Origin: Mycobacteriales bacterium
GTDB taxonomy: Bacteria > Actinomycetota > Actinomycetes > Mycobacteriales > SCTD01
Length of the DNA: 64,000 nt
Direction of reading: 5' to 3'
NCBI GenBank assembly: GCA_046595815.1
Contig: JBKJSN010000088.1
Location: 10,264 to 74,263, forward strand
Shown: positions 1-64,000 of the stretch, piece by piece
How positions within the stretch are numbered: position 1 is the first letter of the stretch
How the letters are laid out: every line of letters starts with the position of its first letter
Program-made: the position numbers and the translations under genes
The notes under the pieces: model-generated
Database searches by the model: none
Seen by the model: only the letters and a program-made list of their open reading frames with translations
What the model was told of the DNA's origin: nothing

Positions 1-246
1 CTGGAGGACCTGCAGCCGCACCAACGGCACACGATCGGGGCCCAACCAGGACTCGGGCAGCAGCCCCGGCTCGGCCGGCTCGCCGACCACGAGGGAACGC
101 GCGAGCCTGGCCAGGTCTGAGGTGCCGGAGCCTCGCCGCAGCAGCGGAGCGCCCTCGCCCCGATCGAGGTGGGAGCGGTAGCCCTGGCCGAGGAGATCCT
201 CGAGGGCCGCGCTTGACCACCCCGACGAGACGAGGGCGTCACGCAC
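1..246 (-). CDS. partial CDS (N-terminal part; gene continues beyond left edge); conserved hypothetical, possibly N-terminal domain of a SAM-dependent methyltransferase
   Basis: Not in ORF track (edge-truncated). The reverse frame ending at nt 1 is open from the TAG at 289-291 and reads ...VRDALVSSGWSSAALEDLLGQGYRSHLDRGEGAPLLRRGSGTSDLARLARSLVVGEPAEPGLLPESW... Candidate starts are GTG 246 or TTG 288. The function guess rests only on remembered similar N-termini. Confidence 0.3.
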   Translation of the reverse strand, partial: MRDALVSSGWSSAALEDLLGQGYRSHLDRGEGAPLLRRGSGTSDLARLARSLVVGEPAEPGLLPESWLGPDRVPLVRLQVLQ

Positions 247-288
247 CCGGGAGGCGCCCGCAAGGAGCGCCTCCGGGTCAGGGAGCAA

Positions 289-1596
289 CTAGCGGCGGCT
301 CAGCTGCAGCCGGCGGGTGCCGACGGCGGCCATGAGCAGCAGCAGGGCGGTACCAGCGAGCGGGGCGCTCAGACCGGTGGGAGCGAAGACCGGCTCCGTG
401 GGCGGCTGCACGACCGGGCTGTCCGGCGGCTGCACGACCGGGCCACCCGGGCGCGGGATGGTGACCGGCGCCAGCGGGCCGCTGACGAAGTCGCCGTTCA
501 GCGCGCAGAAGATCTCGAGCGTGTTGTAGTACGTGCCGGGCGCGGCGTCGTCCTTGACCGTGACCGTGAACAGCTGAGTCACGGACTTGCCGGCTGCGAT
601 CTTCACGCCGGTCGGGCGGAGCACGGCGTCCACGCCACCGTCAGTGCGAGCAGGAGCTGGCGTGTCGAGCTTGGTGCCCAGCGGGCCGCTGGTCGACACG
701 AGCGAGAAGGCCGGCGCGAGGTGGTCGACGAAGCGCAGGACCTCGCACGTGGAGGTGCCCTGGTTCGTGACGGTGGCGGTGTAGGTGACGGTGTCACCGT
801 GGTTGGCCACGCTCGGGGAAGCGTGCTTGGTGAAGGTCATGTCGGGCTTCGGCAGGCCGCCGTTGTCCGTGCCGGGGCCGCCGGGGCACACCACGCCGCT
901 CACCGAGTGGGCGATGATGATGTCGCCGCGGATGACGTTGCCACCGATCGGGATGGTGGCGCCGTTGCTGCTGGCGATGATGTGAATGCCGTTGACGACC
1001 AGACCGCGGCCCTCAGAGGCCGGGTGCTGCTCGTTGAGGATGACGCGGATCCCGAAGTTGTCGAACAACTGCGGAGCCAGCACGTAGTTCGGTGCGATGG
1101 GCTCGCTCGGGATCGGGACGGCGTTGCCACCGACGCTGAGGTTCACGATCTGCGTGGAGCCCTTGGGCGCCTTGTCACAGCTGGTGGTGGACGTCGTCGT
1201 CACCGCGTCGGCGTGGATCTTGATCGGCGCGGCCGCGCCGAGCGCGTCCACGTTGACGACCCGTGACGTGGCCTTGGCGCTCTTGGCGCCGCAGTCCGTG
1301 GTGGCGGTGTCGGTGAGGATCTCGGCCCGAGCCGCTGCGGGGTCACCGACGCCGAGCTCCTGCGCGGTCTTGGTCCCACCCGTCACGGGGCACGAGGAGG
1401 AGGCCTGGGCGCGGGGTCCGATCTTCACGGCCTGAGCACCAGTGAGGATCGTGGTGTCCACGAGAAGCCCGTAGGACTCTGCGTAGGCCCCCGCCGGCGG
1501 CGTGGCGGCCAGCGCAGGCGAAGCCGTGCCGAGGAAGAGTGGGAGCGCCAGGACGGCCACCCCCAGGGCGCGGATCTTGCTGCTGCTGTGACTCAC
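289..1596 (-). CDS. secreted, probably sortase-anchored surface protein with DUF11-type repeat domain
   Basis: N-terminal signal peptide (LGVAVLALPLFLGTASPALAA). DUF11-like segment (DTVTYTATVTNQGTSTCEV). C-terminus is FAPTG plus a hydrophobic stretch plus RRLQLSRR, resembling a class E sortase LAxTG sorting signal. Confidence 0.75.
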   Translation of the reverse strand: MSHSSSKIRALGVAVLALPLFLGTASPALAATPPAGAYAESYGLLVDTTILTGAQAVKIGPRAQASSSCPVTGGTKTAQELGVGDPAAARAEILTDTATTDCGAKSAKATSRVVNVDALGAAAPIKIHADAVTTTSTTSCDKAPKGSTQIVNLSVGGNAVPIPSEPIAPNYVLAPQLFDNFGIRVILNEQHPASEGRGLVVNGIHIIASSNGATIPIGGNVIRGDIIIAHSVSGVVCPGGPGTDNGGLPKPDMTFTKHASPSVANHGDTVTYTATVTNQGTSTCEVLRFVDHLAPAFSLVSTSGPLGTKLDTPAPARTDGGVDAVLRPTGVKIAAGKSVTQLFTVTVKDDAAPGTYYNTLEIFCALNGDFVSGPLAPVTIPRPGGPVVQPPDSPVVQPPTEPVFAPTGLSAPLAGTALLLLMAAVGTRRLQLSRR

Positions 1597-1765
1597 GACG
1601 AACCCCTAAGACTTCTCATGTCGGACATTTCCGACCTTCTCATCGGCGCTTACGGTAGTAGTACTTGACCAACGGAGTCGCGATCCCTGCCTCGCGGTAT
1701 CGAGACATCAGCCACAACTCCCCCTCATCATGACCAAACGGACAGATTTTATGCGCACCGGGCCT

Positions 1766-1807
1766 AAAAAACAGAGGGCCCATCTCACGTGTGAGATGGG
1801 CCCTCTG
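1766..1807 (-). terminator. rho-independent terminator downstream of hppA
   Basis: Near-perfect hairpin CAGAGGGCCCATCTCAC-GT-GTGAGATGGGCCCTCTG (1772-1807), followed on the minus strand by a T6 run (A6 at 1766-1771 on plus). It lies 18 nt after the hppA stop. Confidence 0.85.
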
Positions 1808-1824
1808 AGGGAACGCGCGAGCCG

Positions 1825-4098
1825 TTAGGCCTCTGCAGCCCCTGCCACCGTCCGCTTGTTGCTGATCGTCACCGCGATCACGATGCCCGCGACGGCCACT
1901 GCGGCGATTAAGAAGCGCACCGCGTCGTTCTTGTCCGTCCCGACGCTGTACTTCACCACCGTGGGCACCACGAGCAGGGCCACGAGGTTCATGACCTTCA
2001 TAAGGGGGTTGAGCGCGGGACCCGCGGTGTCCTTGAACGGGTCACCGATCGTGTCGCCGATGACCGTCGCGGCGTGGGCGTCAGAGCCCTTGCCCCCGTG
2101 GTGGCCGTCCTCGACGAGCTTCTTGGCGTTGTCCCAGGCTCCACCGGAGTTGGCCAGGAAGACCGCCATGAGCACGCCGGAGGAGATGGCGCCGGCGAGG
2201 AAGGCACCGAGAGGCGCATACCCGAGGCCGAAGCCCACCGCGATCGGCGCCAAGACCGCCAACAGACCGGGGGTGGCCAGCTCACGGAGGGAGTCCTTGG
2301 TGCAGATGTCGACGACGCGCGCATAGTCGGGCTTCTCGGTGTAGTCCATGATCCCGGGGTGCTCCTTGAACTGCTGGCGCACCTCGTAGACCACGCGGCC
2401 CGCAGCGCGCGAGACAGCGCTGATCGCCAGACCGGAGAACAGGAACACCACGGAGGCCCCGATGATGAGGCCGAACAGCAGGTTGGGCCGCTCGATCGAC
2501 AGCGAGAAGCTGTCCTTGTCCAGACCCGCGGCCACGAGCGCCCGCTCCACCGCCGTACGGAAAGAGCCGAACAGCGCGGTAGCAGCGAGCACGGCGGTCG
2601 CGATCGCGATGCCCTTGGTGATGGCTTTCGTCGTGTTGCCGACCGCGTCAAGGCTGGTGAGGACGGCAGCGCCCTCCTCGCCGACCTCCCCGGACATCTC
2701 CGCCACGCCCTGGGCGTTGTCGGAGATGGGGCCGAAGGTGTCCATCGCCACGATGACGCCGACGGTGGTCAGCAGGCCAGTGCCCGCGAGCGCGACGGCG
2801 AACAGCGACAGCACGACCGAGCCGCCGCCGAGCAGGAAGGCGGCGTAGACCGCCCCGCCGATGAGGATCGCCGAGTAGACCGCCGACTCCAGGCCGACGG
2901 AGATGCCCGCCAGCACAACTGTCGCAGCGCCCGTGAGCGAGCTCTTGCCGATCTCGCGCACAGGCTTGCGGGAGGTCTCGGTGAAGTAACCCGTCAGGAC
3001 CTGGATGAGGCTGGCGAGCACAATGCCGATGACCACGGCGACCAGCGCGACCAGGCGCGGGTCGCGGTCGCTGGTCGTGGCGTCGGTGAGCTCGGCGAAG
3101 GTCGCGGGCAGGTAGGTGTAGGAGGCGATCGCCACGAGTACGGCGGAAACTCCCGCGGAGATGAAGAAACCGCGGTTGATCGCGGTCATGCCCGACCGGT
3201 CGGAGTCGCGCGGCGCGGTTGCGTAGATGCCCACGAGCGCCGTCAGGACGCCGATCGCAGGGACGATGAGCGGGAAGATCAGCCCCTGAGCACCGAATGC
3301 TGCCTGGCCCAAGATGAGCGCCGCGACGAGCATCACGGCGTAGGACTCGAACAGGTCGGCAGCCATGCCTGCACAGTCGCCGACGTTGTCACCGACGTTG
3401 TCGGCGATGGTCGCCGCGTTGCGCGGGTCGTCCTCAGGGATGCCCTGCTCGACCTTGCCGACGAGGTCGGCGCCGACGTCGGCGGCCTTGGTGAAGATGC
3501 CACCGCCGACACGCATGAACATCGCCAGCAGCGCGCCACCGAAGCCGAAGCCCTCGAGCACCTCAGGAGCGTTCTCGTCGAACATCAGCAGCACCGTGGT
3601 GGCTCCGAACAGGCCGAGGCCGACCGTGAACATGCCGACGACGCCACCGGAGCGGAACGCGATCCGCATCGCGGGCTTGCTGCCTGAGGTGTTCGCGGCG
3701 TGCGCGACGCGGACGTTCGCCCGGGTCGCAAGGGTCATCCCGATGAAGCCCACGAGGGCGGAGAACGACGCGCCGACGAGGAAGAACACCGAGCGGCCGA
3801 TCCGCACGTCGCTGCTCCCGGGGAGCAGGAACAGCAGCAGGAAGACCAGCACCGCGAACCCGGCAAGGGTCTTGAACTGGCGGTTCAGGTAGGCGGCAGC
3901 GCCCTCCTGGACGGCGAGGCTGATGTCGCGCATCTTCTGAGGGCCCTGTTCGGCGCTGAGCACCTCACGGGCGAACAGGCCCGCGAATGCCAGGGCCACG
4001 ACGGCGATACCAAGGATGGCGTACAGGATCGGCTTGTCGCCTGAAAGGACCGAGGCGAGCTTCTCGGTCGTTTCGGCAGCCAAGGGCAACGCAGACAA
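1825..4098 (-). CDS. hppA: membrane-bound proton/sodium-translocating pyrophosphatase
   Basis: 757-aa polytopic protein with hallmark H+-PPase motifs (GGGIFTKAADVGADLVGKVE, DNVGDNVGDCAGMAADLFESY, GDTIGDPFKDTAGPALN). TTG start preceded by GGAGGA. Confidence 0.95.
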   Translation of the reverse strand: MSALPLAAETTEKLASVLSGDKPILYAILGIAVVALAFAGLFAREVLSAEQGPQKMRDISLAVQEGAAAYLNRQFKTLAGFAVLVFLLLFLLPGSSDVRIGRSVFFLVGASFSALVGFIGMTLATRANVRVAHAANTSGSKPAMRIAFRSGGVVGMFTVGLGLFGATTVLLMFDENAPEVLEGFGFGGALLAMFMRVGGGIFTKAADVGADLVGKVEQGIPEDDPRNAATIADNVGDNVGDCAGMAADLFESYAVMLVAALILGQAAFGAQGLIFPLIVPAIGVLTALVGIYATAPRDSDRSGMTAINRGFFISAGVSAVLVAIASYTYLPATFAELTDATTSDRDPRLVALVAVVIGIVLASLIQVLTGYFTETSRKPVREIGKSSLTGAATVVLAGISVGLESAVYSAILIGGAVYAAFLLGGGSVVLSLFAVALAGTGLLTTVGVIVAMDTFGPISDNAQGVAEMSGEVGEEGAAVLTSLDAVGNTTKAITKGIAIATAVLAATALFGSFRTAVERALVAAGLDKDSFSLSIERPNLLFGLIIGASVVFLFSGLAISAVSRAAGRVVYEVRQQFKEHPGIMDYTEKPDYARVVDICTKDSLRELATPGLLAVLAPIAVGFGLGYAPLGAFLAGAISSGVLMAVFLANSGGAWDNAKKLVEDGHHGGKGSDAHAATVIGDTIGDPFKDTAGPALNPLMKVMNLVALLVVPTVVKYSVGTDKNDAVRFLIAAVAVAGIVIAVTISNKRTVAGAAEA

Positions 4099-4207
4099 CG
4101 AGAGTCCTCCAGATCAGGGGCCGGGTGCACCGCGAGGCGGGCGGGCGAAGGCTACCCGTATCGGGGTGATCCGGCTCACACCTGGGGCTACGTGATGCCC
4201 GTCACAC

Positions 4208-4627
4208 TCAGCGCACGCGGGTGAGCAGCGGCCAGGTCAGGCGGACCGCCGTACCCCTGCCGTGCGGGCTCACGGCGACGTCTTCCACCAGACCAGCGAG
4301 GAAGGCCAGCGCGACGTTCGGGTCACCCGGGCTGTCCCGCAGCAGTTCGTGAACGGGCGCGTCGAAGGAGCCGGGCGAAGGGCAGACGTCCCGGACCTCG
4401 ACCACCAACTGCCCGTCGTCATCACTGATCGCGATGACGACGGGCTCGTCCGGGGCGTGTTCAGCGTGCAACGCCACGGCCCGCGAGCACGCCTCGCCCA
4501 GGGCAAGGCGCACCTCGTCGACCAGGTCGTCAGGCAGAGTCGTACGACGGGCGGCCGCCACGCCGACGAGGCGGGCGGTCCGCACGTGCACGGGCAGTGG
4601 TGGGATGGAGAGCTCGACGGTCGCCAT
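4208..4627 (-). CDS. anti-sigma factor (RsbW/ApgA-like HATPase-fold protein)
   Basis: 139 aa. Start overlaps the STAS gene stop by 1 nt (TGATG). Position and size match the anti-sigma partner downstream of bldG in Streptomyces (recalled synteny). Confidence 0.65.
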   Translation of the reverse strand: MATVELSIPPLPVHVRTARLVGVAAARRTTLPDDLVDEVRLALGEACSRAVALHAEHAPDEPVVIAISDDDGQLVVEVRDVCPSPGSFDAPVHELLRDSPGDPNVALAFLAGLVEDVAVSPHGRGTAVRLTWPLLTRVR

Positions 4628-4968
4628 CAGTCCCGCGCAGCCACTGCCTCGCTGACGGTGTCATGGATGGGGAAGACCTTGGTCAACCCCGTGATCCTGA
4701 AGATCTTCAAGATCCTCTCCTGGGTACAGACCAGGCGGAGCGAGCCGTCGTGCGCGCGCACGCGCTTGAGGCCCCCCACCAGCACCCCCAGCCCGGTGGA
4801 GTCGAGAAACTCGACCCCCTCCATGTCCACCACCAAGTGGTAGCGCCCGTCGTTCACCAGGTCGACGAGCTGCTCACGCAGTTTCGGGGCGGTGTAGACG
4901 TCGATCTCCCCACCCACCGCGACGACGGTGCGGTCGCCCTCTTCACGGCTCTCGAGCGTCAGGTCCAC
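4627..4968 (-). CDS. bldG: STAS-domain anti-sigma factor antagonist (BldG-like)
   Basis: 113 aa with typical SpoIIAA/RsbV features ([32 protein letters not shown] with phosphorylatable Ser, [16 protein letters not shown]). Confidence 0.9.
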
Positions 4969-5041
4969 GGAAATGTTCCTCTCCTGTCAGGTCGTGCTTA
5001 CCGTCTTACCCCCGATTGACCCCTTGTCACACTTCCCCATC

Positions 5042-7345
5042 ATGCTCTTGCGATCAGAAGATCTGCTCACCCGGCTCGCCGCCGGCCCCGAGCGCGCTGC
5101 CCGGATCACCCACGTCGAGCACGTGCCCGCCAGGGATGGGCGCACTGTGCCCTGGCCCGACTGGGTGTCCGACGACCTTCGCGCCGCCCTTGCCCAGTCG
5201 GGGGTGAGTCGGCCGTGGCAGCACCAGGCGCAGGCGGCAGAGCTCGCCCGCGCGGGCAGACACGTCGTCCTGGCGACCGGCACGGCATCGGGCAAGTCCC
5301 TCGGCTACCTGCTGCCGGTGCTCACGGCGCTGCTCGAAGACGAGCGAGCCACGGCGCTGTACCTGTCCCCGACGAAGGCCCTGGCCACCGACCAGCTCAG
5401 GGCGGTCAACGCCCTCGCCCTTGCGGGCGTGCGCGCCGCCACCTACGACGGCGACACCCCCCACGAAGAGCGCGACTGGGTCCGCCGCTTCGCGGGTCTG
5501 GTCCTGACCAACCCCGATATGCTCCACCGCTCGGTCCTCCCGCGGCACGACGACTTCTCCCGGCTGCTCCGGGGACTCCAATTCGTCGTCGTCGATGAGT
5601 GCCACACCTACCGCGGGGTCTTCGGCTCCCACGTCGCGCAGGTACTGCGCCGGCTCCGCCGGGTGTGCGCCCGATACGGCGCCGACCCCGTGTTCCTGCT
5701 CGCCTCGGCCACGGTCCGTGACCCGGAGGTGTCTGCCTCACGACTGCTCGGGCTGCCCGTCGTACCCGTCACTGACGATGCCTCTGCCCGCGGCTCGACG
5801 GAGTTCGCGCTCTGGGAACCTCCCCTTCTGGAAGGCCGTGGGGGTGAGCACGGAGCGCCGGTACGTCGGACCGCCACCGCCGAAGCCGCCGAACTCCTCG
5901 CCGACCTCGTCGTGGAAGGCGCACGGTCGCTGGTGTTCGTCCGGTCCAGACGCGGGGCCGAGGCGGTGGCGCTGGGGGCCAAGCGGGCGCTGGACGAGTC
6001 GGTCCCGGAGCTGGCCGGCCGGGTCGCGGCGTACCGGGGGGGCTACCTGCCACAGGAGCGGCGCGAGCTCGAGCGACGGCTCCAGTCGGGGGAGCTGCTC
6101 GGCGTCGCCGCGACCAACGCGCTGGAGCTCGGGGTGGACGTGGCCGGACTCGACGCGGTGCTGCTGGCCGGTTGGCCCGGGACGGTGTCCTCGGTCTGGC
6201 AGCAGGCCGGGCGTGCAGGACGGGCCGGCCAGAGCGCCCTCGCCGTGCTGATCGCCCGCGACGACCCGCTGGACACCTACCTTGCACATCACCCGGAGGC
6301 GGTGTTCGGTCGACCCTTCGAGGCCACGGTGCTGGACCCCTCCAACCCGTACGTGCTCGGTCCGCACCTGTGCTGCGCTGCTGCCGAGCTGCCGCTGACC
6401 GAGCAGGACCTCCCGCTCTTCGGGGAGGGAGCAGCAGACGTGCTCACCGATCTGGTCGCGCGCGGGCTGCTCCGACGCCGGCCACGCGGCTGGTTCTGGA
6501 CCTCCCGGGATCGTCCCGACGCCGACCTGCGTGGCGCCGGTGGCCCGCCGATCCGGCTGGTCGAGTCCGGCACCGGCCGGCTCCTCGGCACCGTCGACCA
6601 CAGCTCGGCGCACAGCCAAGTGCACACCGGGGCCGTCTACCTCCACCAGGGCGAGAGCTACCTCGTGGACGCCCTGGACCTCGACGACGGGGTCGCTCTC
6701 GTCAGCCCCGACGACCCCGACTACAGCACCTCCGCCCGCGACGTCACCGAGCTGCGGGTGGTCGCCGAGCTGCAGTCCTCGTCGTACGACGGGCTCCGGC
6801 TGTGCTTCGGAACGGTCGACGTGACGCACCAGGTGGTGTCGTTCCTGCGCAAGCGCCTGGGGTCCGGCGAGGTCCTCGGCGAGGAGCCCCTGGACCTGCC
6901 GCCGCGCGAGCTGCGCACCCGCGCCGTCTGGTACACCGTGACGCCCGAGCTGCTCGCCCACGCCGGTCTCGCACCAGGGGACGTGCCCGGCGCTGCTCAC
7001 GCCGCCGAGCACGCCGCGATCGGCCTGCTGCCGCTGTTCGCGACCTGCGACCGATGGGACATCGGCGGGGTTTCCACCGCGTTGCACGCCGACACCGGCC
7101 TCGCCACCGTCTACGTGTACGACGGCCATCCCGGTGGCGCGGGCTTCGCCGAGCGCGCGTACGGCGAGGCTGCGCGCTGGCTCACCGCCACCCGAGACGC
7201 GATCGCGTCCTGTGAGTGTCTGGCCGGCTGCCCTTCGTGCGTGCAGTCCCCCAAGTGCGGCAACGGCAACGAGCCGTTGGACAAGGCCGGCGCTGTCCGC
7301 CTTCTCGACGTGGTGCTGGCCAGCGGGCTCGGTGGGGCTGGCTAG
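5042..7345 (+). CDS. DEAD/DEAH-box helicase with C-terminal MrfA-type zinc-binding domain (helicase/secretion-neighbourhood helicase)
   Basis: Walker A TGTASGKS, DECH box (VVDECH), helicase C motifs, C-terminal CECLAGCPSCVQSPKCGNGNEPLDK (DUF1998-like). Start moved to ATG 5042 (MLLRSEDLL) because track start 4928 overlaps bldG. Confidence 0.9.
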   Translation: MLLRSEDLLTRLAAGPERAARITHVEHVPARDGRTVPWPDWVSDDLRAALAQSGVSRPWQHQAQAAELARAGRHVVLATGTASGKSLGYLLPVLTALLEDERATALYLSPTKALATDQLRAVNALALAGVRAATYDGDTPHEERDWVRRFAGLVLTNPDMLHRSVLPRHDDFSRLLRGLQFVVVDECHTYRGVFGSHVAQVLRRLRRVCARYGADPVFLLASATVRDPEVSASRLLGLPVVPVTDDASARGSTEFALWEPPLLEGRGGEHGAPVRRTATAEAAELLADLVVEGARSLVFVRSRRGAEAVALGAKRALDESVPELAGRVAAYRGGYLPQERRELERRLQSGELLGVAATNALELGVDVAGLDAVLLAGWPGTVSSVWQQAGRAGRAGQSALAVLIARDDPLDTYLAHHPEAVFGRPFEATVLDPSNPYVLGPHLCCAAAELPLTEQDLPLFGEGAADVLTDLVARGLLRRRPRGWFWTSRDRPDADLRGAGGPPIRLVESGTGRLLGTVDHSSAHSQVHTGAVYLHQGESYLVDALDLDDGVALVSPDDPDYSTSARDVTELRVVAELQSSSYDGLRLCFGTVDVTHQVVSFLRKRLGSGEVLGEEPLDLPPRELRTRAVWYTVTPELLAHAGLAPGDVPGAAHAAEHAAIGLLPLFATCDRWDIGGVSTALHADTGLATVYVYDGHPGGAGFAERAYGEAARWLTATRDAIASCECLAGCPSCVQSPKCGNGNEPLDKAGAVRLLDVVLASGLGGAG

Positions 7346-8637
7346 TCCTCGGTGCTGTGGCTCAGGAAGATCCGCACGTGTGCGGCCGCCACGAGCAGGA
7401 TCAGCGCGACCGCCAGGCTCTTGGCGAGCTGGGCCGTGTCGATGCTGTTGGTGAGCGAGGCGACAGGCGAAGAGAGCACCTTGGTCGTGGTCTTCCCGGG
7501 CTGGTCGGCGTAGGGCAGCGTCGGCTGGTACACCTCCGACCCGGGGGCGGTCACGGGGAAGGTCGTGGCCGGCAGCGGGGGCAGCTTGGGGATGCCCAGG
7601 CTCGGGGAGAACCGGTTGAAGCTCAGCGCGAAGGCACGCCGTGACGCGGCGATCGGCGGCAGGGTCGGGATGGTGATGGGGCGCGTCACGGAACCGCTCG
7701 AGGTGCCCGTCGCGCCGGTGCTGGTGCCCGTAGCGCCGCCTGTGGTGCCGGTGGTGCCGCCGGCCGTCGTACCGCCGGTGCTCGAACCGGTCGTACCACC
7801 GCTGCCGGACCCGGTCGTGCCACCCGTCGTACCCCCGGTGGGCGTAGGCGTCGGGCTCGGCGGCGGCTGAGGAGTCACCAACTGCGCGCCGGCCGTGTTG
7901 GACCACTCGGAGGCCAGGTCGCTGCCGCCGGTCCCGCTCTTGCGGAGCGCCCGCACCGTGTAGCGGTAGTCGTAGGTCCCCGGCGTGGGGTTGTCGTAGT
8001 ACGCGGTGTATGAACGGTCCGACGGGCCGGCGTTGAACGTGCTGCCCTTGCCGTCGCTGATCTCGAACCCGGTGAGGTCGGTTTCTTGGCCGCTGTAACT
8101 CCACTGGACGTCCACACGGCTGGCTCCGGTGCTCTGGGCGCTGACCGAGCTGGGCGTCGTCGTCGGCCCGAAATTGGTGTAAAAGGCCACGGGCGAGGTG
8201 CAGTTGTTGGCAGCGTCGTCGCACGTCTTCGCGGTCCACTTGCCGTTCACGTAGGAGCGCAGCTTGTCCAGGGTGATGGTGAAGCTGGCGGTCTTCGAGC
8301 AGCTGCTGACCAGGTTCGAGGAGCAGCTCGTGATCGACGGCGTGGCGTTGTAGCCGCGCGCCGGGCTCCCGAAGTCGGCCGGTCCGTCGATGACGATCGA
8401 GCCGCCGCTGCTCGTGCCGTCGGTGTTGGTGATGGTGCCCTTGACCATGACGTCCTGGGTGGCCGTCCCGTTGTTGCTGACCCCCGAGAGCGAGACGGTG
8501 AGCGACTGCGCGGCGAGCGCGGGAGTCGCGGTGGCCCCGATAAGGGCACTCGACAGCGGGAAGGCGAGCGCGAGCACCGCGACGGCCGCACGGGGCCGAC
8601 GGTAGGCACGAGTAGTCACATCACGCTCCCTTCTCAC
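7342..8637 (-). CDS. secreted fibronectin-III-like, Gly/Thr-rich protein with C-terminal TM helix
   Basis: Signal peptide (AVAVLALAFPLSSALIGATATPALAA). Long GGTTG/PTPTP low-complexity linker. C-terminal helix LAVALILLVAAAHV. GTG start overlaps the sortase stop (GTGA). Confidence 0.7.
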   Translation of the reverse strand: MRRERDVTTRAYRRPRAAVAVLALAFPLSSALIGATATPALAAQSLTVSLSGVSNNGTATQDVMVKGTITNTDGTSSGGSIVIDGPADFGSPARGYNATPSITSCSSNLVSSCSKTASFTITLDKLRSYVNGKWTAKTCDDAANNCTSPVAFYTNFGPTTTPSSVSAQSTGASRVDVQWSYSGQETDLTGFEISDGKGSTFNAGPSDRSYTAYYDNPTPGTYDYRYTVRALRKSGTGGSDLASEWSNTAGAQLVTPQPPPSPTPTPTGGTTGGTTGSGSGGTTGSSTGGTTAGGTTGTTGGATGTSTGATGTSSGSVTRPITIPTLPPIAASRRAFALSFNRFSPSLGIPKLPPLPATTFPVTAPGSEVYQPTLPYADQPGKTTTKVLSSPVASLTNSIDTAQLAKSLAVALILLVAAAHVRIFLSHSTED

Positions 8638-9326
8638 TTGACGTCCTCGGTCAGTGCTGGGTTCAACTCAAGCCGCAAGATCAGTCGCTGCCGGGCGCTG
8701 CCCTTCGGGTGGCAGGTCGTGAGCGTGAGCAGGTGCTTGCCGGGTGTGTCGAGCAGCACCTCGGTGTTCTCCGGGCTGACCGGCCACGGGTTCGGGTGAC
8801 CATCGAACGCCGGCGTCACGATGTAGTGGAAGACCTTGAACGGGGTCTCCAGGATCACTTCGTCGCCTCGGGTCAGCTCGTCGAGGTGGTTGAAGGGGCG
8901 CCCGAAAGTGGTGCGGTGGCCCGCGATCGCGACGTTCCCGCTCTCGCCCGGAAGTGGCGTGCCCGCGTAGTGGCCGGCGCCGGCGCGGAGCGCGGCAGCA
9001 CTGGTGCCCTCGACCACGAGCACGTTCAACTTGATCTTCGGGATCCTGATCCGGGTCAGCACGCTGCCTTCGGCGAAGCGCCCGTCCAGATAGCTCTGCT
9101 CGAGCCGCGACCCACCGAACTGACCGTCCAGCTTGCCCTGCTGGTAGCGGCTGAAGGCGTCGGTGCCGACGGGGTAGGCGAACATCGCCAGCCCGGACAC
9201 CATCAGCATCACGAAGAGCACCGACAGCGACCGGCGGCCGCCGGGGCGGCGGAGCGCGTCACCACACAGGGCCGCGAAGCCGCGCGGCTGCGCAGGCACT
9301 GCGGGTGTGACGAACGACGGTTCCAT
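8634..9326 (-). CDS. class E sortase
   Basis: N-terminal TM anchor. Catalytic motifs NVAIAGHRTT and LTLTTCHP...R (TLxTC). Confidence 0.9.
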   Translation of the reverse strand: MEPSFVTPAVPAQPRGFAALCGDALRRPGGRRSLSVLFVMLMVSGLAMFAYPVGTDAFSRYQQGKLDGQFGGSRLEQSYLDGRFAEGSVLTRIRIPKIKLNVLVVEGTSAAALRAGAGHYAGTPLPGESGNVAIAGHRTTFGRPFNHLDELTRGDEVILETPFKVFHYIVTPAFDGHPNPWPVSPENTEVLLDTPGKHLLTLTTCHPKGSARQRLILRLELNPALTEDVK

Positions 9327-9469
9327 CTGTGGGTGCTCTTCCTTCGTACGGCGTGACGGTGCTGCCCTTGGACCAACGAAGGCGCGCCCTCGAGGTTACG
9401 CCGGACAGCCCAACGATCCCCGTCTGTACAGGTACGACGGACTTATCCGCCCTTCGGTTCCCGCTCGAC

Positions 9470-9838
9470 TCAGCGGCGTCCCGCTCGGGCGCGGCCCATC
9501 ACCATCCCCAGGGAAGACAAGCGTCCCGGTGGCGCCACGCCCACCGTGACCTCCGTGTCCAGGCCGTCCAACCTGCACGCGAGCAGCACCGCCCGCTGCT
9601 CCTGCACGAGCCGACGGGCGGCACCGCACGCCGCCCGCTCCCCCTCCAGGGCGTGCTTGGCGCCGGCCAGCGCAGCTACGTCGGCCACCGCCTCGGCGCG
9701 ATGCCGACTCCCGTCGACCGTCCGCGCCGCGCCGATCGCTCCGCCCAGGACGAGCAAGGCCATGGCCAGGCCAAGCACCAGGATGGTGGCGAAGCCGTCG
9801 TCCCCATCGCGGACTCGCCTGTGCCGGCGGGCCCTCAC
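9470..9838 (-). CDS. TadE-like pseudopilin (Rv3654c-family, helicase/secretion neighbourhood)
   Basis: 122 aa. N-terminal hydrophobic pilin-like segment (GFATILVLGLAMALLVLGG). 4-nt overlap with the upstream TadE-like gene. Position in the tad operon. Confidence 0.7.
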   Translation of the reverse strand: MRARRHRRVRDGDDGFATILVLGLAMALLVLGGAIGAARTVDGSRHRAEAVADVAALAGAKHALEGERAACGAARRLVQEQRAVLLACRLDGLDTEVTVGVAPPGRLSSLGMVMGRARAGRR

Positions 9839-10221
9839 GGCTGCTCGCGCTCCGCGAGCGTGGACGCCGAGACGGTGACGCTCGGCAGTACGCCGAGCAT
9901 CCGCACCTGGGCCGTGACCAGAGCCTCGACCCAGTGCTCGCGGTCGCGGAGCACCACCGTGGCCTGCTGGGGGCCGAGGCGCTTGCCCGCGGCCACCGCC
10001 ACGGACGTCGACTCGCCGCGTGCTGCCAACCTCGCCGCCTCGCGCGAGGCGTCGATGGCCTTCATCCGGGCGTTGACGACCGCCAACGTGGCGATGAGCA
10101 GCGACAGGAGCAGGAACAGCACGGGCAGCACCATCACTGCCTCGGCAGTGACCATGCCGTCATCGCGGCCGCCGACGAGGCGGCGCCGTACCAACCGGTT
10201 CGCAAACGTGGAACGTGCCAT
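9835..10221 (-). CDS. TadE-family minor pilin
   Basis: 128 aa with the TadE N-terminal motif (GMVTAEAVMVLPVLFLLLSLLI). Confidence 0.75.
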   Translation of the reverse strand: MARSTFANRLVRRRLVGGRDDGMVTAEAVMVLPVLFLLLSLLIATLAVVNARMKAIDASREAARLAARGESTSVAVAAGKRLGPQQATVVLRDREHWVEALVTAQVRMLGVLPSVTVSASTLAEREQP

Positions 10222-10267
10222 GGGAGCTCTCCTTATGAGTGGGGTTGCCGGACAGTGGGCTTGACGG

Positions 10268-10307
10268 GCGCGCGCCCCGGGCCTGGACCCAGGACCGGGG
10301 CGCGCGC
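10268..10307 (-). promoter_or_regulatory. GC-rich intra-operon hairpin immediately downstream of the flp pilin gene
   Basis: 13-bp perfect arms GCGCGCGCCCCGG (10268-10280) and CCGGGGCGCGCGC (10295-10307). No U-tract. Confidence 0.5.
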
Positions 10308-10323
10308 AGGGCTCTGGACCGGC

Positions 10324-10548
10324 CTAGAACCGCAGGAAGCGGCGGAGGATGAACTGCTTCACGACCTCGAGGAACTCGCTGGACGTGACGATCTTGTAGA
10401 GGATTCCGGCGCAGCCAGCCGCGACGGCGGTGCCCATCGCGTACTCGGAGGTGACCATGCCGGCGTCGCCGTCCTCAGCCCGGGACGCGTGCCGGGACTG
10501 GACGCGGGCGGCGATGCGGTCGGTGACCCCGCTGAAGCGGACGCTCAT
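10324..10548 (-). CDS. flp: Flp-family type IVb pilin (DUF4244)
   Basis: 74 aa. Prepilin cleavage-type motif G/MVTSEY followed by hydrophobic AMGTAVAAGCAGILYKIV. Confidence 0.8.
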   Translation of the reverse strand: MSVRFSGVTDRIAARVQSRHASRAEDGDAGMVTSEYAMGTAVAAGCAGILYKIVTSSEFLEVVKQFILRRFLRF

Positions 10549-10671
10549 AGGTGTGCCCTTCTGTCTGATCCGGACCGTGTCGTCCGGCGCCGGTGAGGGT
10601 CGTGGGGGTCCGACAGTTCGTGAACAGGTTGACCAAGCGCTGTGGACGGCAACTGGGCCTGTGGACAGCTC

Positions 10672-11388
10672 TCAGAAGCCGTTGAGGAGGGGACCAGCGA
10701 CGGCGATGACGCACGGCACCGTGCCGAGGAGGAGGAAGGCGGGCAGGAAGCAGACGGTGATCGGGGCAGCGGCCTGCGCCCCCGCGCGCTTGACCTTCTT
10801 ACGCGCGACCGTGTTCGCCGCCCTGCGGGCGTCCTGCGCGACCCGCGACACGGCGGCAGCAACTGGGGTTCCGCCCTCAGCCGCCCGACGCAGGGCGCGC
10901 GACGCTGAGCCGGCGGCACCCGTGTCACCGAGCTCACCGAAGGCTTCTTCAGTCGGCGTACCCACACTGAGCGCCCCAGCGACGCGCGACAGCCTTGCCC
11001 CAGCAGGTCCACCGACCGCGTCGGCGACCGAAGCCAGCGCGTCCGCGAGCGGGCTGCCCCCCGCGAGGCACGCCCCGACGAGGTCAAGGGCGAGCGGCAG
11101 CTGGAGTGCGAGCAACTCTTCGGTGGGGTCGTTGCCCGCATCCAGCCGGGCCAGCAGCGGCGGCCCGCCAAACGCCACCGCGGCGCCAACAGCTGCCCCC
11201 ACCCAGCCGCCGATCAACCACCAGGTGACTCCCCCCAGGACCAGCAAGGCCGGACCGCGGAGGGCACGGTTCGAGGTCTGCCCCACCTCCGGCACCGCCC
11301 GAACCAGCGCGGTGAGCCGGCGGGCCGACGGTGGTCTGACCGCGAGCACGCCGACGCCAGCCCCCAACAACAGCGCAGCGAGAATCAC
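10672..11388 (-). CDS. tadC: type II secretion system F-family protein (TadC)
   Basis: C-terminal part of the track ORF shows the T2SS-F pattern and TM helices. The only in-frame start near the TadB stop is GTG 11388, which overlaps that stop (GTGA). Track ATG 11700 would overlap tadB by over 300 nt. Confidence 0.7.
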   Translation of the reverse strand: MILAALLLGAGVGVLAVRPPSARRLTALVRAVPEVGQTSNRALRGPALLVLGGVTWWLIGGWVGAAVGAAVAFGGPPLLARLDAGNDPTEELLALQLPLALDLVGACLAGGSPLADALASVADAVGGPAGARLSRVAGALSVGTPTEEAFGELGDTGAAGSASRALRRAAEGGTPVAAAVSRVAQDARRAANTVARKKVKRAGAQAAAPITVCFLPAFLLLGTVPCVIAVAGPLLNGF

Positions 11389-12185
11389 CGGGATCCCCCA
11401 GCCGAGCGCACGATCGCCGCGGTCCAGGCCAGGCCGGCGAGCTCGAGACCGACGCCTCCCACCAGACAGCCCCAGCCGATCGGGGTGTGGAGGAGCACGT
11501 TGATCGGGTTGCCGCCAAGCCCTGCTCCGAGCGCCAGGCCGAAGGCCGGCATGAAGCAGATGAGCAACGCCGTCGAGCGAGCCCCCGCGAGTTCGGTGTC
11601 GAGTTCCTCGCGCAACGCCGCCTGCTCGCGCAATGCCTGCTCGAGGCGGTCCACTGCAGCGGCAAGGGAACTTCCCGCACCCTGGCAGACGCTCCAACAC
11701 ACCGCGAGACCCCTCAACAGGTCCGGCACGGCGCTCTCGGGCGCGTGGCGGACGAGCACGTCCCCTGCCTGCTCCCCCAGCCGAATGGCGCCCCCCGCCT
11801 CGGTGAGCGCCATGGCCACTCGACCCTTCGCTACCTGGCCAGCGTTCACGAGCGCGGCGTCCGGAGCACGACCGGCACGCAGCTCCGCAGCGAGCGTGGC
11901 CATCGCCTCTGCCGCGGCAACCCGCTCCTCCTGCCGGGCCTTGTCCACCCGCCGTCCGAGCATGGCTCGGCGGCCAAGGCCAGCGAGGACGGCTCCCACG
12001 CCAGCACCGACGGGCCCGAGGGGGTAGACCAACACGGCGAGTGCCACGACAGCGACGAAGGGGGCCGAAGGCTCCCAGCGCGCGCGCTCGGCGTACGGAA
12101 GCACGCCCGGTCGGATCGGCGCCGGAAATCCCACCGCAATGGCGACGCCCACAGCAGCCAAGGCCGCCGGGAGGAGGTAGTTCAT
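11385..12185 (-). CDS. tadB: type II secretion system F-family protein (TadB)
   Basis: Start set to ATG 12185 (MNYLLPAALAAVGV), which overlaps the ATPase stop (ATGA). Polytopic T2SS-F-like protein. Confidence 0.75.
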   Translation of the reverse strand: MNYLLPAALAAVGVAIAVGFPAPIRPGVLPYAERARWEPSAPFVAVVALAVLVYPLGPVGAGVGAVLAGLGRRAMLGRRVDKARQEERVAAAEAMATLAAELRAGRAPDAALVNAGQVAKGRVAMALTEAGGAIRLGEQAGDVLVRHAPESAVPDLLRGLAVCWSVCQGAGSSLAAAVDRLEQALREQAALREELDTELAGARSTALLICFMPAFGLALGAGLGGNPINVLLHTPIGWGCLVGGVGLELAGLAWTAAIVRSAGGSR

Positions 12186-13336
12186 GTCAGTAGGCGGTCG
12201 AGCTCGTGCGAAGCCGGCCCGCGACTGCCGCTCGCTGAGTGCCCGTCCCACGACCAGGCGGGCACGGCGGCGACGAGCCCGTCTGCTCCGCGCGTGAGCA
12301 CACAGACCTCAGCTAGGTGCCTCGACCCCTCTGGCGTCCGCACAAGGTGGGCAGCGAGCCGCAGCCCGGAGGCCAGCTGGCTGTGAAGGGCGAACCGGTC
12401 CATGCCCGCGACCGCGGCGAGCGCCTCGAGTCGTGCGGGCACGTCCCGAGCGGAGTTGGCATGCAAGGTGCCGCAGCCGCCCTCGTGCCCGGTGTTGAGG
12501 GCAGCGAGCAGGTCCACGACCTCGGCTCCGCGCACCTCCCCCACGACGACCCGATCTGGGCGCATCCGAAGAGCCTGGCGGACGAGGTCACGGAGCGTGA
12601 CCTCGCCGGCCCCTTCGACGTTTGCTGGACGGGCCTCCAGCCGGACGACGTGCGGATGCTCCGGATCGAGCTCGCCGGCGTCCTCCACGAGCAGCAGCCG
12701 CTCCGCCAGGCTGACCCGGGACAGCAACGCCGACAGCAATGTCGTCTTGCCGGTGCCGGTCCCCCCGCTGATCAGGAACGCAGCCCGGGAGGCAATCAGC
12801 TGCGACAGGAGCTCTGCTCCATCCGGGGGGACGCTGCCAGCCGCCTGCAGTTCGTCCAGGGTGAACACGCGGCGGCGGGGCACACGCAGGGACAGGCACG
12901 TGCCACGAGGGGCGACGGGAGGAAGCACGGCATGGAGTCGGACGCCGTCGGCCAACCGGGCGTCGACCCAGGGCTGGGAGTCGTCGAGGCGGCGCCCCGT
13001 CGGTGCGGCCAGTCGGACGGCGAGCCTGCGGACGGCGGCGTCGTCGGCGAAGCGGACGGCGGAACGCTCCAGACCCGCGCCGCGGTCCACCCAGACCTCG
13101 TGAGGGCCGTTGACGAGCACATCCGTGACGCGCGGGTCGGCGAGCAGCGCCTGCAGCGGCCCGGCCCCGACGATCTCGTCTTGCAGCCCGCGCAATACAT
13201 CGTGCGCCTCCGAGCCCACCTGCAGGCCGCCGCTCACCTCGCGCAGCGCCTCGGCCACGCGGGCCGCTGTCGGCACGCCACCCTCAGCGATCAGCCGCTC
13301 CCGGACCCGAGCTAACAGGGCCGAGTCGGCGCTCAC
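12182..13336 (-). CDS. tadA: TadA/CpaF-family secretion ATPase
   Basis: Walker A GGTGTGKTTLL, Asp box/Walker B LLLVEDAGEL, His box GHEGGCGTLHANS. GTGA overlap with ssd. Confidence 0.9.
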   Translation of the reverse strand: MSADSALLARVRERLIAEGGVPTAARVAEALREVSGGLQVGSEAHDVLRGLQDEIVGAGPLQALLADPRVTDVLVNGPHEVWVDRGAGLERSAVRFADDAAVRRLAVRLAAPTGRRLDDSQPWVDARLADGVRLHAVLPPVAPRGTCLSLRVPRRRVFTLDELQAAGSVPPDGAELLSQLIASRAAFLISGGTGTGKTTLLSALLSRVSLAERLLLVEDAGELDPEHPHVVRLEARPANVEGAGEVTLRDLVRQALRMRPDRVVVGEVRGAEVVDLLAALNTGHEGGCGTLHANSARDVPARLEALAAVAGMDRFALHSQLASGLRLAAHLVRTPEGSRHLAEVCVLTRGADGLVAAVPAWSWDGHSASGSRGPASHELDRLLT

Positions 13337-14400
13337 GCGACTGCCCTCTCGGGCGACACGAGGAGCTCTGCGAGCAGGGACTCGCTCAGCGCGGCAAGGG
13401 GTGAGCCTCTGCGCTCACCAGGCGGCACCCCTTCCTCCAGCGACCGGGCCAGCCCGGGCTCGGGCCGCAGCTCACCGGCAAGGGGCAGGGCTAGCGCCTG
13501 CTGGATCTCGGTCGCGGACAGCCCGGCGGGGGCCGGTCCGCGGACCACGAGCCGGACGTCGCGGCACAGGCGCGTGGCCCGGACCGCCACGCGTGCGGCC
13601 GCGGCAGCGGCCCGAACCTCGGCGGGTACGACGAGCAGCGACGTGGTGGCACAGCTCAGGACCTCCTGGCCCACCTCATCGATATGACGCGGCACGTCCA
13701 CGACGACCAGGGGGTGGCTTCGGCGGGCGGCCTGCAGGACTGCGCGCGCAGCTTCGACGGGGACCTGCACGCACTCCCCGCGGTCCCAGGACAGCAGGGC
13801 GAGCTCACCGAGGCGTGGGAGCGCACGGCCCAGCGCCGCCGCCGGCACACGGCCGCGGGTGGCTGCGAGCTCAGGCCAGCGAAGCCCGGGCTGGTCCTCG
13901 GCGCGGAACACCACGTCGATCCCGCCCCCCAGCGGGTCGGCGTCGATGAGCAGCGTGGGAATGCCCCTCCGGCCCGCTGCGTGGGCCAACGCGCAGGCGA
14001 GCGTTGTGGCACCCGCGCCGCCTCGCCCTCCGAGCACGGCGATCACGGTCCCCTCCGCACCGCGGCCTTCGGCGGCTTCAGCGAGGGCCTCCACCAGCCA
14101 GCGCTCCGCATCGGGGAGGAACACCACGCGCTCGGCGCCGAGGTCGACCGCCCGCTGCCAGACCCCGGCGTCGTCGAGGTCGCGGCCAAGCACCAGGACG
14201 CCATCGCGCCGGCCGGGACGCACGAGCGTGGTGGCGTCGAGCACGTCGTCGCCGACGATGACAAGGGAGGCCTGGTCCCAATAGCGTCGAACATGCTGCA
14301 CGTCGTGGATCACGTCCGCCTCCACGCCCGCGAGAGCGGTGAGGCGCAGCAGGTCATCGAGCGTGGCGGGGTCAGCGGTGATGAGAAGCGGTCGCGGCAT
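13333..14400 (-). CDS. ssd: septum-site-determining / CpaE-like ParA-family protein (Ssd)
   Basis: N-terminal receiver-like region plus deviant Walker A (GGRGGAGATTLA). Start moved to ATG 14400 (MPRPLLITADP); the upstream part of the track ORF is Pro-rich and overlaps the 6C RNA. Confidence 0.8.
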   Translation of the reverse strand: MPRPLLITADPATLDDLLRLTALAGVEADVIHDVQHVRRYWDQASLVIVGDDVLDATTLVRPGRRDGVLVLGRDLDDAGVWQRAVDLGAERVVFLPDAERWLVEALAEAAEGRGAEGTVIAVLGGRGGAGATTLACALAHAAGRRGIPTLLIDADPLGGGIDVVFRAEDQPGLRWPELAATRGRVPAAALGRALPRLGELALLSWDRGECVQVPVEAARAVLQAARRSHPLVVVDVPRHIDEVGQEVLSCATTSLLVVPAEVRAAAAAARVAVRATRLCRDVRLVVRGPAPAGLSATEIQQALALPLAGELRPEPGLARSLEEGVPPGERRGSPLAALSESLLAELLVSPERAVA

Positions 14401-14494
14401 GGCTGGAGCCTGGTCAGCCCCAACCTCGTCGAGAGCGTTCGGGCGACCGCCTGTGGACCGTCGTACCTGATCCACAGGGACGCGCCAAGGCCTG

Positions 14495-14600
14495 GACAAA
14501 CGACGACCCCCGCCGGGGGGGGAGGCGGGGGTCGTCGGTGGTCCCGGCTCGGGGGGATGAGACGGGACCGCGGGCGGCACGACCAAGGGGACAGTCGCGC
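14495..14600 (-). ncRNA. 6C sRNA (two stem-loops with C-rich loops); ends approximate
   Basis: On the minus strand: GGTCCCG-TCTCATCCCCCCGAGC-CGGGACC (14540-14569), then CGACGACCCCCGCC-TCCCCCCCC-GGCGGGGGTCGTCG (14501-14537), followed by TTTG. Its location between ssd and the HAD gene matches the recalled position of M. tuberculosis B11/6C (Rv3660c-Rv3661). Confidence 0.7.
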
Positions 14601-14654
14601 TCAAAACAGGGATGCCCTGGCCTCCAGGCGCCTAAACACTTGTAATCACTCGTA

Positions 14655-15461
14655 ATGTCACATGTCGTGAGCGCCGCCTTCTTCGACCTCGACAAGACCG
14701 TGATCGCCAAGAGCAGCACGTTGGCGTTCGGCAAGCCCTTCTACAAGGGCGGCCTGGTCAACCGTCGTGCGGTGTTGAAGAGCTCCTTCGCTCAGTTCCT
14801 GTACCTGCTTCAGGGCGCGGACGAAGACACGATGGACAAGCTCCGGGACTACCTCGCCGCGTTGTGCGCCGGGTGGCCGGTCCAGCAGGTGCGGGACATC
14901 GTCGCGGAGACCCTGCACGAGCTCATCGATCCGCTCGTCTACGAGGAGGCCCTCGACCTTTTCGCGGAGCACCGCGCCGCCGGCCGGGAGATCGTGCTGG
15001 TGTCCAGCTCCGGCGAGGAGATCGTCGGACCTATCGGGGACATGCTCGGGGTCGACCGCGTCATCGCCACGCGGATGGTCGTCGAGGCAGGGATCTACAC
15101 GGGCGAGGTCGAGTTCTACGCGTACGGCGAGAACAAGGCCGTAGCCATCACTGAGCTCGCCGTAGAGCAGGGTTGGGATTTGGCGGGCTGCTACGCCTAC
15201 AGCGACAGCGTCACGGACCTGCCGTTGCTCTGCGCGGTCGGACATCCCGTGGCGGTGAACCCCGACAAGGCGCTGCGCAGGGACGCCACTGAACGTGACT
15301 GGCCCATCCGCGTCTTCGCCCGCCCGGTGCGTGCCCAGCGCCGACTGCCCGCACCGCCGGGCGACACACGCGCCTGGGCTGCTGCGATAGCCGTCGCAAC
15401 GGTGGGGTGCCTTGTGTGGGTGTCGCTGCGTCGGACCCGATCCGTCCCTGGTCAGCTCTGA
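14655..15461 (+). CDS. HAD-IB family hydrolase (SerB-like)
   Basis: DxD motif FFDLDKTV, later SSSGEEIV and YSDSVTDLPLL. C-terminal TM segment. Confidence 0.85.
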   Translation: MSHVVSAAFFDLDKTVIAKSSTLAFGKPFYKGGLVNRRAVLKSSFAQFLYLLQGADEDTMDKLRDYLAALCAGWPVQQVRDIVAETLHELIDPLVYEEALDLFAEHRAAGREIVLVSSSGEEIVGPIGDMLGVDRVIATRMVVEAGIYTGEVEFYAYGENKAVAITELAVEQGWDLAGCYAYSDSVTDLPLLCAVGHPVAVNPDKALRRDATERDWPIRVFARPVRAQRRLPAPPGDTRAWAAAIAVATVGCLVWVSLRRTRSVPGQL

Positions 15462-15750
15462 CTACGCTGAGTGGAATCCCTTGACAGCAAGGGAATCTCA
15501 GCAGATGGTGGCTGCACGGACAGCCGCCTGCGGGCGGACTCGTTCCCCCCGACGGCGGTCCGTGCAGTGCGCGTCCGAGCACCCACGTGCGATCAGCCGC
15601 GAGAGGCACATCGAGCGGGTCCAAAAGAGGTTCACGAAAGGGATCAGGACCCTGGGCGATGACGAAGATGCACGCTTTGGTCACTCGGCCGTAATGCATG
15701 GCGACGGGGCTCCACCCTTCGGGATGGGGCCCCGTTCCGTTGCCCCCGGC

Positions 15751-16644
15751 TCAGGCGGACTCGCGCTGGATCGCCTCGCAGACCGCGATGCCCTCACGGG
15801 CACCGAGCGCCACTGCCTGCGCACAGTGGACGAGCCACCCGGCGAGGCCTTCCTCGCCCCCGGAGACGTAGCCCCTGACGGCCTCGGCGTAGGCGTGGGA
15901 GTGGCTGGCCCGCAGACCGGCTGCATCGAGCTCGACGTGCCCGACCTCCGGAGCACTGACCGCCTTGGGGTCCAGCCCGCGGTCGACCAGCACGAGGCGC
16001 GCAGCGGCCCGGGCGACGAGGCCATCGACGGAGCCGAACGCCCGCAAGGCCAGCAGCTCGCCATGCACGACTGCGGACACCACGACCGCGGGCGCCTTCG
16101 TCGGACTCACGAGCAGTCGACACAAGCCGTCCAGCCGGGCACCGGCCTCCAGCGGATGCGGAGCCTCGCCCAGACCCAGCGGGTCCTCGACCGGGTCGGC
16201 CGGCGAGGTCCTCGGGCGGCCGAGGAAGTCCTCGGTGATGTCGAGGTCGACGGCGGCCAGCAGGTGCAGTCGGGCGAGGGCCTGACGAGGGGAGCTCTTC
16301 CAGGCGGGGAGCACCGAACCGAGCTCAGCGTGCAGGCGCACGGCGTTGGCGACGACCTGACTCTCTCGTGCTTGCCTGCTTTCCTGCGCCGTCTTGCCGT
16401 GGATCGCTGCGGTCACAGGCTGTCCGTTGAGCAGCTGGCCGCGGAGCCGCTCAAGCTCCATGCCCGCGCCCTCGAGCTCCGCAGAGGCTCGGGCGCCGCG
16501 CAGCGCTGACTCCGCTGTGACCTCTGCTGAGCGGCGGCGAAGCATGCGGTGCGACAGCAGGCCATCGATCGCCGTTCGGGCGTGTGCCACGGCATCCGGA
16601 ACACCAGGGAGCTCAAGCAGGGCTGCGAGGGGATCGGTGCTCAC
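15751..16644 (-). CDS. conserved hypothetical protein
   Basis: 297-aa ORF with protein-like composition. No motif I can name. Confidence 0.5.
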   Translation of the reverse strand: MSTDPLAALLELPGVPDAVAHARTAIDGLLSHRMLRRRSAEVTAESALRGARASAELEGAGMELERLRGQLLNGQPVTAAIHGKTAQESRQARESQVVANAVRLHAELGSVLPAWKSSPRQALARLHLLAAVDLDITEDFLGRPRTSPADPVEDPLGLGEAPHPLEAGARLDGLCRLLVSPTKAPAVVVSAVVHGELLALRAFGSVDGLVARAAARLVLVDRGLDPKAVSAPEVGHVELDAAGLRASHSHAYAEAVRGYVSGGEEGLAGWLVHCAQAVALGAREGIAVCEAIQRESA

Positions 16645-16747
16645 GTGGGTTCACGCTAGTCGCGTGGACCGGTAGCACGGCGGGGGCTTCACCTCGACGT
16701 ACCGGTTCGTGCCAGTCTTCTGACGGGACCCGCCACCGGAAGGAGCT

Positions 16748-18706
<1,959 letters not shown>

Positions 18707-18710
18707 GCGC

Positions 18711-19637
18711 GTGAGCGTCGAAGAGAGCGTCGTCCTCGTCGAGGGCCCCTGGCGACATCGGGACGTGACGGCCTCCGGGCTGCGGTTCCACGTTGCCGAG
18801 CACGGGCCGGCCGACGGTCCCTTGGTCCTACTGCTGCACGGTTTTCCCGAGTTCTGGTGGTCCTGGCGGCACCAGCTCGAGGCGTTGGGGAACGCGGGTT
18901 ACCACGCGGTGGCGCCGGACCTTCGGGGGTACGGCGCGACCGACAAGCCACCGCGGGGCTACGACGCCTACACCCTGTCCAACGACGTCGCCGGGCTGAT
19001 CCGAGCTCTCGGCCATCAGGACGCCTGGGTGGTGGGCCATGACTGGGGGGCGGTCCTCGGGTGGGCCACCGCCACGCTGCACCCCAAGGTCGTGAACCGG
19101 CTCGCGGCCCTGTCGGTCCCGCACCCGTTGCGCATGGCCCAGGCACTGCGGGGGGACTGGGCGCAGACCCGGATGTCGGCGTACCTCGGGTTCTTCCAGA
19201 CCCCGAAGGTGCCGGAGCGTCAGCTGATCACTGGCGGCCTGGTGGCCGAGCTGCTGCACCGCTGGGGCGGTCCGGGCTTCCCGGACGTCGAGACGCAACA
19301 GCGCTGCGAACAAGCCATGGCGATCCCCGGGGCGGCACACAGCGCGCTGGAGTACTACCGATGGGCGTTCCGGTCCCAGGTGCGCCCGAGCGGGCGGCGC
19401 TACCTCAGGCTTCTCGCGCAGGGGGTCCACGTGCCCGTGCTGCAGTTGCACGGCGCCGTCGACGGCTGCATCAGAACGCAGAGCGTGCACGGCTCAGGCG
19501 CGTATGCACATGCGGGCTACGCGCTGCACGTGCTCGACGGCCTCGGGCACTTCCCACACCAGGAGGACCCGGCGCTGGTCACCGCGCTCCTGTTGGAGCA
19601 CGCCGGATCACGCCCGGTTACGCCGCCCGGTTCCTGA
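18711..19637 (+). CDS. alpha/beta hydrolase, epoxide-hydrolase-like (EphE-like)
   Basis: HGFPEFWWSWRHQ and GHDWG motifs. Start moved to GTG 18711, just after the acs stop. Confidence 0.8.
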   Translation: MSVEESVVLVEGPWRHRDVTASGLRFHVAEHGPADGPLVLLLHGFPEFWWSWRHQLEALGNAGYHAVAPDLRGYGATDKPPRGYDAYTLSNDVAGLIRALGHQDAWVVGHDWGAVLGWATATLHPKVVNRLAALSVPHPLRMAQALRGDWAQTRMSAYLGFFQTPKVPERQLITGGLVAELLHRWGGPGFPDVETQQRCEQAMAIPGAAHSALEYYRWAFRSQVRPSGRRYLRLLAQGVHVPVLQLHGAVDGCIRTQSVHGSGAYAHAGYALHVLDGLGHFPHQEDPALVTALLLEHAGSRPVTPPGS

Positions 19638-20070
19638 GCTCGGCGGCGTGAGCGAGGTTCGCGAGGAACCCGCGAGCCATCTCCTCGAGCAGGTCCTCGT
19701 CCAGGACCGTGCCCTCGAAACCGGTGCCCGTCAGGACGAGCTCGGCGGTCGTGGCGATCTCCGGGCCCTCGGAGGGCGCGTAGCTGAGGGTGAGCTCGCC
19801 GTGGGTGGCGGGCAGGCCCGGGCCGGCCCACTCGAAGCGGGTGAGGAACGACGTGGGGGTGCGCTGCGGGGGAAGAGCCCGGACGCTGGCCGCACGGGCC
19901 AAGTCGCGGATGTCGGTCTCGACGACCACACGGCCGCTGACCTCGGCGACCCGGCGCAGGCCGGGCCAGAGGTCGATCGCCGTCGAGCCGGCGAGCAGCA
20001 GCGCGGTGCTGGTGGGATCTGCCGCTATGCGTCGGGAGACGCACGTACGGTTCGCCGCTACGGGGGTCAC
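19618..20070 (-). CDS. hypothetical protein (possibly SRPBCC-like)
   Basis: 150-aa ORF, convergent with and overlapping the hydrolase 3' end by 20 nt. No recognisable motif. Confidence 0.45.
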   Translation of the reverse strand: MTPVAANRTCVSRRIAADPTSTALLLAGSTAIDLWPGLRRVAEVSGRVVVETDIRDLARAASVRALPPQRTPTSFLTRFEWAGPGLPATHGELTLSYAPSEGPEIATTAELVLTGTGFEGTVLDEDLLEEMARGFLANLAHAAELRNRAA

Positions 20071-20244
20071 GGCGTACCTCCTGGTTTGGGTGTCGAAGGG
20101 GTGACCGGAGAGTTACCCACCTGCTTGCAACTGTAAGCACTCAACGACCACATCGGCGTTTGGACGCGCTGTGACAGCACCCACCCGGGTGGCTCCCTGC
20201 CCGTTTTGACGCGGATTCAGCCGCTCGCCGGTTCGGCCTGACGC

Positions 20245-21429
20245 TCAGTCGCAGCGACCGGTGCTGACCTCGGCCGTCGCCGTACGCCCCTGCGCCGCGT
20301 CGCCCGCGACCTCCTTGGCGGTGAGCGCGTAGCCCGTCTGGGGATCATCGGCGGCGGCGGCGAACACCACGCCGAGGACCTGACCACTCGTGCTGACCAG
20401 GGGTCCGCCTGAATTCCCGGGGCGCACCCGCGACCGGAGGGCGTAGATCTCGCGAACGACTGTCCGGTTGTTGTAGATGTTGGGGCCCTTGGCGTCCTGG
20501 ATCCCTCGGACTCGGGCTGCGTCCGCGCGGTAGGGCCCGTCCAGCGGGTAGCCGATCACGATCGCGCTCTCACCGGTCCGGGCACGCCCGGAGAACACCA
20601 AGGGGCGGGCGTTGAGGCCAGGCACATCCAGCACGGCGATGTCGCGGTTCGGGTCGTACAGCACCACGGTCGCGTCGAGCTCCCGGTCCCCCACGTGGAC
20701 CTTGGGCTCGCGCACCCCCGCGACGACGTGCGCGTTGGTCATGACCCGCCGTGCGGCGTACAGGAATCCGGTGCCCTCGATGCGCTTGGAGCACGAGCGG
20801 GCCACGCCCGTGATCTTGAAGATGCGGCTGCGTACGGCGGTCACCACGGCGGACCGGGCCAGCGCCGGGTCGGGCGGGTCGACCGGGCGGACCTGCGTCG
20901 GGACCAGGTCGCCGAACACCTCGGGGAAGCCGCGGTCGTCCACGAGCTTGCGGAAGCTCGCGAACAGACCCTTGGCCCCGCCGGGAACTGTGTCGTCCAC
21001 CACCGCGAGGACCTGCGAGCGGCGTACCTGCGCAGCAAGTCCTGTGAAGGGCGACGAGGCGACTGCGGTGCCGACCAGCCACGCCACCAGGAGAAGGGAG
21101 ACCACAGAGATCCCGGCCCCGGCCACGGCGTCGACGACCCGTGCCGGTTTCCACACCAAATGCTTACGCACCCAGGCCCCACCGACGCTCGCGATGACCT
21201 GGCCCAGCGAGGCGAGCAGGAAGACGAGCCCGATCGCCACGGGCGTGCGGGGCAGGTCGGACAGCGGACCCGTCCGCAGCAGCGTGGGAGCGATCGTGGC
21301 GCCGAGCACCCCGCCGCCGAGGAAGCCGATGAAGGAGAGCACGCCGACCACGAAGCCCTGGCGGTACCCGGAGACCGCGAACAGGACGACGGCACCGAGC
21401 AGGATCAGGTCGAGCAGGTCTCCGTGCAT
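20245..21429 (-). CDS. marP: MarP-family membrane serine protease (CvpA-like TM domain plus trypsin-like domain)
   Basis: Start moved to ATG 21429 (MHGDLLDLILLGAVVLFAVSGYRQGF). C-terminal chymotrypsin-fold motifs TNAHVV, DIAVL, PGNSGGPL. Confidence 0.9.
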   Translation of the reverse strand: MHGDLLDLILLGAVVLFAVSGYRQGFVVGVLSFIGFLGGGVLGATIAPTLLRTGPLSDLPRTPVAIGLVFLLASLGQVIASVGGAWVRKHLVWKPARVVDAVAGAGISVVSLLLVAWLVGTAVASSPFTGLAAQVRRSQVLAVVDDTVPGGAKGLFASFRKLVDDRGFPEVFGDLVPTQVRPVDPPDPALARSAVVTAVRSRIFKITGVARSCSKRIEGTGFLYAARRVMTNAHVVAGVREPKVHVGDRELDATVVLYDPNRDIAVLDVPGLNARPLVFSGRARTGESAIVIGYPLDGPYRADAARVRGIQDAKGPNIYNNRTVVREIYALRSRVRPGNSGGPLVSTSGQVLGVVFAAAADDPQTGYALTAKEVAGDAAQGRTATAEVSTGRCD

Positions 21430-21440
21430 CCGCCTGCCCC

Positions 21441-21836
21441 TTAGCCCGCGACCACGATCTGGCCGTCCATCCCCGGATGGAACGTGCACGTGAAGCGGAA
21501 GGTGCCCGCCGCGGCCAGCGACACCGTCAGGGTCTGCGTCGCTCCGCCGTCGACCGTGTCGGTCTTGCCGAGCTTGCTGTCGGCGAACACGAGGTTGTGG
21601 GGGATGCGACCTGCGTTCTCCAAGGTCAGGATGACCGAGCCCACGCGCGCCTCGACGACGTTCGGCACGAAGGTCCGGGCATCGGTCATGTCGAGGGAGG
21701 CGCTCTGCGCTCCCGCCTCGCCGATCGTCGCCACCCGTCCTGTCTCCTTCAGCGTCGACTCGCCTCCGCCGGAGCCTCCGCACCCGGCGACGAGGAGCAC
21801 GGTGGTCGTCGCCACCGCGGTGAAGGTGCGGTTCAT
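21441..21836 (-). CDS. cupredoxin-like lipoprotein
   Basis: Lipobox LLVAGCGG. Type-1 copper ligand pattern (PHN ... CTFHPGM). ATGA overlap with the upstream NUDIX gene. Confidence 0.75.
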   Translation of the reverse strand: MNRTFTAVATTTVLLVAGCGGSGGGESTLKETGRVATIGEAGAQSASLDMTDARTFVPNVVEARVGSVILTLENAGRIPHNLVFADSKLGKTDTVDGGATQTLTVSLAAAGTFRFTCTFHPGMDGQIVVAG

Positions 21837-22534
21837 CGGTTCTCCTCGTGGTGCTGCGCGGTGGGGTGCGATGGGGTTGCATGCGATGTGCGTTGGGCCA
21901 GCCGAACGGTCTCCGGGTCGAGCTCCCGGGTCCGCGAGTCGTCCCATGGGAGCTCCCAGCCTGCCAGCGTCAGCATCCCGGCGAGCAGCCCGGCGGTGAA
22001 ACCCCACACCATGAGGCCGCGGACCTGGAACGCAGGGCCGGTGAAGCCGCTCGGGTGGACGACCCGGAAGCGGTTCTGCGGGTCGGTGAGCTCGGCGATC
22101 GGGACACGCACGACGGCGGCCACCTCGGCCTCGTCGACCACGTCCACGGGGTGCGGCGCGTGCCACCATGCCACGACTGGATGCACGACGAATCCCGAAG
22201 GCGGCAGCCACAGGGCGGGCAGGATCCCCAGGACCTCAACCGTCGAGGGGTCGAGCCCGACCTCCTCCTGCGCCTCGCGCAAGGCCGCCGCGACCGGCCC
22301 GTCGTCCTCCGGGTCCTGGGCCCCGCCGGGAAAGGCCGGCTGGCCTGCGTGAGAGCGCAGCGTCGCAGCGCGCTCGATGAGCAGCAGGTCGGGCCCGTCC
22401 CCTCCTTCGCCGAAGAGCACGAGCACGGCACTCGCCCGGCCGCCCCCGGCCGGCGGCAGGAACCGGGTGAAGTACTCCCCCTGCACATGGGGGATCGCCT
22501 CAGCAAGCGGCTGCAACCAGGCGGGGACGGTCAC
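21833..22534 (-). CDS. NUDIX hydrolase, CoA pyrophosphatase-like
   Basis: CoA-type motif LLIERAATLRSHAGQPAFPGG and Nudix box GGAQDPEDDGPVAAALREAQEEVGL. GTGA overlap with tlpA. Confidence 0.85.
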   Translation of the reverse strand: MTVPAWLQPLAEAIPHVQGEYFTRFLPPAGGGRASAVLVLFGEGGDGPDLLLIERAATLRSHAGQPAFPGGAQDPEDDGPVAAALREAQEEVGLDPSTVEVLGILPALWLPPSGFVVHPVVAWWHAPHPVDVVDEAEVAAVVRVPIAELTDPQNRFRVVHPSGFTGPAFQVRGLMVWGFTAGLLAGMLTLAGWELPWDDSRTRELDPETVRLAQRTSHATPSHPTAQHHEENR

Positions 22535-23082
22535 ACCTTCACCCCCAGGTGCCGGCGTACGGCGGTGGTCAACTGCTGCAGCGACGTGAACTCGCCGCGA
22601 TGCACGAAGGCGACCTTGCCCTTCCCATCGACGAAGAGGGTGACCGGAGGACCGGTGCTGTAGCGCCGCATGAAGGTTCCGCTGTCGTCCACAACGGCTG
22701 GCCAGTGCTGGCCCACGTCCTTGGCGAAGAGCAGGGCCAGACGTGGCTCGTCCTGCGTGTCGACGCCCAGCAGGGCCACCCTGTCCCCCGCCTTCGCGGC
22801 GAAGGCGGCGAGCACCGGCATCTCACGCTGGCAGGGGCCGCACCACGAGCCGTAGACGTTGACGAGCGTCGGCACGCCGGAGGGAGGCCCATCGAGGACG
22901 ACGTCCGGCCCGCCGCCCAGGCACGGCAGCACCAGGTGCGGCACGTCCCCGATGCCGGTCGGGCAGGGCTTGAGCGCGGCCGCCTGGCGCAGCGGCGCGA
23001 GGTCGACCTTCTTGGCAGCGCTCGGCGTGCTGCCACAGGCGGCGACGAGCAGGAGCAAGGCGCCAGCGGCGAGCCTTCTCAT
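22531..23082 (-). CDS. TlpA-family thiol:disulfide oxidoreductase lipoprotein
   Basis: Lipobox LLVAACGS, thioredoxin motif WCGPC. Start at ATG 23082 overlaps the nth stop (ATGA). Confidence 0.85.
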
Positions 23083-23807
23083 GCCTGCTCCGCCGGGCTG
23101 AAGAACTCCTCCGGGCGCACGAGGGCTTGCGCGCGGCTCGGATCGGTCTCGCCCTCGCCGTACGACGGGCACAGGCTTGCGAGAGCGCAGGCCCCGCACG
23201 CCGGCTTGCGGGAGTGGCAGACCCGGCGACCGTGGAAGATCACGCGGTGGCTGAACAGCGTCCACTCGGACTTGGGCAGCAACTGCGCGACCGCTGCCTC
23301 GACCTTGACCGGGTCGCTCTCTGCCGTCCAGCCGAAGCGGCGGACCAGCCGCCCGAAGTGCGTGTCGACCGTCAGGCCAGGCACGCCGAAGGCGTTGCCG
23401 AGGACGACATTGGCCGTCTTGCGCCCGATGCCGGGCAGCGTCACGAGGTCCTCTATCCGCGCGGGAAGCTGCCCGCCGTACCGCTCCTCGAGGGCCGCAC
23501 CGAGGCCGATCAGCGAAGCGGCCTTGTTGCGGAAGAAGCCGGTGCTGCGAATCTGCTCCTCCAGCACGGCGCGGTCGGCGGCGGCGTAGTCCCGCGCGGT
23601 GGGGTAGGCGCGGAACAGCGCGGGTGTGACCTCGTTCACCCGCTTGTCGGTGCACTGCGCCGACAAGATCGTGGCTACCGCCAACTCAAGGGGAGTCGTG
23701 AAGTTCAGTTCGCAGTGCGCGTGGGGGTAGAGAACGGCGAGCTCTCGGTTGGTACGCCGCGCCTTGCGCGTGAGGGCCAGCGCTGACTGCTCCGCACCGC
23801 TGCCCAT
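23079..23807 (-). CDS. nth: endonuclease III
   Basis: HhH-GPD motif ([14 protein letters not shown]) and C-terminal 4Fe-4S cluster CX6CX2CX5C ([17 protein letters not shown]). Confidence 0.95.
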
Positions 23808-23917
23808 GCATCAACCCTATGCGCGGCTCCCCCAAGCGGGTGAATCCTCCTCAAGGACTTGGCGGAACGTGACGACGCAACAGGTGTCCGCCGAAGAACC
23901 CCAGGAGTTGAGCCCCG

Positions 23918-24484
23918 ATGGATGCGATGAGCAGCACGCCGGTCCCGGCCGGACGCTCCGCGGCGGCCCCAGCGCCGCGCAAAACCACGGTGCGCCCCAC
24001 TCCTGTGCGTACGGAGGAGCATGCCCACCTGACGCTGGACGAGCTCCGGGAGTACCGCAAGGTGCTGTCCGCAGAGGAGTCCCGTGTCTCCTACTGGCGT
24101 CGCATCCTGCAGGCCCGACTGGACGTCGTGCTGGCCGGCGCGGAGGCGGACAGTGAGACGCTGCGACCGGTGCTCACCGACCAGCGCGTAGGAGCAGGCC
24201 GCCGGGCCCTCGTCGAGATCACGCCCGTCGACGACATCCCGCCGCTGCCCGACCTTGCCTCGCTCTGGGACCGCGTTGTCGACGTGACCGACGAGGCCGC
24301 GCTCGCAGCGCTCGCCGAGGACCTCACCGAGGCCGAGAAGCAGCTCTCGGAGTACCGCTCCGTACTGCACCGTCGCCTGGGTGCGGCCACCAGCGAGCTC
24401 ATCGCGCGCTACCGCGACGAACCGACCCTGTGCCTGTCGGCGCTTCCGCTGCGCCAGCCGTCGCGTCGCAGCGTTCCCGCCTGA
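23918..24484 (+). CDS. RsiG-like protein (c-di-GMP-binding anti-sigma family)
   Basis: Exact E-x3-S-x2-R-x3-Q-x3-D at aa 54-69 (EESRVSYWRRILQARLD). Second helix carries E-x3-S-x2-R-x3-H-x3-G at aa 140-155. Confidence 0.6.
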   Translation: MDAMSSTPVPAGRSAAAPAPRKTTVRPTPVRTEEHAHLTLDELREYRKVLSAEESRVSYWRRILQARLDVVLAGAEADSETLRPVLTDQRVGAGRRALVEITPVDDIPPLPDLASLWDRVVDVTDEAALAALAEDLTEAEKQLSEYRSVLHRRLGAATSELIARYRDEPTLCLSALPLRQPSRRSVPA

Positions 24485-24496
24485 CACACTGGATCT

Positions 24497-24616
24497 GTGC
24501 CCGTTCTCTGGCTTGCCCTGCTGACCCCTTTCGTGCTGCTGCTCGCGATGCTGGCGATGGAACGGGTGGAGAGCGGCCTCGGCGAACACGAGCCGGACCC
24601 GCACCGCCAAGCTTGA
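24497..24616 (+). CDS. candidate 39-aa small membrane protein
   Basis: Below the ORF-track cutoff. GTG-initiated frame VPVLWLALLTPFVLLLAMLAMERVESGLGEHEPDPHRQA has one TM helix plus an acidic tail, and mostly G/C at third positions. Confidence 0.35.
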   Translation: MPVLWLALLTPFVLLLAMLAMERVESGLGEHEPDPHRQA

Positions 24617-24667
24617 TCTGACACACTTCCTGCCGACGGGGGATCACCGGCATGGGGAGGACGCAGC

Positions 24668-25342
24668 GTGGACGAGGTCCTGGCGAAGGCAGGGCTGTTC
24701 CAGGGCATCGCGACCGAGGCCGCAGAGGCCGTCGCGGCGTCGCTGGAGTTCGGTGACTACGCCCGAGGCGAGACGGTCTTCGTCGAGGGCGAGCAGGGCG
24801 ACACGCTCTACATCGTCCTCGAGGGAAAGGTGAAGATCGGTCGCCGTGCCGCGGACGGTCGAGAGAACATGCTCTCGGTCATGGGCCCGTCCGACATGTT
24901 CGGCGAGCTGTCGCTGTTCGACCCCGGCCCGCGCACGGCCACGGCCACCGTCGTCACGGACGCGCGGCTGGCCTCGCTGGCACACGCCTCGCTGCGGCCC
25001 TGGCTCACCAACCGTCCGGAGATCGCCGAGCAGTTGCTGCGTGTGCTCGCCCGGCGTCTCCGTCGTACCAACGACTCCCTTGCGGACCTCATCTTCACCG
25101 ACGTGCCCGGCCGCGTTGCCAAGCAGCTCCTGGCGCTGTCGGAGCGTTTCGGCTCTGCCGAGCCCGAGGGCACCCGCGTGCACCACGACCTCACGCAGGA
25201 GGAACTCGCGCAGCTCGTTGGCGCCTCGCGCGAGACGGTGAACAAGGCTCTCGCCGACTTCGCCTCCCGCGGCTGGGTGCGCGTGGACTCGCGGGCCCTA
25301 ACGATCCTCGACGCCGAGCGGCTCGCCCGCCGGGCTAGGTGA
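24668..25342 (+). CDS. crp: Crp/Fnr-family cAMP receptor protein
   Basis: cNMP-binding domain ([27 protein letters not shown]) and C-terminal HTH ([20 protein letters not shown]). GTG start. Confidence 0.95.
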
Positions 25343-25739
25343 GTCCCGCAAGCTCCCGCAAGCCCTGGTACGACGGGTCCTGCGTCTCCAGGACGCTGAG
25401 CCCGATCGCCTTCAGCGGCTGGGCCCAGTGGGTCATGCGCGCGTAGAAGGTCCACTCGCGCACGCCCTCCAACGTCATGACCGCGACAAGCCGCGCCTCG
25501 CCCGCTCCGGCATCGACGAGCTGCTGCTCCATCTCCCTGAGCCGCGGGATCTCAGGTGCGGCGGGCAGCCCGTCCTCCTCGGCGAGGTAGGGCACTCCCA
25601 CGGCGACCTGGAAAGGGTGGTCGGGATAGGGGCAGGTGGTCGCCACGGCCTGATCGACGAGCACGACGACGGCGAGGCCGTCCTCCGTCAACGTGCGCAG
25701 CGTCACCCACTGGGCGAGAACGGCGGTGAGGTCGGTCAT
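25335..25739 (-). CDS. DUF695-like hypothetical protein
   Basis: 134 aa. The pattern ([18 protein letters not shown] ... REMEQQL ... REWTFYA) resembles DUF695/RraB-like proteins from memory. Confidence 0.5.
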
Positions 25740-25743
25740 GGCC

Positions 25744-28700
25744 TCATCCTTGCGCAGCGATCAGAGCCTGGGTGGCGGCAACCTCGGAGGTCTGGGCGGT
25801 GCTGCTGGCTACCTCAAGGGCCCGCTGGAGCGTGGCCCGTCCTCCCGCCGGATCCCCCGTGGCATGCAGCGCGGAACCAAGCACCCGCAGGGCGATGACC
25901 TCCGAACGGACGTCCTCGGCGGGGCAGTCGACTGCCTCACGTGCTACGTGGAGGGCCTCAGCGGGACGGCCGAGCTCCAGGAGGGTGCCAGCCCGATGCG
26001 CCAGCGCCTGCCGCCGGGGAAACAGCAATCCCGGTTCCTCGGCGGTGGTCGCGAGGGCCGCATCGAGCTCGGCGAGGGCCTGCTCCAGCTCACCGCGCTT
26101 GCGGAGGACCTGCGCGTGCAGGACGCGTGCGCCCAGGGCGGCGTGCGGCTTGAGGTCCAGCCCGCCGAGCGAGACGCTGACCGCCAGGAAGCAGGAGTCT
26201 GCGTCGTCCAGGCGCCCCTGGTCGAGGAACGCATAGCCCAGCGCCACGTGCGCGAGGGCCGCGGTGACGGGGTGGTGGCCCCGCTCCGACAGGTCGACGG
26301 CCTCGGACAAGAAGGCGATCGCGCGGTCGGGGAGGTCGGCACCACGGGCCGCCGCGCCTGCCGCGACCAGGGCCAGCGCCTGACCCCAGGCATCTCCGGC
26401 CTCGGCGAAGCGCGCTCGTGCTCGCTCGGCCTCGGCCGCCGCGACGATCACGTCCCCCTGCTCCGCTGCGGCCATCGCGTCGATGGTCAAGGTCGCGGCG
26501 ACTCCCCAGCGGTCGCCGTTCTGCTCGCCCAGCGGCAGAACGGAGGCAGCCAGGTCGCGGGCCTCCGCAAAGCGCCCCTGCAGCAGCCGCACGAACCCCT
26601 CGGTGCCCGCGACCCACGACAACCCGGCGGTGTCCTCCAAAGCTTCGAAGTGCTCTTCAGCCTGGTTCAGAGCGGTCATCGCCAGGCCGTAGTCGCCTCG
26701 GGTCGTGGCGCTCCAGGCCAGGTGCTGCAGCGCCCAGCCGACGCCGCGACGGTCGCCGACCTGCTCGGCGAGCACCCGAGCCTGCTCTACGTGCCGCTCG
26801 GCGTCCCGGAAGCGCCCCTCGAAGTAGTCCAGCAAGCCCAGCGCCCGCAGCGCCTCCGCCGCACGTCGCTCGTCGCCCTGGTCCGAGGCGGAGGCGAGCG
26901 CACCCACGAAGGCGGCGCGGGCGCCGCGCAGGTCTCCGCGACGCCGGCGCACCGAGCCCAGGACTAGTGCTGCCTGCACCGCGTGACCGGGCTCGTCCAG
27001 GGCGCCCCGGAGTTCGTCCTCCGCCTCGTCCAACCGGCTCTGCACCGCGAGCGCCTCAGCCCGAGCGAGCCGAACGGGGATGAGCACCGAACTGGCGAAA
27101 GGCTCACCCAACTTCGGGTCGGCGAGGCCCAAGGCCCTGCTCATCAGGTGCTCTGCGGCAAGAGCGTCGTCCCGGCCGAGCGCCGCGTGCCCGAGCCGCA
27201 CCAACGCGTCGAAGGCGATCCGACGGGCGGCCCAGGCGGGGTCGCCCGGGGGCAGGCTCATCTCGGCCGCCAGGTGCACGGCTCGCTCCCCTTGCGTGGC
27301 GGTGATGAGGTCCGCCTCGGCCCCGAGCGCCTTGTTGTCGGCGGACCACGCTGCGGCTGCCCCGTGCCGACGGGCGCGATCAGCCTTGGCCAGGCCGGCG
27401 TACGCGACGTCGCGGACCAGGGTGTGGGCGAAGCGATACCCCTCCCGCTCGGGCTCGAGCAGACGGCGGTCGACGAGAGCGCCCACGGCAGCAAGGACGA
27501 CGTCGGGCTCGCCATGACCGCTCGCCCGGCCGACGGCCTCGAGCTCGGGCAGGGTCACGTGCAGGCCGATCACGCTGGCGTCACGAAGGACACCCTTCGC
27601 CGCACCGTCGAGGTCGTCGATCCGCGCAGCGAGTACGGCCTGCACCCCGGCAGGCAGGAGGTCCTCGGGCACCTCGCCCTGCAGGATCCATCGGTTTCCC
27701 GTGCGCACCAAGGCGCCACGGTCGATGAGCAGGTGCAGCAGCTCGGCGAGGAAGAACGGGTTCCCCTGCGCCCGGTCGAGCAGCGCCGAGCGGACCGCGT
27801 CATCAAGCTCGCTGGCCCCCAAGTAGGCGCGCAGTAGTCGCTCGGCCGCACCCGGCTCTAGCGGCAGCAAGGGGACGAGCTCGGTGCTGCCCTGCAACCA
27901 CCACTGCGGCCGGCCCGGCACGTCGAGCATGTCCATACGCCCGAGCGCCAGGAGCAGGACTGGGCCGCGCGTCGCGGAGGCGACCTCGAGAAGCCCATCG
28001 ATCAGGGTCGGGGTGGCCCAGTGCAGGTCGTCGATCACGAGCAGCAGCGGGCCCTCCGCAGCGAGGCCGGTGAACAGCTCTGCCACGGCTTCGCGGACCG
28101 CGCTGCCGCCGGTCGGCGGGCCTGGCGCAGCCGTCTCAAGCGGACCGTCCACGGCGAGATCCTCGAGCCCGAGCAGCAAGCGCAGTCGCTCGGTCGTCTG
28201 TGCCGTGACCGAGCTCCCGGAGGAGGCCTGGGACAACCGGGCAACGGTGCGTGCGACACGCTCCCGGGCCACGTCCACGCTGTCGCCTTGCTCGATGCCG
28301 CAGGCGGTGCGGACCATCTCGGAGACTGCCGCGAGGTCTCGGCCCTCGCCGTACGGCGCGCAACGGCCCCAGAGGACTCGTACGCCGGTCACCTCGCCGG
28401 CGCGGCGGGCAACCTCCTGCGCCAGCCGCGTCTTGCCTACGCCAGCCTCACCGGTGACGAGCACGGCGTGCGGCTCGCATGAGTCAATGGTCTCGTGGAA
28501 GCGCCCGACCAGCAGCCCCAGCTCGGCGTCCCTTCCGAGGAAAGGCGCGTCGTCGCCGAGGCCAAGCCGAGTGGCCCCCGCAGGGCGTAGGCCGAGCAAC
28601 TCGAAAGCCTCGACGGGTTCGCGTTTTCCCTTGAGCCGCAAGGGCTTCAGGGCTCGCCAACTCGCCGTCGCCATGGTGATGAGCGCCGTGTCACGCCCCG

Positions 28701-29235
28701 CAACGACCGCACCCACACCTGCCGAGTCAGCGAGGCGCGAGGCGGTGTTCACGGTGTCACCGACGACGGTGTACGACAGGTGCGCCTGCACACCGGCGAT
28801 GACCTCGCCGGTGTTGAGGCCGACCCGCAAGCCGAGTTGACGGCCACCGCCGCTCTCCTGAGCAACTAGGCGGCGCACCGAGGCCTGCATCTTGTAGGCG
28901 GCTCGGACCGCACGCTCCGCGTCGTCCTCGTGAGCAGTCGGCGCTCCGAAGACCGCCATGATGCCGTCCCCCACGAGCTTGTCGACGTGGCCTCCGTGCT
29001 CGGTGACGATCGCGGCGAGGGTCGCGAGCACCCGGTCCGTGACGACACCCACCCGCTCCGGGTCGAGGTCCTCAGCCCAGCTCGTGAAGTCGGACAGGTC
29101 ACCGAACAGGACCGTCACGACGCGACGCTCGGTCTCGATCTCGGTCGGCGCCACGTCGCTCACCAGCGCGGCACCGCAGGAGAAGCAGAACCGGGCGCCG
29201 GGCACGATCGGCGTGCCGCACACCGGGCACGTCAT
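25744..29235 (-). CDS. class III adenylate/guanylate cyclase fused to STAND AAA ATPase and TPR repeats
   Basis: N-terminal zinc ribbon CPVCG...CFSCG. Cyclase motifs VTVLFGDLSDFT, GDGIMAVFGAP, YTVVGDTVNTASRL. P-loop GEAGVGKT. Long TPR-like C-terminus. Start set to ATG 29235 (MTCPVCG). Confidence 0.9.
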   Translation of the reverse strand: MTCPVCGTPIVPGARFCFSCGAALVSDVAPTEIETERRVVTVLFGDLSDFTSWAEDLDPERVGVVTDRVLATLAAIVTEHGGHVDKLVGDGIMAVFGAPTAHEDDAERAVRAAYKMQASVRRLVAQESGGGRQLGLRVGLNTGEVIAGVQAHLSYTVVGDTVNTASRLADSAGVGAVVAGRDTALITMATASWRALKPLRLKGKREPVEAFELLGLRPAGATRLGLGDDAPFLGRDAELGLLVGRFHETIDSCEPHAVLVTGEAGVGKTRLAQEVARRAGEVTGVRVLWGRCAPYGEGRDLAAVSEMVRTACGIEQGDSVDVARERVARTVARLSQASSGSSVTAQTTERLRLLLGLEDLAVDGPLETAAPGPPTGGSAVREAVAELFTGLAAEGPLLLVIDDLHWATPTLIDGLLEVASATRGPVLLLALGRMDMLDVPGRPQWWLQGSTELVPLLPLEPGAAERLLRAYLGASELDDAVRSALLDRAQGNPFFLAELLHLLIDRGALVRTGNRWILQGEVPEDLLPAGVQAVLAARIDDLDGAAKGVLRDASVIGLHVTLPELEAVGRASGHGEPDVVLAAVGALVDRRLLEPEREGYRFAHTLVRDVAYAGLAKADRARRHGAAAAWSADNKALGAEADLITATQGERAVHLAAEMSLPPGDPAWAARRIAFDALVRLGHAALGRDDALAAEHLMSRALGLADPKLGEPFASSVLIPVRLARAEALAVQSRLDEAEDELRGALDEPGHAVQAALVLGSVRRRRGDLRGARAAFVGALASASDQGDERRAAEALRALGLLDYFEGRFRDAERHVEQARVLAEQVGDRRGVGWALQHLAWSATTRGDYGLAMTALNQAEEHFEALEDTAGLSWVAGTEGFVRLLQGRFAEARDLAASVLPLGEQNGDRWGVAATLTIDAMAAAEQGDVIVAAAEAERARARFAEAGDAWGQALALVAAGAAARGADLPDRAIAFLSEAVDLSERGHHPVTAALAHVALGYAFLDQGRLDDADSCFLAVSVSLGGLDLKPHAALGARVLHAQVLRKRGELEQALAELDAALATTAEEPGLLFPRRQALAHRAGTLLELGRPAEALHVAREAVDCPAEDVRSEVIALRVLGSALHATGDPAGGRATLQRALEVASSTAQTSEVAATQALIAAQG

Positions 29236-29266
29236 GCGCGGTTCCCGCACAAGCGTGGGGTGGAAA

Positions 29267-30010
29267 TCATGTCGCTGCCAGGTAGTCGAGCTGGGCGCGC
29301 ACCGACATCTCGGCGGCCGGCCACAGCACGCGGTCGACATCGACGTAGACCACCTCCACTACCTGACGCGGGGTGGTGGCACCGGCGTCCAGTGCCGCGC
29401 GTACCTGCTCCAGGCGCTGCTGGCGGTGATCGAGGTAGTGCTGAGCCGCGAGGCCCGCGTGAGGCAGTTCCGGTCCGTGGCCGGGCAGGACCGCGACCTC
29501 CCCGAGGTCGCGGAGCCGATGCAGGGACTCGAGGTAGTCGGCCAGGACGCCGTCAGGATGGGCGACGACGGTCGTGCCGCGGCCCAGGATCGTGTCGCCG
29601 GTGAGCACCGCATCGGGCAGGACGAAAGACAGGCTGTCGCTCGAGTGCCCGGGGGTGTGGGCGACCCGAAGCTCCAACCCTGCGGCCGCGATGACGTCAC
29701 CGTCGGTCAGGCCCTCGTCGCCGAGCCGGTGCCGACGGTCCAGCGCCCGCACGGGCGCACCGGTGAGAGCGGCGAGCCGGGCCGCTCCCTCACTGTGGTC
29801 AGCGTGGCCGTGCGTCAGCAGGATCACAGCAACCGGGCCGTGGGCCGCGACCGCTCGCAGGTGCGCCTCTTCGAGCGGTCCCGGGTCGATGACGACCGCG
29901 CTCTCAGAGTGAGGGTCACGCAGGACCCAGGTGTTGGTCCCCTCGAGCGTCATCGGGCCGGGGTTGGGCGCGAGCACCACCCCTGCAGTCGGCGTCACCT
30001 GCCGCAGCAT
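29267..30010 (-). CDS. MBL-fold metallo-hydrolase
   Basis: HxHxDH motif (LLTHGHADHSEG). Start at ATG 30010 (MLRQVTPTAG) overlaps the upstream stop by 1 nt. Confidence 0.85.
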   Translation of the reverse strand: MLRQVTPTAGVVLAPNPGPMTLEGTNTWVLRDPHSESAVVIDPGPLEEAHLRAVAAHGPVAVILLTHGHADHSEGAARLAALTGAPVRALDRRHRLGDEGLTDGDVIAAAGLELRVAHTPGHSSDSLSFVLPDAVLTGDTILGRGTTVVAHPDGVLADYLESLHRLRDLGEVAVLPGHGPELPHAGLAAQHYLDHRQQRLEQVRAALDAGATTPRQVVEVVYVDVDRVLWPAAEMSVRAQLDYLAAT

Positions 30011-30801
30011 CACGGGATCGTGAACTCCACGCTGCCGTCCGGGTGGACAACCAACTGGGGCGCGACGGGCGAGATGCTCCGCTCGGCTGCGAGAGCGCTT
30101 GCCACGTCTGGGAAGTCGGCGAGGGCCTGGAGGTTGGTCCACGTGGGGGGGAGCATGTTCAGGCTCTGCTCCAAGGCATCCGCAGGGCGGATCCATAGGC
30201 GCTGGTCGGCCTCGCCCCCCACGTGACGGCACACCTGGCCAGCGGGCATCTCGGCGAGGAAGAAGCGGGTGTCGAAGCGCTTGGGCTCGATCTCGGGGGT
30301 GATCCAGTGCGCCAGAGGGCGCAGCAGGTCGGCGCGGAGCACCAGCCCACGACGGGTCAGCAACTGCGACAGCGACTGTTCCCGGGACTCCAAGGCGACG
30401 CGCTCGGCCTCCCACTCGTCACTGCTGACGTCGGCGAGCAGCTCGGGATCGCCCGCAAGCAGGACCCCGCACTCCTCGAAGGTCTCCCGCACCGCTGCGC
30501 ACACCAGCGCCCGCGCCGTACGTTCGTCGGCGCTGAACCACTCGCCCCACTGCTTCGCGCTGGGGCCCTCCCACGCGATGTCAGCGTCCGCGTCGGTCTC
30601 ATCGACCGACCCTCCGGGGAACACGTGCATCCCGCCCGCGAAGGCCATGCCCTTCACCCGCCGCAGCAGGTAGACCTCCGGGCCGGGGTCGCGCAGGAGC
30701 ACGACCGTGCTGGCGTCACGGGGCGCGCTCGGTGTCTTGTCTCCGCGCGCGAAGGCGCGGGCCAGCTCCTCGAGCTCGTGCAACCCCGCGGGTCCGCTCA
30801 T
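30010..30801 (-). CDS. NUDIX-family hydrolase (atypical box spacing)
   Basis: FPGGSVD ... AVRETFEECGVLL. ATGA overlap with ridA. Confidence 0.7.
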   Translation of the reverse strand: MSGPAGLHELEELARAFARGDKTPSAPRDASTVVLLRDPGPEVYLLRRVKGMAFAGGMHVFPGGSVDETDADADIAWEGPSAKQWGEWFSADERTARALVCAAVRETFEECGVLLAGDPELLADVSSDEWEAERVALESREQSLSQLLTRRGLVLRADLLRPLAHWITPEIEPKRFDTRFFLAEMPAGQVCRHVGGEADQRLWIRPADALEQSLNMLPPTWTNLQALADFPDVASALAAERSISPVAPQLVVHPDGSVEFTIP

Positions 30802-31256
30802 GAGCCCGGCGCGACCTCGACGACGAGCTCGACCTCGACGGGCGCGTCGAGCGGCAGGATCGCGACACCGACAGCCGACCGTGCGTGGGGGGTGCCGAAC
30901 ACGTCGCCCAGCAGCTCGGACGCACCGTTGATGACCCCTGGCTGTCCGGTGAAGCCCGGCGCGCTGGCCACGAAGCCCACGACCTTGACCACGCGGACCA
31001 CGTTGTCGATCCCGACGAGGGCGTCGATCGCTGCGAGGGCGTTCAGGGCGCAGGTGCGGGCCAGCTCCTTCGCGGTGTCGGCGTCGACCGCCGTACCCAC
31101 CAGACCGTGGGCGAGCATTTCGCCGGCGACCGTGGGGAGCTGCCCCGAGGTGAAGACGAGGTCACCGGTGCGTACGGCGGGTACGTAGGCAGCGACCGGC
31201 GTAGCGACCTTCGGCAGTTCGATGCCGAGCTCGCTCAGGCGAGCGGTCACGCTCAC
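30798..31256 (-). CDS. ridA: RidA/YjgF-family protein
   Basis: GTG start 31256 (VSVTARLSELGIELP) overlaps the upstream stop (GTGA). Typical YjgF-fold C-terminus (ARSAVGVAILPLDAPVEVE). Confidence 0.85.
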   Translation of the reverse strand: MSVTARLSELGIELPKVATPVAAYVPAVRTGDLVFTSGQLPTVAGEMLAHGLVGTAVDADTAKELARTCALNALAAIDALVGIDNVVRVVKVVGFVASAPGFTGQPGVINGASELLGDVFGTPHARSAVGVAILPLDAPVEVELVVEVAPGS

Positions 31257-31408
31257 TGCCGCGCCCGCTTGAAGTAGGCGACCAGCTGCTCGGCGTTCGG
31301 GCCGGGCACGACCTGGACCAGTTCCCAGCCGTCCTCGCCGAAGTTGTCGAGGATCTGCTTGGTCGCATGGATGAGCAAGGGCGCCGTCATGTACTCCCAC
31401 TTCTGCAT
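31253..31408 (-). CDS. DUF4177-domain small protein
   Basis: 51 aa: MQKWEYMTAPLLIHATKQILDNFGEDGWELVQVVPGPNAEQLVAYFKRARQ. Confidence 0.75.
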   Translation of the reverse strand: MQKWEYMTAPLLIHATKQILDNFGEDGWELVQVVPGPNAEQLVAYFKRARQ

Positions 31409-31473
31409 GTGCGGGAGCCTAGCGAGCGAGCAAAACGGAGCGAGTGCGGCAGCCGACGTCGGCCTGACCCAGG

Positions 31474-31767
31474 TCAGGCGGTGCGCTGGATGAGGCCGCG
31501 CTGGCGCAGCATGCGCCGACGCTCGAGCTCGTTGAGCCCGCCCCAGATGCCGTGCGGCTCCTGCACGGACAGCGAGTACTCCAAGCACTCCTGCTGGACG
31601 GGGCAGGCGCGGCACAAGGCTCTGGCCTTGTCCTCGCGCTCGTCCTTCTCCGGCTTCATCTCAAAGTGCGGGGGCGGGAAGAAGACGGTGGCGTTCTCAC
31701 GACGGCAGGTGGCGCTACCGCGCCACGGGTTGTCGTCGGTCAGGAAGACCCGGGCTGGGGTGCGCAT
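31474..31767 (-). CDS. WhiB-family transcriptional regulator
   Basis: 97 aa. Cys pattern C...C-x2-C-x5-C (ATCRRE ... LCRACPVQQEC) and GIWGG turn. Start set to ATG 31767; the rest of the track ORF is antisense to the ArsA gene. Confidence 0.85.
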   Translation of the reverse strand: MRTPARVFLTDDNPWRGSATCRRENATVFFPPPHFEMKPEKDEREDKARALCRACPVQQECLEYSLSVQEPHGIWGGLNELERRRMLRQRGLIQRTA

Positions 31768-31911
31768 CCTCTGCTGACTCCTTGGAGGTACCGGACACAG
31801 CGTGTGGCCTGTGTCACACGCTGAGTGTTCGTCGGCTCCGGGGGAACTCCTGCTTGAGTGCCCCAAGATCTCTTTTGCCCTGTTGAGGTGACCCAGCCGT
31901 ACTCTCGCGGC

Positions 31912-32889
31912 ATGGCCGACTTCCCCGCTGCCCGCCTGCACGTGGTGACCGGCAAGGGCGGAACCGGCAAGACGACCGTCGCCGCCGCCCTCGCCCTGGC
32001 CCTGGCCCGGGACGGCAAACGCGTCCTGCTGATGGAGGTCGAAGGTCGACAGGGCCTCGGGCAGCTGTTCGACACGCCACCGCTGCCGTACCAGGAGACC
32101 AAGGTCGCGGTTGCCCCCGGCGGGGGGGTCGTGTTCGCGCTGGCCGTCGACGCCGAGGGCGCGCTGCTGGACTACCTGCACATGTTCTACAAGATCTCCC
32201 CGAACGGCATCCCGGCTCGGACCCTGCGGCGGATCGGCGCGATCGACTTCGCCACGACCATCGCGCCCGGGGTGCGGGACGTCTTGCTGACGGGGAAGAT
32301 CAAGGAGGTCGTCACCCGCAAGGACGGCACGCGTCCCTGGTACGACGCCGTCGTGGTCGACGCTCCGCCCACCGGACGCATCGGCCGCTTCCTCAACATC
32401 ACCCACCAGGTCGGCGGGATCGCCAAGGTGGGCCCGCTCAAGGCCCAGAGCGACGGCGTAATGGCGGTGCTGCAGAGCAAGGTGACCGCCGTGCACCTGG
32501 TGACGCTGCTGGAGGAGATGCCGGTGCAGGAAACCCTCGACGCCGTGGAGGAGCTGCGGGCCCTCGACCTCCCCGTCGGCGGGATCGTGGTCAACATGGT
32601 CCGCCCGCCGGAGCTGCAGCCGGCCGAGCTGCTGGCCGCAGAGCGGGACGCGCTGGACCTCGCGGCCCTGGAGACTGGGCTCAAGGAGGCCGGCCTGGAT
32701 CCCACGCTGGCACCTGCTCTGGCACGGGAGGCAGGCGAGCACGCTGCTCGAGTGGGGCTCGAGGAGCGGGGAAGGGATGCCCTCCACGAGGTCGACCGCC
32801 CGACGTACGAGCTGCCGCTGCTGGCCGAGGTGGACCTCGGGTCGCTGTATGAGCTGGCCGATGCCCTCCACGAGCAGGGGATGGCGTGA
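31912..32889 (+). CDS. ArsA-family ATPase (anion-transporter-ATPase-like), first of pair
   Basis: Deviant Walker A TGKGGTGKTTVAAALA. Start at ATG 31912 (MADFPAARL). Confidence 0.85.
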   Translation: MADFPAARLHVVTGKGGTGKTTVAAALALALARDGKRVLLMEVEGRQGLGQLFDTPPLPYQETKVAVAPGGGVVFALAVDAEGALLDYLHMFYKISPNGIPARTLRRIGAIDFATTIAPGVRDVLLTGKIKEVVTRKDGTRPWYDAVVVDAPPTGRIGRFLNITHQVGGIAKVGPLKAQSDGVMAVLQSKVTAVHLVTLLEEMPVQETLDAVEELRALDLPVGGIVVNMVRPPELQPAELLAAERDALDLAALETGLKEAGLDPTLAPALAREAGEHAARVGLEERGRDALHEVDRPTYELPLLAEVDLGSLYELADALHEQGMA

Positions 32890-34010
32890 TGAACGTCGAC
32901 GAGCTGCTCGACACCGCCGAGATCATCGTCTGCTGCGGCTCCGGCGGAGTCGGCAAGACGACGACGGCTGCCGCCCTTGCCCTTCGAGCTGCTGAGCGTG
33001 GACGCAAGACCGTCGTGCTCACCATCGACCCGGCGCGCCGGCTGGCACAGTCGATGGGGCTCAGCGAGCTCGACAACATCCCCCGAGCCGTCAAAGGAGT
33101 CGAGGGAGACCTCGACGCCATGATGCTCGACATGAAACGCACGTTCGATGAGATCGTTCTTGCGCACGCGGACCCGGAGAAGGCAGAGCAGATCCTCGCG
33201 AACCCCTTCTACCAAGCCCTGTCGTCGTCGTTCGCCGGGACGCAGGAGTACATGGCGATGGAGAAGCTGGGGCAGCTCAAGGCGACCGGCGAGTACGACC
33301 TCATCGTCGTCGACACCCCGCCGACCCGGTCCGCGCTGGACTTCCTGGACGCGCCCGAGCACCTGAGCACCTTCCTCGACGGCCGGCTGGTCAAGGTGCT
33401 GCTGGCACCCGCGAAGGCCGGTGGCCGCGCGTACCTGAAGGTGTTTGGCGTCTTCACCAACGCGATCAGCCGCATCATCGGGGCCTCGTTCCTGCAGGAC
33501 GTCTCGCAGTTCGTCGGGGCGATGGAGTCGATGTTCGGCGGGTTCCGCGAGCGGGCGCAGGGCACCTACGACCTGCTCAAGGACCCGGCCACGGCCTTCG
33601 TCGTCGTCGCCACACCCGAGCGCGACGCCCTGCGCGAAGCGGCCTACTTCGTCGAGCGCCTGCACCAGGAGGACATGCCGCTGGCAGGGCTCGTCCTGAA
33701 CCGTGTCCACCGCGTCGCCGACACAGGCCTCACCTCAGGTCGTGCCCTGTCGGTCGCTGACGGCCTGGAGCCGGACTCCCTGACGGCCGGTGTCCTGCGA
33801 CTGCACGCCCAGCGAGTCGCTCAGGTACGGCGAGAGGCTCACCTCACGGAGCGCTTCACCAGCGCGCACCCCAAGGTGCCCATGGTGGAGGTAAGCGCTC
33901 AGCCCGGCGACGTGCACGACCTGGACGGCCTGCGCGCCGTGGGCGGCGACCTCAGCGCTGGTGGACGATCGACGCCTGCGCCTCGGAGAACAACCGCGCC
34001 CAGGACGTGA
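32886..34010 (+). CDS. ArsA-family ATPase, second of pair
   Basis: P-loop CGSGGVGKTTTAAALA. GTGATGA junction with the first ATPase (start GTG 32886 or ATG 32889). Confidence 0.85.
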   Translation: MMNVDELLDTAEIIVCCGSGGVGKTTTAAALALRAAERGRKTVVLTIDPARRLAQSMGLSELDNIPRAVKGVEGDLDAMMLDMKRTFDEIVLAHADPEKAEQILANPFYQALSSSFAGTQEYMAMEKLGQLKATGEYDLIVVDTPPTRSALDFLDAPEHLSTFLDGRLVKVLLAPAKAGGRAYLKVFGVFTNAISRIIGASFLQDVSQFVGAMESMFGGFRERAQGTYDLLKDPATAFVVVATPERDALREAAYFVERLHQEDMPLAGLVLNRVHRVADTGLTSGRALSVADGLEPDSLTAGVLRLHAQRVAQVRREAHLTERFTSAHPKVPMVEVSAQPGDVHDLDGLRAVGGDLSAGGRSTPAPRRTTAPRT

Positions 34011-34251
34011 CGTCGGGCCTGCGCCTGAGCAGCGCCCGCCGCTCGCGTTCGGTCATGCCGCCCCACACGCCGTACTCGACGCGGTTGTCGAGGGCGTCGG
34101 CCAGGCACGCGGTGCGTACCGGGCAACTGCGGCAGACGAGCTTGGCCAGATTCTGTGCCGCTCCACGTGCGAAGAGCAGGTCAGGGTCACTGGTGTGACA
34201 CAGCGCTTGGGCCGTCCACTCGCGGGTCAGGGTGTCAGTCGTCACCGTCAC
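33952..34251 (-). CDS. whiB4: WhiB-family regulator, WhiB4/WblA ortholog type
   Basis: ALCHTSDPDLLF ... VCRSCPVRTACLADALDNRVEYGVWGGMTERERRALLRRRP closely matches remembered WblA/WhiB4 sequences. Position between the ArsA pair and the PBP matches recalled synteny. Confidence 0.85.
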   Translation of the reverse strand: MTVTTDTLTREWTAQALCHTSDPDLLFARGAAQNLAKLVCRSCPVRTACLADALDNRVEYGVWGGMTERERRALLRRRPDVTSWARLFSEAQASIVHQR

Positions 34252-34411
34252 GGTTCATGTCCTTGCTCTCCGTGCTGCCAGGGATCAGGCGGCAGTGCAC
34301 AGAACGTACGAGACAGGCACGAACGTGCGGCAGTGTCCGAACGGACCTTTACGGGTAGTCCGTGCGGGCCATAGGCGTAACCCCCTCGAGGTGTCGTCAT
34401 AGGCTCGACAG

Positions 34412-36781
34412 GTGACGACCTCGCCCGTCCTGGCCCGCATCGCAGGCGCCCTGGCCCTCTGCGTCTTGGCTGGCATCTGCCTGGCCGGGCTGCTGCTCCC
34501 CGTGATCGGCACGGTGGGCCTGCTCGGCAAGGCGGGCGCAGATGAATTCCTCGGGCTGCCCGCCGACCTGGACACCCCCGCGCTGGCCCAGCGAAGCAAG
34601 ATCCTGGACCGGGACGGTCGGGTGCTCGCCACGCTGTTCACGGAGAACCGCGTGCGGGTGACCCTCTCCCAGGTCCCCAAGAGCGCGCAGGACGCACTCA
34701 TCGCGATCGAGGACAGCCGGTTCAGGGAGCACCGCGGGATCGACGTGAAGGGCACTTTCCGCGCCCTCGCCCGCAACTCCAGCTCCGGCTCGGTGCAGCA
34801 GGGCGGCTCGACCCTCACGCAGCAGTACGTCAAGAACGTGCTCATCGAGAGCGCCCGGACCAAGGCTGGGCAGGACGCCGCACGGGAGCGCTCGGTGCAG
34901 CGCAAGCTCCAGGAGGCGCGCTACGCGCTCACTCTGGAACGCACGCTCACCAAGGACCAGATCCTCGAGGGCTACCTGAACATCGCCTACTACGGCAACG
35001 GGGTCTACGGGATCGGTACGGCGGCGGCTCACTACTGGGGTGTTCCGGTGTCCAAGCTGACGGTGGCCCAGGGCGCACTGCTCGCCGGCATGGTGCAGAA
35101 CCCCCGAAGGTTCGACCCACAGGACAACCCGCGCGACTCCGTGGCCCGCCGCAACGTCGTGCTGCGTCGGATGCGCGACCTTGGGTACCTCACCGAGCAG
35201 CAGGCGACGGCCGCCTCGCGCGCTGGGCTGGGGCTGCGCATCACCAATGTCCGCAGCGGGTGCGAGGCGCCGGGCGTCACCGCCCCGTTCTTCTGCGACT
35301 ACGTCCGCCGCTACCTCGAGGACGGGCCCGCGGGCAGTGCCCTCGGTGCCACGCGGCAGGAGCGGCAAGCCGTGCTGCTCGCGGGTGGGTTGACGATCAA
35401 GACCACCCTCGACGCGAAGGTGCAGCGGGCCGCGCAAGGGGCGGTGGACCAGCAGGTCCCCCGCAACGACCCCTTCGGCGCGGCGGCGGTCGCAGACGTG
35501 GTGGAGCCCGGGACCGGGGCGGTGCGGGCGATGGCCGTCAACCGGGGCTTCGGGAGCGGTCGACGCGAGACCAAGGTCAACCTCGCCCTCGGCGGAACCC
35601 TTGGTTTCCAAGGTGGTTCGACCTTCAAGATGTTCACGCTGGCGCATGCGATCCAAATGGGCATCTCGCCCCAGCTCACGCTCTACGCACCTCGCAGCTA
35701 CTGCCCCAAGGCCTACTCCTACAAGCTCGCCGACGGCGGCTGCCCCGGCAACGCCGGCGACTCGGAGTCTGGGCGCTTCACGTTGGTCAAGGCGACGTGG
35801 GAGTCGGTGAACACCTACTTCCTGCAGCTGGCTGAACGCACCGGGCTCGCGGCGCCGATCGGACTGGCCGAGGCCATGGGCGTGCGCCAGGTGAACGGCA
35901 CCTTCGAGGGCGAGCGGTTCAAGCGCTACGGCTCCTTCGTGCTCGGGTCGCCGGGTGTGAGCCCGCTCGCCATGGCCGGTGCGTACGCAGCACTGGCCGC
36001 CCGCGGGCAGTACTGCCCCCCGAACCCCATCGCCGGCATCACCGACAGCCAGGGAAAGCCCCTGCCGCTGCCGAGCTCGCCGTGCTCACAGGCGCTCGAG
36101 CCGGACGCGGCAGACACGGTCACGGCGATCCTGCGCGGCGTCATCGACGGGCCACTGCCGGCACGGACCGGCAAGGGTGCCTCGATCGGGCGGCCCGCGG
36201 CGGGCAAGACCGGCACCACAAATGACAGCAAGGCCGCCTGGTTCGTCGGCTACACGCCGGAGCTGGCCACGGCGGTCTGGGTCGGCAAGCCCACGCCCAC
36301 TCCGATGCGGGGGGTGCGCATCAACGGCCGCTACTACAAGGCTGTGTACGGCGGATCGCTCCCGGCACCCATCTGGCGCCAGGTGATGAAGGGGGCTCTC
36401 AAGGGCGTTCCGGTGTCGAACTTCCAGGCCCCGGCCACGCTGGACGAGGGGACCAAGGTCGCGGTGCCGAACGTTGCCGGACTGCCCGTGGACGCCGCCA
36501 CCGACCTTCTGCGTGAGGCGGGCTTCGGCGTCACGGTGGGCGCTGCGGTGAACGCGGGCCCTGTCCCCGCCGGGATCGTGGCCCGCACCAACCCCGCAGC
36601 GGGCACCGAGCTGCCGGCCGGGTCGTCGGTGACGATCCTGCCGTCCAACGGGATCGCTCCGGTCGCGACGCCGACACCCACGCCCTCACCGACGAAGCCG
36701 GGCAACGGACCACCTCCGCCGCCACCCACGGGCACGCCCTCACCGACCCCGAGCCCGACGAAGAAGAACAACGGCCGCTAG
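34412..36781 (+). CDS. ponA2: class A penicillin-binding protein (transglycosylase/transpeptidase) with C-terminal PASTA domain (PonA2-like)
   Basis: GT51 motifs ([24 protein letters not shown]). Transpeptidase motifs STFK and KTGT. PASTA-like segment and Pro-rich tail. GTG start. Confidence 0.9.
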
Positions 36782-37230
36782 CCCAGCGCCGCCCGCACAG
36801 CAGTAGCGACGCGACCACCCTCGGCGCGGCCGGCGACCTTGGCCCCGGCAGCCTTCATGACCGCGCCCATCGCCTGGGGCCCGCTCGCCCCGGTCTCGGC
36901 GACCGCCTCGGCGACAACAGCGGCGAGCTCCTCGTCGGAGAGCTGGGCGGGCAGGTAGGCCGCGATGACCACCTCCTCGGCGAGCTCGCGCTCGGCCCGC
37001 TCCTGGGCGCCCCCGGCGTGGTAGGCCTCGGCCGCCTCCCGCCGCTTCTTGCCCTCGCGGGCAAGCACCTTCAGCTCCTCGTCCTCCGACAGCGAGCGCG
37101 CCTGCTTGCCGGCGACCTCCTCGTTGCCGATCGCCGTCAGCACCATGCGAAGAGTGGCTCGCACGAGCTCGTCCTGAGCCTTCATCGCAGCCGTCAGGTC
37201 TGTCTGCAGTCGATCCTTCAGCGCTCCCAT
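36778..37230 (-). CDS. GatB/YqeY-domain protein
   Basis: Start at ATG 37230 ([21 protein letters not shown]). Typical YqeY sequence throughout. Confidence 0.85.
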
Positions 37231-37294
37231 GGGGCGAAGGCTAGCGACCACACCGGCGCCACGGCTGCGTCCGGTAGTCTCGTCCCCGTTCCAT

Positions 37295-37368
37295 CGGGGT
37301 GTGGCGCAGCTTGGTAGCGCGCTACGTTCGGGACGTAGAGGCCGCAGGTTCAAATCCTGTCACCCCGA
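37295..37368 (+). tRNA. tRNA-Pro (anticodon CGG)
   Basis: Hand-folded cloverleaf: acceptor CGGGGTG/CACCCCG, D arm GCGC/GCGC, anticodon stem CTACG/CGTAG with loop TTCGGGA, T arm GCAGG-TTCAAAT-CCTGT, discriminator A. No encoded CCA. Confidence 0.9.
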
Positions 37369-37423
37369 CTGAGCGAGTGCGAGAGCGCTCGCGTTCTGAG
37401 CCCCTGGCGAGTGATGCCGACGG

Positions 37424-37885
37424 CTACATCTTGAACGGCTGCGGGGGCGGCGCCAGGTCGGCCCGCGGGCAGTCCGCCAGGGTGTACCCGCCGTACCCCA
37501 GCGCCTCGTCGCACATCGACTCGACGGTCCAGCCCTGCGAGGCGCCGATCTTGGTGACCGTTGCGCGGTAGATCGTGATCGCGTACTTCGTCGGCGTGCC
37601 ATAGGCCACGTGCAGGCTCCCCACCAGCTCGGAGCTCCCCGGCTCGTCGGGTGAGTCCCACGGTCGGTCGTAGCGCTGCCAGAGCGTGGGGCTGCTGGAC
37701 CACGTGCCTTCCTGGCGCACGTCGCGCATGGCCAGCTCGACCAGCACCGCACGTGCCGCACTCTCCGGCAGCACCGCCGAAGGTCGGATCACCTCAGTGA
37801 CGGCAACGTCTTCGTACACGGCCGCGGCGAGCTCTTCGAAGGGGTTCACCGTTGCATCATCGGCTACTGGGGCGTCCGAGTTCAC
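37424..37885 (-). CDS. conserved hypothetical protein
   Basis: 153-aa ORF with protein-like composition. No named motif. Confidence 0.55.
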   Translation of the reverse strand: MNSDAPVADDATVNPFEELAAAVYEDVAVTEVIRPSAVLPESAARAVLVELAMRDVRQEGTWSSSPTLWQRYDRPWDSPDEPGSSELVGSLHVAYGTPTKYAITIYRATVTKIGASQGWTVESMCDEALGYGGYTLADCPRADLAPPPQPFKM

Positions 37886-37919
37886 CCCCCAAGCGACTTT
37901 CGTGGGGGATGCCCCGACC

Positions 37920-38374
37920 TCAGGAGGTGGCTGAGGGCTGAGCGGACGGGAACAGCGGTGGGAGCGACTCGGTGGGCGGCGGCGGCGTGGTCTCCACCGG
38001 CGTCGGGCTGGGCGTGGCCGAGGGAGTCGGGCTCGGCGTTGGCGAAGGCGTCGCGCTCGGGGTGGCCGAGGGGGTTGCGCTCGGGGTGGCCGAAGGCGTC
38101 GGCGTGGCGGTCACGAGAGCGGCGTCGCGCTGGATGGCCGCGATCAGCCCGAGCAGCAGCTGAGCGCGAGCCCGGGTGAGCTGGCCGGCGCGTACCTGGT
38201 CCTCGACCTCCTGCTGGAGGTCGGCGGCCGCCGCCCGCAGCCCGGCAAGGTCCCGTGCGTTGGCCTGCTCGACCAGTTGAGCGGTCAGGTCCTGCAACCG
38301 CCCCTGCGGGGTCAGCGTCCCGCCGCTGCACCCCGTCAGCAGGACTGCGCACAGCACGAGCCCGGCGAGGCGCC

Positions 38375-38378
<4 letters not shown>
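37920..38378 (-). CDS. lipoprotein with Pro/Thr/Ser-rich repeat tail
   Basis: Lipobox LLTGCSGG. C-terminal PTPSATPSATPSATPS... repeats. ATGA overlap with the kinase stop. Confidence 0.7.
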
Positions 38379-41750
<3,372 letters not shown>

Positions 41751-41795
41751 GCGGCTAAGGGTACCGAGAGGGGCGCAACCCGTTACGTTCTGGCC

Positions 41796-42710
41796 ATGGC
41801 AGACGCAGCAGTTGTCGCGACCGGCGTACGGCGGTCCTTCGGCACAGTGGAAGCGGTGCGCGGGATCGACCTGACGGCGAGGGCCGGTGAGGTGACTGCG
41901 CTCGTCGGACCCAACGGCGCGGGCAAGACGACGCTGCTGCTGGTGCTGGCGACGCTGCTCGTACCCGACGCGGGCTCGGTGCGGATCGCCGGGTTCGACC
42001 CGGTCACCCAGGCGGACGAGGTGCGGGCCCGGATGGGCTGGAGCCCTGACGTCTTCGGGCTCTACGACAACCTGACCTGCCGCGAGTACCTCACGTTCGT
42101 GGCCGCCGCAATGCGCCTGCCCAAGGCCGCGGGCGAGAGCCGCACCCGCGAGCTGCTCGCGCTGGCCCACCTCGAGGACAAGGCCGACCTGCCGGTGCAC
42201 ACGCTGTCGCGTGGGCAGAAGCAGCGGCTGGGCTTGATGCGCGCACTCGTGCACGACCCTGCGGTGCTGCTGCTCGACGAACCCGCTTCCGGCCTGGACC
42301 CGCGCAGCCGGGTGGACCTGCGGGCGCTGCTGCGCGAGCTGGCCGGGCAGGGCAAGGCGGTGCTCGTCTCCAGCCACCTGCTCGGCGACCTCGAGGAGCT
42401 GTCGGACCGGGTGGTGTTCGTCGACCGGGGTCTCACGGTGGGCGAGCACGCGATGGACGCGCTGCCGACCAACACCGCGGCACACCCCTGGCGACTGCGG
42501 GCGCTGGCTGCGGAGGCCCTCGTGACTGCCCTCGACAGCCTCGCGGTGCCGCACGGAGACCCGACGCCCGCGGGGGTCGACGTGCTGCTGGACGGCGACG
42601 ATGCCGCCGCGGACCTGATAGCGAAACTGGTGAAGGCGAAGGTGCCCCTCGTGTCCTGCCAACCCGTCGGAGGCCACCTCGAGGCTGCCTACCTGGAGCT
42701 GACGCGATGA
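41796..42710 (+). CDS. ABC transporter ATP-binding protein
   Basis: Walker [10 protein letters not shown], signature LSRGQKQRL, Walker B LLLDEP. Start at ATG 41796. Confidence 0.9.
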
Positions 42711-43789
42711 GCCAGCTTCGCTGGGACGGGATCGTCACCGTGGCGCGCCAGGAGTTCACGCTCCGCATCCGCGCAGGTCGCTGGCGCTGGCTGCTCGCGA
42801 TCTGGTTCGTCGTCGTGAGCGGCTTCACGGTGCTGGTGCACCTGGCGGTCCGAGCCGGCTACCGGGACGCGGAGAACAAGGGCGTCGTGGTCTACGGCGC
42901 GCTGGTGCTGTTCGTGCTGGCGCTCGCGCTGCTCGTCGTACCGTCCCTCACCGGACAGTCGGTGAACGGCGACCGTGAGCGCGGAACCCTGGCCACGCTG
43001 CAGGTCACGCGGCTGTCGGCACTGGAGATCGCCGTCGGCAAGCTCGTCGCGGCCTGGGGCACGGCGCTGGTGTTCCTGGCCCTGGCGTTCCCCGCCGTCC
43101 TCTACAGCCTGTCCCTCGGAGGCATCCCGTTCTCCCGGGTGCCGGTGGTGACGGTCGTCGTCGCGCTGCTGCTCGGCGTGATCGCCGCGCTGGCGCTGTG
43201 CCTGTCCTCACTGCTGGCCCGCAGCACCACCTCCGGCGTGCTGTCCTATCTCGTGGTGTTCGTCCTCTCCCTGGGGACCCTGATCGTCTTCGGCATCGGG
43301 GCTGCGCTGAGCACCGAGCACTACATCGAGAACAGCACTTGCCCCTCGCGGGAGGAGCTGCTGCAGCAGGGCTTCCCGGAGAACGACATCGACCGCATCA
43401 CCTCCGACTGCCAGGTCTCGACGTACGAGACGACGCGCGCTCGCACGGACCGGGTGTGGTGGCTGCTCGCCCCCAACCCCTTCGTCATCGTGGCCGATGC
43501 CGCGCCGCAACTGCCGAAGGAGACCGCGGCCGAGCGACAGTCCCGCCTCGCCGATGAGCAGGCCGGGCGCAACCACGAGGACCTGCGCGGCAGCGACCCG
43601 CTGGGCGCGATCGGCCGAGGGGTACGCGACCTGCGCCACCCGCCGGGCAAGGAGGGCGGCGAGCGCAAGCCGGTCTGGCCGTATGGCCTGGCGTTCGACG
43701 TACTCCTCGGGGTCGGCGCGGTGTGGCTGACATCTCGGCGGCTGCAGGCCCCGTCGCGCACGCTGCCGAAGGGGCAGCGGGTCGCCTGA
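42707..43789 (+). CDS. ABC-2-type transporter permease
   Basis: 360 aa with multiple TM helices. 4-nt overlap with the ATPase gene. Confidence 0.75.
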
Positions 43790-43810
43790 GGCTGCCCCTA
43801 CGCCTGCGGC

Positions 43811-44638
43811 TTAGCCGAAGGCGCCGCTGGGCAGGTACGGCGACATCATCGGCTGACCGCGCAGCGCGATCGAGGCACCGCTGCTGAGGGTGAGGCGTGC
43901 GTCCAAGCAGACGTCGATCGCCCACTGCTGGTTGGCCGCCAGCCAGTCCACCTCGACCGGCTCGGTGGCCTCGGCGAGCACCGTCCAGAGCAGGTCGCGC
44001 GCGGTCTGTTCCTCGGTCGCGGCGAGCAACAGGGCCGAGTCCTTACGGAAGACGGCGAAGCCCTTGCCCGGCCGGACCACGATGCGATTGGGCCCCTGCA
44101 CGAAGTAGTCGACCTCCGTTCCGAGCCGTGCGCCGCGGACCGCTAGGAGCACGTCGTCGAGGGTCCCGCGGTCGCCGTCGTACTCGCGGATCCCTGTGAT
44201 CGCAGGCATTTTGCTCAGGTCAGGGCGGCCCTTGGCGGTGTACGTCGGGTGCATCGCAAAGCCGGCCCGCTGGTATCGCCGTACCGCTGCGGGCTCCACG
44301 GTGGACAGGATCCAGGAGCGGTCGGTCGCGGTGGTCAGCGCGGCATCAAGCAGCTCGCGGCCGATCCCCTTGCCCTGCAGGCCCGGTTTGACGATGAGCA
44401 GCGACAGGAACCACATGCCGTCGCGGACCAGCGCCAGCGCGCAGCCGACGGGCTCGCCGTCGATCTCGGCGACCCAGGCGCTGTCCGGATCGGTGCGCCG
44501 CAGGTGGGAGATGCGCATGGTGCCGCGGGCGCGGACCTCGTCGGTGAACTCGTGAGGCGGCTCGCCCATGCGCACGGCCAGGTCGTGGAAGGTCACGTAC
44601 TGGACGTCGACGAGGGCCGCGACGTCCTCAGGCAGCAT
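43811..44638 (-). CDS. GNAT-family N-acetyltransferase
   Basis: Acetyl-CoA motif LQGKGIGRELLD. Start ATG 44638 (alternative GTG 44650); the track ORF upstream overlaps recR. Confidence 0.75.
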   Translation of the reverse strand: MLPEDVAALVDVQYVTFHDLAVRMGEPPHEFTDEVRARGTMRISHLRRTDPDSAWVAEIDGEPVGCALALVRDGMWFLSLLIVKPGLQGKGIGRELLDAALTTATDRSWILSTVEPAAVRRYQRAGFAMHPTYTAKGRPDLSKMPAITGIREYDGDRGTLDDVLLAVRGARLGTEVDYFVQGPNRIVVRPGKGFAVFRKDSALLLAATEEQTARDLLWTVLAEATEPVEVDWLAANQQWAIDVCLDARLTLSSGASIALRGQPMMSPYLPSGAFG

Positions 44639-44691
44639 CGGTCGGATCACCCGGCCACCCCACCACAGAGCGGCGCGGCCGCCCAGTGGTT

Positions 44692-45291
44692 TCAGACGTC
44701 GAGGGTGCGCCGGCCCTCGAAGGCCCGGCCGAGGGTGACCTCGTCGGCGTACTCGAGGTCGCCGCCGACCGGCAGGCCACTGGCGAGCCGGGTCACCCGC
44801 AGGCCCATCGGCTTCACGAGACGGGCGAGGTACGCCGCCGTGGCCTCCCCCTCGAGGTTCGGGTCGGTGGCGAGGATGAGCTCGGTGACCACGCCGTCGG
44901 CCAGGCGCGTCATGAGCTCGCGTACGCGGAGGTCGTCCGGGCCGATGCCTTCGATCGGGGAGATCGCGCCGCCGAGCACGTGGTAGCGGCCGCGGAACTC
45001 GCGGGTCTTCTCGACTGCGACGACGTCCTTGCTCTCCTCGACGACGCAGATCACCGACAGGTCGCGCCGGGGGTCGCGGCAGATGCGGCACTCGTCCTGC
45101 TCGCTGACGTTGCCGCAGATGCGGCAGAACCGCACCTTGTCCTTCACCTCGGTGAGGACGTGCACCAGCCGCTTCACATCCGCCGGGTCGGAGGCCAGCA
45201 GGTGGAAGGCGATCCGCTGCGCGCTCTTGGGACCGACGCCCGGCAGTCGCCCGAGCTCATCGATCAGGTCCTGGACCGCGCCCTCGTACAC
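44692..45291 (-). CDS. recR: recombination protein RecR
   Basis: HhH ([17 protein letters not shown]), C4 zinc finger (CRICGNV...CRIC), Toprim domain. Confidence 0.95.
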
Positions 45292-45618
45292 CTACAGGCC
45301 CGCAATGCCGAGGCCACCGGTCATCGGGCCCATCGTCTGCGCACCGAGCTCGTGCGCCTGCTCCTGGCCGTTGCGGGCGGCGGCGAGCACGAGGTCCTCG
45401 ATGCTCTCCACGTCGTCCGGGTCCACGGCCTTCGGGTCGATCTTGATGCGCAGCACCTCACCGGCGCCGCTGACGATGACCTCAACGAGCCCGCCACCCG
45501 CCGTACCCGTGAGCTCGGTCGCGGCGAGCTGCTCCTGCGCCTGCAGCATCTGCTGCTGCATCTTCTGCGCCTGCTTCATCAGCTGCTGCATGTTCGGCTG
45601 TCCGCCGGGCTTGGCCAC
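45292..45618 (-). CDS. ybaB: YbaB/EbfC-family nucleoid-associated protein
   Basis: 108 aa: MQQLMKQAQKMQQQMLQAQEQL... Directly abuts recR. Confidence 0.9.
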   Translation of the reverse strand: MAKPGGQPNMQQLMKQAQKMQQQMLQAQEQLAATELTGTAGGGLVEVIVSGAGEVLRIKIDPKAVDPDDVESIEDLVLAAARNGQEQAHELGAQTMGPMTGGLGIAGL

Positions 45619-45651
45619 GTCTTGCTCCTCGCTGTTCCTGGTCCGGTGAGA

Positions 45652-47451
45652 CTAGGTCTCGTTGATGACACGGCCGCCGAGCTGGTCCTGCAGCAGCGCG
45701 ATGGCGGCGTCCTCGCCGTGCTGCACCGCGCGCTCCGGCTCGGGCGCCTCGGGGTCCACGGGCTCGATCTCGTCGCCGGGGGCGAACCCCTCATAAGCGG
45801 GTACGGCGGCAGCTGGCGCCTCGGGCAAGGTCGGGGACTCGGCACCCACGACCAGGGCCAGATCGACCTGGAGCCCGAGCACCTCGGCCAAGGCCTCCTT
45901 CAGGACGGCTTCGTTCGTGCCGGTCTGGAAGGTGCGGATCAGGCCGGCCGTCGAGAAGCCGAGGGTCAGGGTCCGGCCGGTGAGGCTGAGCACGGTGGCG
46001 TTGAGCAGCAGCGCCTTCGTGGCCCGCTTGCGGCTGTTCGCGGCGTCGAGCACCGCATCCCAGGACCGGCGCAACGCGGTGGCGTCCAGGCCCCCTGCGG
46101 CAGCCGGTTCGGCGGGCGTGCTCGCTGCGGGCTGGGGTTCCGCCGTACCGCCGAGGGTTGCGGCGGCCGGCCACGCGGCGGGGGCGGGAGCGGGCGCTGC
46201 TGGAGGCGCTGCTGCGGGGGTCGGTGCCGGCGTCGCGGCGGGCGGGGGTGCGACGGGAGCCGAGCGAGGCGCGGCCGCGGGGGCGTCACCGATGTCGAAG
46301 CGACGCTCCAACCGCTCGAGGCGGGTGAGCAGCGCGGCCTCGTCGGTCGAGGCGCCCGGAAGGAGGACGCGCGCGCACAGCAGCTCCAGTAGCAACCGGG
46401 GCGCGGTCGTGCCCTTGAGCTCGGTGAGGCCGTCGTGGAACAGGTCGGCGGCACGGGAGAGCCCAGCGGGCCCCATCGCCTGCGCCTGCCGGAGCATCGC
46501 GGGGAGCTGGTCCTCGGGGACGTCGAGGAGCTTTTTGTCCAGGGCCTCGGGTACGGCGGCCAGCACGACCAGGTCACGAAGCCGCTGCAGGACGTCCTCG
46601 ACGAAGCGACGCGGCGCCAACCCGCTCTCCAGCACCTGGTCGACGGTCGCGAAGACAGCCGCGCCGTCCTTGGCCGCGAAGGCCTCCACGACGTCGTCCA
46701 GCAGGGTGTCCGGGGTGACGCCGAGCAGCGACGCGGCGCCTTCACGGGTGACCCCGTCCGGACCGGCAGCCGCGAGAACCTGGTCCAGGATCGACAGGCC
46801 GTCACGGGCACTGCCGGCGGCGGCGCGCACGACGAGGGGCATGACGGTCGGGTCGACCGGCACGCCCTCCTTGGCGACGACCTCCTCCAGCAGGGCGGTG
46901 AGGTCGGCGCGCGGCATGAGCCGGAAGGGGTAGTGGTGGGTGCGCGAGCGGATGGTGCCGAGCACCTTCTCCGGCTCGGTGGTGGCGAACACGAAGCGCA
47001 GGAACTCCGGCGGCTCCTCGACGAGCTTGAGCAGCGCGTTGAACGCCGCCGTCGTCACCATATGAGCCTCGTCGATGATGTAGATCTTGTAGCGGCTCAA
47101 CACCGGGGCGTAGAAGGCCCGCTCACGCAGGTCTCGGGCGTCGTCGACGCCGTTGTTGGAGGCCGCATCGATCTCGATGACGTCGAGGGTTCCGCTGCCG
47201 TTCGGCGCCAGCCCGACGCAGCTGTCGCACTCGCCGCACGGGTCGGGGGTCGGACCCTGCTCGCAGTTGAGCGACCGCGCGAGGATGCGCGCGCTGGAGG
47301 TCTTGCCGCACCCGCGCGGACCGCTGAACAGGTAGGCGTGGTTCACCTTGCCGTTCAGCAGCGCCTGTCGGAGCGGACCGGTGACGTGCTCTTGGCCCTT
47401 GACCTCAGCCAAGGTCCCGGGACGGTACTTGCGGTACAGCGCCAACGACAC
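45652..47451 (-). CDS. dnaX: DNA polymerase III subunits gamma/tau
   Basis: GTG start 47451 (VSLALYRKYRPGTLAEV), Walker A GPRGCGKTS, zinc module CGECDSC, DEAH (IIDEAHM). The track start further upstream would run through the SRP RNA. Confidence 0.9.
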   Translation of the reverse strand: MSLALYRKYRPGTLAEVKGQEHVTGPLRQALLNGKVNHAYLFSGPRGCGKTSSARILARSLNCEQGPTPDPCGECDSCVGLAPNGSGTLDVIEIDAASNNGVDDARDLRERAFYAPVLSRYKIYIIDEAHMVTTAAFNALLKLVEEPPEFLRFVFATTEPEKVLGTIRSRTHHYPFRLMPRADLTALLEEVVAKEGVPVDPTVMPLVVRAAAGSARDGLSILDQVLAAAGPDGVTREGAASLLGVTPDTLLDDVVEAFAAKDGAAVFATVDQVLESGLAPRRFVEDVLQRLRDLVVLAAVPEALDKKLLDVPEDQLPAMLRQAQAMGPAGLSRAADLFHDGLTELKGTTAPRLLLELLCARVLLPGASTDEAALLTRLERLERRFDIGDAPAAAPRSAPVAPPPAATPAPTPAAAPPAAPAPAPAAWPAAATLGGTAEPQPAASTPAEPAAAGGLDATALRRSWDAVLDAANSRKRATKALLLNATVLSLTGRTLTLGFSTAGLIRTFQTGTNEAVLKEALAEVLGLQVDLALVVGAESPTLPEAPAAAVPAYEGFAPGDEIEPVDPEAPEPERAVQHGEDAAIALLQDQLGGRVINET

Positions 47452-47471
47452 CCGCAGGTCCTCCTTCAAGG

Positions 47472-47565
47472 AAAGGACCCCTCGCGCACCCGCCAAGAGC
47501 CCGCCTGCCCTTGCTGCCTTCCGGCCCTGGGGGGGTTCAGCGAGAAGAGCGCCGCACGAGGGGTC
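47472..47565 (-). ncRNA. ffs: signal recognition particle RNA (small bacterial type); ends approximate
   Basis: The minus strand contains the conserved domain IV core CCAGGGCCGGAAGGCAGCAAGGGCAGG, closed by the long helix GACCCCTCG...CGAGGGGTC. Canonical position between tRNA-Ser and dnaX. Confidence 0.75.
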
Positions 47566-47627
47566 TGCGCCCATCCTAGGGGTACGGCGGTCAGGTGCTG
47601 CTCGGGCGCTGCGCTAATCTCATCGAC

Positions 47628-47716
47628 GGAGGATTCGCCTAGTTGGCCTATGGCGCACGCTTGGAAAGCGTGTTGGGGGCAACCCCTCGCGAGTTCGAAT
47701 CTCGCATCCTCCGCCA
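47628..47716 (+). tRNA. tRNA-Ser (anticodon GGA), CCA encoded
   Basis: Acceptor GGAGGAT/ATCCTCC, anticodon stem CACGC/GCGTG with loop TTGGAAA, long variable arm (GGGG/CCCC), T arm GCGAG-TTCGAAT-CTCGC, then G plus CCA. Confidence 0.9.
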
Positions 47717-47756
47717 CGACTCTCCCGGGTCTTCGGATCCTGACGGGGTGCTGGGC

Positions 47757-48360
47757 TCATCGGACGACGATGGAGCCCAGCACTCGCCAGTTCGGTTTGC
47801 CGGCATAGAGCAGGGCACGGACTCGGTAGTTGCGGAAGTTGCGGAAGCCGAACCCGATCCGCTTGATGCGCTTGATCAGGTTGTTGAGCGCCTCGGTGGG
47901 GCCGTTGCCGACGCGGGCGATGTGGAAGTTGCAGATCTTGTCGAACCACTTCTCGAGTGTGCCGCCGAGTTTGCGGAGCTCGAAGGGCATGGTGGGTCGC
48001 TTGCAGTGCTCGATCAGCTCGCGGAGCATCGCTCGGGCGGGGTCGATGTCGGTGCAGCGGTAGAACTCGCGCAGCCGTTCTTTGACCCGGTAGGCGATCG
48101 CGACCTCACCGTTGGGGTCGCCCTGGGCCAGCAGTGAAGCCAGTCGTTGCTGGGCTGCTTCGGTGAGCCGTTCCTCACCGGTCAGCAATACGCGACGCAC
48201 CCGGAACAGTGGGTCGCGCGCGACGTCCGCGGTGGCCCTTGTCCTCGCGTTGCACCCGGCGCCGGACCTCATCCAGCGCCCGGTTGGCGAGCTGGATGCA
48301 AGGGAAGGCGTCAACGACCTGCTTGGCCTTGGGCAGCGCTGCGGGGCTCGCGCGCAGGTC
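47757..48360 (-). pseudogene. ISL3-family transposase remnant (5'-truncated, frameshifted)
   Basis: C-terminal ISL3-like sequence (RVRRVLLTGEERL ... NGPTEALNNLIKRIKRIGFGFRNFRNYRVR). A different frame upstream reads KQVVDAFPCIQLANRALDEVRRRVQRE..GHRGR. Frameshift near 48214-48222, in-frame TAG at about 48361. No N-terminal half. Confidence 0.8.
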
Positions 48361-48449
48361 CTAGGCGTCGCTATTCGGTCGGCGGCGTCGGCGTTCTCGA
48401 GTGTTGGGGAAGGGAACGTTTGGTGCGTGCAGAGCCGACGTTCTGGACA

Positions 48450-49238
48450 TCACCGACCGACCCGCTTCAGGGGCGGAACCTGAGCAGCGCCGAAGATGGC
48501 GGGCCGGGACACCTGCACCGCGACCACGAAGCACACCGCCCACAGCACGGCGACCGCAGCCCAGGTCCGCCCGATGCTGCCCGCCAGGTCCGGCTCAAAC
48601 CACGAAACGACTGCCAGCCAGACAGTCGCGGTCCCGACACACCAGGTCGGCACACGCCACCCCTGGGGGTGCCCCGCGGCCAGAGTTGCTCCCAGCAGCA
48701 ACGCGATGGGGAGCGCCGCCTGGATGGGCCAGTGGTCAAGGCCCCAGGTGTCATCTGCGACGAGATTGGTGCCGGTCGCTCGGGCTGAGTTCCACGAATA
48801 GGCGAAGGCCGGGGCGGCGGCCAGGACCACGAGCGCGGCCGGTAGCAGAGACGGCCGCCAGTACGACGGCCACGCTCGGAGCCCACCCCCCGTCGCCGCG
48901 AGAACGGCCGTGGTCACTGCGAGAGCGGCCGCGACGACGAGGTGCCCAGCCGACCCGCTCACTGCCGAAGCCGTCGCGACCGCCACGGCCACTGCGACCA
49001 CCAGGCCGAGCGCGGCTGGCGTGGCAGCCGCCGGCCTCACCACGAGTGCCAGCAGCGGCGCAGCCACCAGGAACAGAAAGAGCAGCCCCCAGCCGGTGGA
49101 CAGCAGCAGGGTCCGGTGGAAGTCCGGACCCTGCGCGAAAGCTAAGAGGTCGGTCAGGCCGAAGAAGAAAAATCCCCACAAGACGGCGAGGGCGGCGGCC
49201 AGAGTGCGGTGCAGGCGGGCCACAGACAGGCACCTCAT
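48450..49238 (-). CDS. integral membrane protein, function unknown
   Basis: 262 aa with about 8 hydrophobic helices. No motif recognised. Confidence 0.6.
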   Translation of the reverse strand: MRCLSVARLHRTLAAALAVLWGFFFFGLTDLLAFAQGPDFHRTLLLSTGWGLLFLFLVAAPLLALVVRPAAATPAALGLVVAVAVAVATASAVSGSAGHLVVAAALAVTTAVLAATGGGLRAWPSYWRPSLLPAALVVLAAAPAFAYSWNSARATGTNLVADDTWGLDHWPIQAALPIALLLGATLAAGHPQGWRVPTWCVGTATVWLAVVSWFEPDLAGSIGRTWAAVAVLWAVCFVVAVQVSRPAIFGAAQVPPLKRVGR

Positions 49239-49681
49239 TGCGGGGCGTTAGGACGTCGGTGACGGGCCCGGCGGCGCCCGCTTGTGAACTGAACTGCGGC
49301 CAGCGTCGTGACTAGAACGAGGTCCCCCGTGCTTCTGTGTGACCCAAGACGACGTCCAAAGCGGCGACCCCCAGGGGCCGCAAGATCACCGGCATCACTG
49401 GGTCATCCAGCGCGTTCAGTCGCGTCACCAGGGTCATGGGCGCCAGTATGTCCCATCCTGCGCGTACTCGCGGCGATCGTGACCGGCATCCCTGCCGTTC
49501 TCATCAGTCCAGGCGATCTTGCTCCCACGCACTTACCCGCCCCGATCCCAGCCCGCTGCCGTACGGGCCGTTGTTCGTCGCTGTGCCGGACCTGGGTGAA
49601 GGCGCTTCCTGCCGGCGAGCTACCCGCCTTCGTGGCGGATGTCATCAGTGCGGCCCGCCAGCGGGAAGCTCCCGGTGCCGG

Positions 49682-49732
49682 CGAAAGCGTCTTGGGGGCA
49701 ACCCCTCGCGAGTTCGAATCTCGCATCCTCCG
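49682..49732 (+). repeat. duplicate of the 3' half of tRNA-Ser(GGA) (att-type direct repeat; partner 47664-47714)
   Basis: GAAAGCGTcTTGGGGGCAACCCCTCGCGAGTTCGAATCTCGCATCCTCCGC is identical to 47664-47714 except for one base (50/51). It starts in the anticodon loop and ends in the acceptor stem. Confidence 0.9.
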
Positions 49733-49737
49733 CGCAA

Positions 49738-49775
49738 CCGACGACCCCGGTCCCTCCCTTGGGCCCGGGGTCGTC
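49738..49775 (+). terminator. strong hairpin just downstream of the tRNA-Ser fragment (probable original tRNA terminator/processing stem)
   Basis: 12-bp perfect arms CGACGACCCCGG (49738-49749) and CCGGGGTCGTCG (49764-49775) with a 14-nt loop. No clear T-run. Confidence 0.5.
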
Positions 49776-49834
49776 GTCGTGCGTCGTGTCATGGCTTGTA
49801 CGCCGTCCCGCTCGGGGCTGGCCGTGACATCGAA

Positions 49835-49870
49835 AACCCCTGAACCCGCTCAGCTGTGGGTTCAGGGGTT
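49835..49870 (-). terminator. hairpin terminator candidate (minus strand)
   Basis: 13-bp perfect arms AACCCCTGAACCC / GGGTTCAGGGGTT with a 10-nt loop. On the minus strand the stem runs into TTTTCG. It lies about 310 nt downstream of the 644-aa gene. Confidence 0.5.
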
Positions 49871-50181
49871 CTCGATCTCCGAAGAGATCACATTGGCGGG
49901 GTGGCGACGAAACTCCAAACCCGCAGGTCACAGTCATGGTCAACGAGATTCGCCCAAGGCGGTGCACGCGTTTTGCCCCGGACCTTGCACACTCCACAAA
50001 CCGACTCTCGAGGCGCGGAGCCTGAGTCGTACGGTGCGGTTCTGGGTGCGGTTCTGGGTGCGAGCGGGTGCCGTTGCCTGCCGGGTGAAGCCAGGGGCTG
50101 TCTTCGCAGCGAGCTGGTCGAAAGCGAGGTTGCGCTACTGGCAGATCCTGACCTGCTCAAAGCTTGGCGCCGCAGGTCTTC

Positions 50182-52116
50182 CTATCGGGTCTGACCGGTG
50201 CTCTCGGGCGCAGGCTGAGCTGCAGTCGGCTGCTGACGCAATCGGTGCGCCAGCAGGCTCTCCCGTCCTGCATCTGTGAGCCGGAAGGTCGAGGTGGGGC
50301 TCAGGGGGTTGTCGGTTGTACGGAGGATGAACCCCTTCTTCTCCGCCTCAGAAATCCAGCGGGTGCGGCTCTTGGTGGAGGCGAGGCTGAGCGCCTCAGC
50401 GATGCCCTTGGGTGAGAGCTCTCCGCCGCTACTGGCGTCGATGGCTGCGAGGAGCTCAGGCACCCGGCTCTCCCTGCTCCGGCCGTCCCTCACGGGCTTC
50501 TGCTGCTCATGCGCTGGCGCCTCGATAGCGCCAGCTCCCCGATCAGCTCCCCCGGTGCCCGCGGGCTCGTTGCTCAGCCTCCACGACGAGCTGTGCTTGC
50601 TACTTAGACGGTGAAGAATGCCGGCATCTTCGAGTGCCCGCAGTTCCGCTGCGGCGTCCACAAGCGCGCACGGTGCCAGGCTTCGGGCGGCCAAGTGCGT
50701 CCCGAAGGAAACGCCTGCCAGACCTGACTCGTTCACCTCCTCGCGCAACTGCATCAGACGGAGCAGAACGCTGACTAGGCGCAATCGGGCCGGGGAGCCC
50801 TCGACCTTCTTCTTCTCGAGCACCTGCCGGGCTGGCTCAAGGTCCAGCGTTCCCCTCAGCATGATGACCTGGAATGCGTTGGGCTTGTCTACGAACAGGA
50901 TTGGCATGCAGCCTGCAACGTGACACGCCTCGTCGGCGGCGGCAATGCCTGAGGTTTGATGCTCAACGATGCGAGCCCCGCTTGGGGAACGCAGCTCCTC
51001 AGCGATCCGCACCAGGCTGACGTTGCGTACGCCGGACATGTGGGTCATCCCAAGCTTCTCCAGGTCTGCATCCACGTGCAGTCCCCCTGGGCTGGTCACC
51101 ACAACCGAGGAGTCTGCTACCTCCACGAGCACGCTCGTGTCTCGTTGCGAAGGGGCGAACCCCCGGTGCACGAGGGCGTTGGACAAGACTTCTCGGAGTG
51201 TCTCGCGGGGAATGTCGAGCTCATCGAAGAGCTGCCCGCGCCGAACGACCTGCATGATGCCAAGTTCTTGATTCAGCGCCTCGAGTGTTTTGTCGAGCAG
51301 CTCCCCGGCGGTGCCGTCGATGTTGTGCGAAGCGAAGCGGGTGTCAGGAGGATCCGTGGCCTTGGGGTGCCTGCGGTAGCCGATGCGGCCGCTGTCGCTC
51401 CGGGTGTGGGGGTTCTCGCCTAGCGTCACTAGTCCGGCGTAGGTGAGCGTGCCGTCATCTCGCAGAACCCCCCACTGACGAAGCAAGTGCTCGTTGCCGT
51501 GCTCGGCCGACTTGGGGTTGGCGTTCCGTAGCGCCTGACAGAAGGCGTCGGCGGCAACGGTGTTCAGCGTGCTTCCCTCAGGGGCAGCCGCCCGGCTGAG
51601 GTCCTCACGCTTGCGGTTTGCCAACATTCCCGCGACCTCGGAAGGTGTCAGTCGCTGGTCGCCATCGCCCACTCGGATGAACGACCCCTTCTCGGGCCCA
51701 TCGCCCGCTCGGTGGCAGGGACGCTCATCTCTGGGTACCGCAGGAATGTCTGCGATCAGGACGGTGCCGTCGGGGTGGCTGACCAAGCTGATGGTGGCCC
51801 TCAGCGGTGGCTGCATCGATGCGCAGACTGCCTGAAACTCCGAGAGCATCTTTTGGGGGTTGTCCACGCCCGTCACGTCGAACGTGCCCGAGTTCTCGAA
51901 CACACCCAGCAAGAAGATGCCGCCCTCGCCGTTTGCAAAGGCACTGAGGGTTTCGTGGGTGGTCTCTGGAAGCGCTCGTTGCGCCCGCTTGGCTTCGATG
52001 AACTGATGGTCCGTTTTGACATCCCGAAGCTCGGCCAAAAGAGCATCCAAGGCATCGACATCCATCGGTGAGGCAGCTCCTGTCACGCGCAGCACGGTCC
52101 GCTCAGGAGTCCTCAA
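50182..52116 (-). CDS. AlbA_2 (Schlafen-like) plus HATPase_c_4 plus C-terminal winged-helix protein (putative DNA-binding ATPase/regulator)
   Basis: AlbA_2 signature (FIEAKRA ... LSAFANGEGGIFLLGV). HATPase_c_4 signature (REVLSNALVHRGF ... VVVTSPGGL). C-terminal wHTH-like segment (LSPKGIAEALSLASTKSRTRWISEAEKKGFILR). Track start 52116 is TTG; ATG 52065 (MDVDALDALL) is an alternative. Confidence 0.8.
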   Translation of the reverse strand: MRTPERTVLRVTGAASPMDVDALDALLAELRDVKTDHQFIEAKRAQRALPETTHETLSAFANGEGGIFLLGVFENSGTFDVTGVDNPQKMLSEFQAVCASMQPPLRATISLVSHPDGTVLIADIPAVPRDERPCHRAGDGPEKGSFIRVGDGDQRLTPSEVAGMLANRKREDLSRAAAPEGSTLNTVAADAFCQALRNANPKSAEHGNEHLLRQWGVLRDDGTLTYAGLVTLGENPHTRSDSGRIGYRRHPKATDPPDTRFASHNIDGTAGELLDKTLEALNQELGIMQVVRRGQLFDELDIPRETLREVLSNALVHRGFAPSQRDTSVLVEVADSSVVVTSPGGLHVDADLEKLGMTHMSGVRNVSLVRIAEELRSPSGARIVEHQTSGIAAADEACHVAGCMPILFVDKPNAFQVIMLRGTLDLEPARQVLEKKKVEGSPARLRLVSVLLRLMQLREEVNESGLAGVSFGTHLAARSLAPCALVDAAAELRALEDAGILHRLSSKHSSSWRLSNEPAGTGGADRGAGAIEAPAHEQQKPVRDGRSRESRVPELLAAIDASSGGELSPKGIAEALSLASTKSRTRWISEAEKKGFILRTTDNPLSPTSTFRLTDAGRESLLAHRLRQQPTAAQPAPESTGQTR

Positions 52117-52122
52117 CGCTCG

Positions 52123-52310
52123 AACCCTTTACCCAAACCTTACACCCAACTCCTGACTTCCCGCCCACTTGGGTAAAGGGTTCCCTGGCGCTCGGCCTGC
52201 GATACACGCTCAGAACTACCCCATGTGAGCAAGTTGGGTAAAGGGTTTCGGGCAAGTTGGGTAAAGGGTTGGTGCCTTGGGTAAAGGGTTGGTGCCTTGG
52301 GTAAAGGGTC
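52123..52310. repeat. iteron array: 14-bp motif TTGGGTAAAGGGTT, five direct copies plus one or two inverted copies
   Basis: Direct copies at 52169-52182, 52234-52247, 52257-52270, 52277-52290 and 52297-52310 (last base C). Inverted copy AACCCTTTACCCAA at 52123-52136. Degenerate inverted copy (11/14) at 52136-52149. The last three form 20-bp tandem units TTGGGTAAAGGGTTGGTGCC. Confidence 0.9.
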
Positions 52311-52514
52311 TCTGACGAGGGGGTGTGCCAGGTAACTGTTCAAGTAGAAGCGCTACCGACCCCGGACGTCCACTTCTGCCGGTGCCTGAGAGGGCCTGGT
52401 GGCGGCGCTACCGCGTTGCAGCCAGCAGTCAGGTTCTCATGAGCACGCCTAACAAGCCGGAAAGATGGGTCCAACCGCGCGCATTGTCGTGCTTGCTCGC
52501 AGGAGCGGCGTACG

Positions 52515-52748
52515 GTGCACACAATGGACCCTCTTGACGGTTTGCCGTCCGAGTCGCGCGCCGAGGTAGTGGCCGCTGTACAAGCCGCTTGGGACGTGAG
52601 CCCGGCCGCGGCTGAGGAGATTCTCCGCGCCGCTGAGCCGCTGTGGAACGTGCTCGAGGAACACGGCGGAGTGGATACCTGGGGCGGTATGGAGTTCGTC
52701 AATGTCTTCCCGCAGGCACTTGTACTCATCCGCAAAGCGTGCAACTGA
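52515..52748 (+). CDS. small acidic hypothetical protein (77 aa)
   Basis: GTG start 9 nt after AGGAG. About 70% G/C at third codon positions, within a locally lower-GC region. No motif recognised. Confidence 0.55.
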   Translation: MHTMDPLDGLPSESRAEVVAAVQAAWDVSPAAAEEILRAAEPLWNVLEEHGGVDTWGGMEFVNVFPQALVLIRKACN

Positions 52749-52833
52749 CGTACGTTCCAACGAGGCGCAGCCGATCCAAGCAGGTGCACCAGTTAGACCC
52801 ATCCCATCCGTCTTGTTAGCCGTACTCAGGTTC

Positions 52834-54375
52834 TCACAAGCGACGCAGAAGCCTCAGCCACCTGGGCCGTACCGGGCTTACGTCGTCCGGCAGGGGCTCG
52901 GGACTCGGTTCTGGCGCGAGTTCGAGGCCCGCATGGAAGGCGAGCTCCCGCCGCTCGTTCCGGCTGAGCCCACTCGTAGCAAGCCGCGCGGTCATCCGGT
53001 TGCGCAGCGCGGGAGCTGGCTGCCCCCAGGTCGTCGCGGCGCCTGCATGGAGCCAGTTGCGTAGTGCCGCCCGACCGAGGCCCGACAGCTGCGCATCGTC
53101 ATCAGCGGCGGCGCGCAGGTCGGCGTCAACCCGGTCCCAACTTCCAGCAGAGCGGCTGAGCCGCCACCCCGCCCTCCGGCTCCACGGTTGCTCGGACGCC
53201 CACGCCGGTTCAGCATCCGTGCCCGATGCCCCCGCCCGGGCGAGGCCGCGAGCTGCGGCAGAGCAGACTCGGCTACTGGGATCGAGCAGCAGCGGCCGGA
53301 GCTGTTCCCGGACACGGGCAGGTGTGCCGAGGACGGCGACAGCGGCGACAGCGTTGGCGCGCACCGCCGGGCTCGCGTGCGGCAAGTAGGTGCCAGCGAG
53401 GTCGGCGTCGTCCTGGCCGGCGCCGACGACCGAGAGTCCGTCGAGCGCTGCGGCGACTCGCCGGGTGCCGCGTGCACCCTCGACGAGCCAGCCGCGGTAC
53501 ATCGACGCAGGGTTCACATCTCGTCGCCGAGTCCGCCACTGCGCCGTTTCGCGGACCCGAGCGGATGGGTCGTCGAGAAGACTCAGCAGCGTCGTGGTGT
53601 CCAGGGCGCCGTCGTCGAGGCATGTGAGGGCAAGAAGCCGTCCGTCGACGAAGCGTGAGCCAAGTAGCTCGAGCAACTGTGCGGGTGTTGCGGTCGCCTT
53701 CAACCACTGAGCGGCAAGGGCTCGCACGAACTGGTCCCTCTCGCCGCGGACCGCAGCCATGAGCTCGTCGGTACTGAGCAGGCCCCGGTCGTGTGCAGCC
53801 TCGAAAGCCCATCTGCGAACGCGCCGGTCGGCGCTTGCTTGCAACGTCGGGAGCAGGCTCTGCTCGTCATGGACGGCGAAGAGCGCATCGAGGTAGCTGG
53901 CGAGTGCCTGTGGGGCGTGCTGCCGCTGCCGCCCGGCCAGCAGCACGCCGAGTGCGGACGAGGCAGCCTCGGGCGCGGTCTGCAATCGCAGCCCAAGCAG
54001 CGCGTCTTCGCGTACTTGCGGGACGTGGTCAAGGCAGCGCAAAGCTAGGGCCGCTGCTCGCAGCACGCCGGGGCTGCCGGCGAGGACCTTGGTGGCGCGC
54101 TGCCGAATGCGTCCGTCCGCGTGCAGGCTCGTTACCGCGGCCACGAACCCGGTCTTCTCCGCGAGGTTCGACCCGAGCCAGCCTCTCGTGCCGCTGACGG
54201 GCGCACCGCCGCTCATGTATCCGTAACTGCGGGCGTGGTCGTCGAGCTGGAGCCAGTCCCTGCCGCCTAGGACGCGAAGCCATGTTGCGCCTTCGATGCA
54301 GGCGGTCGTGTCGTTACCTGTGACGGCGTCCGCGAACGCCTGTAACGCCTCGCGGGCCTGCGACGGTGTGAGCAC
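52834..54375 (-). CDS. HEAT/ARM-like repeat protein, function unknown
   Basis: 513 aa. Recurrent HEAT-type signatures (DGRIRQRATKVL, DRRVRRWAFEAA, DPSARVRETA, HASPAVRANAVAA, DPSSRVCSAAARGL). GTG start abutting a palindrome. Confidence 0.65.
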   Translation of the reverse strand: MLTPSQAREALQAFADAVTGNDTTACIEGATWLRVLGGRDWLQLDDHARSYGYMSGGAPVSGTRGWLGSNLAEKTGFVAAVTSLHADGRIRQRATKVLAGSPGVLRAAALALRCLDHVPQVREDALLGLRLQTAPEAASSALGVLLAGRQRQHAPQALASYLDALFAVHDEQSLLPTLQASADRRVRRWAFEAAHDRGLLSTDELMAAVRGERDQFVRALAAQWLKATATPAQLLELLGSRFVDGRLLALTCLDDGALDTTTLLSLLDDPSARVRETAQWRTRRRDVNPASMYRGWLVEGARGTRRVAAALDGLSVVGAGQDDADLAGTYLPHASPAVRANAVAAVAVLGTPARVREQLRPLLLDPSSRVCSAAARGLARAGASGTDAEPAWASEQPWSRRAGWRLSRSAGSWDRVDADLRAAADDDAQLSGLGRAALRNWLHAGAATTWGQPAPALRNRMTARLATSGLSRNERRELAFHAGLELAPEPSPEPLPDDVSPVRPRWLRLLRRL

Positions 54376-54408
54376 GTCCTAGATCGTGACGTAGTTCGGT
54401 CTAGGACG
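54375..54408. promoter_or_regulatory. 9-bp inverted repeat with 16-nt spacer at the HEAT-gene start (candidate operator)
   Basis: CGTCCTAGA (54375-54383) and TCTAGGACG (54400-54408), in the divergent region between the HEAT gene and the recombinase-like gene. Confidence 0.45.
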
Positions 54409-54547
54409 CGCGGAGGTTACTGGGCGAACGCAAGAACTTGAGCTCCGCTAGGTCGTGCGTGTTCCTTTCGCTTCCGGCCGTTCTCACAAACCTGGCTAAC
54501 CGTCGCCGATGTGAGGGAGTCCCTGGCCGCGACGCAGGACGCAGCGG

Positions 54548-56401
54548 TTGCAACCGCGGATCGAGACCGGACCTGTGTTCGTTGTGACCACAGAGGGTTC
54601 GACGGAGACGACGGTGCAGCGGCTTGCCCGCTACACCCCGTATCTGCTGACCGCGGCGCAGTGGGCGCTCGCACAGGCTCCGGTGACGAACGCCGTCCTC
54701 GCTGCTGCTCCTGCCGATGCTGCTGACGCGATGGGGTTGGCCTCTCGGCTGTGCCGGCTACTTGTCGAACACCCTGGCTGGGACGGCCTGAGCGTTCCGG
54801 ACCTGGCCTTGTTGGTGACCGACCCGGGGATCAGCGCGCACATAGCGCGACTGGCGGCTTCCGGGACTTCCAGCCAGGGTCAGGGCAAGCATCTGTGCGA
54901 TCTTCGCCGGCTCAAGCACGCTCTCGCCGGGACCGTTGCCCCTGTGCGGGCACCCGTTCGCAAGCCAGTGGCTCCGTCGGCCGCCACCCGGCCACTGATG
55001 TCCTGGCTGGCAGCGGGCGAGCCGCTGCTCACGGCGGTGGCCGCGTATGAGAAGTCAACCGGCCGCAGCCTGAGCAAGAAGGTGATGAACCGGGCTGCTG
55101 AGGGAGCGCCGGCGTCGAGTGCGGCGGCGCCAGATCCGGGCACCGTGCTCTCGCTGAGCTCCGTCGGGGCTCCTGCGTGGGAAGTGGTGAGTCCACGAAC
55201 ATGGGCACGGTCATCCTCTGAGAGCACCTCCGGACCACTCAGGTCCGCCGCCCGGGCAGCGAGCGCGACGTCGAGCGCGACCTCGCGCACCTCGGGACCT
55301 GCTACTTCGGTGAAGCCGTCACGAGCTGCGGCGCTGCGTGCGGCGAAGGCAGCTGCCAGCGCGCGTTCAGCCCCGACTGTGACTGCCCTGCCCGACGTGA
55401 GCCTGCTGCCTGCAAAGGTGCAAGAAGCGATCGCCGAGTACCGCCCAGCAGCTCTCAGCGCCGAGCGCTGGGAGATCCTTGGGCCCCTGTGCCGCCGCCT
55501 CATCGCCAGCTACGCACCAGTCACTGCCGGGGTTGCCCGTTCGAGCGCGACCTCTATTGCCGCGTTCGTCGCGTGGATCCAGACGCGGCCGGGGCGGGCC
55601 GACGTTGGTGGCTCCGTTGCGGTTGAGGAGCTTCAGACCGCGGGCCTTCTCGATGTGTACCTGACGGAGTTGGCTGCTAGCGGGACGCCAGATCCGTCGC
55701 TGGCGACGTACCGGTCTGTGCTTCGGCGAACACTGAAGGCGCTGGACCCCAGCCCTCCCGCGGCGATCGCCTACCAGCCGATCGCTGGGCCGTACAGCGC
55801 CGCAGAGTGCGCCGCGTACGTGCGGCTGGCCCGCAACCAGCCCACCTCCCCTCGCCGTCGGGAACTCTCGACGATCGTCGGGCTCGGTCTCGGTGCCGGG
55901 CTGGACGGCAAAGACCTCCGCGCGGTGTGCCCGACCGATTTCAGTGACGCGACGCTCCCTGACGGAACGCTCGTGCTCCTTGTGCAGGTCCGCGGCGGCC
56001 GCCCCCGGACGGTGCCCGTCCGCGCGCTTTACGCCGATCTGGTCCGGGAAGCGCTGGCCCTGCACGCCAGCGATCGTCGGGGTTCCAACACGCCGCTGTT
56101 GGGCGTGAAGCCGACGCGGAAGAGCATCACGAGCCCAGCTATCCGCGACGCCGTCACCGCTACCGATGACAGCGTTGACATCGCGGTGAACCGGCTCCGC
56201 GCGACGTGGCTGGTGGCGTGTCTGGCCGCAGGCATCCCCCTCGGGCCGCTGCTGCACGCTGCTGGGCTGCGCTCAGCCAGGACCCTTACGGACCTGCTCG
56301 CGTACTGCCCCGCGCCGAACCCAGGCGACGTCAACCGACTCCTCGCGACCCTTCCCGCCGGTCCTTCTGGAACGCCTCCTGCGCCGGCAGGTGCGACATG
56401 A
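54548..56401 (+). CDS. tyrosine-recombinase-like protein with long N-terminal extension; catalytic residues appear partly substituted
   Basis: The C-terminal half has a core-binding-like segment (SIAAFVAWIQ ... ATYRSVLRRTLKAL) and an integrase-fold-like segment (GLGAGLDGKDLRAV, RGGRPRTVPV, NRLRATWLVACLAAGIPL, AGLRSARTLTDLLAY). TTG start is uncertain. The middle is low-complexity Ser/Ala/Arg. Confidence 0.55.
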   Translation: MQPRIETGPVFVVTTEGSTETTVQRLARYTPYLLTAAQWALAQAPVTNAVLAAAPADAADAMGLASRLCRLLVEHPGWDGLSVPDLALLVTDPGISAHIARLAASGTSSQGQGKHLCDLRRLKHALAGTVAPVRAPVRKPVAPSAATRPLMSWLAAGEPLLTAVAAYEKSTGRSLSKKVMNRAAEGAPASSAAAPDPGTVLSLSSVGAPAWEVVSPRTWARSSSESTSGPLRSAARAASATSSATSRTSGPATSVKPSRAAALRAAKAAASARSAPTVTALPDVSLLPAKVQEAIAEYRPAALSAERWEILGPLCRRLIASYAPVTAGVARSSATSIAAFVAWIQTRPGRADVGGSVAVEELQTAGLLDVYLTELAASGTPDPSLATYRSVLRRTLKALDPSPPAAIAYQPIAGPYSAAECAAYVRLARNQPTSPRRRELSTIVGLGLGAGLDGKDLRAVCPTDFSDATLPDGTLVLLVQVRGGRPRTVPVRALYADLVREALALHASDRRGSNTPLLGVKPTRKSITSPAIRDAVTATDDSVDIAVNRLRATWLVACLAAGIPLGPLLHAAGLRSARTLTDLLAYCPAPNPGDVNRLLATLPAGPSGTPPAPAGAT

Positions 56402-58104
56402 TTCCTCGGACCGAGCTCGACCGTGCGGTCGCGCTCGTGCGGCGCTCCGGCGTGCATAAGGACCTCGAAGCAAGGCTGCGTCCAGACGGCGCGGGCGGGC
56501 GGCCCCGGCAACTGCCCGTTGACGTGTTTCTCGCCGGCGTGATCTTGGCCGCGGGCAGCCGCAAGAACCTGGCCTTGACGAACGTGCATGCGCTCCTGAC
56601 CGGCGACATCGCCCGGTCGGCCCAGATCCAGTACGGGATCCGTTGGACGGACAAGGCCGGCGCCAGCCGCTGCCTGACGCTCCGGCAGGTCCGGTACTTG
56701 CTGGAAGCTCTCGAAGGAAAACTTGCCGCGACCCCAGGGCGGGCACCTGACCTGGACGACGTTGAGCGCGCCGAGCGCACCGACGCGCTCCAGTCCGTGC
56801 TGGACAAGCTCCTCGCCGCGACCATGCCGGTCCACCTACCGCCCGCAGACCGCTTCGCGCTCGACGCGACCTCGATGGAGTCCTGGGGCAAAGGCAAGCG
56901 CCGCACGGCCGTCGCGGTGCCCCAGGTGGAGCCGGAGGGCACTGGCGCGCACCCGCCGGCGGGGGTCGCTGAAGGTGACCTGCTGGCCATTGCACTCGAG
57001 GCTGGTGCCTCGTTCGACCCTGATGCTGACTGGGGCTACCGGACCCGCACGTACGACAACAAGACCAAGATGTGCTTTGGGTACGACGTGTTCGCGATCA
57101 CTGCGATGCCCAAGCCTGGTGGCACCGGAGTGCTCGACCGGCCGGTTCTGACCGAACGGCTCGTGGTCGCGCCGGCGAGTGCCGATGTCGTCGCTCCCGC
57201 GCTCGGGATGTTCGACCGGCTCACCGACGACGGCCGGACGGTCGTGGAGGTCGCCGCCGACCGCGCCTGGTCCTACAAGCTTCCCGATCGGTGGGCGGAT
57301 GAGCTTCGCGCACGGGAGATAGAAGCCGTGCTGGACCTGCACCCTAACGATCAGGGCGTCCGGGACTTCGAGGGAATCCGGATGGTCGCCGGGACGCCGC
57401 ACTGCCCTTCGATGCCCGATGAGCTGATCAACATCGTCCGGCCCGCGAACCTCTCCGCTGGCCGCGACCGGCCCCGTGCCAGTGCTGTACAGAAGGCCGA
57501 GCGAGCAAAGCGCAACTCGGAGCTCGAGGAGTTCGCGGCCAAGATCGCCGAGCGTGAAGCGTGGGCTTTCCGCCGGGTCGCCGGACCCGACGAGACCGGC
57601 AAGGAGCGCTGGGAGTGCCCCGCGCAGGCCGGCAAGCGCAGCTGCGGCAACTGCCCGTTCAGCAAGGACTTTCCGGTCGGCACCCCGACGGTCGAGAACC
57701 CGCCTGAGCTCACGACCGCGCCCAAGTGCTGCACCCAACGGACCGTGACGATCCCCGGGTCGGTCACGCCCAAGATCCGTCAGCGCCTGTACTGGGGCAG
57801 CCCCGAGTGGATCGCGTCGTTCAACCGACGGACCTACATCGAGGGCGTGTTCGGCAACATGAAGTCCCCCAAGACCGAGAACGTCCGCCGCGGCTGGACG
57901 TTCGTCGTCGGGATCGTCAAGACCAGCCTCATGGTCGGGTGTGTTGCTGCTGCCGCGAACCTTCGCACGCTCCGGGCATGGGCGGCACGAACCGGAGACC
58001 ACAGGGACCCCCTCACCGTCATCGACCCCGTCAGCGCCGGGTTCGAGGAGCTCGAACCCGACTGCGGCGCCACCGGTATCCACGGGCCACCGCTCGCCGC
58101 CTGA
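56398..58104 (+). CDS. DDE transposase-like protein (IS4/IS5-superfamily type, YREK-like signature) with Cys-rich insertion
   Basis: ATG 56398 overlaps the upstream stop (ATGA). DUF772/InsH-N-like N-terminus (GRPRQLPVDVFLAGVILAAGS). Candidate D (FALDATSMESW), D (EVAADRAWSY), E in F-x2-R-x3-E-x6-K (FNRRTYIEGVFGNMK). Cys cluster WECPAQAGKRSCGNCPFS. Confidence 0.65.
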   Translation: MIPRTELDRAVALVRRSGVHKDLEARLRPDGAGGRPRQLPVDVFLAGVILAAGSRKNLALTNVHALLTGDIARSAQIQYGIRWTDKAGASRCLTLRQVRYLLEALEGKLAATPGRAPDLDDVERAERTDALQSVLDKLLAATMPVHLPPADRFALDATSMESWGKGKRRTAVAVPQVEPEGTGAHPPAGVAEGDLLAIALEAGASFDPDADWGYRTRTYDNKTKMCFGYDVFAITAMPKPGGTGVLDRPVLTERLVVAPASADVVAPALGMFDRLTDDGRTVVEVAADRAWSYKLPDRWADELRAREIEAVLDLHPNDQGVRDFEGIRMVAGTPHCPSMPDELINIVRPANLSAGRDRPRASAVQKAERAKRNSELEEFAAKIAEREAWAFRRVAGPDETGKERWECPAQAGKRSCGNCPFSKDFPVGTPTVENPPELTTAPKCCTQRTVTIPGSVTPKIRQRLYWGSPEWIASFNRRTYIEGVFGNMKSPKTENVRRGWTFVVGIVKTSLMVGCVAAAANLRTLRAWAARTGDHRDPLTVIDPVSAGFEELEPDCGATGIHGPPLAA

Positions 58105-58351
58105 CGTTCGTACAGCGAAACACCAGCTCCACCCCGTACCCGCTCGGCCCCTGGCCGGACGGGCTACAGCCATGCCCGCAGTACGCCTCGCGTGGGAGCG
58201 ATGAGCAGCTACGGCCGGTCGCCGTGCCCGGAGAGCTCCCCGGAAGCGACGCGACGACGCTCCGAAACGGCAACTCCCCGTGTTCTCGCCACCTGGGCAA
58301 GATCACGGGGAGTTTCGTAAGTCGGAACCCCTGAGTTTCGTCAGGACCCCT

Positions 58352-58441
58352 TGGCGGTGGCGGTGGGATTTGAACCCACGGAGGAGTTGCCCCCTCACAC
58401 GCTTTCGAGGCGTGCTCCTTCGGCCGCTCGGACACGCCACC
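58352..58441 (-). tRNA. tRNA-Ser (anticodon CGA), CCA encoded
   Basis: The minus strand reads GGTGGCGTGTCCGAGCGGCCGAAGGAGCACGCCTCGAAAGCGTGTGAGGGGGCAACTCCTCCGTGGGTTCAAATCCCACCGCCACCGCCA. Anticodon loop CTCGAAA, long variable arm, T loop TTCAAAT. Confidence 0.9.
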
Positions 58442-58555
58442 GGCGGAGACTCTAGCGGAATCTGGCCGTGTGACCCTCGTCATAGTTGCGCCGGAAACAA
58501 TTGAGCGTGCAACTTCATTGGGAACAGTGAGCCCATCCCGTCGCAAGGAGCCACC

Positions 58556-59158
58556 ATGACGCACGCTGCTGACCTCACCCTGGCGAAGGACGCACAGGAC
58601 CTGCTGTTCCGCGCCGCCCGCACCGCGAACCGCTTCACCCCGGACCCGGTGACCGACGAGCAGATCCAGGCCGTCTACGACCTCGTGCAGTACGGCCCGA
58701 CGTCGATGAACTCCCAGCCTCTGCGGGTGGTGCTGATCCGCTCCGAGTCGGCCAAGGCACGGCTTCTTCCGCACCTGGGCGAGGGCAACCGGGCGAAGAC
58801 CGCTGAGGCGCCGCTCGTCGCCGTACTCGCCTTTGCTGCTGACTTCCACGACCACCTGCCGACCGTCTTCCCGCACTTCCCGGGGGCCCGCGACATGTTC
58901 GCCGACGAGTCGCTGCGACACCGCGTGGCACGCGACAACGCGCACCTGCAGGCCGGGTACTTCCTGCTCGGGGTGCGGGCTGCGGGCCTGGCCGCCGGTC
59001 CGATGGGCGGCTACGACAGTGCCGGCCTGGACGCCGAGTTGTTCCCGGCCGGCGACCTGCGCTCGATCATGGTGGTCAACATCGGCCTTCCCGCGGTTGA
59101 CGCGTGGGCCGAGCGGCTCCCGCGCCTTGCCTACGACGAGGTCGTCACTGTCCTGTGA
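58556..59158 (+). CDS. nitroreductase-family protein (malonic semialdehyde reductase RutE-like)
   Basis: 200 aa. AAGGAG RBS. Sequence pattern (RTANRFTPDPVTDEQI ... GPTSMNSQP ... GPMGG) typical of RutE-like nitroreductases. Confidence 0.8.
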   Translation: MTHAADLTLAKDAQDLLFRAARTANRFTPDPVTDEQIQAVYDLVQYGPTSMNSQPLRVVLIRSESAKARLLPHLGEGNRAKTAEAPLVAVLAFAADFHDHLPTVFPHFPGARDMFADESLRHRVARDNAHLQAGYFLLGVRAAGLAAGPMGGYDSAGLDAELFPAGDLRSIMVVNIGLPAVDAWAERLPRLAYDEVVTVL

Positions 59159-59164
59159 CGCCGG

Positions 59165-59596
59165 TCAGCGGTGGGGTGTGAAGAACTCCCGCAGGATCGT
59201 GCCGCACTCCTCGGCGAGCACGCCGGCGACCACCTCGGGCCGATGGTTGAGCCGACGGTCCCGGACCACGTCCCACAGCGACCCCACCGCGCCGGCCTTC
59301 GGGTCGACGGCTCCGTAGACCACCCGAGCCAACCGGGCGAGTACGGCGGCACCCGCGCACATCGTGCAGGGCTCCAGAGTCACCACCAAGGTGCAGCCCT
59401 CGAGGCGCCAGGAGCCGAGGCGTTCGGCGGCCCGGCGGAGCGCGAGCACCTCGGCGTGCGCCGTCGGGTCCCCGGTCAGCTCACGCTCGTTGTGGGCCGC
59501 GGCCAGCAGCCCCCCGTCCGGCCCGAGGACCACAGCGCCGATGGGCACGTCCCCGTGGCGACTTGCGCTCGCTGCCTCGGCCAGGGCGAGCCGCAT
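59165..59596 (-). CDS. tadA: tRNA adenosine(34) deaminase
   Basis: CDA motifs HAEVLALR and TLEPCTMCAGA. Start ATG 59596 is chosen because the track ORF upstream overlaps the preceding gene; the exact start is uncertain. Confidence 0.85.
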   Translation of the reverse strand: MRLALAEAASASRHGDVPIGAVVLGPDGGLLAAAHNERELTGDPTAHAEVLALRRAAERLGSWRLEGCTLVVTLEPCTMCAGAAVLARLARVVYGAVDPKAGAVGSLWDVVRDRRLNHRPEVVAGVLAEECGTILREFFTPHR

Positions 59597-59613
59597 GAGG
59601 TCGTCGTACAGGG

Positions 59614-60093
59614 CTAGACCTCGCGCAGGGCGTCGAGGGCCTCGAGGAACCCGGCCTTCTCGCCCAGCGCCGTGATGACGTCGGCCGGCAGCATGCCCTC
59701 GTGAGCGCACAGGGCGAGCAGCTTCTCGCCTGGAGTTCCGAGGTCCGCAAGCAGGTCGGGATCGCCGACCGGCTCGGCGACCGCGCGGGTGCCTTCCTCG
59801 TCGTCAGGATCGACGACGGGCTCCGGGTCGTGCTCCCAGATGAGGGCTGCGAGCTCGCTCACCTCCACAGCGCGACGGTCGGAGAGGAAGACGCGCGGGT
59901 CCTGGTCCCCGTCCACGCGGACGACGCCGAGCCACTCGTCGTCCTGCTCGAGGAACAGCAGCGCCGGCCCCTCGGCGTCCAGGTCGCGCATCATCTCGAC
60001 GATGTCCTCGAGGTCCTCGAGCTCGTCGAGGTCCAGGTCACGTGCGGTCCATCCATCCGGCGAGCGGACCACGGCAGCGGCGAAGTACCCCAC
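59614..60093 (-). CDS. tRNA adenosine deaminase-associated protein (paralog 1)
   Basis: 159-aa acidic protein (AAAVVRSPDGWTARDLDLDELEDLEDI...) immediately upstream of tadA. Matches the remembered actinobacterial family. Confidence 0.7.
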   Translation of the reverse strand: MGYFAAAVVRSPDGWTARDLDLDELEDLEDIVEMMRDLDAEGPALLFLEQDDEWLGVVRVDGDQDPRVFLSDRRAVEVSELAALIWEHDPEPVVDPDDEEGTRAVAEPVGDPDLLADLGTPGEKLLALCAHEGMLPADVITALGEKAGFLEALDALREV

Positions 60094-60096
60094 GAC

Positions 60097-60624
60097 TCAG
60101 ACCAGGGCCTCGACGACCTGCTCGTACGCGTCGGCAAATCCCAGCCGGCGGGCAAGAGAGGAGAGCATTTCGTCAGCGTAGGCGGACTCGTCGCCGAGGA
60201 TGGCGCTGAGCTCCATCGCGTCCAGACCGAGGTCCTCGAAGACCGCGAGCTCACCCACCGGCCACAACTCCATCGAGTCCTCGTCGTCCGGCGGGTCGAG
60301 GTCCAACCGGTCCATGACCTGCATCGCCAGGTCCCAGTCGAGCGCGGCACCGGCGTCGCTGAGCAAGAACCGCTCCTCGCCGCCTACGAAGCGCACCACC
60401 ACGAAGAACTCATCCTCGACGTCGACCAGCGCAAAGGCACCTGCACTTTGATTTCGTACGGCGGAGACGACCGCCTCCAGATCCTCCGAGATGCCAGGTG
60501 GCAGCTGCGAGACCTGCCAGCCGCCTTCCCCACGGAAGACGACCACTGCCCACGCCCCGAACGACTCGACCACGTGCCGGACTCTGACAGAGGGCGGCCC
60601 CTGTTGGGAAGGGGCCGAAGGCAT
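60097..60624 (-). CDS. tRNA adenosine deaminase-associated protein (paralog 2)
   Basis: 175 aa with the same architecture (WAVVVFRGEGGWQVSQL ... DLEAVVSAV ... FALVDVEDEFFVVVR). Confidence 0.65.
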   Translation of the reverse strand: MPSAPSQQGPPSVRVRHVVESFGAWAVVVFRGEGGWQVSQLPPGISEDLEAVVSAVRNQSAGAFALVDVEDEFFVVVRFVGGEERFLLSDAGAALDWDLAMQVMDRLDLDPPDDEDSMELWPVGELAVFEDLGLDAMELSAILGDESAYADEMLSSLARRLGFADAYEQVVEALV

Positions 60625-60657
60625 CAGTACCGCGCCGGCGCCTGGCCGCGGTGACTG

Positions 60658-61383
60658 CTAGAGCGGGGCGGGGGCGCCGAGGAGGCGACCACGGCCGGCG
60701 ACCGCACCCAGCTCGATGGCGAGCGCCTTGCGGGGCTCGAGATCGATGCCGGTGGCATGCACCTGGGCGCCGTTGGCCGCGGCCCAGTCGAGCACCTGCC
60801 GCGTTTGGGCGCCGCTCGCGGCGGGCTTGGAGACATCCACCTGGACGACGTCGGGACGCAGTACGTCGAGCCGGCGGAGCAGGGCGGTGTCGACGACGTG
60901 GCTCACGTCGGCGAGCACGACCCGCCAGCCCCAGGAGCGCCACTCGGTGACAGCGCTCTCCAGGCGGGGGTGCGTCAGGCCGTAGTCGTGCACCTCGGCG
61001 GCGATCTTCAGCTCGCGCCGGCCACGCCCGAAGGAGGTCGCGAGCCGGGGCGGGCAAGGGCTGCCGAAGGTCTCCGGCTCGGGCGTGAGGTGCAGCTCGG
61101 CCGCGACGGCCTTCTCTGCGAACTGGTCGAAGGCCAGGCACCGGAAGGCCCAGTCGAGGCGCTCCACCAGACCCGTGGACTGCGCACTCGACAGCAGCGC
61201 CAGCGTGTTGTCCAGCTCCGTGCCGGTCTGGCCGCGACCGGTGGCTTTGTACCCGATGACCGCGCCGGAGCTCAGGTCCTTGATCGGCTGGTAGTCCGGT
61301 CCCAACCGAGACGGATCCTCGATGAGGGCCTCGATGAGAACTCGGTCACGACGGGCCTTCTCCGTGCTGTCGAGCAGGTTCAT
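60658..61383 (-). CDS. degenerate EAL-like domain protein
   Basis: Begins like an EAL domain (YQPIKDLSSGAVIGYKATGRG), but EAL is replaced by KAT. The N, DDFG, K-x-D and EGVE positions also appear substituted by eye. Confidence 0.55.
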   Translation of the reverse strand: MNLLDSTEKARRDRVLIEALIEDPSRLGPDYQPIKDLSSGAVIGYKATGRGQTGTELDNTLALLSSAQSTGLVERLDWAFRCLAFDQFAEKAVAAELHLTPEPETFGSPCPPRLATSFGRGRRELKIAAEVHDYGLTHPRLESAVTEWRSWGWRVVLADVSHVVDTALLRRLDVLRPDVVQVDVSKPAASGAQTRQVLDWAAANGAQVHATGIDLEPRKALAIELGAVAGRGRLLGAPAPL

Positions 61384-62407
61384 CTGCTGGGTTCTCGCTC
61401 ACTGGGCTGAGTGGGTCTTCTCGGTGGCTTCCGACCACCACGGGTTCGGGCACGAGGGTAATGCCGAACGTGGCCTTCACACCGTCTCTGACGCTCCGCG
61501 CCACGCCGAGCAGATCAGCCGCCGTCGCACCCCCGCGGTTGACCAGCGCCAGCGTGTGCTTGGTGGACAGCCCGACCGGCCCCTCGCCCCACCCCTTGCT
61601 GAAGCCTGACTGCTCGATGAGCCAGGCAGCGCTGACCTTCACGCCACCGTCCACCGGCCAGCTCGGAGCGCCCTCCGGCGCCTGTGCCACAACGGGATTG
61701 GTGAAAAAAGAGCCTGCGCTCACGCTGTCCGGATCTTCCGGGGCGAGGACCATCCCCTTGCCGCGGCGCAGTGTCAGGACGGCCTCTCGCACCCGATCAG
61801 CCGGCGCCGTCGACCCCAGCTCGACCCCGAGGGCGCGAGCCAGCTCGGCGTACCGGATCGGTGACGAGGCTGTGCCGCTCGCGAGCCGCAAGCGCAAACC
61901 GAGCACGACGCGACGGCCCGGTTCGGCCTTGAAAACGCTGTGTCGATAGGCGAATCCGCAGTCGGAGGCGGGCAGGTCCGAGACTTCCCCGGTACGGCGG
62001 TCGAGCACGCGCACCGAGACCACAGCCGACGCGACCTCGGCTCCGTAGGCGCCGATGTTCTGGATCGGCGCCGCGCCGACCGTCCCCGGGATGCCGGACA
62101 GCGCCTCCAGGCCCACCAGTCCCTCGTCGAGCGTCCGCGCGACCAGGCCGTCCCAGTCCTCCCCTGCCTGCACCACCAGGTCTTCGACCTCGCGCACCAC
62201 ACCGCGGCTGCGGACGACGATCACCTCGTCGAGCCCGACGTCGGGCATCACCACGTTGCTGCCGCCACCGAGCACGAAAGCTGCGGGGTGGGTGGCAACG
62301 GCCTCCACCAGCTCCGCCTCCGAGGTCACTTCGACAAGCAGCCGTGCGGGCCCGCCAAGCCGCAGGGAGGTGAGTCCCGCAAGGGGAACGTCGTGTCGGG
62401 TCAGCAC
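61346..62407 (-). CDS. murB: UDP-N-acetylenolpyruvoylglucosamine reductase
   Basis: GTG start 62407 (VLTRHDVPLAGLTSLRLGGPA). FAD-binding GGGSN motif. The remaining N-terminal part of the track ORF overlaps rarD in another frame. Confidence 0.9.
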   Translation of the reverse strand: MLTRHDVPLAGLTSLRLGGPARLLVEVTSEAELVEAVATHPAAFVLGGGSNVVMPDVGLDEVIVVRSRGVVREVEDLVVQAGEDWDGLVARTLDEGLVGLEALSGIPGTVGAAPIQNIGAYGAEVASAVVSVRVLDRRTGEVSDLPASDCGFAYRHSVFKAEPGRRVVLGLRLRLASGTASSPIRYAELARALGVELGSTAPADRVREAVLTLRRGKGMVLAPEDPDSVSAGSFFTNPVVAQAPEGAPSWPVDGGVKVSAAWLIEQSGFSKGWGEGPVGLSTKHTLALVNRGGATAADLLGVARSVRDGVKATFGITLVPEPVVVGSHREDPLSPVSENPADEPARQHGEGPS

Positions 62408-63288
62408 GCGACCACCCTGACCTTCCGGTGGTGGCGCACGAGGTCGGTCGTGAAGATCGCCAGCGCGATCCAGACCAGGACGAAGCCCACCAGCTGGGCG
62501 GTCCCGAAGGGCTCGTGCCGCACGCCGAGGCCCACGATGAGCTGCAGCGTCGGGGCGAGGTACTGCAGCACGCCGAGGGTGACGAGCGGGACGCGGGTGG
62601 CTGCGGCCCCGAACAGCAGCAGGGGTACGGCGGTCACCACACCGGCGGACATCAGCAGCAGCGAGTGGTCCGGGCCGTGGGCGGTGAAGGTGCCGTGACC
62701 GCTGATCGCCAGCCCGAGCAGGTAGATCACCGCGACCGGACCGAGCACGGCGGTCTCGATGCTGAACGACGCCAGGGCTCCGACGTTGGCCTGCTTCTTG
62801 AGCAGTCCGTAGGTGCCGAAGGAGAAGGCCAGCCCCAGGGCGATGTACGGCGGGCGGCCGTTCTCGATGGTCAGCACCAGGACCGCGACGGCCGCAAACC
62901 CGATAGCCACCTGTTGCACCCGGCGCAGCCGCTCGCCTAGGACCAGCACTCCGAGCGCCACGCTGACGAGGGGGTTGATGAAGTAACCCAGCGAGGTCTC
63001 GACGACCTGACCGCTGTTCACGCCGTAGATGTACAGCCCCCAGTTGCCGGCCAGCAGGACCGACGCCAGTGCCAGTCGCCGTACCTGGGAGCGGTCGGCG
63101 GCGCGCACCGCGGGCCAGCCTCGGGTGAGGCGGAGCAGCAGGGCCATGAGCAGCAGCGACCACAGCACCCGGTGGCCAAGGACCTCGACCGCCGTCGCGG
63201 GCTGGAGCAGCGGCCAGAAGAGCGGGAACAGACCCCAGATCGCGTACGCCGAGACGCCGTACGTCAGCCCCTCGCGCGTGCGGTCCAC
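62401..63288 (-). CDS. rarD: EamA-family transporter RarD
   Basis: 295 aa, 10 TM helices. N-terminus GLTYGVSAYAIWGLFPLFW is typical of RarD. Confidence 0.85.
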   Translation of the reverse strand: MDRTREGLTYGVSAYAIWGLFPLFWPLLQPATAVEVLGHRVLWSLLLMALLLRLTRGWPAVRAADRSQVRRLALASVLLAGNWGLYIYGVNSGQVVETSLGYFINPLVSVALGVLVLGERLRRVQQVAIGFAAVAVLVLTIENGRPPYIALGLAFSFGTYGLLKKQANVGALASFSIETAVLGPVAVIYLLGLAISGHGTFTAHGPDHSLLLMSAGVVTAVPLLLFGAAATRVPLVTLGVLQYLAPTLQLIVGLGVRHEPFGTAQLVGFVLVWIALAIFTTDLVRHHRKVRVVAC

Positions 63289-63298
63289 TCGGGAAAGC

Positions 63299-64000
63299 CT
63301 ACGGGCGGGACTTCCAGGCGCTGGGACCCGAGGACTGCTTGGCGAAACCGACCCCCGTCTTGGCGTCCCCGTCCTGGCGGTTGTTGTCGCTCCAGACCAC
63401 GGCGGGCTTGCCGTCCGGCAGCACCGTCACCTTGAAGAAGTCCAGCAGCGAACGATCATCGCTCGAGCCAGGCAGGATCCCGCAGAACAGCCCGAGGGTG
63501 CAGATCGGGCCGTGGTGCACCGAGTGGTCGCTGGCGTAGCCCCAGAGGACCTTCGGCTTGGGCGTGCCGAGCTCGCGCACCTGGGCGACGGCGACCTTCC
63601 AATCGATGCCGTTGGCGTCCTTGTCGGGGGCGGCCGTGTGGTACCAGCTCACGACCGCGACTCCCTTGCCCCCACCTGCGACCCAGCCGAACAGGTCCTG
63701 ACCGGTGGCACCCGGGAGGGCGTTGTCGACGGCGTACGGCGTGGACCAGGTGAGTCCGTGATCCTTCGACTGCTGCAGCCACACGTGCATCGGCTGGCCC
63801 TTGTGGGCGTAACCGCTGTAGACGGCGTAGACGTACCCGCCGCGGTCGACGGCGCTGGCCATCCAGAAGTTGCCGTAGTTGGCGTCGTCGGCTCCCGCGT
63901 TGACGAGGTGGTCCGACCACAGCCCGGTCTCCGGGTCACGAACGGCCATCTTCACCGTGTTCACCGGCGGAACGCCGTACGTCGTGTCGGTCGTCGTCAT
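63299..64000 (-). CDS. BNR/sialidase-like beta-propeller protein (partial; N-terminus beyond right edge)
   Basis: Asp-box SKDHGLTW. Open to the window edge. Confidence 0.6.
   Translation of the reverse strand: MTTTDTTYGVPPVNTVKMAVRDPETGLWSDHLVNAGADDANYGNFWMASAVDRGGYVYAVYSGYAHKGQPMHVWLQQSKDHGLTWSTPYAVDNALPGATGQDLFGWVAGGGKGVAVVSWYHTAAPDKDANGIDWKVAVAQVRELGTPKPKVLWGYASDHSVHHGPICTLGLFCGILPGSSDDRSLLDFFKVTVLPDGKPAVVWSDNNRQDGDAKTGVGFAKQSSGPSAWKSRP

Follow-up and report, generated by a model that had tools for sequence, protein, structure and literature searches.

We analyzed a window of 64,000 nucleotides from a Mycobacteriales bacterium, the whole of which is referred to here as the window. The part of interest is a short segment in which nth is transcribed divergently from an rsiG-like gene, and in which a small open reading frame and crp follow the rsiG-like gene on the same strand. 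The features of this segment are given below with the evidence for each.

23079 to 23807, minus strand: nth (endonuclease III), divergent; TIGR01083, E = 6e-74.
23851 to 23878, plus strand: promoter-like element of the sigma-28/WhiG type, with a -35 box TCAA (23851-23854), a 16-nt spacer and a -10 box GACGACGC (23871-23878); motif scan and conservation.
23918 to 24484, plus strand: rsiG-like gene, encoding a 188-aa twin-helix (monomeric-type) protein of the RsiG family; Pfam PF22802, phmmer, hhalign, AF2 and Foldseek.
24077 to 24124, plus strand: motif 1 in helix alpha1 (E54, S58, R61, Q65, D69), canonical; read from the sequence.
24335 to 24382, plus strand: motif 2 in helix alpha5 (E140, S144, R147, H151, G155); sequence and hhalign.
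24497 to 24616, plus strand: small open reading frame of 39 aa with one predicted transmembrane helix; translation and locus comparison.
24668 to 25342, plus strand: crp, a transcription factor of the cAMP-receptor type; cNMP-binding and HTH_Crp_2 domains.

Direct translation of positions 23918-24484 (plus strand) yields a product of 188 aa, and the GC3 of this reading frame, 0.85, is typical of coding sequence in the window. The product is a true RsiG-family protein of the monomeric twin-helix type. Its residues 32-76 match Pfam family PF22802 (RsiG) with an E-value of 1.6e-15 and a score of 57 bits, compared with a curated cut-off of 27 bits, and the same family was present in all 240 homologues among the matches listed. 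When PDB sequences were searched with phmmer, S. venezuelae RsiG (6pfj_T) aligned to residues 19-167, and the RsiG of Rubrobacter matched over helix 1 (residues 32-74, E = 1.2e-3). Hhalign, for which the query was a profile of 53 relatives of the window protein, aligned both helices to S. venezuelae RsiG over 135 columns (residues 31-167) with a probability of 97.9% and an E-value of 5.3e-13. The original prediction had proposed an RsiG-like protein from two short motifs; the Pfam match, the full-length phmmer alignment and the hhalign alignment show that the homology extends well beyond them.

Structure prediction agrees with these alignments. The AF2 model (pLDDT 84, pTM 0.71) has long helices at residues 40-73 and 126-167, which bear the motifs, and the best three PDB matches found for it by Foldseek were all RsiG chains (6pfv_T, 6pfv_E and 6pfj_T), at a modest E-value of 1.4e-2 and a TM of about 0.5. 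The internal repeat of alpha1 and alpha5 has been kept: by manual count, 7 of 23 positions are identical when both motifs are in register. The protein has the RsiG fold, that is, two long coiled-coil helices and a linker, and it is not of the single-motif homodimeric type, because its 188 aa contain two homologous helices in one chain. Some close relatives carry the name 'RsiG family protein' at NCBI.

Residues 54-69 read ESRVSYWRRILQARLD and fit E-x3-S-x2-R-x3-Q-x3-D exactly, as had been predicted for nt 24077-24124. Residues 140-155 (nt 24335-24382) read EKQLSEYRSVLHRRLG, or E-x3-S-x2-R-x3-H-x3-G, so that the second motif also has the predicted form, with H and G standing for Q and D. Translating the window in all six frames gives a single full motif, and 30 shuffles give none; a chance motif is ruled out by this uniqueness together with the strong family-level homology. 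The bare core E-x3-S-x2-R is frequent by chance (46 observed in the window versus about 37 expected), and motif 2 is meaningful because homology puts it on helix alpha5 of RsiG.

The contribution of each motif residue is known from the solved RsiG-(c-di-GMP)2-WhiG complex, in which Glu contacts the ribose, Ser the phosphate and Arg reads the central guanines, while Gln or His stacks on the outer rotated guanine and Asp recognizes the Watson-Crick face of that base (PMC7005675). In the same complex, Tyr69 of S. venezuelae RsiG stacks on Tyr58 of WhiG (PMC7005675). The equivalent of this Tyr in the window protein, Y59, is invariant in both family alignments, and the motif 1 residues are conserved at 98-100% across 308 family members. 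For motif 2, the residues of S. venezuelae RsiG that hhalign pairs with H151 and G155 are Gln173 and Asp177, respectively. Compared with the pattern E(X)3S(X)2R(X)3[Q/H](X)3D, four of the five positions agree and residue 155 is Gly, not Asp. His is found in motif 2 of 120 out of 120 scorable close relatives and of 297 out of 308 sequences in the broader sample, and the RsiG papers write the motif with [Q/H] and deem His fit for the stacking contact, the swap being reported for motif 1 (PMC7005675). His at the Gln position is therefore the family norm, which leaves Asp to Gly as the sole real departure in motif 2. In other words, the description of the protein as having one and a half motifs holds for the missing Asp, but it overstated the degeneracy by counting the His as well.

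Whether Asp is found at position 155 depends strongly on the distance from the window protein. None of the 129 sequences with at least 60% identity to it has Asp (they have G, A or S, and rarely N or E), as compared with 18 of 111 at 50-59% identity, 48 of 60 at 40-49% and 9 of 9 at 30-39%. In the 308-member sample, Asp is present in 74 of the more distant members; the 234 Asp-less sequences have G in 111 cases, A in 76 and S in 28, which together account for 215 of them (92%). An exhaustive homology search returned 397 clusters at 50% identity with E at most 1e-3. For the 150 representatives listed plus the window protein, Asp is kept in 89 of 151 (about 59%), and ESRHD is the commonest second motif among the same 151 sequences. 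All relatives of the Asp-less protein that our searches recovered, whether by homology, from clusters or from a genome collection, are MAGs.

We also made a neighbor-joining tree rooted on S. venezuelae RsiG, which is a simple distance tree of a sample biased to the relatives of the query. Asp is reconstructed at the root. The window protein falls inside a clade of 137 members, none of them with Asp, and this in turn lies within one of 243 members, 95% of which are Asp-less. Parsimony gives 14 changes at position 155 on this tree, though the exact number of events is not to be over-read. Because the distant relatives and S. venezuelae RsiG have Asp, as does the root, Asp was lost secondarily, from a protein in which both motifs were in place. 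As far as the sampled sequences go, the direction of change is clear: Asp to Gly is a derived loss that extends across the clade. The original prediction had suggested an evolutionary intermediate, which would stand between the homodimeric RsiG with one motif and the monomeric RsiG with two, as one full and one partial motif would superficially imply. With Asp at the root, a complete second motif in distant relatives and outgroup, the loss mapping to one large derived clade, and two helices in the window protein that are homologues of alpha1 and alpha5 in the twin-motif protein, we consider an intermediate highly improbable and set that suggestion aside.

Another check on the meaning of the loss is the conservation of the rest of the ligand site. 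In the 234 Asp-less sequences, which have a mean pairwise identity of 63% and a minimum of 37%, conservation is 99.7% at the nine remaining motif positions and 72.5% at other helix positions, and the stacking His is retained in 233. Given this conservation and the small residue at 155, c-di-GMP binding looks retained in the Asp-less clade. The pattern indicates a binding site that is still under selection and that needs a small residue where Asp was, which is unlike decay. A decaying or non-functional relic with an eroding ligand site would explain why one key contact is missing, but it would not be expected to have an intact reading frame with coding-type GC3, hundreds of orthologues in which the other motif residues hardly vary, and a conserved promoter and position. 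We give that explanation almost no credence.

We also compared the Asp and non-Asp groups position by position using the Jensen-Shannon measure. No obvious substitute acidic residue for the lost Asp emerged from this comparison; the differences between the groups concentrate in the inter-helix linker and are clade-specific. In S. venezuelae RsiG, joint mutation of R71A, D79A, R169A and D177A abolished binding (PMC7005675). Since Asp177 is among these four residues, the affinity of the Asp-less proteins could be seriously reduced.

These observations bear on the possibility that the protein is still an anti-sigma factor but that loss of Asp has changed the stoichiometry or the specificity of its ligand. 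A single c-di-GMP might take the place of the dimer, binding might be weaker and the switch point shifted, or another or a mixed dinucleotide might be accepted at the base that is no longer read. Asp does provide base specificity in the solved complex (PMC7005675), and conservation specific to the clade is seen in the linker, a region that in S. venezuelae RsiG touches c-di-GMP. Furthermore, the replacement is clade-wide and involves small residues only, which suggests a selected change over drift. Nevertheless, the E, S, R and H contacts on the same helix are invariant, retention of the stacking His (233 of 234) implies that the outer base it packs against is still there, and the present data contain no pointer to another nucleotide. 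On balance we consider an altered ligand unlikely.

To place the gene in its genomic setting, we compared 80 genome loci, each of which comes from a MAG of uncultured Mycobacteriales, Frankiales or Frankiaceae. In this set, marP-nudix-tlpA-nth on the minus strand is followed by two plus-strand genes, the rsiG-like gene and crp. The gene nth, which forms the upstream boundary of the conserved block, lies 5' of the rsiG-like gene in 79 of the 80 loci. On the other side, crp lies 3' of it in 70, and 6 of the 10 exceptions are contig ends; in the closest loci crp is 81-96% identical. The same order is found in the Asp-keeping P0162 (43% identical), in a Ca. Nanopelagicales lineage and in P0235. 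Because Asp-keeping relatives share it, adjacency to crp is the ancestral order of the clade and is not specific to the variant. We take the surrounding order to match the Rv3671c-Rv3682 region of M. tuberculosis, which presumably runs acs, nhaA, marP, nudix, nth, crp, metallo-hydrolase, two ArsA-like ATPases, whiB and class A PBP.

RsiGs have been published from Geodermatophilaceae, Pseudonocardiaceae and Acidothermus, for example Gobs_4624 and Acel_1994. The locus tags of these two lie about 90% along the gene order, a position compatible with the crp-linked clade, though this is only a hint.

The linkage of rsiG and crp is real, and comparison of the loci makes it ancestral and fixed, yet adjacency alone is no proof of cross-talk. 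We searched for Crp sites flanking the rsiG-like gene (TGTGA-N6-TCACA with at most 2 mismatches) and found none that was positionally conserved, with matches in 3 of 85 loci on one flank and 8 of 76 on the other; control of the rsiG-like gene by Crp was dropped as a candidate on these grounds. The original prediction had emphasized the juxtaposition of two second-messenger regulators. It was right that crp is the neighboring regulator, but a small membrane-protein frame lies between the two genes, the order predates the variant, and no conserved Crp site was found at either flank.

This small frame starts 12 nt after the stop codon of the rsiG-like gene. The spacer between rsiG and crp shows period-3 conservation, and a frame is present there in 68 of 76 loci, with a length of about 80 aa and a conserved MERVERPLR...ERYWRRRRL tail. 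Its homologues number 974, and their NCBI locus tags run on consecutively with those of the RsiG-like gene; no Pfam family matched it. Among the 76 loci it is shortened only in the window (39 aa), L002 and L003, in all of which RsiG is intact.

The 110-bp intergenic region between the divergent nth and rsiG-like genes contains the promoter-like element, 40 nt 5' of the start codon. Its sequence TCAA-N16-GACGAC (23851-23876) occurs only here in the window, where 0.12 copies would be expected. A preprint predicts WhiG targets by T(A/C)AA-N16-GCCGA with at most one mismatch, an intact CGA, an intergenic location and a start codon within 200 bp; this element is the sole match in the window to that rule. 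Of 83 related loci, 74 have an equivalent element at the same spot. At -10, the clade of the window has GACGAC, two positions off GCCGAT, and more distant loci have GACGAT, ACCGAT or the canonical GCCGAT. In the position profile, a 16-nt spacer of variable sequence lies between two boxes that are conserved, CTCAAG and GTGACGA[C/T]GC, which is the pattern a promoter should give. In 1.17 Mb of loci, 60 of the 90 strict matches fall at this spot, as against 5 in shuffles, and a cluster of the remaining matches falls in conserved crp codons. Relaxed scans of the window for other sigma-28-type promoters gave counts near those expected by chance, and a simple scan of 23700-24750 for sigma-70-type promoters and intrinsic terminators found neither, a result that says little about co-transcription.

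The conservation of this element is fairly strong, if indirect, evidence that the genomes of these loci have a sigma factor of the sigma-28/WhiG type, which would transcribe the gene of its presumed inhibitor. A conserved promoter of this type before rsiG leads us to predict a WhiG-type partner and feedback control. As the original prediction had stated, the window itself has no WhiG/FliA-type sigma gene: in a Pfam search of 44 open reading frames of the window, no sigma-70 family domain scored above threshold. Using approximate FliA/SigD probes, tblastn likewise found no match in the window or in the 10-kb flanks on either side of 85 loci, which is a weak negative. The sole trace of a sigma factor in the window is a sub-threshold Pfam match to Sigma70_r4 inside the HTH of Crp. 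An EAL-domain protein is encoded at 60658-61383, so genes for c-di-GMP turnover are present in the genome. In published surveys, RsiG is always accompanied by a WhiG homologue (PMC7005675).

A different partner might nevertheless be considered. The crp-linked clade would then have ceased to regulate WhiG, and its RsiG coiled coil would sense c-di-GMP on behalf of Crp, of a sigma factor other than WhiG, or of the small membrane protein transcribed together with rsiG. The order of rsiG, small transmembrane frame and crp is fixed across orders, no sigma gene is found nearby in the window or in the flanks of the loci, and members of the family occur in Nanopelagicales MAGs. However, rsiG and whiG are unlinked in Streptomyces too (vnz19430 and vnz26215; PMC7005675), and the sigma-28-type promoter implies a FliA/WhiG-type sigma factor in these genomes. 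The Tyr that contacts WhiG is invariant. The small frame is truncated in the window and its two nearest relatives while RsiG is intact, and no conserved Crp site was found. We regard a change of partner as quite doubtful.

Taken together, we favor the conservative reading, in which the window protein is probably a functional c-di-GMP-dependent anti-sigma factor of WhiG, of the monomeric twin-helix type. The sigma-28-type promoter would drive rsiG and probably the small downstream frame too, in which case the sigma factor would probably feed back negatively on itself by driving the gene of its inhibitor, much as FliA drives that of FlgM. At high c-di-GMP, RsiG would bind the c-di-GMP dimer through nine canonical contacts and sequester WhiG. 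At the outer guanine on the alpha5 side, His151 would still stack, and there would be no Asp to read the base; with stacking kept and reading lost, recognition would be asymmetric. Nine of ten motif contacts are left, the stacking His among them, from which we infer that c-di-GMP is most likely still bound, though asymmetrically. The asymmetry may be tolerated, it may be compensated by the linker or the partner, or it may be used to retune affinity, and with only a small residue at the vacated site, the linker or the partner may have room to make a contact there.

A bolder proposal, which we offer as speculation and do not expect to hold, is that the Asp-less crp-linked clade constitutes a functionally distinct c-di-GMP switch and that a fixed, operon-like unit couples c-di-GMP and cAMP signaling. 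The small residue at 155 would then admit a base-reading contact from the sigma factor or the linker, or it would relax specificity for the outer nucleotide, and this too we think has little chance of being right. If it were true, relaxed specificity at one outer nucleotide would change affinity or nucleotide selectivity; the unit would run from the sigma-28 promoter through rsiG and the small membrane protein to crp, with adenylate cyclase adjoining; and the coupling of c-di-GMP to cAMP would be a trait of a large, uncultured group of actinobacteria from soil and freshwater.

To our knowledge, RsiG-(c-di-GMP)2-WhiG is the sole sigma/anti-sigma pair directly controlled by c-di-GMP, and both RsiG motifs have been described as strikingly conserved. 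Here, a large, environmentally abundant and uncultured branch gave up one of the four base-specifying contacts while every other contact of the site stayed strictly constrained, so that it represents a natural experiment on how much of a symmetric binding site is needed. The current model of RsiG and WhiG is extended by this, not overturned, and candidates for biochemistry are supplied. The RsiG family and its fold, motif and mechanism were known already (PMC7005675, PMC8325347, PMC12871210). In those parts of the RsiG literature that were available to us, the following appear to be undescribed, although published data may already contain part of them implicitly: the large Asp-less clade, the fixed and ancestral location of rsiG between nth and crp, the sigma-28-type promoter before rsiG with the feedback it implies, and the conserved small membrane-protein frame just downstream.

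Several known systems can be compared with this one. In flagellar regulation, the anti-sigma-28 factor FlgM is expressed from a promoter of sigma-28 (FliA). The likeness is that a sigma-28-class promoter precedes the gene of a presumed anti-sigma-28-family protein, and it is a functional analogy only; the window protein has no kinship to FlgM in sequence or structure, and its control would be by c-di-GMP and not by secretion. The RsiG of Rubrobacter radiotolerans (PDB 7LQ2-7LQ4), a single-motif homodimer, is homologous to the window protein in helix alpha1 and motif 1. It has about 85-118 aa, one helix and one motif, and must dimerize, whereas the window protein has both helices in 188 aa.

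The nearest characterized protein is S. venezuelae RsiG (vnz19430; PDB 6PFJ and 6PFV), known in S. coelicolor as SCO4184 or AmfC, which is the monomeric twin-motif anti-sigma factor of WhiG. The two belong to the same Pfam family, their coiled-coil helices and linker are homologous, and S. venezuelae RsiG is the best structural match. Both consist of an N-terminal tail, alpha1 with motif 1, a linker, alpha5 with motif 2 and a C-terminal tail, and they share an identical motif 1 pattern and the WhiG-contacting Tyr. However, they are only about 25-30% identical, motif 2 of the window protein has His for Gln173 and Gly for Asp177, and the linker differs in the clade of the window, where it has a conserved DD-PPLPDL-LW block. 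Unlike rsiG in S. coelicolor (SCO4184), the window gene is fixed between nth and crp; we take the crp of S. coelicolor to be SCO3571, far from rsiG. A further difference from Streptomyces is the sigma-28-type promoter before the window gene; the WhiG targets named in the portions of the RsiG and WhiG papers available to us do not include rsiG.

The window protein can also be compared with the Asp-keeping crp-linked relatives (for example P0162, P0228 from Ca. Nanopelagicales MAGs, and P0235). They occupy the same position, with marP-nudix-(tlpA)-nth followed by rsiG and crp, and they share with the window protein its length, the ESRQD of motif 1 and the His of motif 2. The loci with the canonical GCCGAT at -10 are among the more distant relatives. 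Unlike the window protein, these Asp-keeping relatives hold the full E-x3-S-x2-R-x3-H-x3-D.

The spacer between the rsiG-like gene and crp holds a small membrane-protein ORF:

24497-24616, plus strand: 39-aa ORF with one predicted transmembrane helix, starting 12 nt past the stop codon of the rsiG-like gene

Among 76 related loci, 68 have an ORF at the same position in this spacer, usually about 80 aa long and with a conserved MERVERPLR...ARPDEVETFVSEGYAPALERYWRRRRL tail; truncation is confined to the window and to L002 and L003, the two loci most closely related to it. The small ORF matched no Pfam family, and all 974 of its homologues come from MAGs. Rv3675 of M. tuberculosis may be its positional counterpart.

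Two loci from Ca. Nanopelagicales MAGs carry, at the same position between nth (the endonuclease III gene) and crp, a gene for a 159-aa RsiG-family protein in which c-di-GMP-binding motifs 1 and 2 are both intact:

L084, 10001-10480: 159-aa RsiG-family gene
L085, 9624-10103: 159-aa RsiG-family gene

The window also encodes a putative c-di-GMP phosphodiesterase:

60658-61383, minus strand: stand-alone EAL-domain protein, 241 aa

No sigma-28-type promoter turned up ahead of this gene in scans of the window. The window's best match to the canonical sigma-28/WhiG -10 box, TCAA-N17-GCCGATGA at 1640-1668 (minus strand), lies approximately 44 nt upstream of a minus-strand gene (289-1596) whose product is a DUF11 surface-repeat protein, and the total number of such sites in the window is close to that expected by chance.

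A pilus module and a 6C RNA are found nearer the start of the window:

8634-9326, minus strand: sortase gene, beside the pilus module
9470-14604, minus strand: Tad/Flp pilus module
14498-14572, minus strand: 6C RNA (Rfam RF01066, 60.7 bits)

The module comprises two TadE-like proteins, a TadB/C-like T2SSF protein, a TadA-like T2SSE ATPase and a TadZ/CpaE-like ParA protein. Because the automatic call places the 6C RNA at the beginning of the TadZ-like ORF, the true start of that gene is probably further downstream.

Toward the other end, a stretch at approximately 47750-58100 has a GC content of 0.65-0.69, versus about 0.70-0.73 elsewhere in the window, and is bordered by two tRNA genes:

47628-47716: tRNA-Ser(gga)
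58352-58441: tRNA-Ser(cga)

This stretch, which contains ISL3 and DDE transposase fragments, a Schlafen AlbA_2/HATPase_c_4 protein, a HEAT-repeat protein and several ORFs without a family, is probably an integrated island.

Four Crp-like sites, each with one mismatch to TGTGA-N6-TCACA, are located in intergenic sequence:

4165-4206: two sites, flanked by the H+-pyrophosphatase gene on one side and a divergently oriented ORF without known function on the other
31803-31818: one site, with the first ArsA-like ATPase gene (31858) following 40 nt downstream
58469-58484: one site, upstream of a nitroreductase gene (58556)

The genes behind the sites are candidate members of the Crp regulon.

The genes beyond crp are as follows:

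25335-25739, minus strand: DUF695 gene, between crp and the cyclase-domain gene
25744-29340, minus strand: class III cyclase-domain protein, 1198 aa, just downstream of crp
31858-34010, plus strand: two ArsA-like ATPase genes
33952-34251, minus strand: WhiB-family regulator gene
34412-36781, plus strand: gene for a PASTA-domain class A PBP

In the 1198-aa protein, a zinc ribbon and a class III adenylate/guanylate cyclase domain are joined to an AAA_16 ATPase domain and TPR repeats. The position of this protein next to crp is kept across many related loci; thus, a predicted source of cAMP adjoins the cAMP receptor. The order of the two ArsA-like genes, the WhiB-family gene and the class A PBP gene matches the order of Rv3679-Rv3682 in M. 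tuberculosis, and this shared order confirms that the window represents the conserved actinobacterial crp region.

Follow-up and report, generated by a model that had tools for sequence, protein, structure and literature searches.

A 2.0-kb integrase-less bracket at tRNA-Ser(GGA) as the probable remnant of a decayed integrative element

Overview

In the window (the whole stretch of 64,000 nucleotides analysed here), the 3' part of the tRNA-Ser(GGA) gene is present twice, and the two copies bracket 2.0 kb of DNA. The most probable source of this bracket is an integrative element, which a tyrosine integrase inserted into the tRNA-Ser(GGA) gene by site-specific recombination and which has since decayed. 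A decayed integrative element was also proposed in the first-pass annotation, and this reading is supported here by the geometry of the repeat, the recurrent use of the tRNA gene as a target, the non-resident genes and the ancestral hairpin. This kind of scar is common, and it is best read as that of a mobile element in a serine tRNA gene, whose own insertion enzyme was later lost.

Direct repeat and intact tRNA gene

The intact tRNA-Ser(GGA) gene with its encoded CCA is located at 47628–47716 on the plus strand according to ARAGORN, and its cloverleaf folds with −42 kcal/mol. A repeat search of the window showed a 51-nt direct repeat at 47664–47714 and 49683–49733, both on the plus strand, with a spacing of 2019 and an identity of 50/51 (98%). 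Copy 1 extends from the second anticodon base to the first C of CCA. Copy 2 is a partial tRNA-Ser(GGA) gene, which retains the 3' part without the 5' half and without CCA, and no cloverleaf was found in it by folding (z = 0.13). The intact gene is taken as the attL side of the remnant, and copy 2 is taken as attR. The 51-bp duplication described in the first-pass annotation is real, including its single mismatch, and only the second copy, placed there at 49682–49732, is shifted by 1 nt. The mismatched position (G47672 vs C49691) belongs to the 3' strand of the anticodon stem. It is 9 nt away from the left edge of copy 2 and is followed by 42 identical nt. Under the integration model, the mismatch side of copy 2 is expected to be element-derived, and perfect identity to the tRNA would not be required there.

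The repeat starts at tRNA position 37, in one of the sublocation classes (anticodon loop, T-loop or 3' end) that are distinguished for such sites (bioRxiv 10.1101/2020.11.02.365908). Direct repeats of a tRNA 3' part, where one end has the intact tRNA gene and the opposite end a partial copy, are the arrangement of tRNA-integrated elements. With the anticodon and the first C of CCA as its limits, the repeat has a geometry that fits the att sites of tyrosine integrases, in agreement with the earlier interpretation of the repeat as a signature of integration at a tRNA 3' end. Allowing up to three mismatches, the window contains exactly two occurrences each of a 40-mer and a 22-mer derived from the repeat, and shuffled sequences give an expectation of 0. 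Therefore, the repeat is not a widespread dispersed repeat, which had been considered as an objection to integration. Neither a third or degenerate att copy nor a tandem array was found in the 64-kb window using the 22-mer with up to three mismatches.

A Logan contig of the run SRR31159417, possibly derived from the same sample as the assembly, matches window positions 47659–49693 at 100%, and both inner junctions are reproduced. Therefore, the bracket structure is present in the reads. The predicted restored attB junction reads ...GAAAGCGTGTTGGGGGCAACCCCTCGCGAGTTCGAATCTCGCATCCTCCGC followed directly by GCAACCGACGACCCCGG, and the predicted circular attP junction reads ...CCGGTGCCGGCGAAAGCGTCTTGGGGG...CATCCTCCGCCACGACTCTCCC.

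Content of the bracket

The tRNA end and the terminus of an insertion sequence (IS) are separated by the 10-nt spacer CGACTCTCCC (47717–47726, read from the sequence), which would be the sole remainder of the element-side arm of attL. The ISL3-family IS remnant occupies 47727–48340 on the minus strand according to Pfam, NCBIfam and tblastn. Its terminus, GGGTCTTCGG, is located at 47727–47736, 10 nt past the tRNA, and resembles the terminus of a Kocuria ISL3 element (...CCGAAGACCC vs ...CCGAAGGGCCC). The transposase fragment matches Pfam PF01610 (E = 6e-30, profile positions 107–239 of 240) and, partially, NCBIfam transpos_ISL3 (NF033550, E = 8e-31). Using the 434-aa Kocuria ISL3 transposase as the tblastn query, residues 243–284 and 281–420 were aligned in two frames at window positions 48336–47799. 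The C-terminal 44% of the transposase (residues ~243–434 of ~434) is located at 47799–48336 with a frameshift near 48211–48221, and the IS lacks its 5' ~55%. The fragment has the DDE transposase of the ISL3 family, though only as the frameshifted C-terminal ~190 residues, and, of the two terminal inverted repeats and the target duplication of the family, only the tRNA-side end is present. It is a dead fragment, and no second copy of the ISL3 element was found in the window.

The tblastn homology to the IS ends at 48336, and the 3' flank of the next gene starts within the approximate deletion junction at 48341–48449, where no coding signal was detected. The gene for a 262-aa polytopic membrane protein is located at 48450–49238 on the minus strand (GC3 0.83), and it is taken as the surviving cargo. 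The protein has no match in Pfam, NCBIfam or PADLOC. None of its 88 homologues down to E = 1e-10 has a Pfam domain, and the DNA homology to the 71% homologue is restricted to the coding sequence. The remaining 444 bp (49239–49682) show no codon-position GC signal, and this non-coding stretch presumably contains the promoter of the membrane-protein gene and the element-side arm of attR. Searches of this arm for arm-type repeats and promoter signals gave nothing above chance, and no similarity to it was found in plasmid records. The GC content of the bracket is 0.63–0.73, barely below that of the flanks.

No integrase was detected in the bracket by Pfam, NCBIfam or PADLOC, and tblastn with four integrases of the family found in relatives gave nothing at E < 1. 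Pfam and tblastn agree with the earlier description that the bracket holds only a truncated, frameshifted ISL3 transposase and the 262-aa membrane protein. A tRNA-integrated tyrosine-recombinase element carries its integrase inside. As the bracket contains none, it is classified as a remnant and not as a functional member.

Comparison with relatives

The dnaX-linked loci of 80 actinobacterial relatives were compared with 10-kb flanks, and the closest relatives have DnaX identities of 74–78%. The synteny of dnaX, the SRP RNA gene and tRNA-Ser(GGA) is kept in the relatives. Two or three copies of the tRNA-Ser(GGA) 3' part are present in 6 of the 80, with a tandem array of three copies in L077, and the repeat starts at tRNA position 32–35 in five of these six. 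A canonical tyrosine integrase of 410–440 aa with the R...HxxR...Y motifs is convergent with tRNA-Ser(GGA) in five relatives. The distance from the integrase to the tRNA 3' end is 72–77 nt in a Nocardioidaceae MAG (L053) and Nocardiopsis sp. (L060), and 1.3–2.3 kb in Streptacidiphilus fuscans (L013), Actinomadura cremea (L039) and A. rupiterrae (L042). In the window, the ISL3 remnant and the deletion junction are found at this position. In A. cremea, a 55-nt repeat, which ends on the right at the same place as that of the window, brackets a truncated integrase gene, an HTH_17 Xis-like gene and a DUF3987/DnaB_N (primase/helicase) gene. Judged from these sequences, tRNA-Ser(GGA) is a recurrent integration site.

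Homologues of the bracketed genes, at the level of DNA or protein, were found at the same site in none of the 80 dnaX-linked loci, where the nearest relative has a DnaX identity of only 78%; this is the sporadic presence of acquired DNA. Therefore, these genes do not belong to the conserved content of the site, contrary to the possibility raised earlier that they might be conserved there in relatives without the repeat.

According to the first-pass annotation, intact relatives of the element might be recognized by homologues of the membrane protein next to an integrase and a tRNA-Ser att site. This approach was not successful, since neither an integrase nor tRNA-Ser is present near the homologues in the six contexts inspected, and the membrane-protein gene was dropped as a marker of a recognizable element family. 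No match was obtained in viral contigs with the exact 42-mer core of the repeat, in viral and metagenome contigs with a 25-mer containing the variant base of copy 2, or, as an exact match, in metagenome contigs with a 25-mer across the junction of the tRNA and the 10-nt spacer. A 53-nt att segment gave no blastn match in phage records, and among plasmids it matched solely four Streptomyces megaplasmid sites without an annotated feature beneath. A plasmid search with the complete bracket gave matches to ISL3 transposase fragments and nothing else. Neither an intact relative of the bracket element nor a genome with the empty site was found, the closest relatives compared having 74–78% DnaX identity.

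Ancestral spacer and neighbouring element

A strong hairpin follows copy 2 at 49739–49776 on the plus strand. Its arms (49739–49754 and 49761–49776) have 16 nt each and are 94% complementary, with a folding energy of −37.5 kcal/mol (z = −4.8). The hairpin with a 12-bp stem reported earlier at 49738–49775 is therefore real, and it is stronger than described. A second hairpin with 22-nt arms (91% complementary) is located at 49826–49879; on the minus strand it folds with −42.7 kcal/mol (z = −5.0) and is followed by UUUU. The first hairpin is taken as the ancestral terminator of tRNA-Ser(GGA), and the second as the terminator of tRNA-Ser(CGA) before the insertion of a neighbouring element. In most of the relatives inspected, a GC-rich hairpin is present ~10–30 nt or less past the 3' end of tRNA-Ser(GGA).

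The tRNA-Ser(CGA) gene (58352–58441, minus strand, ARAGORN) is convergent with tRNA-Ser(GGA) and forms the far end of a hypervariable interval, whose length is 10.6 kb in the window, compared with 1.4–9.6 kb in 19 relatives. The CCA end of tRNA-Ser(CGA) is the insertion site of a separate, transposon-like element of 8.45 kb (49893–58357, body 49900–58350), which does not belong to the remnant. It was delimited by a direct repeat and imperfect terminal inverted repeats. The direct repeat, TTGGCGG (49893–49899 and 58351–58357), was recognized through comparison with related elements, and independent copies carry co-varying 7-bp repeats, TCAGCGG in L091 and CTGGCGG in L096. The left ends of the copies in L098 and L099 were not located. 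In every context that reaches its right end, the element family adjoins the 3' end of tRNA-Ser or tmRNA, and no repeat of at least 11 nt was found here as a partial copy of tRNA-Ser(CGA). The element encodes a DDE transposase, protein B, paired with a tyrosine-recombinase-like protein, protein A. Protein A has no match in sequence searches of Pfam, NCBIfam and PDB; its comparison with canonical integrases by hhalign gave a probability of only 19%, and its AlphaFold model is of low confidence (mean pLDDT 61). The predicted circular or tandem junction of the element is GTCAGGACCCC-TTGGCGG-GGTGGCGACGAAACTC.

When the 8.45-kb element is subtracted, a 159-bp spacer (49734–49892) is left, which holds just the two strong hairpins, one behind each of the convergent tRNA genes. 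Therefore, copy 2 and its hairpin represent the ancestral 3' end, as the first-pass annotation had suggested in assigning the hairpin as the original tRNA terminator. The encoding of CCA was also considered as a guide to the ancestral flank. The CCA after tRNA-Ser(GGA) is encoded in the closest relatives, and it is missing from the proposed ancestral end (copy 2) and from some other relatives; as the relatives vary, this feature is not decisive.

Proposed history of the bracket

The element would have entered the tRNA-Ser(GGA) gene through site-specific recombination by a tyrosine integrase. The recombination would have produced the intact tRNA gene (attL, 47628–47716), its 3' part including CCA being supplied by the element, and the original 3' part with its terminator hairpin would have been displaced to attR (49683–49733 plus 49739–49776). 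Next, an ISL3 element may have been inserted at a distance of 10 bp from the tRNA end. Its 5' half and the adjoining DNA of the integrated element, that is, the region where the integrase gene is located in related elements, would have been lost later through a deletion that had one of its ends within the IS. The presumed survivors are one cargo gene (the 262-aa membrane protein), the 444-bp non-coding arm and both att sites. Because no integrase fragment is detectable, we can only infer that the bracket once contained an integrase, which was removed by the ISL3-associated deletion. The ISL3 insertion would have preceded that deletion.

Alternative explanations

It is conceivable, although unlikely, that the bracket was never autonomous, and that it is a small att-flanked cassette, which was inserted and is still excisable via a tRNA-Ser(GGA)-specific integrase acting in trans. 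The att sites are both intact and share 42 identical nt in succession, and comparable brackets recur: six brackets of <9.5 kb at tRNA-Ser(GGA) in five relatives (L011, L040, L067, L080 and two in L077) have no integrase match in Pfam. The repeats are 77–119 nt long and 96–100% identical in four of these five relatives, which old decay would not predict, and the tandem transfer of a cis-mobilizable element (CIME) together with an ICE has been observed (PMC5704250). From the pattern of the window and the six brackets, it may be speculated, with little confidence, that integrase-less cassettes flanked by tRNA-Ser(GGA) parts are recurrent non-autonomous cargo shuttles in Actinomycetota, moved in trans by the tRNA-Ser(GGA)-specific integrase family and stacked in arrays as in L077. 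If this is true, such shuttles would be similar in function to CIMEs or to the satellite islands flanked by tRNA in marine cyanobacteria. The sampling is biased, however, because 10-kb flanks reveal only brackets smaller than ~9.5 kb, which are the likeliest deletion products. The cargo genes are unrelated from one bracket to the next, and the 64-kb window has no integrase of this family elsewhere. Moreover, the truncated IS is located exactly at the integrase position of the relatives, which directly indicates a deletion.

Two further explanations are very improbable. Copy 2 might be the boundary between two tandem elements, the older island being the lower-GC region of 49.8–58.3 kb with a decayed distal att site. 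The GC content falls to 0.58–0.66 across 49800–52800, the DNA downstream of copy 2 carries mobile-element genes, and the three copies in L077 show that a tandem array at tRNA-Ser(GGA) exists. However, the downstream DNA is fully explained by the 8.45-kb element with its inverted termini and 7-bp direct repeat, and independent copies elsewhere show the same architecture; these features effectively refute a tandem arrangement. In addition, the tRNA-Ser(GGA) 3' part has no third copy, even with 3 mismatches in 22 nt, and only 159 bp, occupied by the two hairpins, separate copy 2 from the 8.45-kb element. Equally improbable is a repeat made without a recombinase, in which segmental duplication, gene conversion or an assembly artefact copied the tRNA 3' part. 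There are just two copies and no recombinase, the source is a draft contig, and the confirming Logan contig may come from the same sample; yet that contig reproduces both inner junctions at 100%. Also against this origin, the repeat boundaries coincide with functional landmarks of the tRNA (anticodon and CCA), five other genomes have repeats starting in the same anticodon loop, and the intervening DNA shows no relationship to the flanks. The target duplication of the ISL3 family is about 8 bp, not 51.

Comparison with known systems

In actinomycetes, pSAM2, SLP1 and mycobacteriophage L5 integrate at the 3' ends of tRNA-Pro, tRNA-Tyr and tRNA-Gly, respectively. The attP and attB of such elements are identical for some tens of bp over the tRNA 3' part, and their integration regenerates an intact tRNA gene at one junction and leaves a partial copy at the other. 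They are 11–50 kb in size and carry int, xis, and replication/transfer or virion genes. The bracket resembles them in the identity segment over a tRNA 3' part, whereas it is only 2 kb and has none of these genes.

The elements of A. cremea, A. rupiterrae, Nocardiopsis sp., the Nocardioidaceae MAG and S. fuscans use the same target gene beside dnaX and ffs. Their integrase is tRNA-proximal, at the place taken by the IS and the deletion scar in the window. Apart from the tRNA part, no sequence is shared between them and the window, which has no integrase, Xis or replication gene. From the shared site, we infer a kinship of the lost recombinase with this integrase family.

CIMEs are decayed derivatives of ICEs or IMEs, and were first defined around ICESt1/ICESt3 of Streptococcus thermophilus (PMC5704250). 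Like a CIME, the bracket is small and cargo-only, would have arisen by decay of an integrated element, and retains attL and attR (50/51 identity, 42 nt perfect). The genes for integration and transfer are absent, and the truncated IS at the integrase position of the relatives suggests that they may once have been present. CIMEs were defined in Firmicutes at protein-coding or tRNA-Lys targets, and mobilization by accretion with a related ICE has been demonstrated for them. Here, the window has no cognate ICE or integrase, and the parent element may have been a prophage, an AICE, a satellite or an IME. On this analysis, the bracket may be described as a non-autonomous scar comparable to a CIME, and as an ordinary decayed integrative element.

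The tRNA-associated islands of Klebsiella have tRNA-derived direct repeats and variable presence, and a minority have no integrase; the catalogue has a minimum size of 3.5 kb, and the islands are mostly of low GC (bioRxiv 10.1101/2020.11.02.365908). The bracket is similar in that its repeats are also derived from part of a tRNA gene and that it has no integrase. In contrast to these islands, it is smaller and has nearly the same composition as its host.

Implications

The remnant alone means very little, being one more case of tRNA 3' ends as landing pads for mobile DNA. It illustrates how an integrated element may decay to a cargo-only remnant after an IS and a deletion remove the integrase. 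For annotation, 47717–49682 can be regarded as acquired DNA, and 49734–49892 as the ancestral spacer between the convergent tRNA-Ser genes. The 8.45-kb neighbour is a more interesting by-product of the analysis and a better candidate for follow-up than the remnant itself. Across Actinomycetota, insertions recur between the two tRNA-Ser genes, and this hot spot varies in size between 1.4 kb and >10 kb.

Direct repeat at tRNA-Ser(GGA)

The intact tRNA-Ser(GGA) gene is located at 47628–47716 on the + strand. According to the repeat search, a single direct repeat of 51 nt is present at 47664–47714 (copy 1) and 49683–49733 (copy 2), with 50/51 identical positions and a spacing of 2019 bp. The first-pass annotation had described a 51-bp duplication of the 3' half of this tRNA with one mismatch, which was confirmed, and had placed the second interval one base too low (49682–49732). 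The mismatch (G47672 versus C49691) falls on the final base of the anticodon stem, and the next 42 nt show no difference. At up to three mismatches, a 40-mer and a 22-mer taken from the repeat each have exactly two matches in the 64-kb window, and neither occurs in shuffled sequence. Copy 2 lacks a 5' half, and no tRNA-like fold was obtained for it. The strong hairpin that had been noticed behind copy 2 was also verified; its 16-nt arms (49739–49754 and 49761–49776) contain one mismatch, and the folding energy is -37.5 kcal/mol (z = -4.8). A Logan contig of run SRR31159417 matches 47659–49693 at 100%, indicating that the inner junctions are present in reads, though the sample is possibly the same as that of the assembly.

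The tRNA-Ser(CGA) gene is located at 58352–58441 on the - strand, convergent with tRNA-Ser(GGA), and both genes fold as cloverleaves. In the Rfam scan at the gathering threshold, tRNA-Pro and the SRP RNA were listed and neither of the tRNA-Ser genes, though ARAGORN calls both.

Contents of the bracketed 2.0 kb

Behind the tRNA and a 10-nt spacer (47717–47726), an ISL3-family IS is represented by its 3' part, on the - strand from 47727 to about 48340, and its terminus GGGTCTTCGG is similar to that of a Kocuria ISL3 copy. Residues 243–434 (approximately) of the 434-residue transposase are left, with a frameshift near 48215. As the second IS end and 55% of the transposase gene are missing, one deletion endpoint lay within the IS. 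The next gene (48450–49238, - strand, GC3 0.83) is genuine and codes for a hydrophobic protein of 262 aa. Its 88 homologues are mostly metagenomic, and none has a Pfam domain. The DNA similarity to a 71%-identical homologue ends where the coding sequence ends, and neither tRNA-Ser nor integrase was found in the six unrelated homologue contexts examined. The stretch 49239–49682 has no coding signal or informative repeats. No integrase or integrase fragment was detected in the bracket by Pfam, NCBIfam, or tblastn with the integrases of relatives. The contents are thus as initially described: a truncated, frameshifted ISL3 transposase and a 262-aa membrane protein, with no integrase.

tRNA-Ser(GGA) in relatives

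tRNA-Ser(GGA) is an integration site. Two or three copies of its 3' part were found in 6 of 80 dnaX-linked loci of actinobacterial relatives (L011, L039, L040, L067, L077 and L080), where only brackets below about 9.5 kb were detectable, so that the sample is biased towards deletion products. The repeat starts at tRNA position 32–35, in the anticodon loop, in five of these six loci, and later, in the variable arm, in L080. The 55-nt repeat of Actinomadura cremea (L039) has its right boundary at the first C of CCA, as in the window. The 7.6 kb that it encloses include a primase-helicase (DUF3987/DnaB_N), an Xis-like gene (HTH_17) and a tyrosine integrase in truncated form. Full-length members of this integrase family (410–440 aa) show the canonical motifs GLRxGE and HDARHT and a terminal Y. 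They are convergent with the tRNA: in L053 and L060 they end 72–77 nt behind its 3' end, and in L013, L039 and L042 the distance is 1.3–2.3 kb. These positions indicate that the integrase abuts the intact tRNA in those elements, and in the window this place is taken by the remains of the IS and by the deletion junction.

At the integrase–tRNA junction of L039 (7383–8098), a 315-bp tandem duplication adjoins the integrase ORF, which ends after 299 aa, ahead of the HxxR and Tyr motifs. Between integrase and tRNA in L042 (8322–9368), a 348-aa ORF is built of SEAQRK-type repeats. This additional repetitive DNA in the two Actinomadura elements suggests that decay or insertion at the integrase–tRNA junction is ongoing in other lineages too.

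The brackets in L011, L040, L067, L077 (two) and L080 are small (1.7–4.6 kb), and no integrase match was obtained in them. In four of these genomes the repeats extend beyond the tRNA through the terminator hairpin (77–119 nt, 96–100% identical), and Streptomyces flavusporus (L077) has three tandem copies of the tRNA 3' part. The cargo includes an ABC-2 transporter with MarR, a HigB toxin, DUF6959 with ankyrin, and a DUF234 ATPase with helicase/WYL proteins. These small brackets may have arisen by deletion, or they may be cassettes that are mobilised in trans.

Neighbouring insertion and the probable ancestral 3' end

According to the alignment of metagenome contigs to the window, the right end of a two-gene module adjoins the CCA end of tRNA-Ser(CGA). 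On the left, 49893–49993 is homologous to the sequence beyond the right end in contigs L093 and L094, where two elements stand in tandem. The element body is 49900–58350 (8451 bp; 49893–58357 with flanking repeats). Its termini are the imperfect inverted repeats GGGGTGGCGACGAAAC (left) and GTTTCGTCAGGACCCC (right), and the subterminal repeats are GAGTTTCGT(A/C)A. The flanking direct repeat TTGGCGG (49893–49899 and 58351–58357; 7 bp, possibly 5 bp) consists of the tRNA-Ser(CGA) CCA end with one further nucleotide. Related copies are present in contigs L091 and L093–L099. The termini are shared by two other complete, independent copies, whose 7-bp repeats co-vary and differ from the one here, TCAGCGG (L091) and CTGGCGG (L096). 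These results indicate that the body was inserted as a separate unit at the 3' end of tRNA-Ser(CGA).

When the element is subtracted, 159 bp (49734–49892) are left, holding two hairpins. The second hairpin (49826–49879, - strand, -42.7 kcal/mol, followed by UUUU) is located behind tRNA-Ser(CGA). This reconstructed spacer, with a hairpin behind each tRNA, indicates that copy 2 and its hairpin represent the ancestral tRNA-Ser(GGA) 3' end, as had been proposed. The same reconstruction excludes that copy 2 marks a border within a tandem array at tRNA-Ser(GGA).

Probable history of the remnant

The best-supported history, which we consider very probable, has five steps. From the att geometry and the relatives, we infer that an element integrated at tRNA-Ser(GGA), that the tRNA would have been rebuilt with a 3' part, CCA included, supplied by the element, and that the original 3' part, which has no encoded CCA, would have been pushed at least 2 kb downstream together with the terminator. 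In copy 2 (attR), the mismatch lies at the left edge, in agreement with an element-derived origin of that side. An ISL3 element would then have landed 10 bp behind the tRNA, and a deletion starting within this IS would have taken away the integrase end; the IS, its truncation and the lack of an integrase are observed directly, and the insertion presumably preceded the deletion.

In the main alternative, the bracket would always have lacked an integrase of its own and would be moved in trans. Both attL (the intact tRNA side) and attR are intact, and several relatives carry long, near-perfect repeats around integrase-less cargo, which favours this explanation. However, the truncated IS occupies the expected integrase position in the window, and the relatives' brackets are subject to the size bias. 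Mobilisation in trans is therefore rather unlikely, and the originally proposed decayed integrative element at a tRNA 3' end is supported by the att geometry, the relatives and the truncated IS.

In cis-mobilizable elements (CIMEs), the att sites are kept and the integration and transfer genes are lost (PMC5704250). The bracket is functionally alike, keeping att sites without integration and transfer genes, and it also resembles catalogued integrase-less, repeat-flanked tRNA islands (bioRxiv 10.1101/2020.11.02.365908). As it has no integrase, it fails as a functional integrative element and is classed as a decayed representative of an established type. The remnant is an ordinary finding.

Proteins and targets of the 8.45-kb element

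The neighbouring 8.45-kb element is a more unusual object than the remnant. The ORFs of protein A (617 aa, 54548–56401) and protein B (569 aa, 56395–58104) overlap, and in metagenome contigs they form a conserved two-gene module at the right end of the element. Protein A, recombinase-like by eye at first, has no sequence match in Pfam, NCBIfam or PDB, and its family (2,314 cluster representatives) has essentially no Pfam coverage. With a low-confidence structure model, the top of the PDB fold search (Foldseek) consisted of tyrosine recombinases only. These matches and the conserved motifs suggest that protein A may be a divergent tyrosine recombinase without the first catalytic Arg. Protein B reaches 28 bits against NCBIfam IS models (cutoff 270), and PF13751 or PF01609 is present in many of its homologues; it belongs to a divergent DDE transposase lineage. 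In tandem copies, the terminus–7 bp–terminus junction resembles a simple tyrosine-recombinase site, and the inverted termini with the short duplication resemble those of DDE transposition.

In all seven contigs that extend to the right end, with the tandem L093 and L094 left aside, the module lies beside a tRNA or tmRNA 3' end: tRNA-Ser CGA (three), GCT and TGA (one each), a tRNA-Ser(UGA)-like pseudogene, and tmRNA in a distant member. The cargo varies by copy, with Schlafen/AlbA_2 and HEAT proteins here, type I restriction-modification and TIR in Cellulomonas sp. CW35, and an APH-family kinase in L091. No description of such an element family was found in a shallow literature search.

The inter-tRNA-Ser interval

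Upstream of tRNA-Ser(GGA), recR, ybaB and dnaX (- strand) and the small SRP RNA (47470–47568) are located, and the dnaX/tRNA-Ser(GGA) linkage is present throughout the loci checked. The nearest genomes among species representatives reach 78% (a Frankiales MAG) and 74% (a Mycobacteriales MAG) DnaX identity; thus, that collection holds no close relative. The listed dnaX ORF (45652–47574, - strand) covers the entire SRP RNA gene, also on the - strand. The true dnaX start must be further downstream than the listed one, probably near the conserved SLALYRKYRP motif.

The interval from tRNA-Ser(GGA) to tRNA-Ser(CGA) is 10.6 kb here (47717–58351), and 1.4–9.6 kb in 19 relatives with both genes in the locus. 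The minimal Streptosporangiales interval contains a pair of genes, one encoding a 96-aa protein and the other a zinc metallopeptidase-like protein. With the two insertions subtracted, the ancestral spacer here is only 159 bp. The inter-tRNA-Ser interval is a hypervariable insertion hot spot across Actinomycetota.

What the first reader, a model, noticed from the sequence alone, without database searches (positions are those of the whole stretch)
50182..54408. Candidate uncharacterised module: AlbA_2/Schlafen-like ATPase-wHTH protein, small acidic protein and HEAT-repeat protein
Three genes with no assignable pathway sit together in a tRNA-flanked island.
- A 644-aa protein combines an AlbA_2 (Schlafen-type) domain, an HATPase_c_4 domain and a C-terminal winged helix.
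- A divergent 77-aa acidic ORF has a good SD and is separated from it by the iteron array.
- A convergent 513-aa HEAT-repeat protein starts at a 9-bp palindrome.
AlbA_2/Schlafen-like domains and large repeat proteins recur in mobile elements and defence islands, so a sensor/effector or element-maintenance function is plausible. I cannot match this gene set to any named defence system from memory. The HEAT gene has a higher GC than the other two, so co-function is uncertain.
Basis: inference. Interest (0 to 1): 0.75.

Follow-up and report, generated by a model that had tools for sequence, protein, structure and literature searches.

The report
Self-regulated Schlafen-ATPase gene, unrelated neighbours
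The three genes do not form a module: the only unit that recurs elsewhere is one gene for a Schlafen-nuclease/ATPase/DNA-binding protein together with an array of short repeats in front of it, a recently catalogued but still uncharacterised type of probable bacterial defence protein.

Summary
The three-gene "module" is not supported.

- **Schlafen gene.** The 644-aa ORF is really 627 aa (ATG at 52065). It has a Schlafen/AlbA_2 nuclease domain, a GHKL ATPase and two C-terminal winged helices. This architecture is known as "pSlfn-HisKinase-HTH" or "Schlatpase-HTH".
- **Repeat array.** Six perfect copies of TTGGGTAAAGGGT lie 59-244 nt upstream of its start.
- **No shared neighbours.** None of 80 homologue loci carries a relative of the 77-aa, HEAT, 617-aa or 632-aa genes within 10 kb. 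HEAT and 77-aa homologues sit in other contexts.
- **Closest relative.** It is 84% identical in DNA, and the similarity covers only the gene plus the proximal repeats.
- **Repeats are a family trait.** Repeat arrays upstream of the gene occur across the family: 41% of loci against 0.9% of control windows. The motifs are lineage-specific and track a helix of the second winged helix.

Best reading: a solitary, self-regulated Schlafen-ATPase cassette, probably a latent growth-arresting RNase, in a mosaic island between two tRNA-Ser genes. The HEAT gene belongs to a family that follows the RlaP-Hen1-Pnkp RNA-repair operon in one lineage. This is a new member of a known kind, of moderate interest.

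The parts
50182..52065 (-). Coding sequence of the 627-aa Schlafen(AlbA_2)-GHKL ATPase-tandem winged-helix protein ('Schlatpase-HTH'). The true start is the ATG at 52065; the listed 644-aa ORF starts at the TTG at 52116.
   Evidence: Pfam hits. Homologues align from Met18. AlphaFold2 model with pLDDT 86.9. Foldseek matches 3LMM over the full length at E 1e-22.
51616..52065 (-). Schlafen/AlbA_2 nuclease domain (residues ~1-150). It contains the motif D19-x4-E24-x-K26, invariant in the 24-sequence alignment.
   Evidence: 2KYY, E 3e-8; SLFN14/12/13. The motif corresponds to E17/D22/K24 of CbCash (PMC13462974) and E15/D20 of RorSlfn5 (PMC13056530).
50806..51210 (-). GHKL (HATPase_c_4) ATPase domain (residues ~286-420). 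Its N-box E292...N296 and the SGI glycine box (S372 G373 I374) are conserved.
   Evidence: PDK and HK853 folds. E314/N318 are the equivalent residues in RzAgo (bioRxiv 10.64898/2026.05.29.728809).
50566..50793 (-). First winged helix-turn-helix (residues ~425-500).
   Evidence: AlphaFold2 secondary structure.
50233..50463 (-). Second winged helix-turn-helix (residues ~535-611). The helix at residues 564-576 varies with the repeat motif class across homologues.
   Evidence: MarR/MftR-operator complexes; Fic wHTH 4RGL, E 2.5e-4.
52124..52136 (-). Site O1. It is the promoter-proximal copy of TTGGGTAAAGGGT and reads in the gene's orientation. It lies 59-71 nt upstream of the ATG and forms a perfect 15-nt inverted repeat with O2.
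   Evidence: It is conserved exactly in the closest relative, L087.
52137..52150 (-). Degenerate seventh site (AACCTTACACCCAA on the plus strand). It contains GTGTAAGGTT, the motif used by related proteins (L001, L081).
   Evidence: (I3, I7).
52169..52181 (+). Site O2, 104-116 nt upstream of the ATG.
   Evidence: Present with 1 mismatch in L087.
52234..52246 (+). Site O3, 169-181 nt upstream of the ATG.
   Evidence: Present with 1 mismatch in L087.
52257..52316 (+). Sites O4-O6. They form a 20-bp tandem repeat, TTGGGTAAAGGGTTGGTGCC x2.7, with 100% matches. This expansion is specific to the window, because similarity to the closest relative ends at 52262.
52515..52748 (+). Small acidic protein gene (77 aa from the GTG, 74 aa from the ATG at 52524). 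It is a real conserved gene but not part of the Schlafen cassette.
   Evidence: DNA similarity to L097 and L098 covers exactly 52524-52748.
52834..54375 (-). HEAT-repeat solenoid protein (513 aa). It is an independent gene. Its closest relatives follow pnkp in RlaP-Hen1-Pnkp operons.
54376..54407 (.). Inverted repeat GTCCTAGA-N16-TCTAGGAC immediately upstream of the HEAT start, overlapping its Shine-Dalgarno sequence.
   Evidence: Read directly from the sequence.
47628..47716 (+). tRNA-Ser(gga), the left boundary of the island. It lies next to SRP RNA (47470-47568) and dnaX.
49683..49733 (+). A 51-nt copy (98%) of the 3' end of tRNA-Ser(gga). It is the att-like end of a 2-kb remnant that holds an ISL3 transposase fragment and a membrane-protein gene. 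The three genes lie outside this remnant.
58352..58441 (-). tRNA-Ser(cga), the right boundary of the island. Beyond it lie nitroreductase, EAL and MurB genes.

Best explanation
The stretch is a mosaic of unrelated accessory genes between two tRNA-Ser genes, not a three-gene system. The one self-contained unit is a single-gene cassette at about 50182-52316.

**The cassette.**
- It encodes a 627-aa protein: a Schlafen/AlbA_2 nuclease domain, a GHKL ATPase and two winged helices.
- Six perfect 13-bp sites and one degenerate site lie in its own 5' region.

**Proposed mechanism.**
- The C-terminal winged helices bind these sites, which include an inverted pair (O1/O2) 59-116 nt upstream of the start codon. 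This would repress the protein's own transcription and keep the dose low. Binding and repression are inferred.
[quoted passage not shown] That would pair the Schlafen domains into an active RNase, probably a tRNase, which arrests growth during phage attack or another stress. This is inferred from homology and conserved catalytic residues.

**What is shown.** Domain content, conserved catalytic motifs, the repeat array, its recurrence with lineage-specific motifs across the family, and the lack of any conserved partner gene.

**The neighbours.** The 74/77-aa acidic protein and the HEAT protein have their own separate distributions.
For: **Architecture.**
- Pfam hits above cut-off.
- AlphaFold2 model at pLDDT 86.9.
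- Foldseek finds the full-length fold of 3LMM (E 1e-22), plus Schlafen 12/13/14, GHKL kinases and MarR-type wHTH-operator complexes.

**Catalytic motifs.**
- D19, E24 and K26 are invariant, as are E292/N296 and S372-G373-I374, in 24 homologues at 37-86% identity.
- One species-representative locus outside that alignment (L001) has Gly at position 24.
- The Schlafen motif matches the residues whose mutation abolishes tRNA cleavage in CbCash and RorSlfn5 (PMC13462974, PMC13056530).

**Repeats.**
- Six exact 13-mers against 0.14 expected. All copies in the 64-kb window lie at this locus.
- The closest relative, L087, keeps three sites at the same positions.

**Family-wide repeat arrays.**
- 31 of 76 homologue loci have at least 4 copies of an 8-mer in the 220 nt upstream, against 57 of 6055 control windows (odds ratio 72, p = 2e-39).
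- 43 of 75 loci exceed dinucleotide shuffles at p <= 0.01.
- Motifs differ by lineage: GTAAGG type, GTGCAGAGT, CCTAGTAG, TGATAGGAT and CATTACA. They track the helix at residues 564-576 of the second winged helix.

**Solitary cassette.**
- DNA similarity to the closest relative covers only 50195-52262.
- Neighbourhoods of homologues are all different: a PKS cluster, the rpsJ-rplC gap next to AbiE genes, and a region with AbiEi, ParA and HTH_17 genes.
- tblastn finds no partner genes in the 80 loci.

**Function by analogy.**
- RzAgo's Schlafen-GHKL unit needs ATP to tetramerise and cleave tRNA (bioRxiv 10.64898/2026.05.29.728809).
- TrlG, which has AlbA_2 and HATPase_c_4 domains, causes growth arrest in Photorhabdus (bioRxiv 10.1101/2020.06.02.129163).
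Against: - No experiment shows DNA binding, autoregulation, nuclease activity or defence for any Schlafen-GHKL-HTH protein.
- In the one published screen (PMC13056530), the two fusions that protected E. coli were the DUF262 and Ig-like types, not the histidine-kinase (GHKL) type.
- The link between motif class and recognition helix is confounded by phylogeny, because the motif classes are also clades.
- The control windows are mostly coding sequence. The shuffle control answers this only in part.
- No sigma-70-like promoter was detected, so overlap between the sites and the promoter is assumed.
- No known defence gene was identified among the five island proteins scanned.
- Only the proteins within about 8 kb were scanned, and PADLOC-DB dates from 2023.
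Confidence: 0.6

Rival explanations
1. The Schlafen-ATPase protein, the small acidic protein and the HEAT protein work together as a three-gene sensor/effector or element-maintenance module.
For: The genes are adjacent in a low-GC3 island. The array lies between the divergent 644-aa and 77-aa genes, so it could control both.
Against: - No co-occurrence in 80 Schlafen-homologue loci, 10 HEAT loci or 2 loci around 77-aa homologues.
- The closest relative of the Schlafen gene has different flanks on both sides.
- DNA similarity for the 77-aa gene covers only its ORF.
- The three genes are in three transcription units and differ in GC.
Confidence: 0.06
2. The array is a true iteron origin and the large protein is the initiator or maintenance protein of an integrated plasmid-like element.
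For: The layout resembles iteron plasmids whose Rep proteins have tandem winged helices: direct repeats plus one inverted copy next to a gene for a protein with two winged helices. The island also contains transposase-like and recombinase-like genes.
Against: - No Rep family hit in Pfam, NCBIfam or PHROGs.
- No DnaA box and no AT-rich unwinding region near the array.
- No close homologue on any of 72,556 plasmids; the hits are at most 30% identical and partial.
- Homologues with similar arrays sit as single genes inside a PKS cluster and inside the S10 ribosomal operon.
- The three distal sites are a recent 20-bp tandem duplication absent from the closest relative.
Confidence: 0.04
3. The protein is simply an autoregulated transcription factor, or a chromatin-like DNA-binding protein, with no toxic or defence role. 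On this view the Schlafen and GHKL domains serve ligand sensing or DNA handling.
For: Sources annotate homologues as 'putative transcriptional regulator' or 'DNA binding domain-containing protein'. Operator-like arrays are typical of autoregulators. The histidine-kinase-type Schlafen fusions were not among the two that gave defence in the published E. coli screen (PMC13056530).
Against: - The nuclease triad and the ATPase N-box are invariant in the 24 aligned homologues, which argues for retained catalysis.
- The distribution is patchy and the contexts variable, with AbiE genes near two homologues.
- The 13-mer occurs nowhere else in 64 kb, so there is no sign of a regulon.
- TrlG loss-of-function mutants lose a growth-arrest phenotype (bioRxiv 10.1101/2020.06.02.129163).
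Confidence: 0.22
4. The HEAT protein and the Schlafen nuclease are functionally linked through RNA damage and repair. For example, the HEAT protein could be an immunity, adaptor or repair factor for cleaved tRNA.
For: The window's closest HEAT relatives (53-59% identity) are the fourth gene after RlaP-Hen1-Pnkp, with start and stop codons overlapping, in L088, L089 and L101. That system repairs ribotoxin-cut RNA (PMC4411300). Schlafen nucleases cut tRNA (PMC13056530).
Against: - The three Pnkp-linked loci are one lineage (Pnkp 88-96% identical).
- Other HEAT loci lack Pnkp.
- The window has no Pnkp, Hen1 or RlaP.
- No HEAT relative lies near any of 80 Schlafen homologues, and no Schlafen relative lies near any of 10 HEAT loci.
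Confidence: 0.06

Closest known systems
Prokaryotic Schlafen fused to histidine-kinase-like ATPase and HTH ('pSlfn-HisKinase-HTH', 19.2% of 5,930 pSlfns, PMC13056530). Also called 'Schlatpase' proteins with a C-terminal HTH (bioRxiv 10.64898/2026.05.29.728809).
   Same: Same domain order (AlbA_2, PF13749 GHKL, C-terminal HTH), a conserved nuclease motif, and solitary genes in variable or defence-type neighbourhoods.
   Different: The class is catalogued but no member has been characterised. This actinobacterial subfamily has two winged helices and a conspicuous array of cognate repeats upstream. Neither paper mentions such repeats in the passages I searched.
RzAgo, the Schlafen-Argonaute of Runella zeae (bioRxiv 10.64898/2026.05.29.728809)
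   Same: Same Schlafen-GHKL unit. In RzAgo, ATP binding (E314/N318) drives tetramerisation and tRNA cleavage. The equivalent residues E292/N296 are conserved here.
   Different: RzAgo senses DNA through a guide-loaded Argonaute core of more than 600 residues. Here that module is replaced by two sequence-specific winged helices.
TrlG of Photorhabdus laumondii (bioRxiv 10.1101/2020.06.02.129163)
   Same: AlbA_2 and HATPase_c_4 domains at similar positions. The active protein causes growth arrest. The distribution is patchy and horizontally acquired.
   Different: TrlG sits in a three-gene operon (trlR, trlF, trlG) and responds to temperature. The window gene is solitary. The proteins were not compared directly.
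DIP2311 of Corynebacterium diphtheriae (PDB 3LMM) and the N-terminal domain structure 2KYY
   Same: Full-length fold match (Foldseek E 1e-22; sequence E 0.0056). 2KYY matches the Schlafen domain (E 3e-8).
   Different: These are structural-genomics entries of unknown function with about 17-18% identity.
Characterised bacterial Schlafen defence nucleases RorSlfn5, EcoSlfn7 (PMC13056530) and CbCash (PMC13462974)
   Same: A Schlafen nuclease domain with the acidic-x4-acidic(-x-Lys) motif, and activation by oligomerisation.
   Different: Their sensors are an Ig-like domain, DUF262 or a cA4-binding Csx15 domain. They have no GHKL ATPase and no HTH.
Iteron plasmids with tandem winged-helix Rep proteins (RepE, RepA, pi). 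This comparison is from my own knowledge.
   Same: Direct repeats plus an inverted copy near the promoter of a gene for a protein with two winged helices.
   Different: No Rep homology, no DnaA box or AT-rich region, no plasmid-borne homologues, and single-gene chromosomal occurrences.

Membership tests
pSlfn-HisKinase-HTH / Schlatpase-HTH proteins | N-terminal Schlafen AlbA_2 domain (PF04326) | tested here: met
   45.4 bits against a cut-off of 25.3. 2KYY at E 3e-8. Foldseek hits to SLFN12/13/14.
pSlfn-HisKinase-HTH / Schlatpase-HTH proteins | GHKL-type ATPase domain (PF13749) following the Schlafen domain | tested here: met
   40.9 bits against a cut-off of 26. N-box E292/N296 and the SGI box are invariant. 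Foldseek finds PDK and HK853 folds.
pSlfn-HisKinase-HTH / Schlatpase-HTH proteins | C-terminal helix-turn-helix domain | tested here: met
   Two winged helices in the AlphaFold2 model. Foldseek matches MarR/MftR-operator complexes. Sequence hit to the Fic wHTH 4RGL at E 2.5e-4.
pSlfn-HisKinase-HTH / Schlatpase-HTH proteins | Intact Schlafen catalytic residues (acidic-x4-acidic, then Lys) | tested here: met
   D19, E24 and K26 are invariant in the 24 aligned homologues. One further locus, L001, has Gly at position 24. Equivalence to E17/D22/K24 of CbCash rests on motif position, not on a structural superposition.
pSlfn-HisKinase-HTH / Schlatpase-HTH proteins | ATP-dependent oligomerisation and RNase/tRNase activity | not testable with these tools
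   Known only for RzAgo, a different fusion.
Anti-phage defence system (any named) | Match to a curated defence-system model | tested here: not met
   PADLOC-DB 2.0.0 gives only weak partial hits to pAgo-associated proteins (E 5.7e-7, residues 192-347). It gives no hits for the other four proteins. The library predates the Schlafen defence papers.
Anti-phage defence system (any named) | Protection against phage or plasmid | not testable with these tools
   This requires an experiment.
   No co-occurrence in any of 80, 10 or 2 loci. The flanks differ in the closest relative.
Iteron-type replicon | Rep initiator homology | tested here: not met
   No Rep family in Pfam, NCBIfam or PHROGs.
Iteron-type replicon | Array of direct repeats | tested here: met
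   Five direct copies and one inverted copy.
Iteron-type replicon | Adjacent DnaA boxes or an AT-rich unwinding element; occurrence on plasmids | tested here: not met
   No DnaA box with at most 1 mismatch. The lowest 40-nt GC is 45% and lies inside coding sequence. There is no close plasmid homologue.
Pnkp-Hen1 RNA repair operon (for the HEAT gene) | Adjacent pnkp, hen1 and rlaP genes | tested here: not met
   These genes are present next to the HEAT relatives in L088, L089 and L101. They are absent from the whole 64-kb window.

The most novel reading that the evidence does not exclude
The cis-encoded repeat array may be more than an operator. On this reading, Schlafen-GHKL-HTH proteins use it as an assembly platform that holds the ATP-driven oligomer in an inactive, DNA-bound state. 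Several sites lie on one face of the helix, spaced 20 bp apart here. Loss of, or competition for, this DNA would release an active RNase. Host-DNA degradation, phage DNA carrying the motif, or a phage DNA-binding protein could each cause that. This would be a way of guarding one's own DNA, and it would explain why the commonest prokaryotic Schlafen architecture carries a sequence-specific HTH. A smaller additional possibility is that the HEAT family is an unrecognised accessory factor of tRNA damage and repair.
Probability: 0.12. Interest if true: 0.7.

Novelty: new member of a known kind. Interest (0 to 1): 0.4.

Why it matters
Schlafen-GHKL-HTH proteins are reported as about a fifth of all prokaryotic Schlafen proteins, and most Schlafen-GHKL proteins with a C-terminal tail carry an HTH. 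Yet none has a known trigger, target or regulator.

This work shows that these genes travel alone and usually carry an array of lineage-specific repeats in their own 5' region. That gives a concrete handle that can be tested directly: what the HTH binds, and how expression or activity may be restrained. It also removes a false lead, because the neighbouring small acidic gene and the HEAT gene are not partners.

Separately, the HEAT family's position after Pnkp in RNA-repair operons points to a possible new accessory factor of that pathway.

Tried and rejected
- **Partner genes near Schlafen homologues.** tblastn of the 77-aa, HEAT, 617-aa and 632-aa proteins against 80 homologue loci (1.4 Mb) found nothing, even at E < 0.5.
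- **The window's own contig.** An exact look-up of the protein to recover its contig and annotation was not on record, and the cluster look-up gave no names.
- **More HEAT loci.** A metagenome scan returned only 6 loci, too few for statistics.
- **Plasmids and viruses.** HEAT, the 77-aa protein and the 617-aa protein gave no plasmid or viral hits where searched. The Schlafen protein gave only distant ones.
- **HEAT structure.** Foldseek of the HEAT model found only generic solenoids such as the PP2A A subunit and karyopherins.
- **Other family libraries.** NCBIfam and PHROGs were uninformative, apart from a mislabelled 'DNA helicase' PHROG for the Schlafen protein.
- **Promoter scan.** No sigma-70-like site was found, so promoter-operator overlap stays unproven.
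- **Non-coding RNA.** Rfam found nothing in the intergenic regions.
- **Replicon reading.** Rejected: no DnaA box or AT-rich region and no Rep homology.
- **The 617-aa protein.** It has no Pfam or PDB hit. A full HMMER search shows a large uncharacterised family with only a sub-threshold integrase signal in one homologue.

Full report
**Setting.** The window is high-GC actinobacterial DNA (about 70% GC). On the left, dnaX, SRP RNA (47470-47568) and tRNA-Ser(gga) (47628-47716) mark core genome. On the right, tRNA-Ser(cga) (58352-58441) is followed by nitroreductase, EAL and MurB genes. The 10.6 kb between the two tRNA genes has lower GC. Its genes have GC3 of 0.72-0.84, against 0.89 for dnaX. 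A 51-nt copy of the tRNA-Ser(gga) 3' end at 49683-49733 closes a 2-kb remnant that holds an ISL3 transposase fragment and a membrane-protein gene. The three genes of the finding lie to the right of that remnant. They are followed by a 617-aa ORF and a 632-aa ORF, and the 632-aa ORF has a weak IS1182/DDE C-terminal signal.

**Checking the observation.** Every descriptive element was found.

- The 644-aa ORF carries SLFN_AlbA_2 and HATPase_c_4 above Pfam's cut-offs.
- Homologues, including the database's own call for this exact gene (P0001, 627 aa), begin at Met18. The start is therefore the ATG at 52065.
- An AlphaFold2 model built on 24 homologues is confident (pLDDT 86.9, pTM 0.75). It shows the Schlafen domain, a linker domain, the GHKL fold and two winged helices separated by a disordered stretch.
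- Foldseek recovers the full-length fold of the uncharacterised DIP2311 (3LMM, E 1e-22). It also finds 2KYY, human SLFN12/13/14, GHKL kinases and MarR-type wHTH-operator complexes.
- The repeat array is striking. Six exact copies of TTGGGTAAAGGGT lie within 186 bp, against 0.14 expected, and there are no other copies in the 64 kb.
- The 77-aa ORF is acidic, has coding-type codon-position GC, and has five homologues at 59-80% identity.
- The 513-aa ORF is a HEAT solenoid.

**Is it a module?** No. A profile of the large protein retrieved 493 relatives in species-representative genomes, and I kept 80 loci with up to 10 kb on each side.

- tblastn with the 77-aa, HEAT, 617-aa and 632-aa proteins found no relative in any of these loci.
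- The closest relatives are decisive. L087 (86% protein identity, 84% DNA identity) matches the window only from 50195 to 52262, which is the gene plus the three proximal repeat sites. Both flanks are unrelated.
- L086 is a 5'-deleted copy of the gene in a further context.
- Annotated neighbourhoods of more distant homologues all differ. One lies between polyketide synthase genes. One is inserted between rpsJ and rplC next to an AbiE pair. One lies among AbiEi, ParA and HTH_17 genes.
- From the other side, the two 77-aa homologues with usable contigs sit among small hypothetical genes with an integrase, a ParE toxin and an ECF sigma factor, or next to a zinc ABC transporter. DNA similarity covers only the ORF.
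- HEAT homologues form a large actinobacterial family, and none of the 10 HEAT loci examined has a Schlafen relative.

**What the array is.** Upstream regions of the close homologues all carry short repeats in both orientations just before the start codon, but the motif changes with lineage.

| Motif | Loci |
|---|---|
| GTGTAAGG / GCGTAAGG | L001, L002, L005, L006, L013, L081 |
| GTGCAGAGT | L009, L011, L012 (L012 has 11 or more tandem heptamers) |
| CCTAGTAG | L008, L010 |
| TGATAGGAT | L004 |
| CATTACA | L084 |

The window's GGGTAAAGGGT is a variant of the GTAAGG type, and its degenerate seventh site contains GTGTAAGGTT.

- Across 76 loci, 41% have at least 4 copies of an 8-mer in the 220 nt upstream, against 0.9% of 6055 control windows from the same loci (odds ratio 72, p = 2e-39).
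- 43 of 75 loci exceed dinucleotide shuffles at p <= 0.01.
- The helix at residues 564-576 of the second winged helix differs by motif class: S-P-x-S-R-x-R-W-I, R-G-T-R-D-V-F and E-R-A-M-R-N-A-F. This is what a recognition helix would do, although the classes are also clades, so phylogeny confounds the comparison.
- The array therefore looks like the protein's own binding region, a family trait, rather than a plasmid origin.
- Supporting this, there is no Rep homology, no DnaA box or AT-rich element and no close plasmid-borne homologue.
- Sites O4-O6 are a perfect 20-bp tandem duplication that is absent from the closest relative.

**How it probably works.** The acidic-x4-acidic-x-Lys motif (D19, E24, K26) and the GHKL N-box (E292, N296) are invariant in the 24 aligned homologues. 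One further locus, L001, has Gly at position 24. In characterised bacterial Schlafens the equivalent acidic residues are required for tRNA cleavage (E15/D20 in RorSlfn5, PMC13056530; E17/D22/K24 in CbCash, PMC13462974). In the Schlafen-Argonaute RzAgo, the same Schlafen-GHKL unit binds ATP, tetramerises and thereby forms the active tRNase (bioRxiv 10.64898/2026.05.29.728809). TrlG, an AlbA_2 and HATPase_c_4 protein, causes growth arrest in Photorhabdus (bioRxiv 10.1101/2020.06.02.129163).

I therefore propose a latent, ATP-gated RNase. Its winged helices bind the upstream sites, which include the perfect O1/O2 inverted pair 59-116 nt before the ATG, and so limit its own expression. Domain content, residue conservation and the repeat pattern are shown. 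DNA binding, autorepression, RNase activity and any defence role are inferred.

**Comparison with what is known.** The architecture is already catalogued. 'pSlfn-HisKinase-HTH' makes up 19.2% of 5,930 prokaryotic Schlafens (PMC13056530). More than 90% of 'Schlatpase' C-terminal tails are HTH domains (bioRxiv 10.64898/2026.05.29.728809). No member has been characterised. In the published E. coli screen, the two protective fusions were the DUF262 and Ig-like types. The upstream repeat arrays are not mentioned in the passages I searched in those papers. The gene is thus a new member of a known kind, with a family-level regulatory feature that appears to be undescribed.

**The HEAT gene.** Its three closest examined relatives (53-59% identity) are the fourth gene of RlaP-Hen1-Pnkp RNA-repair operons, with the start codon overlapping the pnkp stop. 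Among those loci Pnkp is 88-96% identical but the HEAT protein only 58-84%. This is one lineage with a fast-evolving HEAT gene. Other family members (L090-L094) and the window itself lack Pnkp. A tRNA-repair-associated gene beside a Schlafen nuclease gene is suggestive. It occurs only here, however, so I treat it as coincidence with a small residual probability.

**Verdict.** The three-gene interpretation is not supported. The Schlafen gene and its repeats form a solitary, probably self-regulated cassette of an uncharacterised but recognised class. Interest is moderate (0.4).

Noticed in passing
window 52834-54375; L088 7001-8545, L089 5551-7092, L101 751-2292: The closest relatives of the HEAT protein are the fourth gene after RlaP-Hen1-Pnkp RNA-repair genes, with start and stop codons overlapping. 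Pnkp is 88-96% identical among these loci, but the HEAT protein only 58-84%. The literature search I ran did not surface a HEAT partner of this operon.
   Followed up: partly
window 54548-56401 (+): The 617-aa ORF probably encodes 595 aa, starting at residue 23. It belongs to a large uncharacterised family (1536 cluster representatives at E <= 1e-3). Its C-terminal ~340 residues also occur as stand-alone proteins. One of those gives a sub-threshold Phage_integrase hit (E 0.0025), and two homologues carry an N-terminal Dam-type methyltransferase domain.
   Followed up: partly
window 56206-58104 (+): The 632-aa ORF overlaps the end of the 617-aa ORF. It shows only a weak C-terminal IS1182/DDE_Tnp_1_6 signal (E about 1e-4 to 1e-6, below the cut-offs). 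It may be a divergent transposase.
   Followed up: no
window 47664-47714 and 49683-49733: A 51-nt direct repeat (98%) of the tRNA-Ser(gga) 3' end brackets a 2-kb remnant. The remnant holds an ISL3 transposase fragment (47757-48314) and a 262-aa membrane-protein gene (48450-49238), and has no integrase.
   Followed up: partly
window 52515-52748; L097 10001-10225; L098 853-1077: The small acidic protein is conserved at 76-79% DNA identity over exactly its ORF in two unrelated contexts. One is a region rich in small genes with an integrase, a ParE toxin and an ECF sigma factor. It has no family assignment.
   Followed up: partly
L086 1-1891: A relative of the Schlafen gene (83% identity) has lost site O1, the start codon and roughly the first 108 codons. 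It looks like a decaying copy.
   Followed up: no
L012 about 9690-9780; L084 about 7930-7990: Some homologues have extreme upstream arrays: a CTCTGCA heptamer repeated 11 or more times in tandem in L012, and CATTACA x3 in L084. In L084 the gene lies between rpsJ and rplC, next to an AbiEi/AbiEii pair.
   Followed up: partly
L001 (Angustibacter sp.): This homologue has Gly in place of the otherwise conserved catalytic Glu24 (SVGAKRA). It may be a nuclease-dead variant that nevertheless keeps its upstream repeats.
   Followed up: no
window 50033-50062 and 49826-49879: A 12-bp tandem repeat, GGTGCGGTTCTG x2.5, lies in the gap about 120 nt downstream of the Schlafen gene's stop. A 22-nt-arm hairpin lies at 49826-49879.
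   Followed up: no

Follow-up and report, generated by a model that had tools for sequence, protein, structure and literature searches.

The locus lies within a 64-kb stretch of DNA from a Mycobacteriales genome, which was analysed as a whole and is called here the window. A gene of the Schlafen-GHKL ("Schlatpase")-wHTH type, preceded by an array of short repeats, is located in an island between two tRNA-Ser genes, with GC and GC3 values below those of the flanking genes (Table 1). The other island proteins are a 513-aa HEAT-repeat protein, a 617-aa protein without a Pfam match, and a 77-aa protein. No matches to Rep, ParA/ParM, or relaxase families were found in five island proteins (Pfam, NCBIfam, and PADLOC searches).

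Divergent to the Schlafen gene is a 77-aa ORF that is a genuine, conserved gene: its homologues are 59%-80% identical and mostly 74-75 aa long, and its codon positions have GC values typical of coding sequence. It was rejected as a conserved partner, since the loci of its homologues contain neither a Schlafen gene nor the repeated motif. One of these homologues (L123) is located just upstream of an ECF-sigma-like gene, and the neighbours of another (L124) are unannotated.

The 3' end of the tRNA-Ser(GGA) gene is repeated directly 2 kb on, forming an att-like pair that encloses a fragment of an ISL3 transposase gene and a 262-aa ORF. This region (47628-49733) resembles what is left of an integrated element, with the Schlafen island just beyond it. 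Downstream of the Schlafen gene, about 300 nt from its stop codon and roughly 100 nt past the tRNA-fragment repeat, lies an inverted repeat, perhaps a terminator or a hairpin associated with att. Beside the tRNA-Ser(CGA) gene, the 617-aa ORF has a C-terminus resembling, by eye, the catalytic region of a tyrosine recombinase in degenerate form. It shares about 200 nt with a 632-aa ORF, for which there was only a weak, sub-threshold DDE/IS1182-like C-terminal match; this pair may represent an unusual mobile-element module.

Table 1. Features of the locus (nucleotide positions in the window) and domains of the Schlafen-GHKL-wHTH protein (residues, 644-aa numbering)
Feature	Position	Strand	Description
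tRNA-Ser(GGA)	47628-47716		3' end repeated downstream
ISL3 transposase fragment	47757-48314	-	Between the att-like pair
262-aa ORF	48450-49238	-	Between the att-like pair; no Pfam match; hydrophobic by eye
Direct repeat of tRNA 3' end	49683-49733		51 nt, 98% identical
Inverted repeat	49826-49879		22 nt, 91% complementary, 10-nt loop
Schlafen-GHKL-wHTH gene	50182-52065	-	627 aa from ATG 52065; ORF open to TTG 52116 (50182-52116, 644 aa)
Site O1	52123-52136	-	Exact TTGGGTAAAGGGTT; same direction as the Schlafen gene; -71 to -58 from ATG 52065; promoter-proximal copy
Site O2	52136-52149	-	TTGGGTGTAAGGTT, 11/14; tandem to O1, 13 nt start to start
Site O3	52169-52182	+	Exact TTGGGTAAAGGGTT; directed away from the gene; -117 to -104
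Site O4	52234-52247	+	Exact TTGGGTAAAGGGTT; -182 to -169; first of the distal array
Sites O5, O6, O7	52257-52310	+	Starts at 52257, 52277, and 52297 in 20-bp tandem units; O7 is 13/14, ending GGGTC
77-aa ORF	52515-52748	+	Probable ATG 52524; no known domain
617-aa and 632-aa ORFs	54548-58104		617-aa ORF without Pfam/NCBIfam match
tRNA-Ser(CGA)	58352-58441	-	
Slfn/AlbA_2 domain	about residues 20-166		Pfam PF04326 (SLFN_AlbA_2), E 1.4e-11, residues 38-156
GHKL domain	about residues 270-420		Pfam PF13749 (HATPase_c_4), E 2.1e-10, residues 327-419
wHTH1	residues 442-514		AF2 model
Disordered linker	residues 523-547		25 residues; AF2 model
wHTH2	residues 552-628		AF2 model; basic helix KSRTRWISEAEKK

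The Schlafen-GHKL-wHTH protein

The Schlafen protein probably starts at ATG 52065, not at TTG 52116, because an identical NCBI protein (P0001) is 627 aa long, homologues all align from that methionine, and the N-terminus of the TTG-started model is disordered (pLDDT <50 for residues 1-13). The AF2 model of the 644-aa protein, built with 40 homologues, has a pLDDT of 89.2, with values mostly >90 in the wHTH domains. In the predicted Schlafen catalytic motif D36-x4-E41-x-K43 (644-aa numbering), E41 and K43 are invariant in the 40 homologues, and D36 is conserved in at least 90% of them; the first acidic residue is Asp, not Glu, which makes the motif a conservative variant of E-x4-(E/D)-x-K. Residues E309, N313, A314, and S342-P343-G344 are also invariant across the 40 homologues, and we take them to be the ATP-binding (Bergerat fold) motifs of GHKL ATPases.

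A PDB search matched the Slfn domain to 2kyy (3e-08) and the C-terminus to the Fic C-terminal wHTH 4rgl, and Foldseek matched the protein to 3lmm (8e-23), the structure of the uncharacterised DIP2311. Considered by parts, Foldseek related the Schlafen part to human SLFN11 (7zel) and SLFN13 (5yd0), the GHKL part to the catalytic domains of the histidine kinases HK853 and CusS and of PDK, and the wHTH part to operator complexes of the MarR-family regulators MftR and PecS and, weakly, to the pNOB8 centromere-binding protein AspA. Thus, the adjacent protein has the prokaryotic Schlafen-GHKL-HTH architecture: SLFN_AlbA_2, the catalytic-type motif, GHKL, and the C-terminal HTH are all present. PADLOC returned only weak partial matches to models of Argonaute-associated (Aga) defence proteins and assigned none of the known defence systems.

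C-terminal tails were present in all 40 homologues. They diverge faster than the core, which is only suggestive in the comparison of tail and motif identity, since semi-global alignments of short tails are unreliable. The wHTH2 helix reads SRtRWISEAE in the GGGTAAAGGG clade and SRnRWIxRAR in the GTAAGG clade, a difference consistent with a change in DNA specificity.

The repeat array and its counterparts at related loci

The repeated word TTGGGTAAAGGGTT has seven matches with up to three mismatches on both strands of the 64-kb window (five exact, one at 13/14, and one at 11/14). All of them are inside 52123-52310, and none was found elsewhere in the window, in agreement with the preliminary description. 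The mean chance expectation is 0.61 matches per window, and 0 of 100 dinucleotide shuffles reached seven. All seven sites fall 58-245 nt from ATG 52065.

The five direct copies reported initially are at the positions given, but only four are perfect, O7 being the exception. The last three indeed share a 20-bp spacing, but the units described as exact have an identical spacer in only two cases: units 1 and 2 (52257-52296) are identical throughout, and unit 3 is equally spaced with a different spacer. TRF detected a period of 20 bp with 2.7 copies and a 100% match over 52257-52309, and the direct-repeat spacings in the window are 20, 20, and 23 bp. The inverted copy O1 is exact, as had been stated, but it lies 6 nt, not 7 nt, from TTG 52116, and with the likely start at ATG 52065 it is upstream by 58 nt and more. 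The copy next to it, O2, previously considered degenerate, does match at 11/14, but its sequence in fact corresponds to the motif of related lineages, its core GTGTAAGGTT being the consensus repeat among relatives with about 50% identity.

O2 contains a TANNNT (-10-like) hexamer, TAAGGT, and its counterpart in the 86%-identical relative L032, TGTACGTTT, has TACGTT, also fitting TANNNT. It is a guess that this hexamer acts as the -10 element and that O1 would cover the transcription start. Scans for sigma-70 consensus promoters and terminators gave nothing usable in the high-GC window or in five lower-GC relatives. O3, O2, and O1 make up a conserved "< ... > >" proximal module and were also seen among the inverted repeats. 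As for base composition, the values of 31/60 and 33/60 reported for the array were correct, and the lowest-GC 300-nt stretch of the window is 51994-52293 (56.3% GC), but at the scale of 60-188 nt a site near position 1600 is slightly lower.

In the relative with 86% identity (L032), AACCCTTTATCCAA at -178, AACCCTTTACTCAA at -114, and TTGGGTAAAGGGTT at -63 align with -182, -117, and -68 in the window, the flanking upstream sequence being otherwise about 70% identical. The counterpart of O1 is identical, and that of O2 occupies the same place. The position of O3 is kept both in L032 and in the 83%-identical relative L033, and O4 is aligned to AACCCTTTATCCAA in the former and AACCCTTTACCCAA in the latter. 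The L033 gene is 5'-truncated, encoding 480 aa without the Slfn domain, and is probably decaying; in its upstream region (L033 1-450) the proximal copies are lost, whereas two distal sites persist. O5-O7 are without counterparts in the upstream alignments of L032 and L033 and are thus specific to the window. They look like a recent slippage or 20-bp tandem duplication extending the distal array and could be functionally neutral.

The relatives with about 50% identity (Xylanimonas cellulosilytica CP001821 [L118], L122, L120, and L034) all have G(T/C)GTAAGG(T/C)T repeats of the GTGTAAGGTT type. Their module consists of one copy directed away from the gene, a spacer, and two tandem copies directed towards the gene, and the proximal module stops 30-55 nt before the ATG. 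They also carry a second module or a distal "<<<" array of three copies 21-22 bp apart. The window follows the layout of these relatives, with O3 followed by O2 and O1 and with the distal array in addition.

Among 124 loci, the 14-mer with up to two mismatches was found only upstream of L032 and L033, apart from one isolated chance match. When 185,579 species genomes were scanned for two TGGGTAAAGGG words within 5-35 nt, 31 loci were obtained, none of them beside a Schlafen gene. Therefore, the exact word is specific to the lineage of the window. Two loci from the scan were inspected and rejected, namely, a REP-like palindromic array between convergent genes in Myxococcales (L001) and a 41-bp tandem repeat between sugar-modifying genes in a Solirubrobacterales MAG (L025). 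In the latter (7010-7230), five to six 41-bp units with TTGGGTAAAGGGGG are located between deacetylase-like and glycosyltransferase genes, unrelated to Schlafen genes.

Repeated 9-mers were searched for de novo in the 250 nt upstream of 41 homologue loci (25%-86% identity, GC 36%-76%) and compared with Markov shuffles. They reached p<=0.01 in 13 of 41 loci and p<=0.05 in 20 (about 0.4 and 2 expected); about half of the loci were below significance with this crude statistic, many of them having three copies only. Similar upstream repeats are present in homologues across the range of 25%-86% identity. In the 16 loci with clear motifs, sites occur at a density of 21.1 per kb within 300 nt upstream of the gene, against 0.17 per kb in the remainder of the same loci. 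Same-strand neighbours are spaced by 11-12 bp in 14 of 56 cases and by 20-21 bp in 26 of 56, which corresponds to one or two helical turns, and in view of the family-wide peak at 20-21 bp the 20-bp phasing in the window is the family norm. The orientation "<<<..>>", with distal copies directed away from the gene and proximal ones towards it, was found in most of 17 loci.

The motif itself follows protein identity: it is the same at 83%-86%, has a related GTAAGG core at about 50%, and is replaced by unrelated words at 25%-43%, while the layout is kept. The unrelated words are lineage-specific and include CTCATCCAA (10 copies), AGACATAAA (9), AGTTGCAAA and TACTCTGCA (7 each), ACTGCGAAG (6), and AACTTCCCA (5).

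A module of three AACTTCCCA copies, a spacer, and two copies of TGGGAAGTT is present twice at the locus of a 29%-identical homologue of 481 aa (L049, 2920-2990 and 4474-4540). One module is upstream of the gene and the other right after its stop codon, so that direct copies flank the gene on both sides; the second is not followed by any obvious gene. Two distant, plasmid-borne homologues have upstream gaps of only 6-95 nt, leaving no space for an array of their own: one is located inside a type I R-M operon, hsdM-hsdS-[Schlafen protein]-hsdR, of Pseudoalteromonas pMEGA (L125) and the other between glycosyltransferase genes of a Parabacteroides plasmid (L126).

A candidate operator and the alternatives

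Neighbouring genes differ in every homologue locus and include PKS, metabolic (amino-acid catabolism) operons, a ParA-like gene, and TA/AbiE genes; the ParA-like gene is upstream only in L118, and the neighbour in L032 is a cold-shock-like ORF, read from sequence. As far as the compared sequences allow one to judge, the Schlafen-GHKL-wHTH gene is the only one constant beside the repeats. Since the repeats travel with this gene alone and the word changes with its lineage, its own product is the candidate reader. The repeats are likely to be a cooperative multi-site autoregulatory operator recognized by the Schlafen protein's own wHTH. The comparative evidence supports the initial proposal of phased sites for cooperative binding by a predicted DNA-binding protein, probably through the C-terminal wHTH of the adjacent protein, and the comparable repeats upstream of homologues favour its option of an autoregulatory operator. 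Helical phasing, copies on both strands, the lack of an Rfam match, and an unremarkable RNA fold point to recognition at the level of DNA.

We infer binding by the protein's own wHTH, oligomeric and cooperative, with negative autoregulation. Oligomeric binding is suggested by a Schlafen-Argonaute relative, in which this supradomain mediates the formation of tetramers driven by ATP, and negative autoregulation by the likely toxicity of Schlafen nucleases and by the growth arrest caused by TrlG, which has a separate regulator gene. The sign of regulation, repression, is a guess, and the N-terminal AlbA_2 domain could read the repeats instead of the wHTH. Under this operator model, an oligomer would form through the GHKL/Schlafen core, and its C-terminal wHTH heads would dock onto the phased copies along a single face of the helix. 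The proximal module O3-O2-O1, 58-117 nt before the start codon, would overlap or abut the candidate promoter, so its occupancy would set, and most likely repress, transcription of the potentially toxic effector. The distal direct array O4-O7 may contribute cooperative or looping contacts.

A further-reaching reading, which we regard as speculative and rather improbable, is that Schlafen-GHKL-wHTH proteins are single-chain DNA-tethered abortive-infection switches. ATP-dependent oligomers on their own array would repress the gene and hold the Schlafen RNase inactive until an invader cue frees them, derepressing the gene and starting tRNA cleavage; a phage protein, a change in ATP, or competing foreign DNA could be such a cue. 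If so, the lineage-specific arrays would be a co-evolving part of a defence system, not a plain operator. This would account for the up to 10 sites in some relatives and for the bracketing modules of L049.

That the repeats are operator sites for another regulator, encoded by the host or the island, is unlikely. The island does encode further uncharacterised proteins (the HEAT-repeat, 617-aa, and 77-aa proteins), but the repeats accompany the Schlafen gene even though all neighbours differ, and the homologues of the 77-aa gene lack the motif. Moreover, the word shifts with the Schlafen protein lineage, and a conserved host factor would need no new word per lineage.

It is still less probable that the array is mostly a fortuitous, microsatellite-like duplication without a function. 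Two 20-bp units are 100% identical including the spacer, and the absence of the three distal-most copies from the 86%- and 83%-identical relatives indicates that this part arose by recent tandem duplication. On the other hand, O1, O3, and O4 are at conserved positions in L032 and L033 (in L033, the two distal ones only) within a region otherwise about 70% identical, and equivalent arrays with helical phasing and conserved orientation are found in relatives down to 25% identity. For O1-O4 this explanation is largely refuted by their conservation.

We consider it very unlikely that the repeats act as RNA, whether as a structured leader, as a small RNA, or by being targeted by the Schlafen RNase/AlbA_2 domain. 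In relatives that have been characterised, RNA binding and cleavage are activities of the AlbA_2/Schlafen domain (PMC13056530), and some homologues are labelled "RNA-binding domain-containing protein" in RefSeq. Contrary to this, the array region had no Rfam match at E<=1, its RNA fold does not significantly exceed that of shuffled sequences in stability (z = -1.8, with 11 of 200 shuffles doing equally well), copies occur on both strands, and the spacings of 11-12 and 20-21 bp fit the helical repeat of double-stranded DNA.

Finally, an origin of the plasmid or ICE type with the repeats as iterons, or a ParR-type centromere, belonging to an integrated island, is highly improbable: repeats two helical turns apart with an inverted repeat beside a tandem-winged-helix gene do resemble iteron plasmids, the low-GC island lies between two tRNA-Ser genes with an att-like repeat, and the pNOB8 centromere-binding protein is among the weak Foldseek wHTH matches, but no Rep, ParA/ParM, or relaxase match was found in the adjacent genes, no DnaA box TT(A/G)TCCACA within one mismatch and no AT-rich unwinding stretch were found in 51900-52600 (minimum 30-nt GC 43%), and homologues with such arrays are inside ordinary chromosomal operons and a PKS cluster. 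Phased direct repeats with a period of 17-22 bp, a criterion for iterons, are present but common to operators, so they do not discriminate. Of the options initially listed, the plasmid-type origin is thus not supported, given the lack of a Rep gene, DnaA box, and AT-rich element and the unrelated chromosomal contexts of homologues, and neither is the ParR/centromere-like site, given the lack of a conserved partition gene.

Phased autoregulatory operators are an already known kind of element. Novelty seems to lie in the connection of such arrays with the Schlafen-GHKL-wHTH family, in a multi-site layout on which the whole family converges, and in the prediction that the DNA ligand of each member is readable upstream of its own gene; no description of a link between repeat arrays and Schlafen genes was found in open-access papers and preprints. 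With each gene paired to a predicted DNA ligand readable from sequence, the function of the HTH becomes testable. The arrays suggest tight self-control of potentially toxic nucleases, and many protein/operator pairs with lineage-specific words might serve as orthogonal genetic parts.

Comparison with known systems

Schlafen-GHKL proteins with an HTH tail correspond to the "HisKinase-HTH" pSlfn class (PMC13056530) and the "Schlatpase" supradomain (bioRxiv 10.64898/2026.05.29.728809). The GHKL domain was reported in 60,692 of 103,533 Schlafen-domain proteins, with >90% of their tails containing an HTH, and it drives ATP-dependent tetramerisation in a Schlafen-Argonaute relative (bioRxiv 10.64898/2026.05.29.728809). 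Schlafen-GHKL-HTH is described as the most abundant prokaryotic Schlafen class, without a reported function, and the passages of these two sources dealing with the HTH, promoters, or transcription mention neither a DNA target for the HTH nor upstream repeats (PMC13056530; bioRxiv 10.64898/2026.05.29.728809). HisKinase fusions in E. coli gave no defence against a phage panel, and the native-promoter constructs of that study included only 100-150 nt of upstream sequence (PMC13056530). Constructs of this length would cut off the distal arrays, which may explain failed heterologous assays. The window protein shares with this class the SLFN_AlbA_2 domain with an acidic-x4-acidic-x-K motif, the GHKL ATPase, and the C-terminal HTH; as differences, it has a pair of wHTH domains and a disordered linker 25 residues long.

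Iteron plasmids (pPS10 RepA, F RepE, R6K pi) contain direct iterons and an inverted-repeat operator at the rep promoter, and a tandem-winged-helix binder autoregulates its gene. The window shares with them direct repeats phased at roughly two turns of the helix, an inverted pair by the gene of the candidate binder, and tandem winged helices. Unlike these plasmids, it has no Rep similarity, DnaA boxes, or unwinding element, the N-terminal portion of its protein is that of a nuclease-ATPase and not of an initiator, and the genes are chromosomal and found in varied contexts. The ParR-parC (R1), omega repressor heptad (pSM19035), and AspA (pNOB8) systems have many short repeats, 7, 10-11, or 20-21 bp apart, in mixed orientation at the promoter of the binder, with cooperative and autoregulatory binding. 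Their binders are small RHH or wHTH proteins working with a partition NTPase. Short phased repeats in mixed orientation are common to these systems and the window, but no conserved partition partner is present at the Schlafen loci.

Among autoregulated toxin-antitoxin and abortive-infection modules, the wHTH of AbiEi binds inverted repeats in its own promoter. TrlG of Photorhabdus, a Schlafen-GHKL protein lacking the HTH, causes growth arrest and is encoded in an operon with a separate regulator gene (TrlR-TrlG, PMC7554251). Control of a growth-arresting effector by a wHTH, predicted for the window, would be alike in these systems. In contrast to both, the regulator and effector in the window would be one polypeptide, and the operator of the Schlafen family has up to 7-10 phased sites, not one or two inverted repeats.
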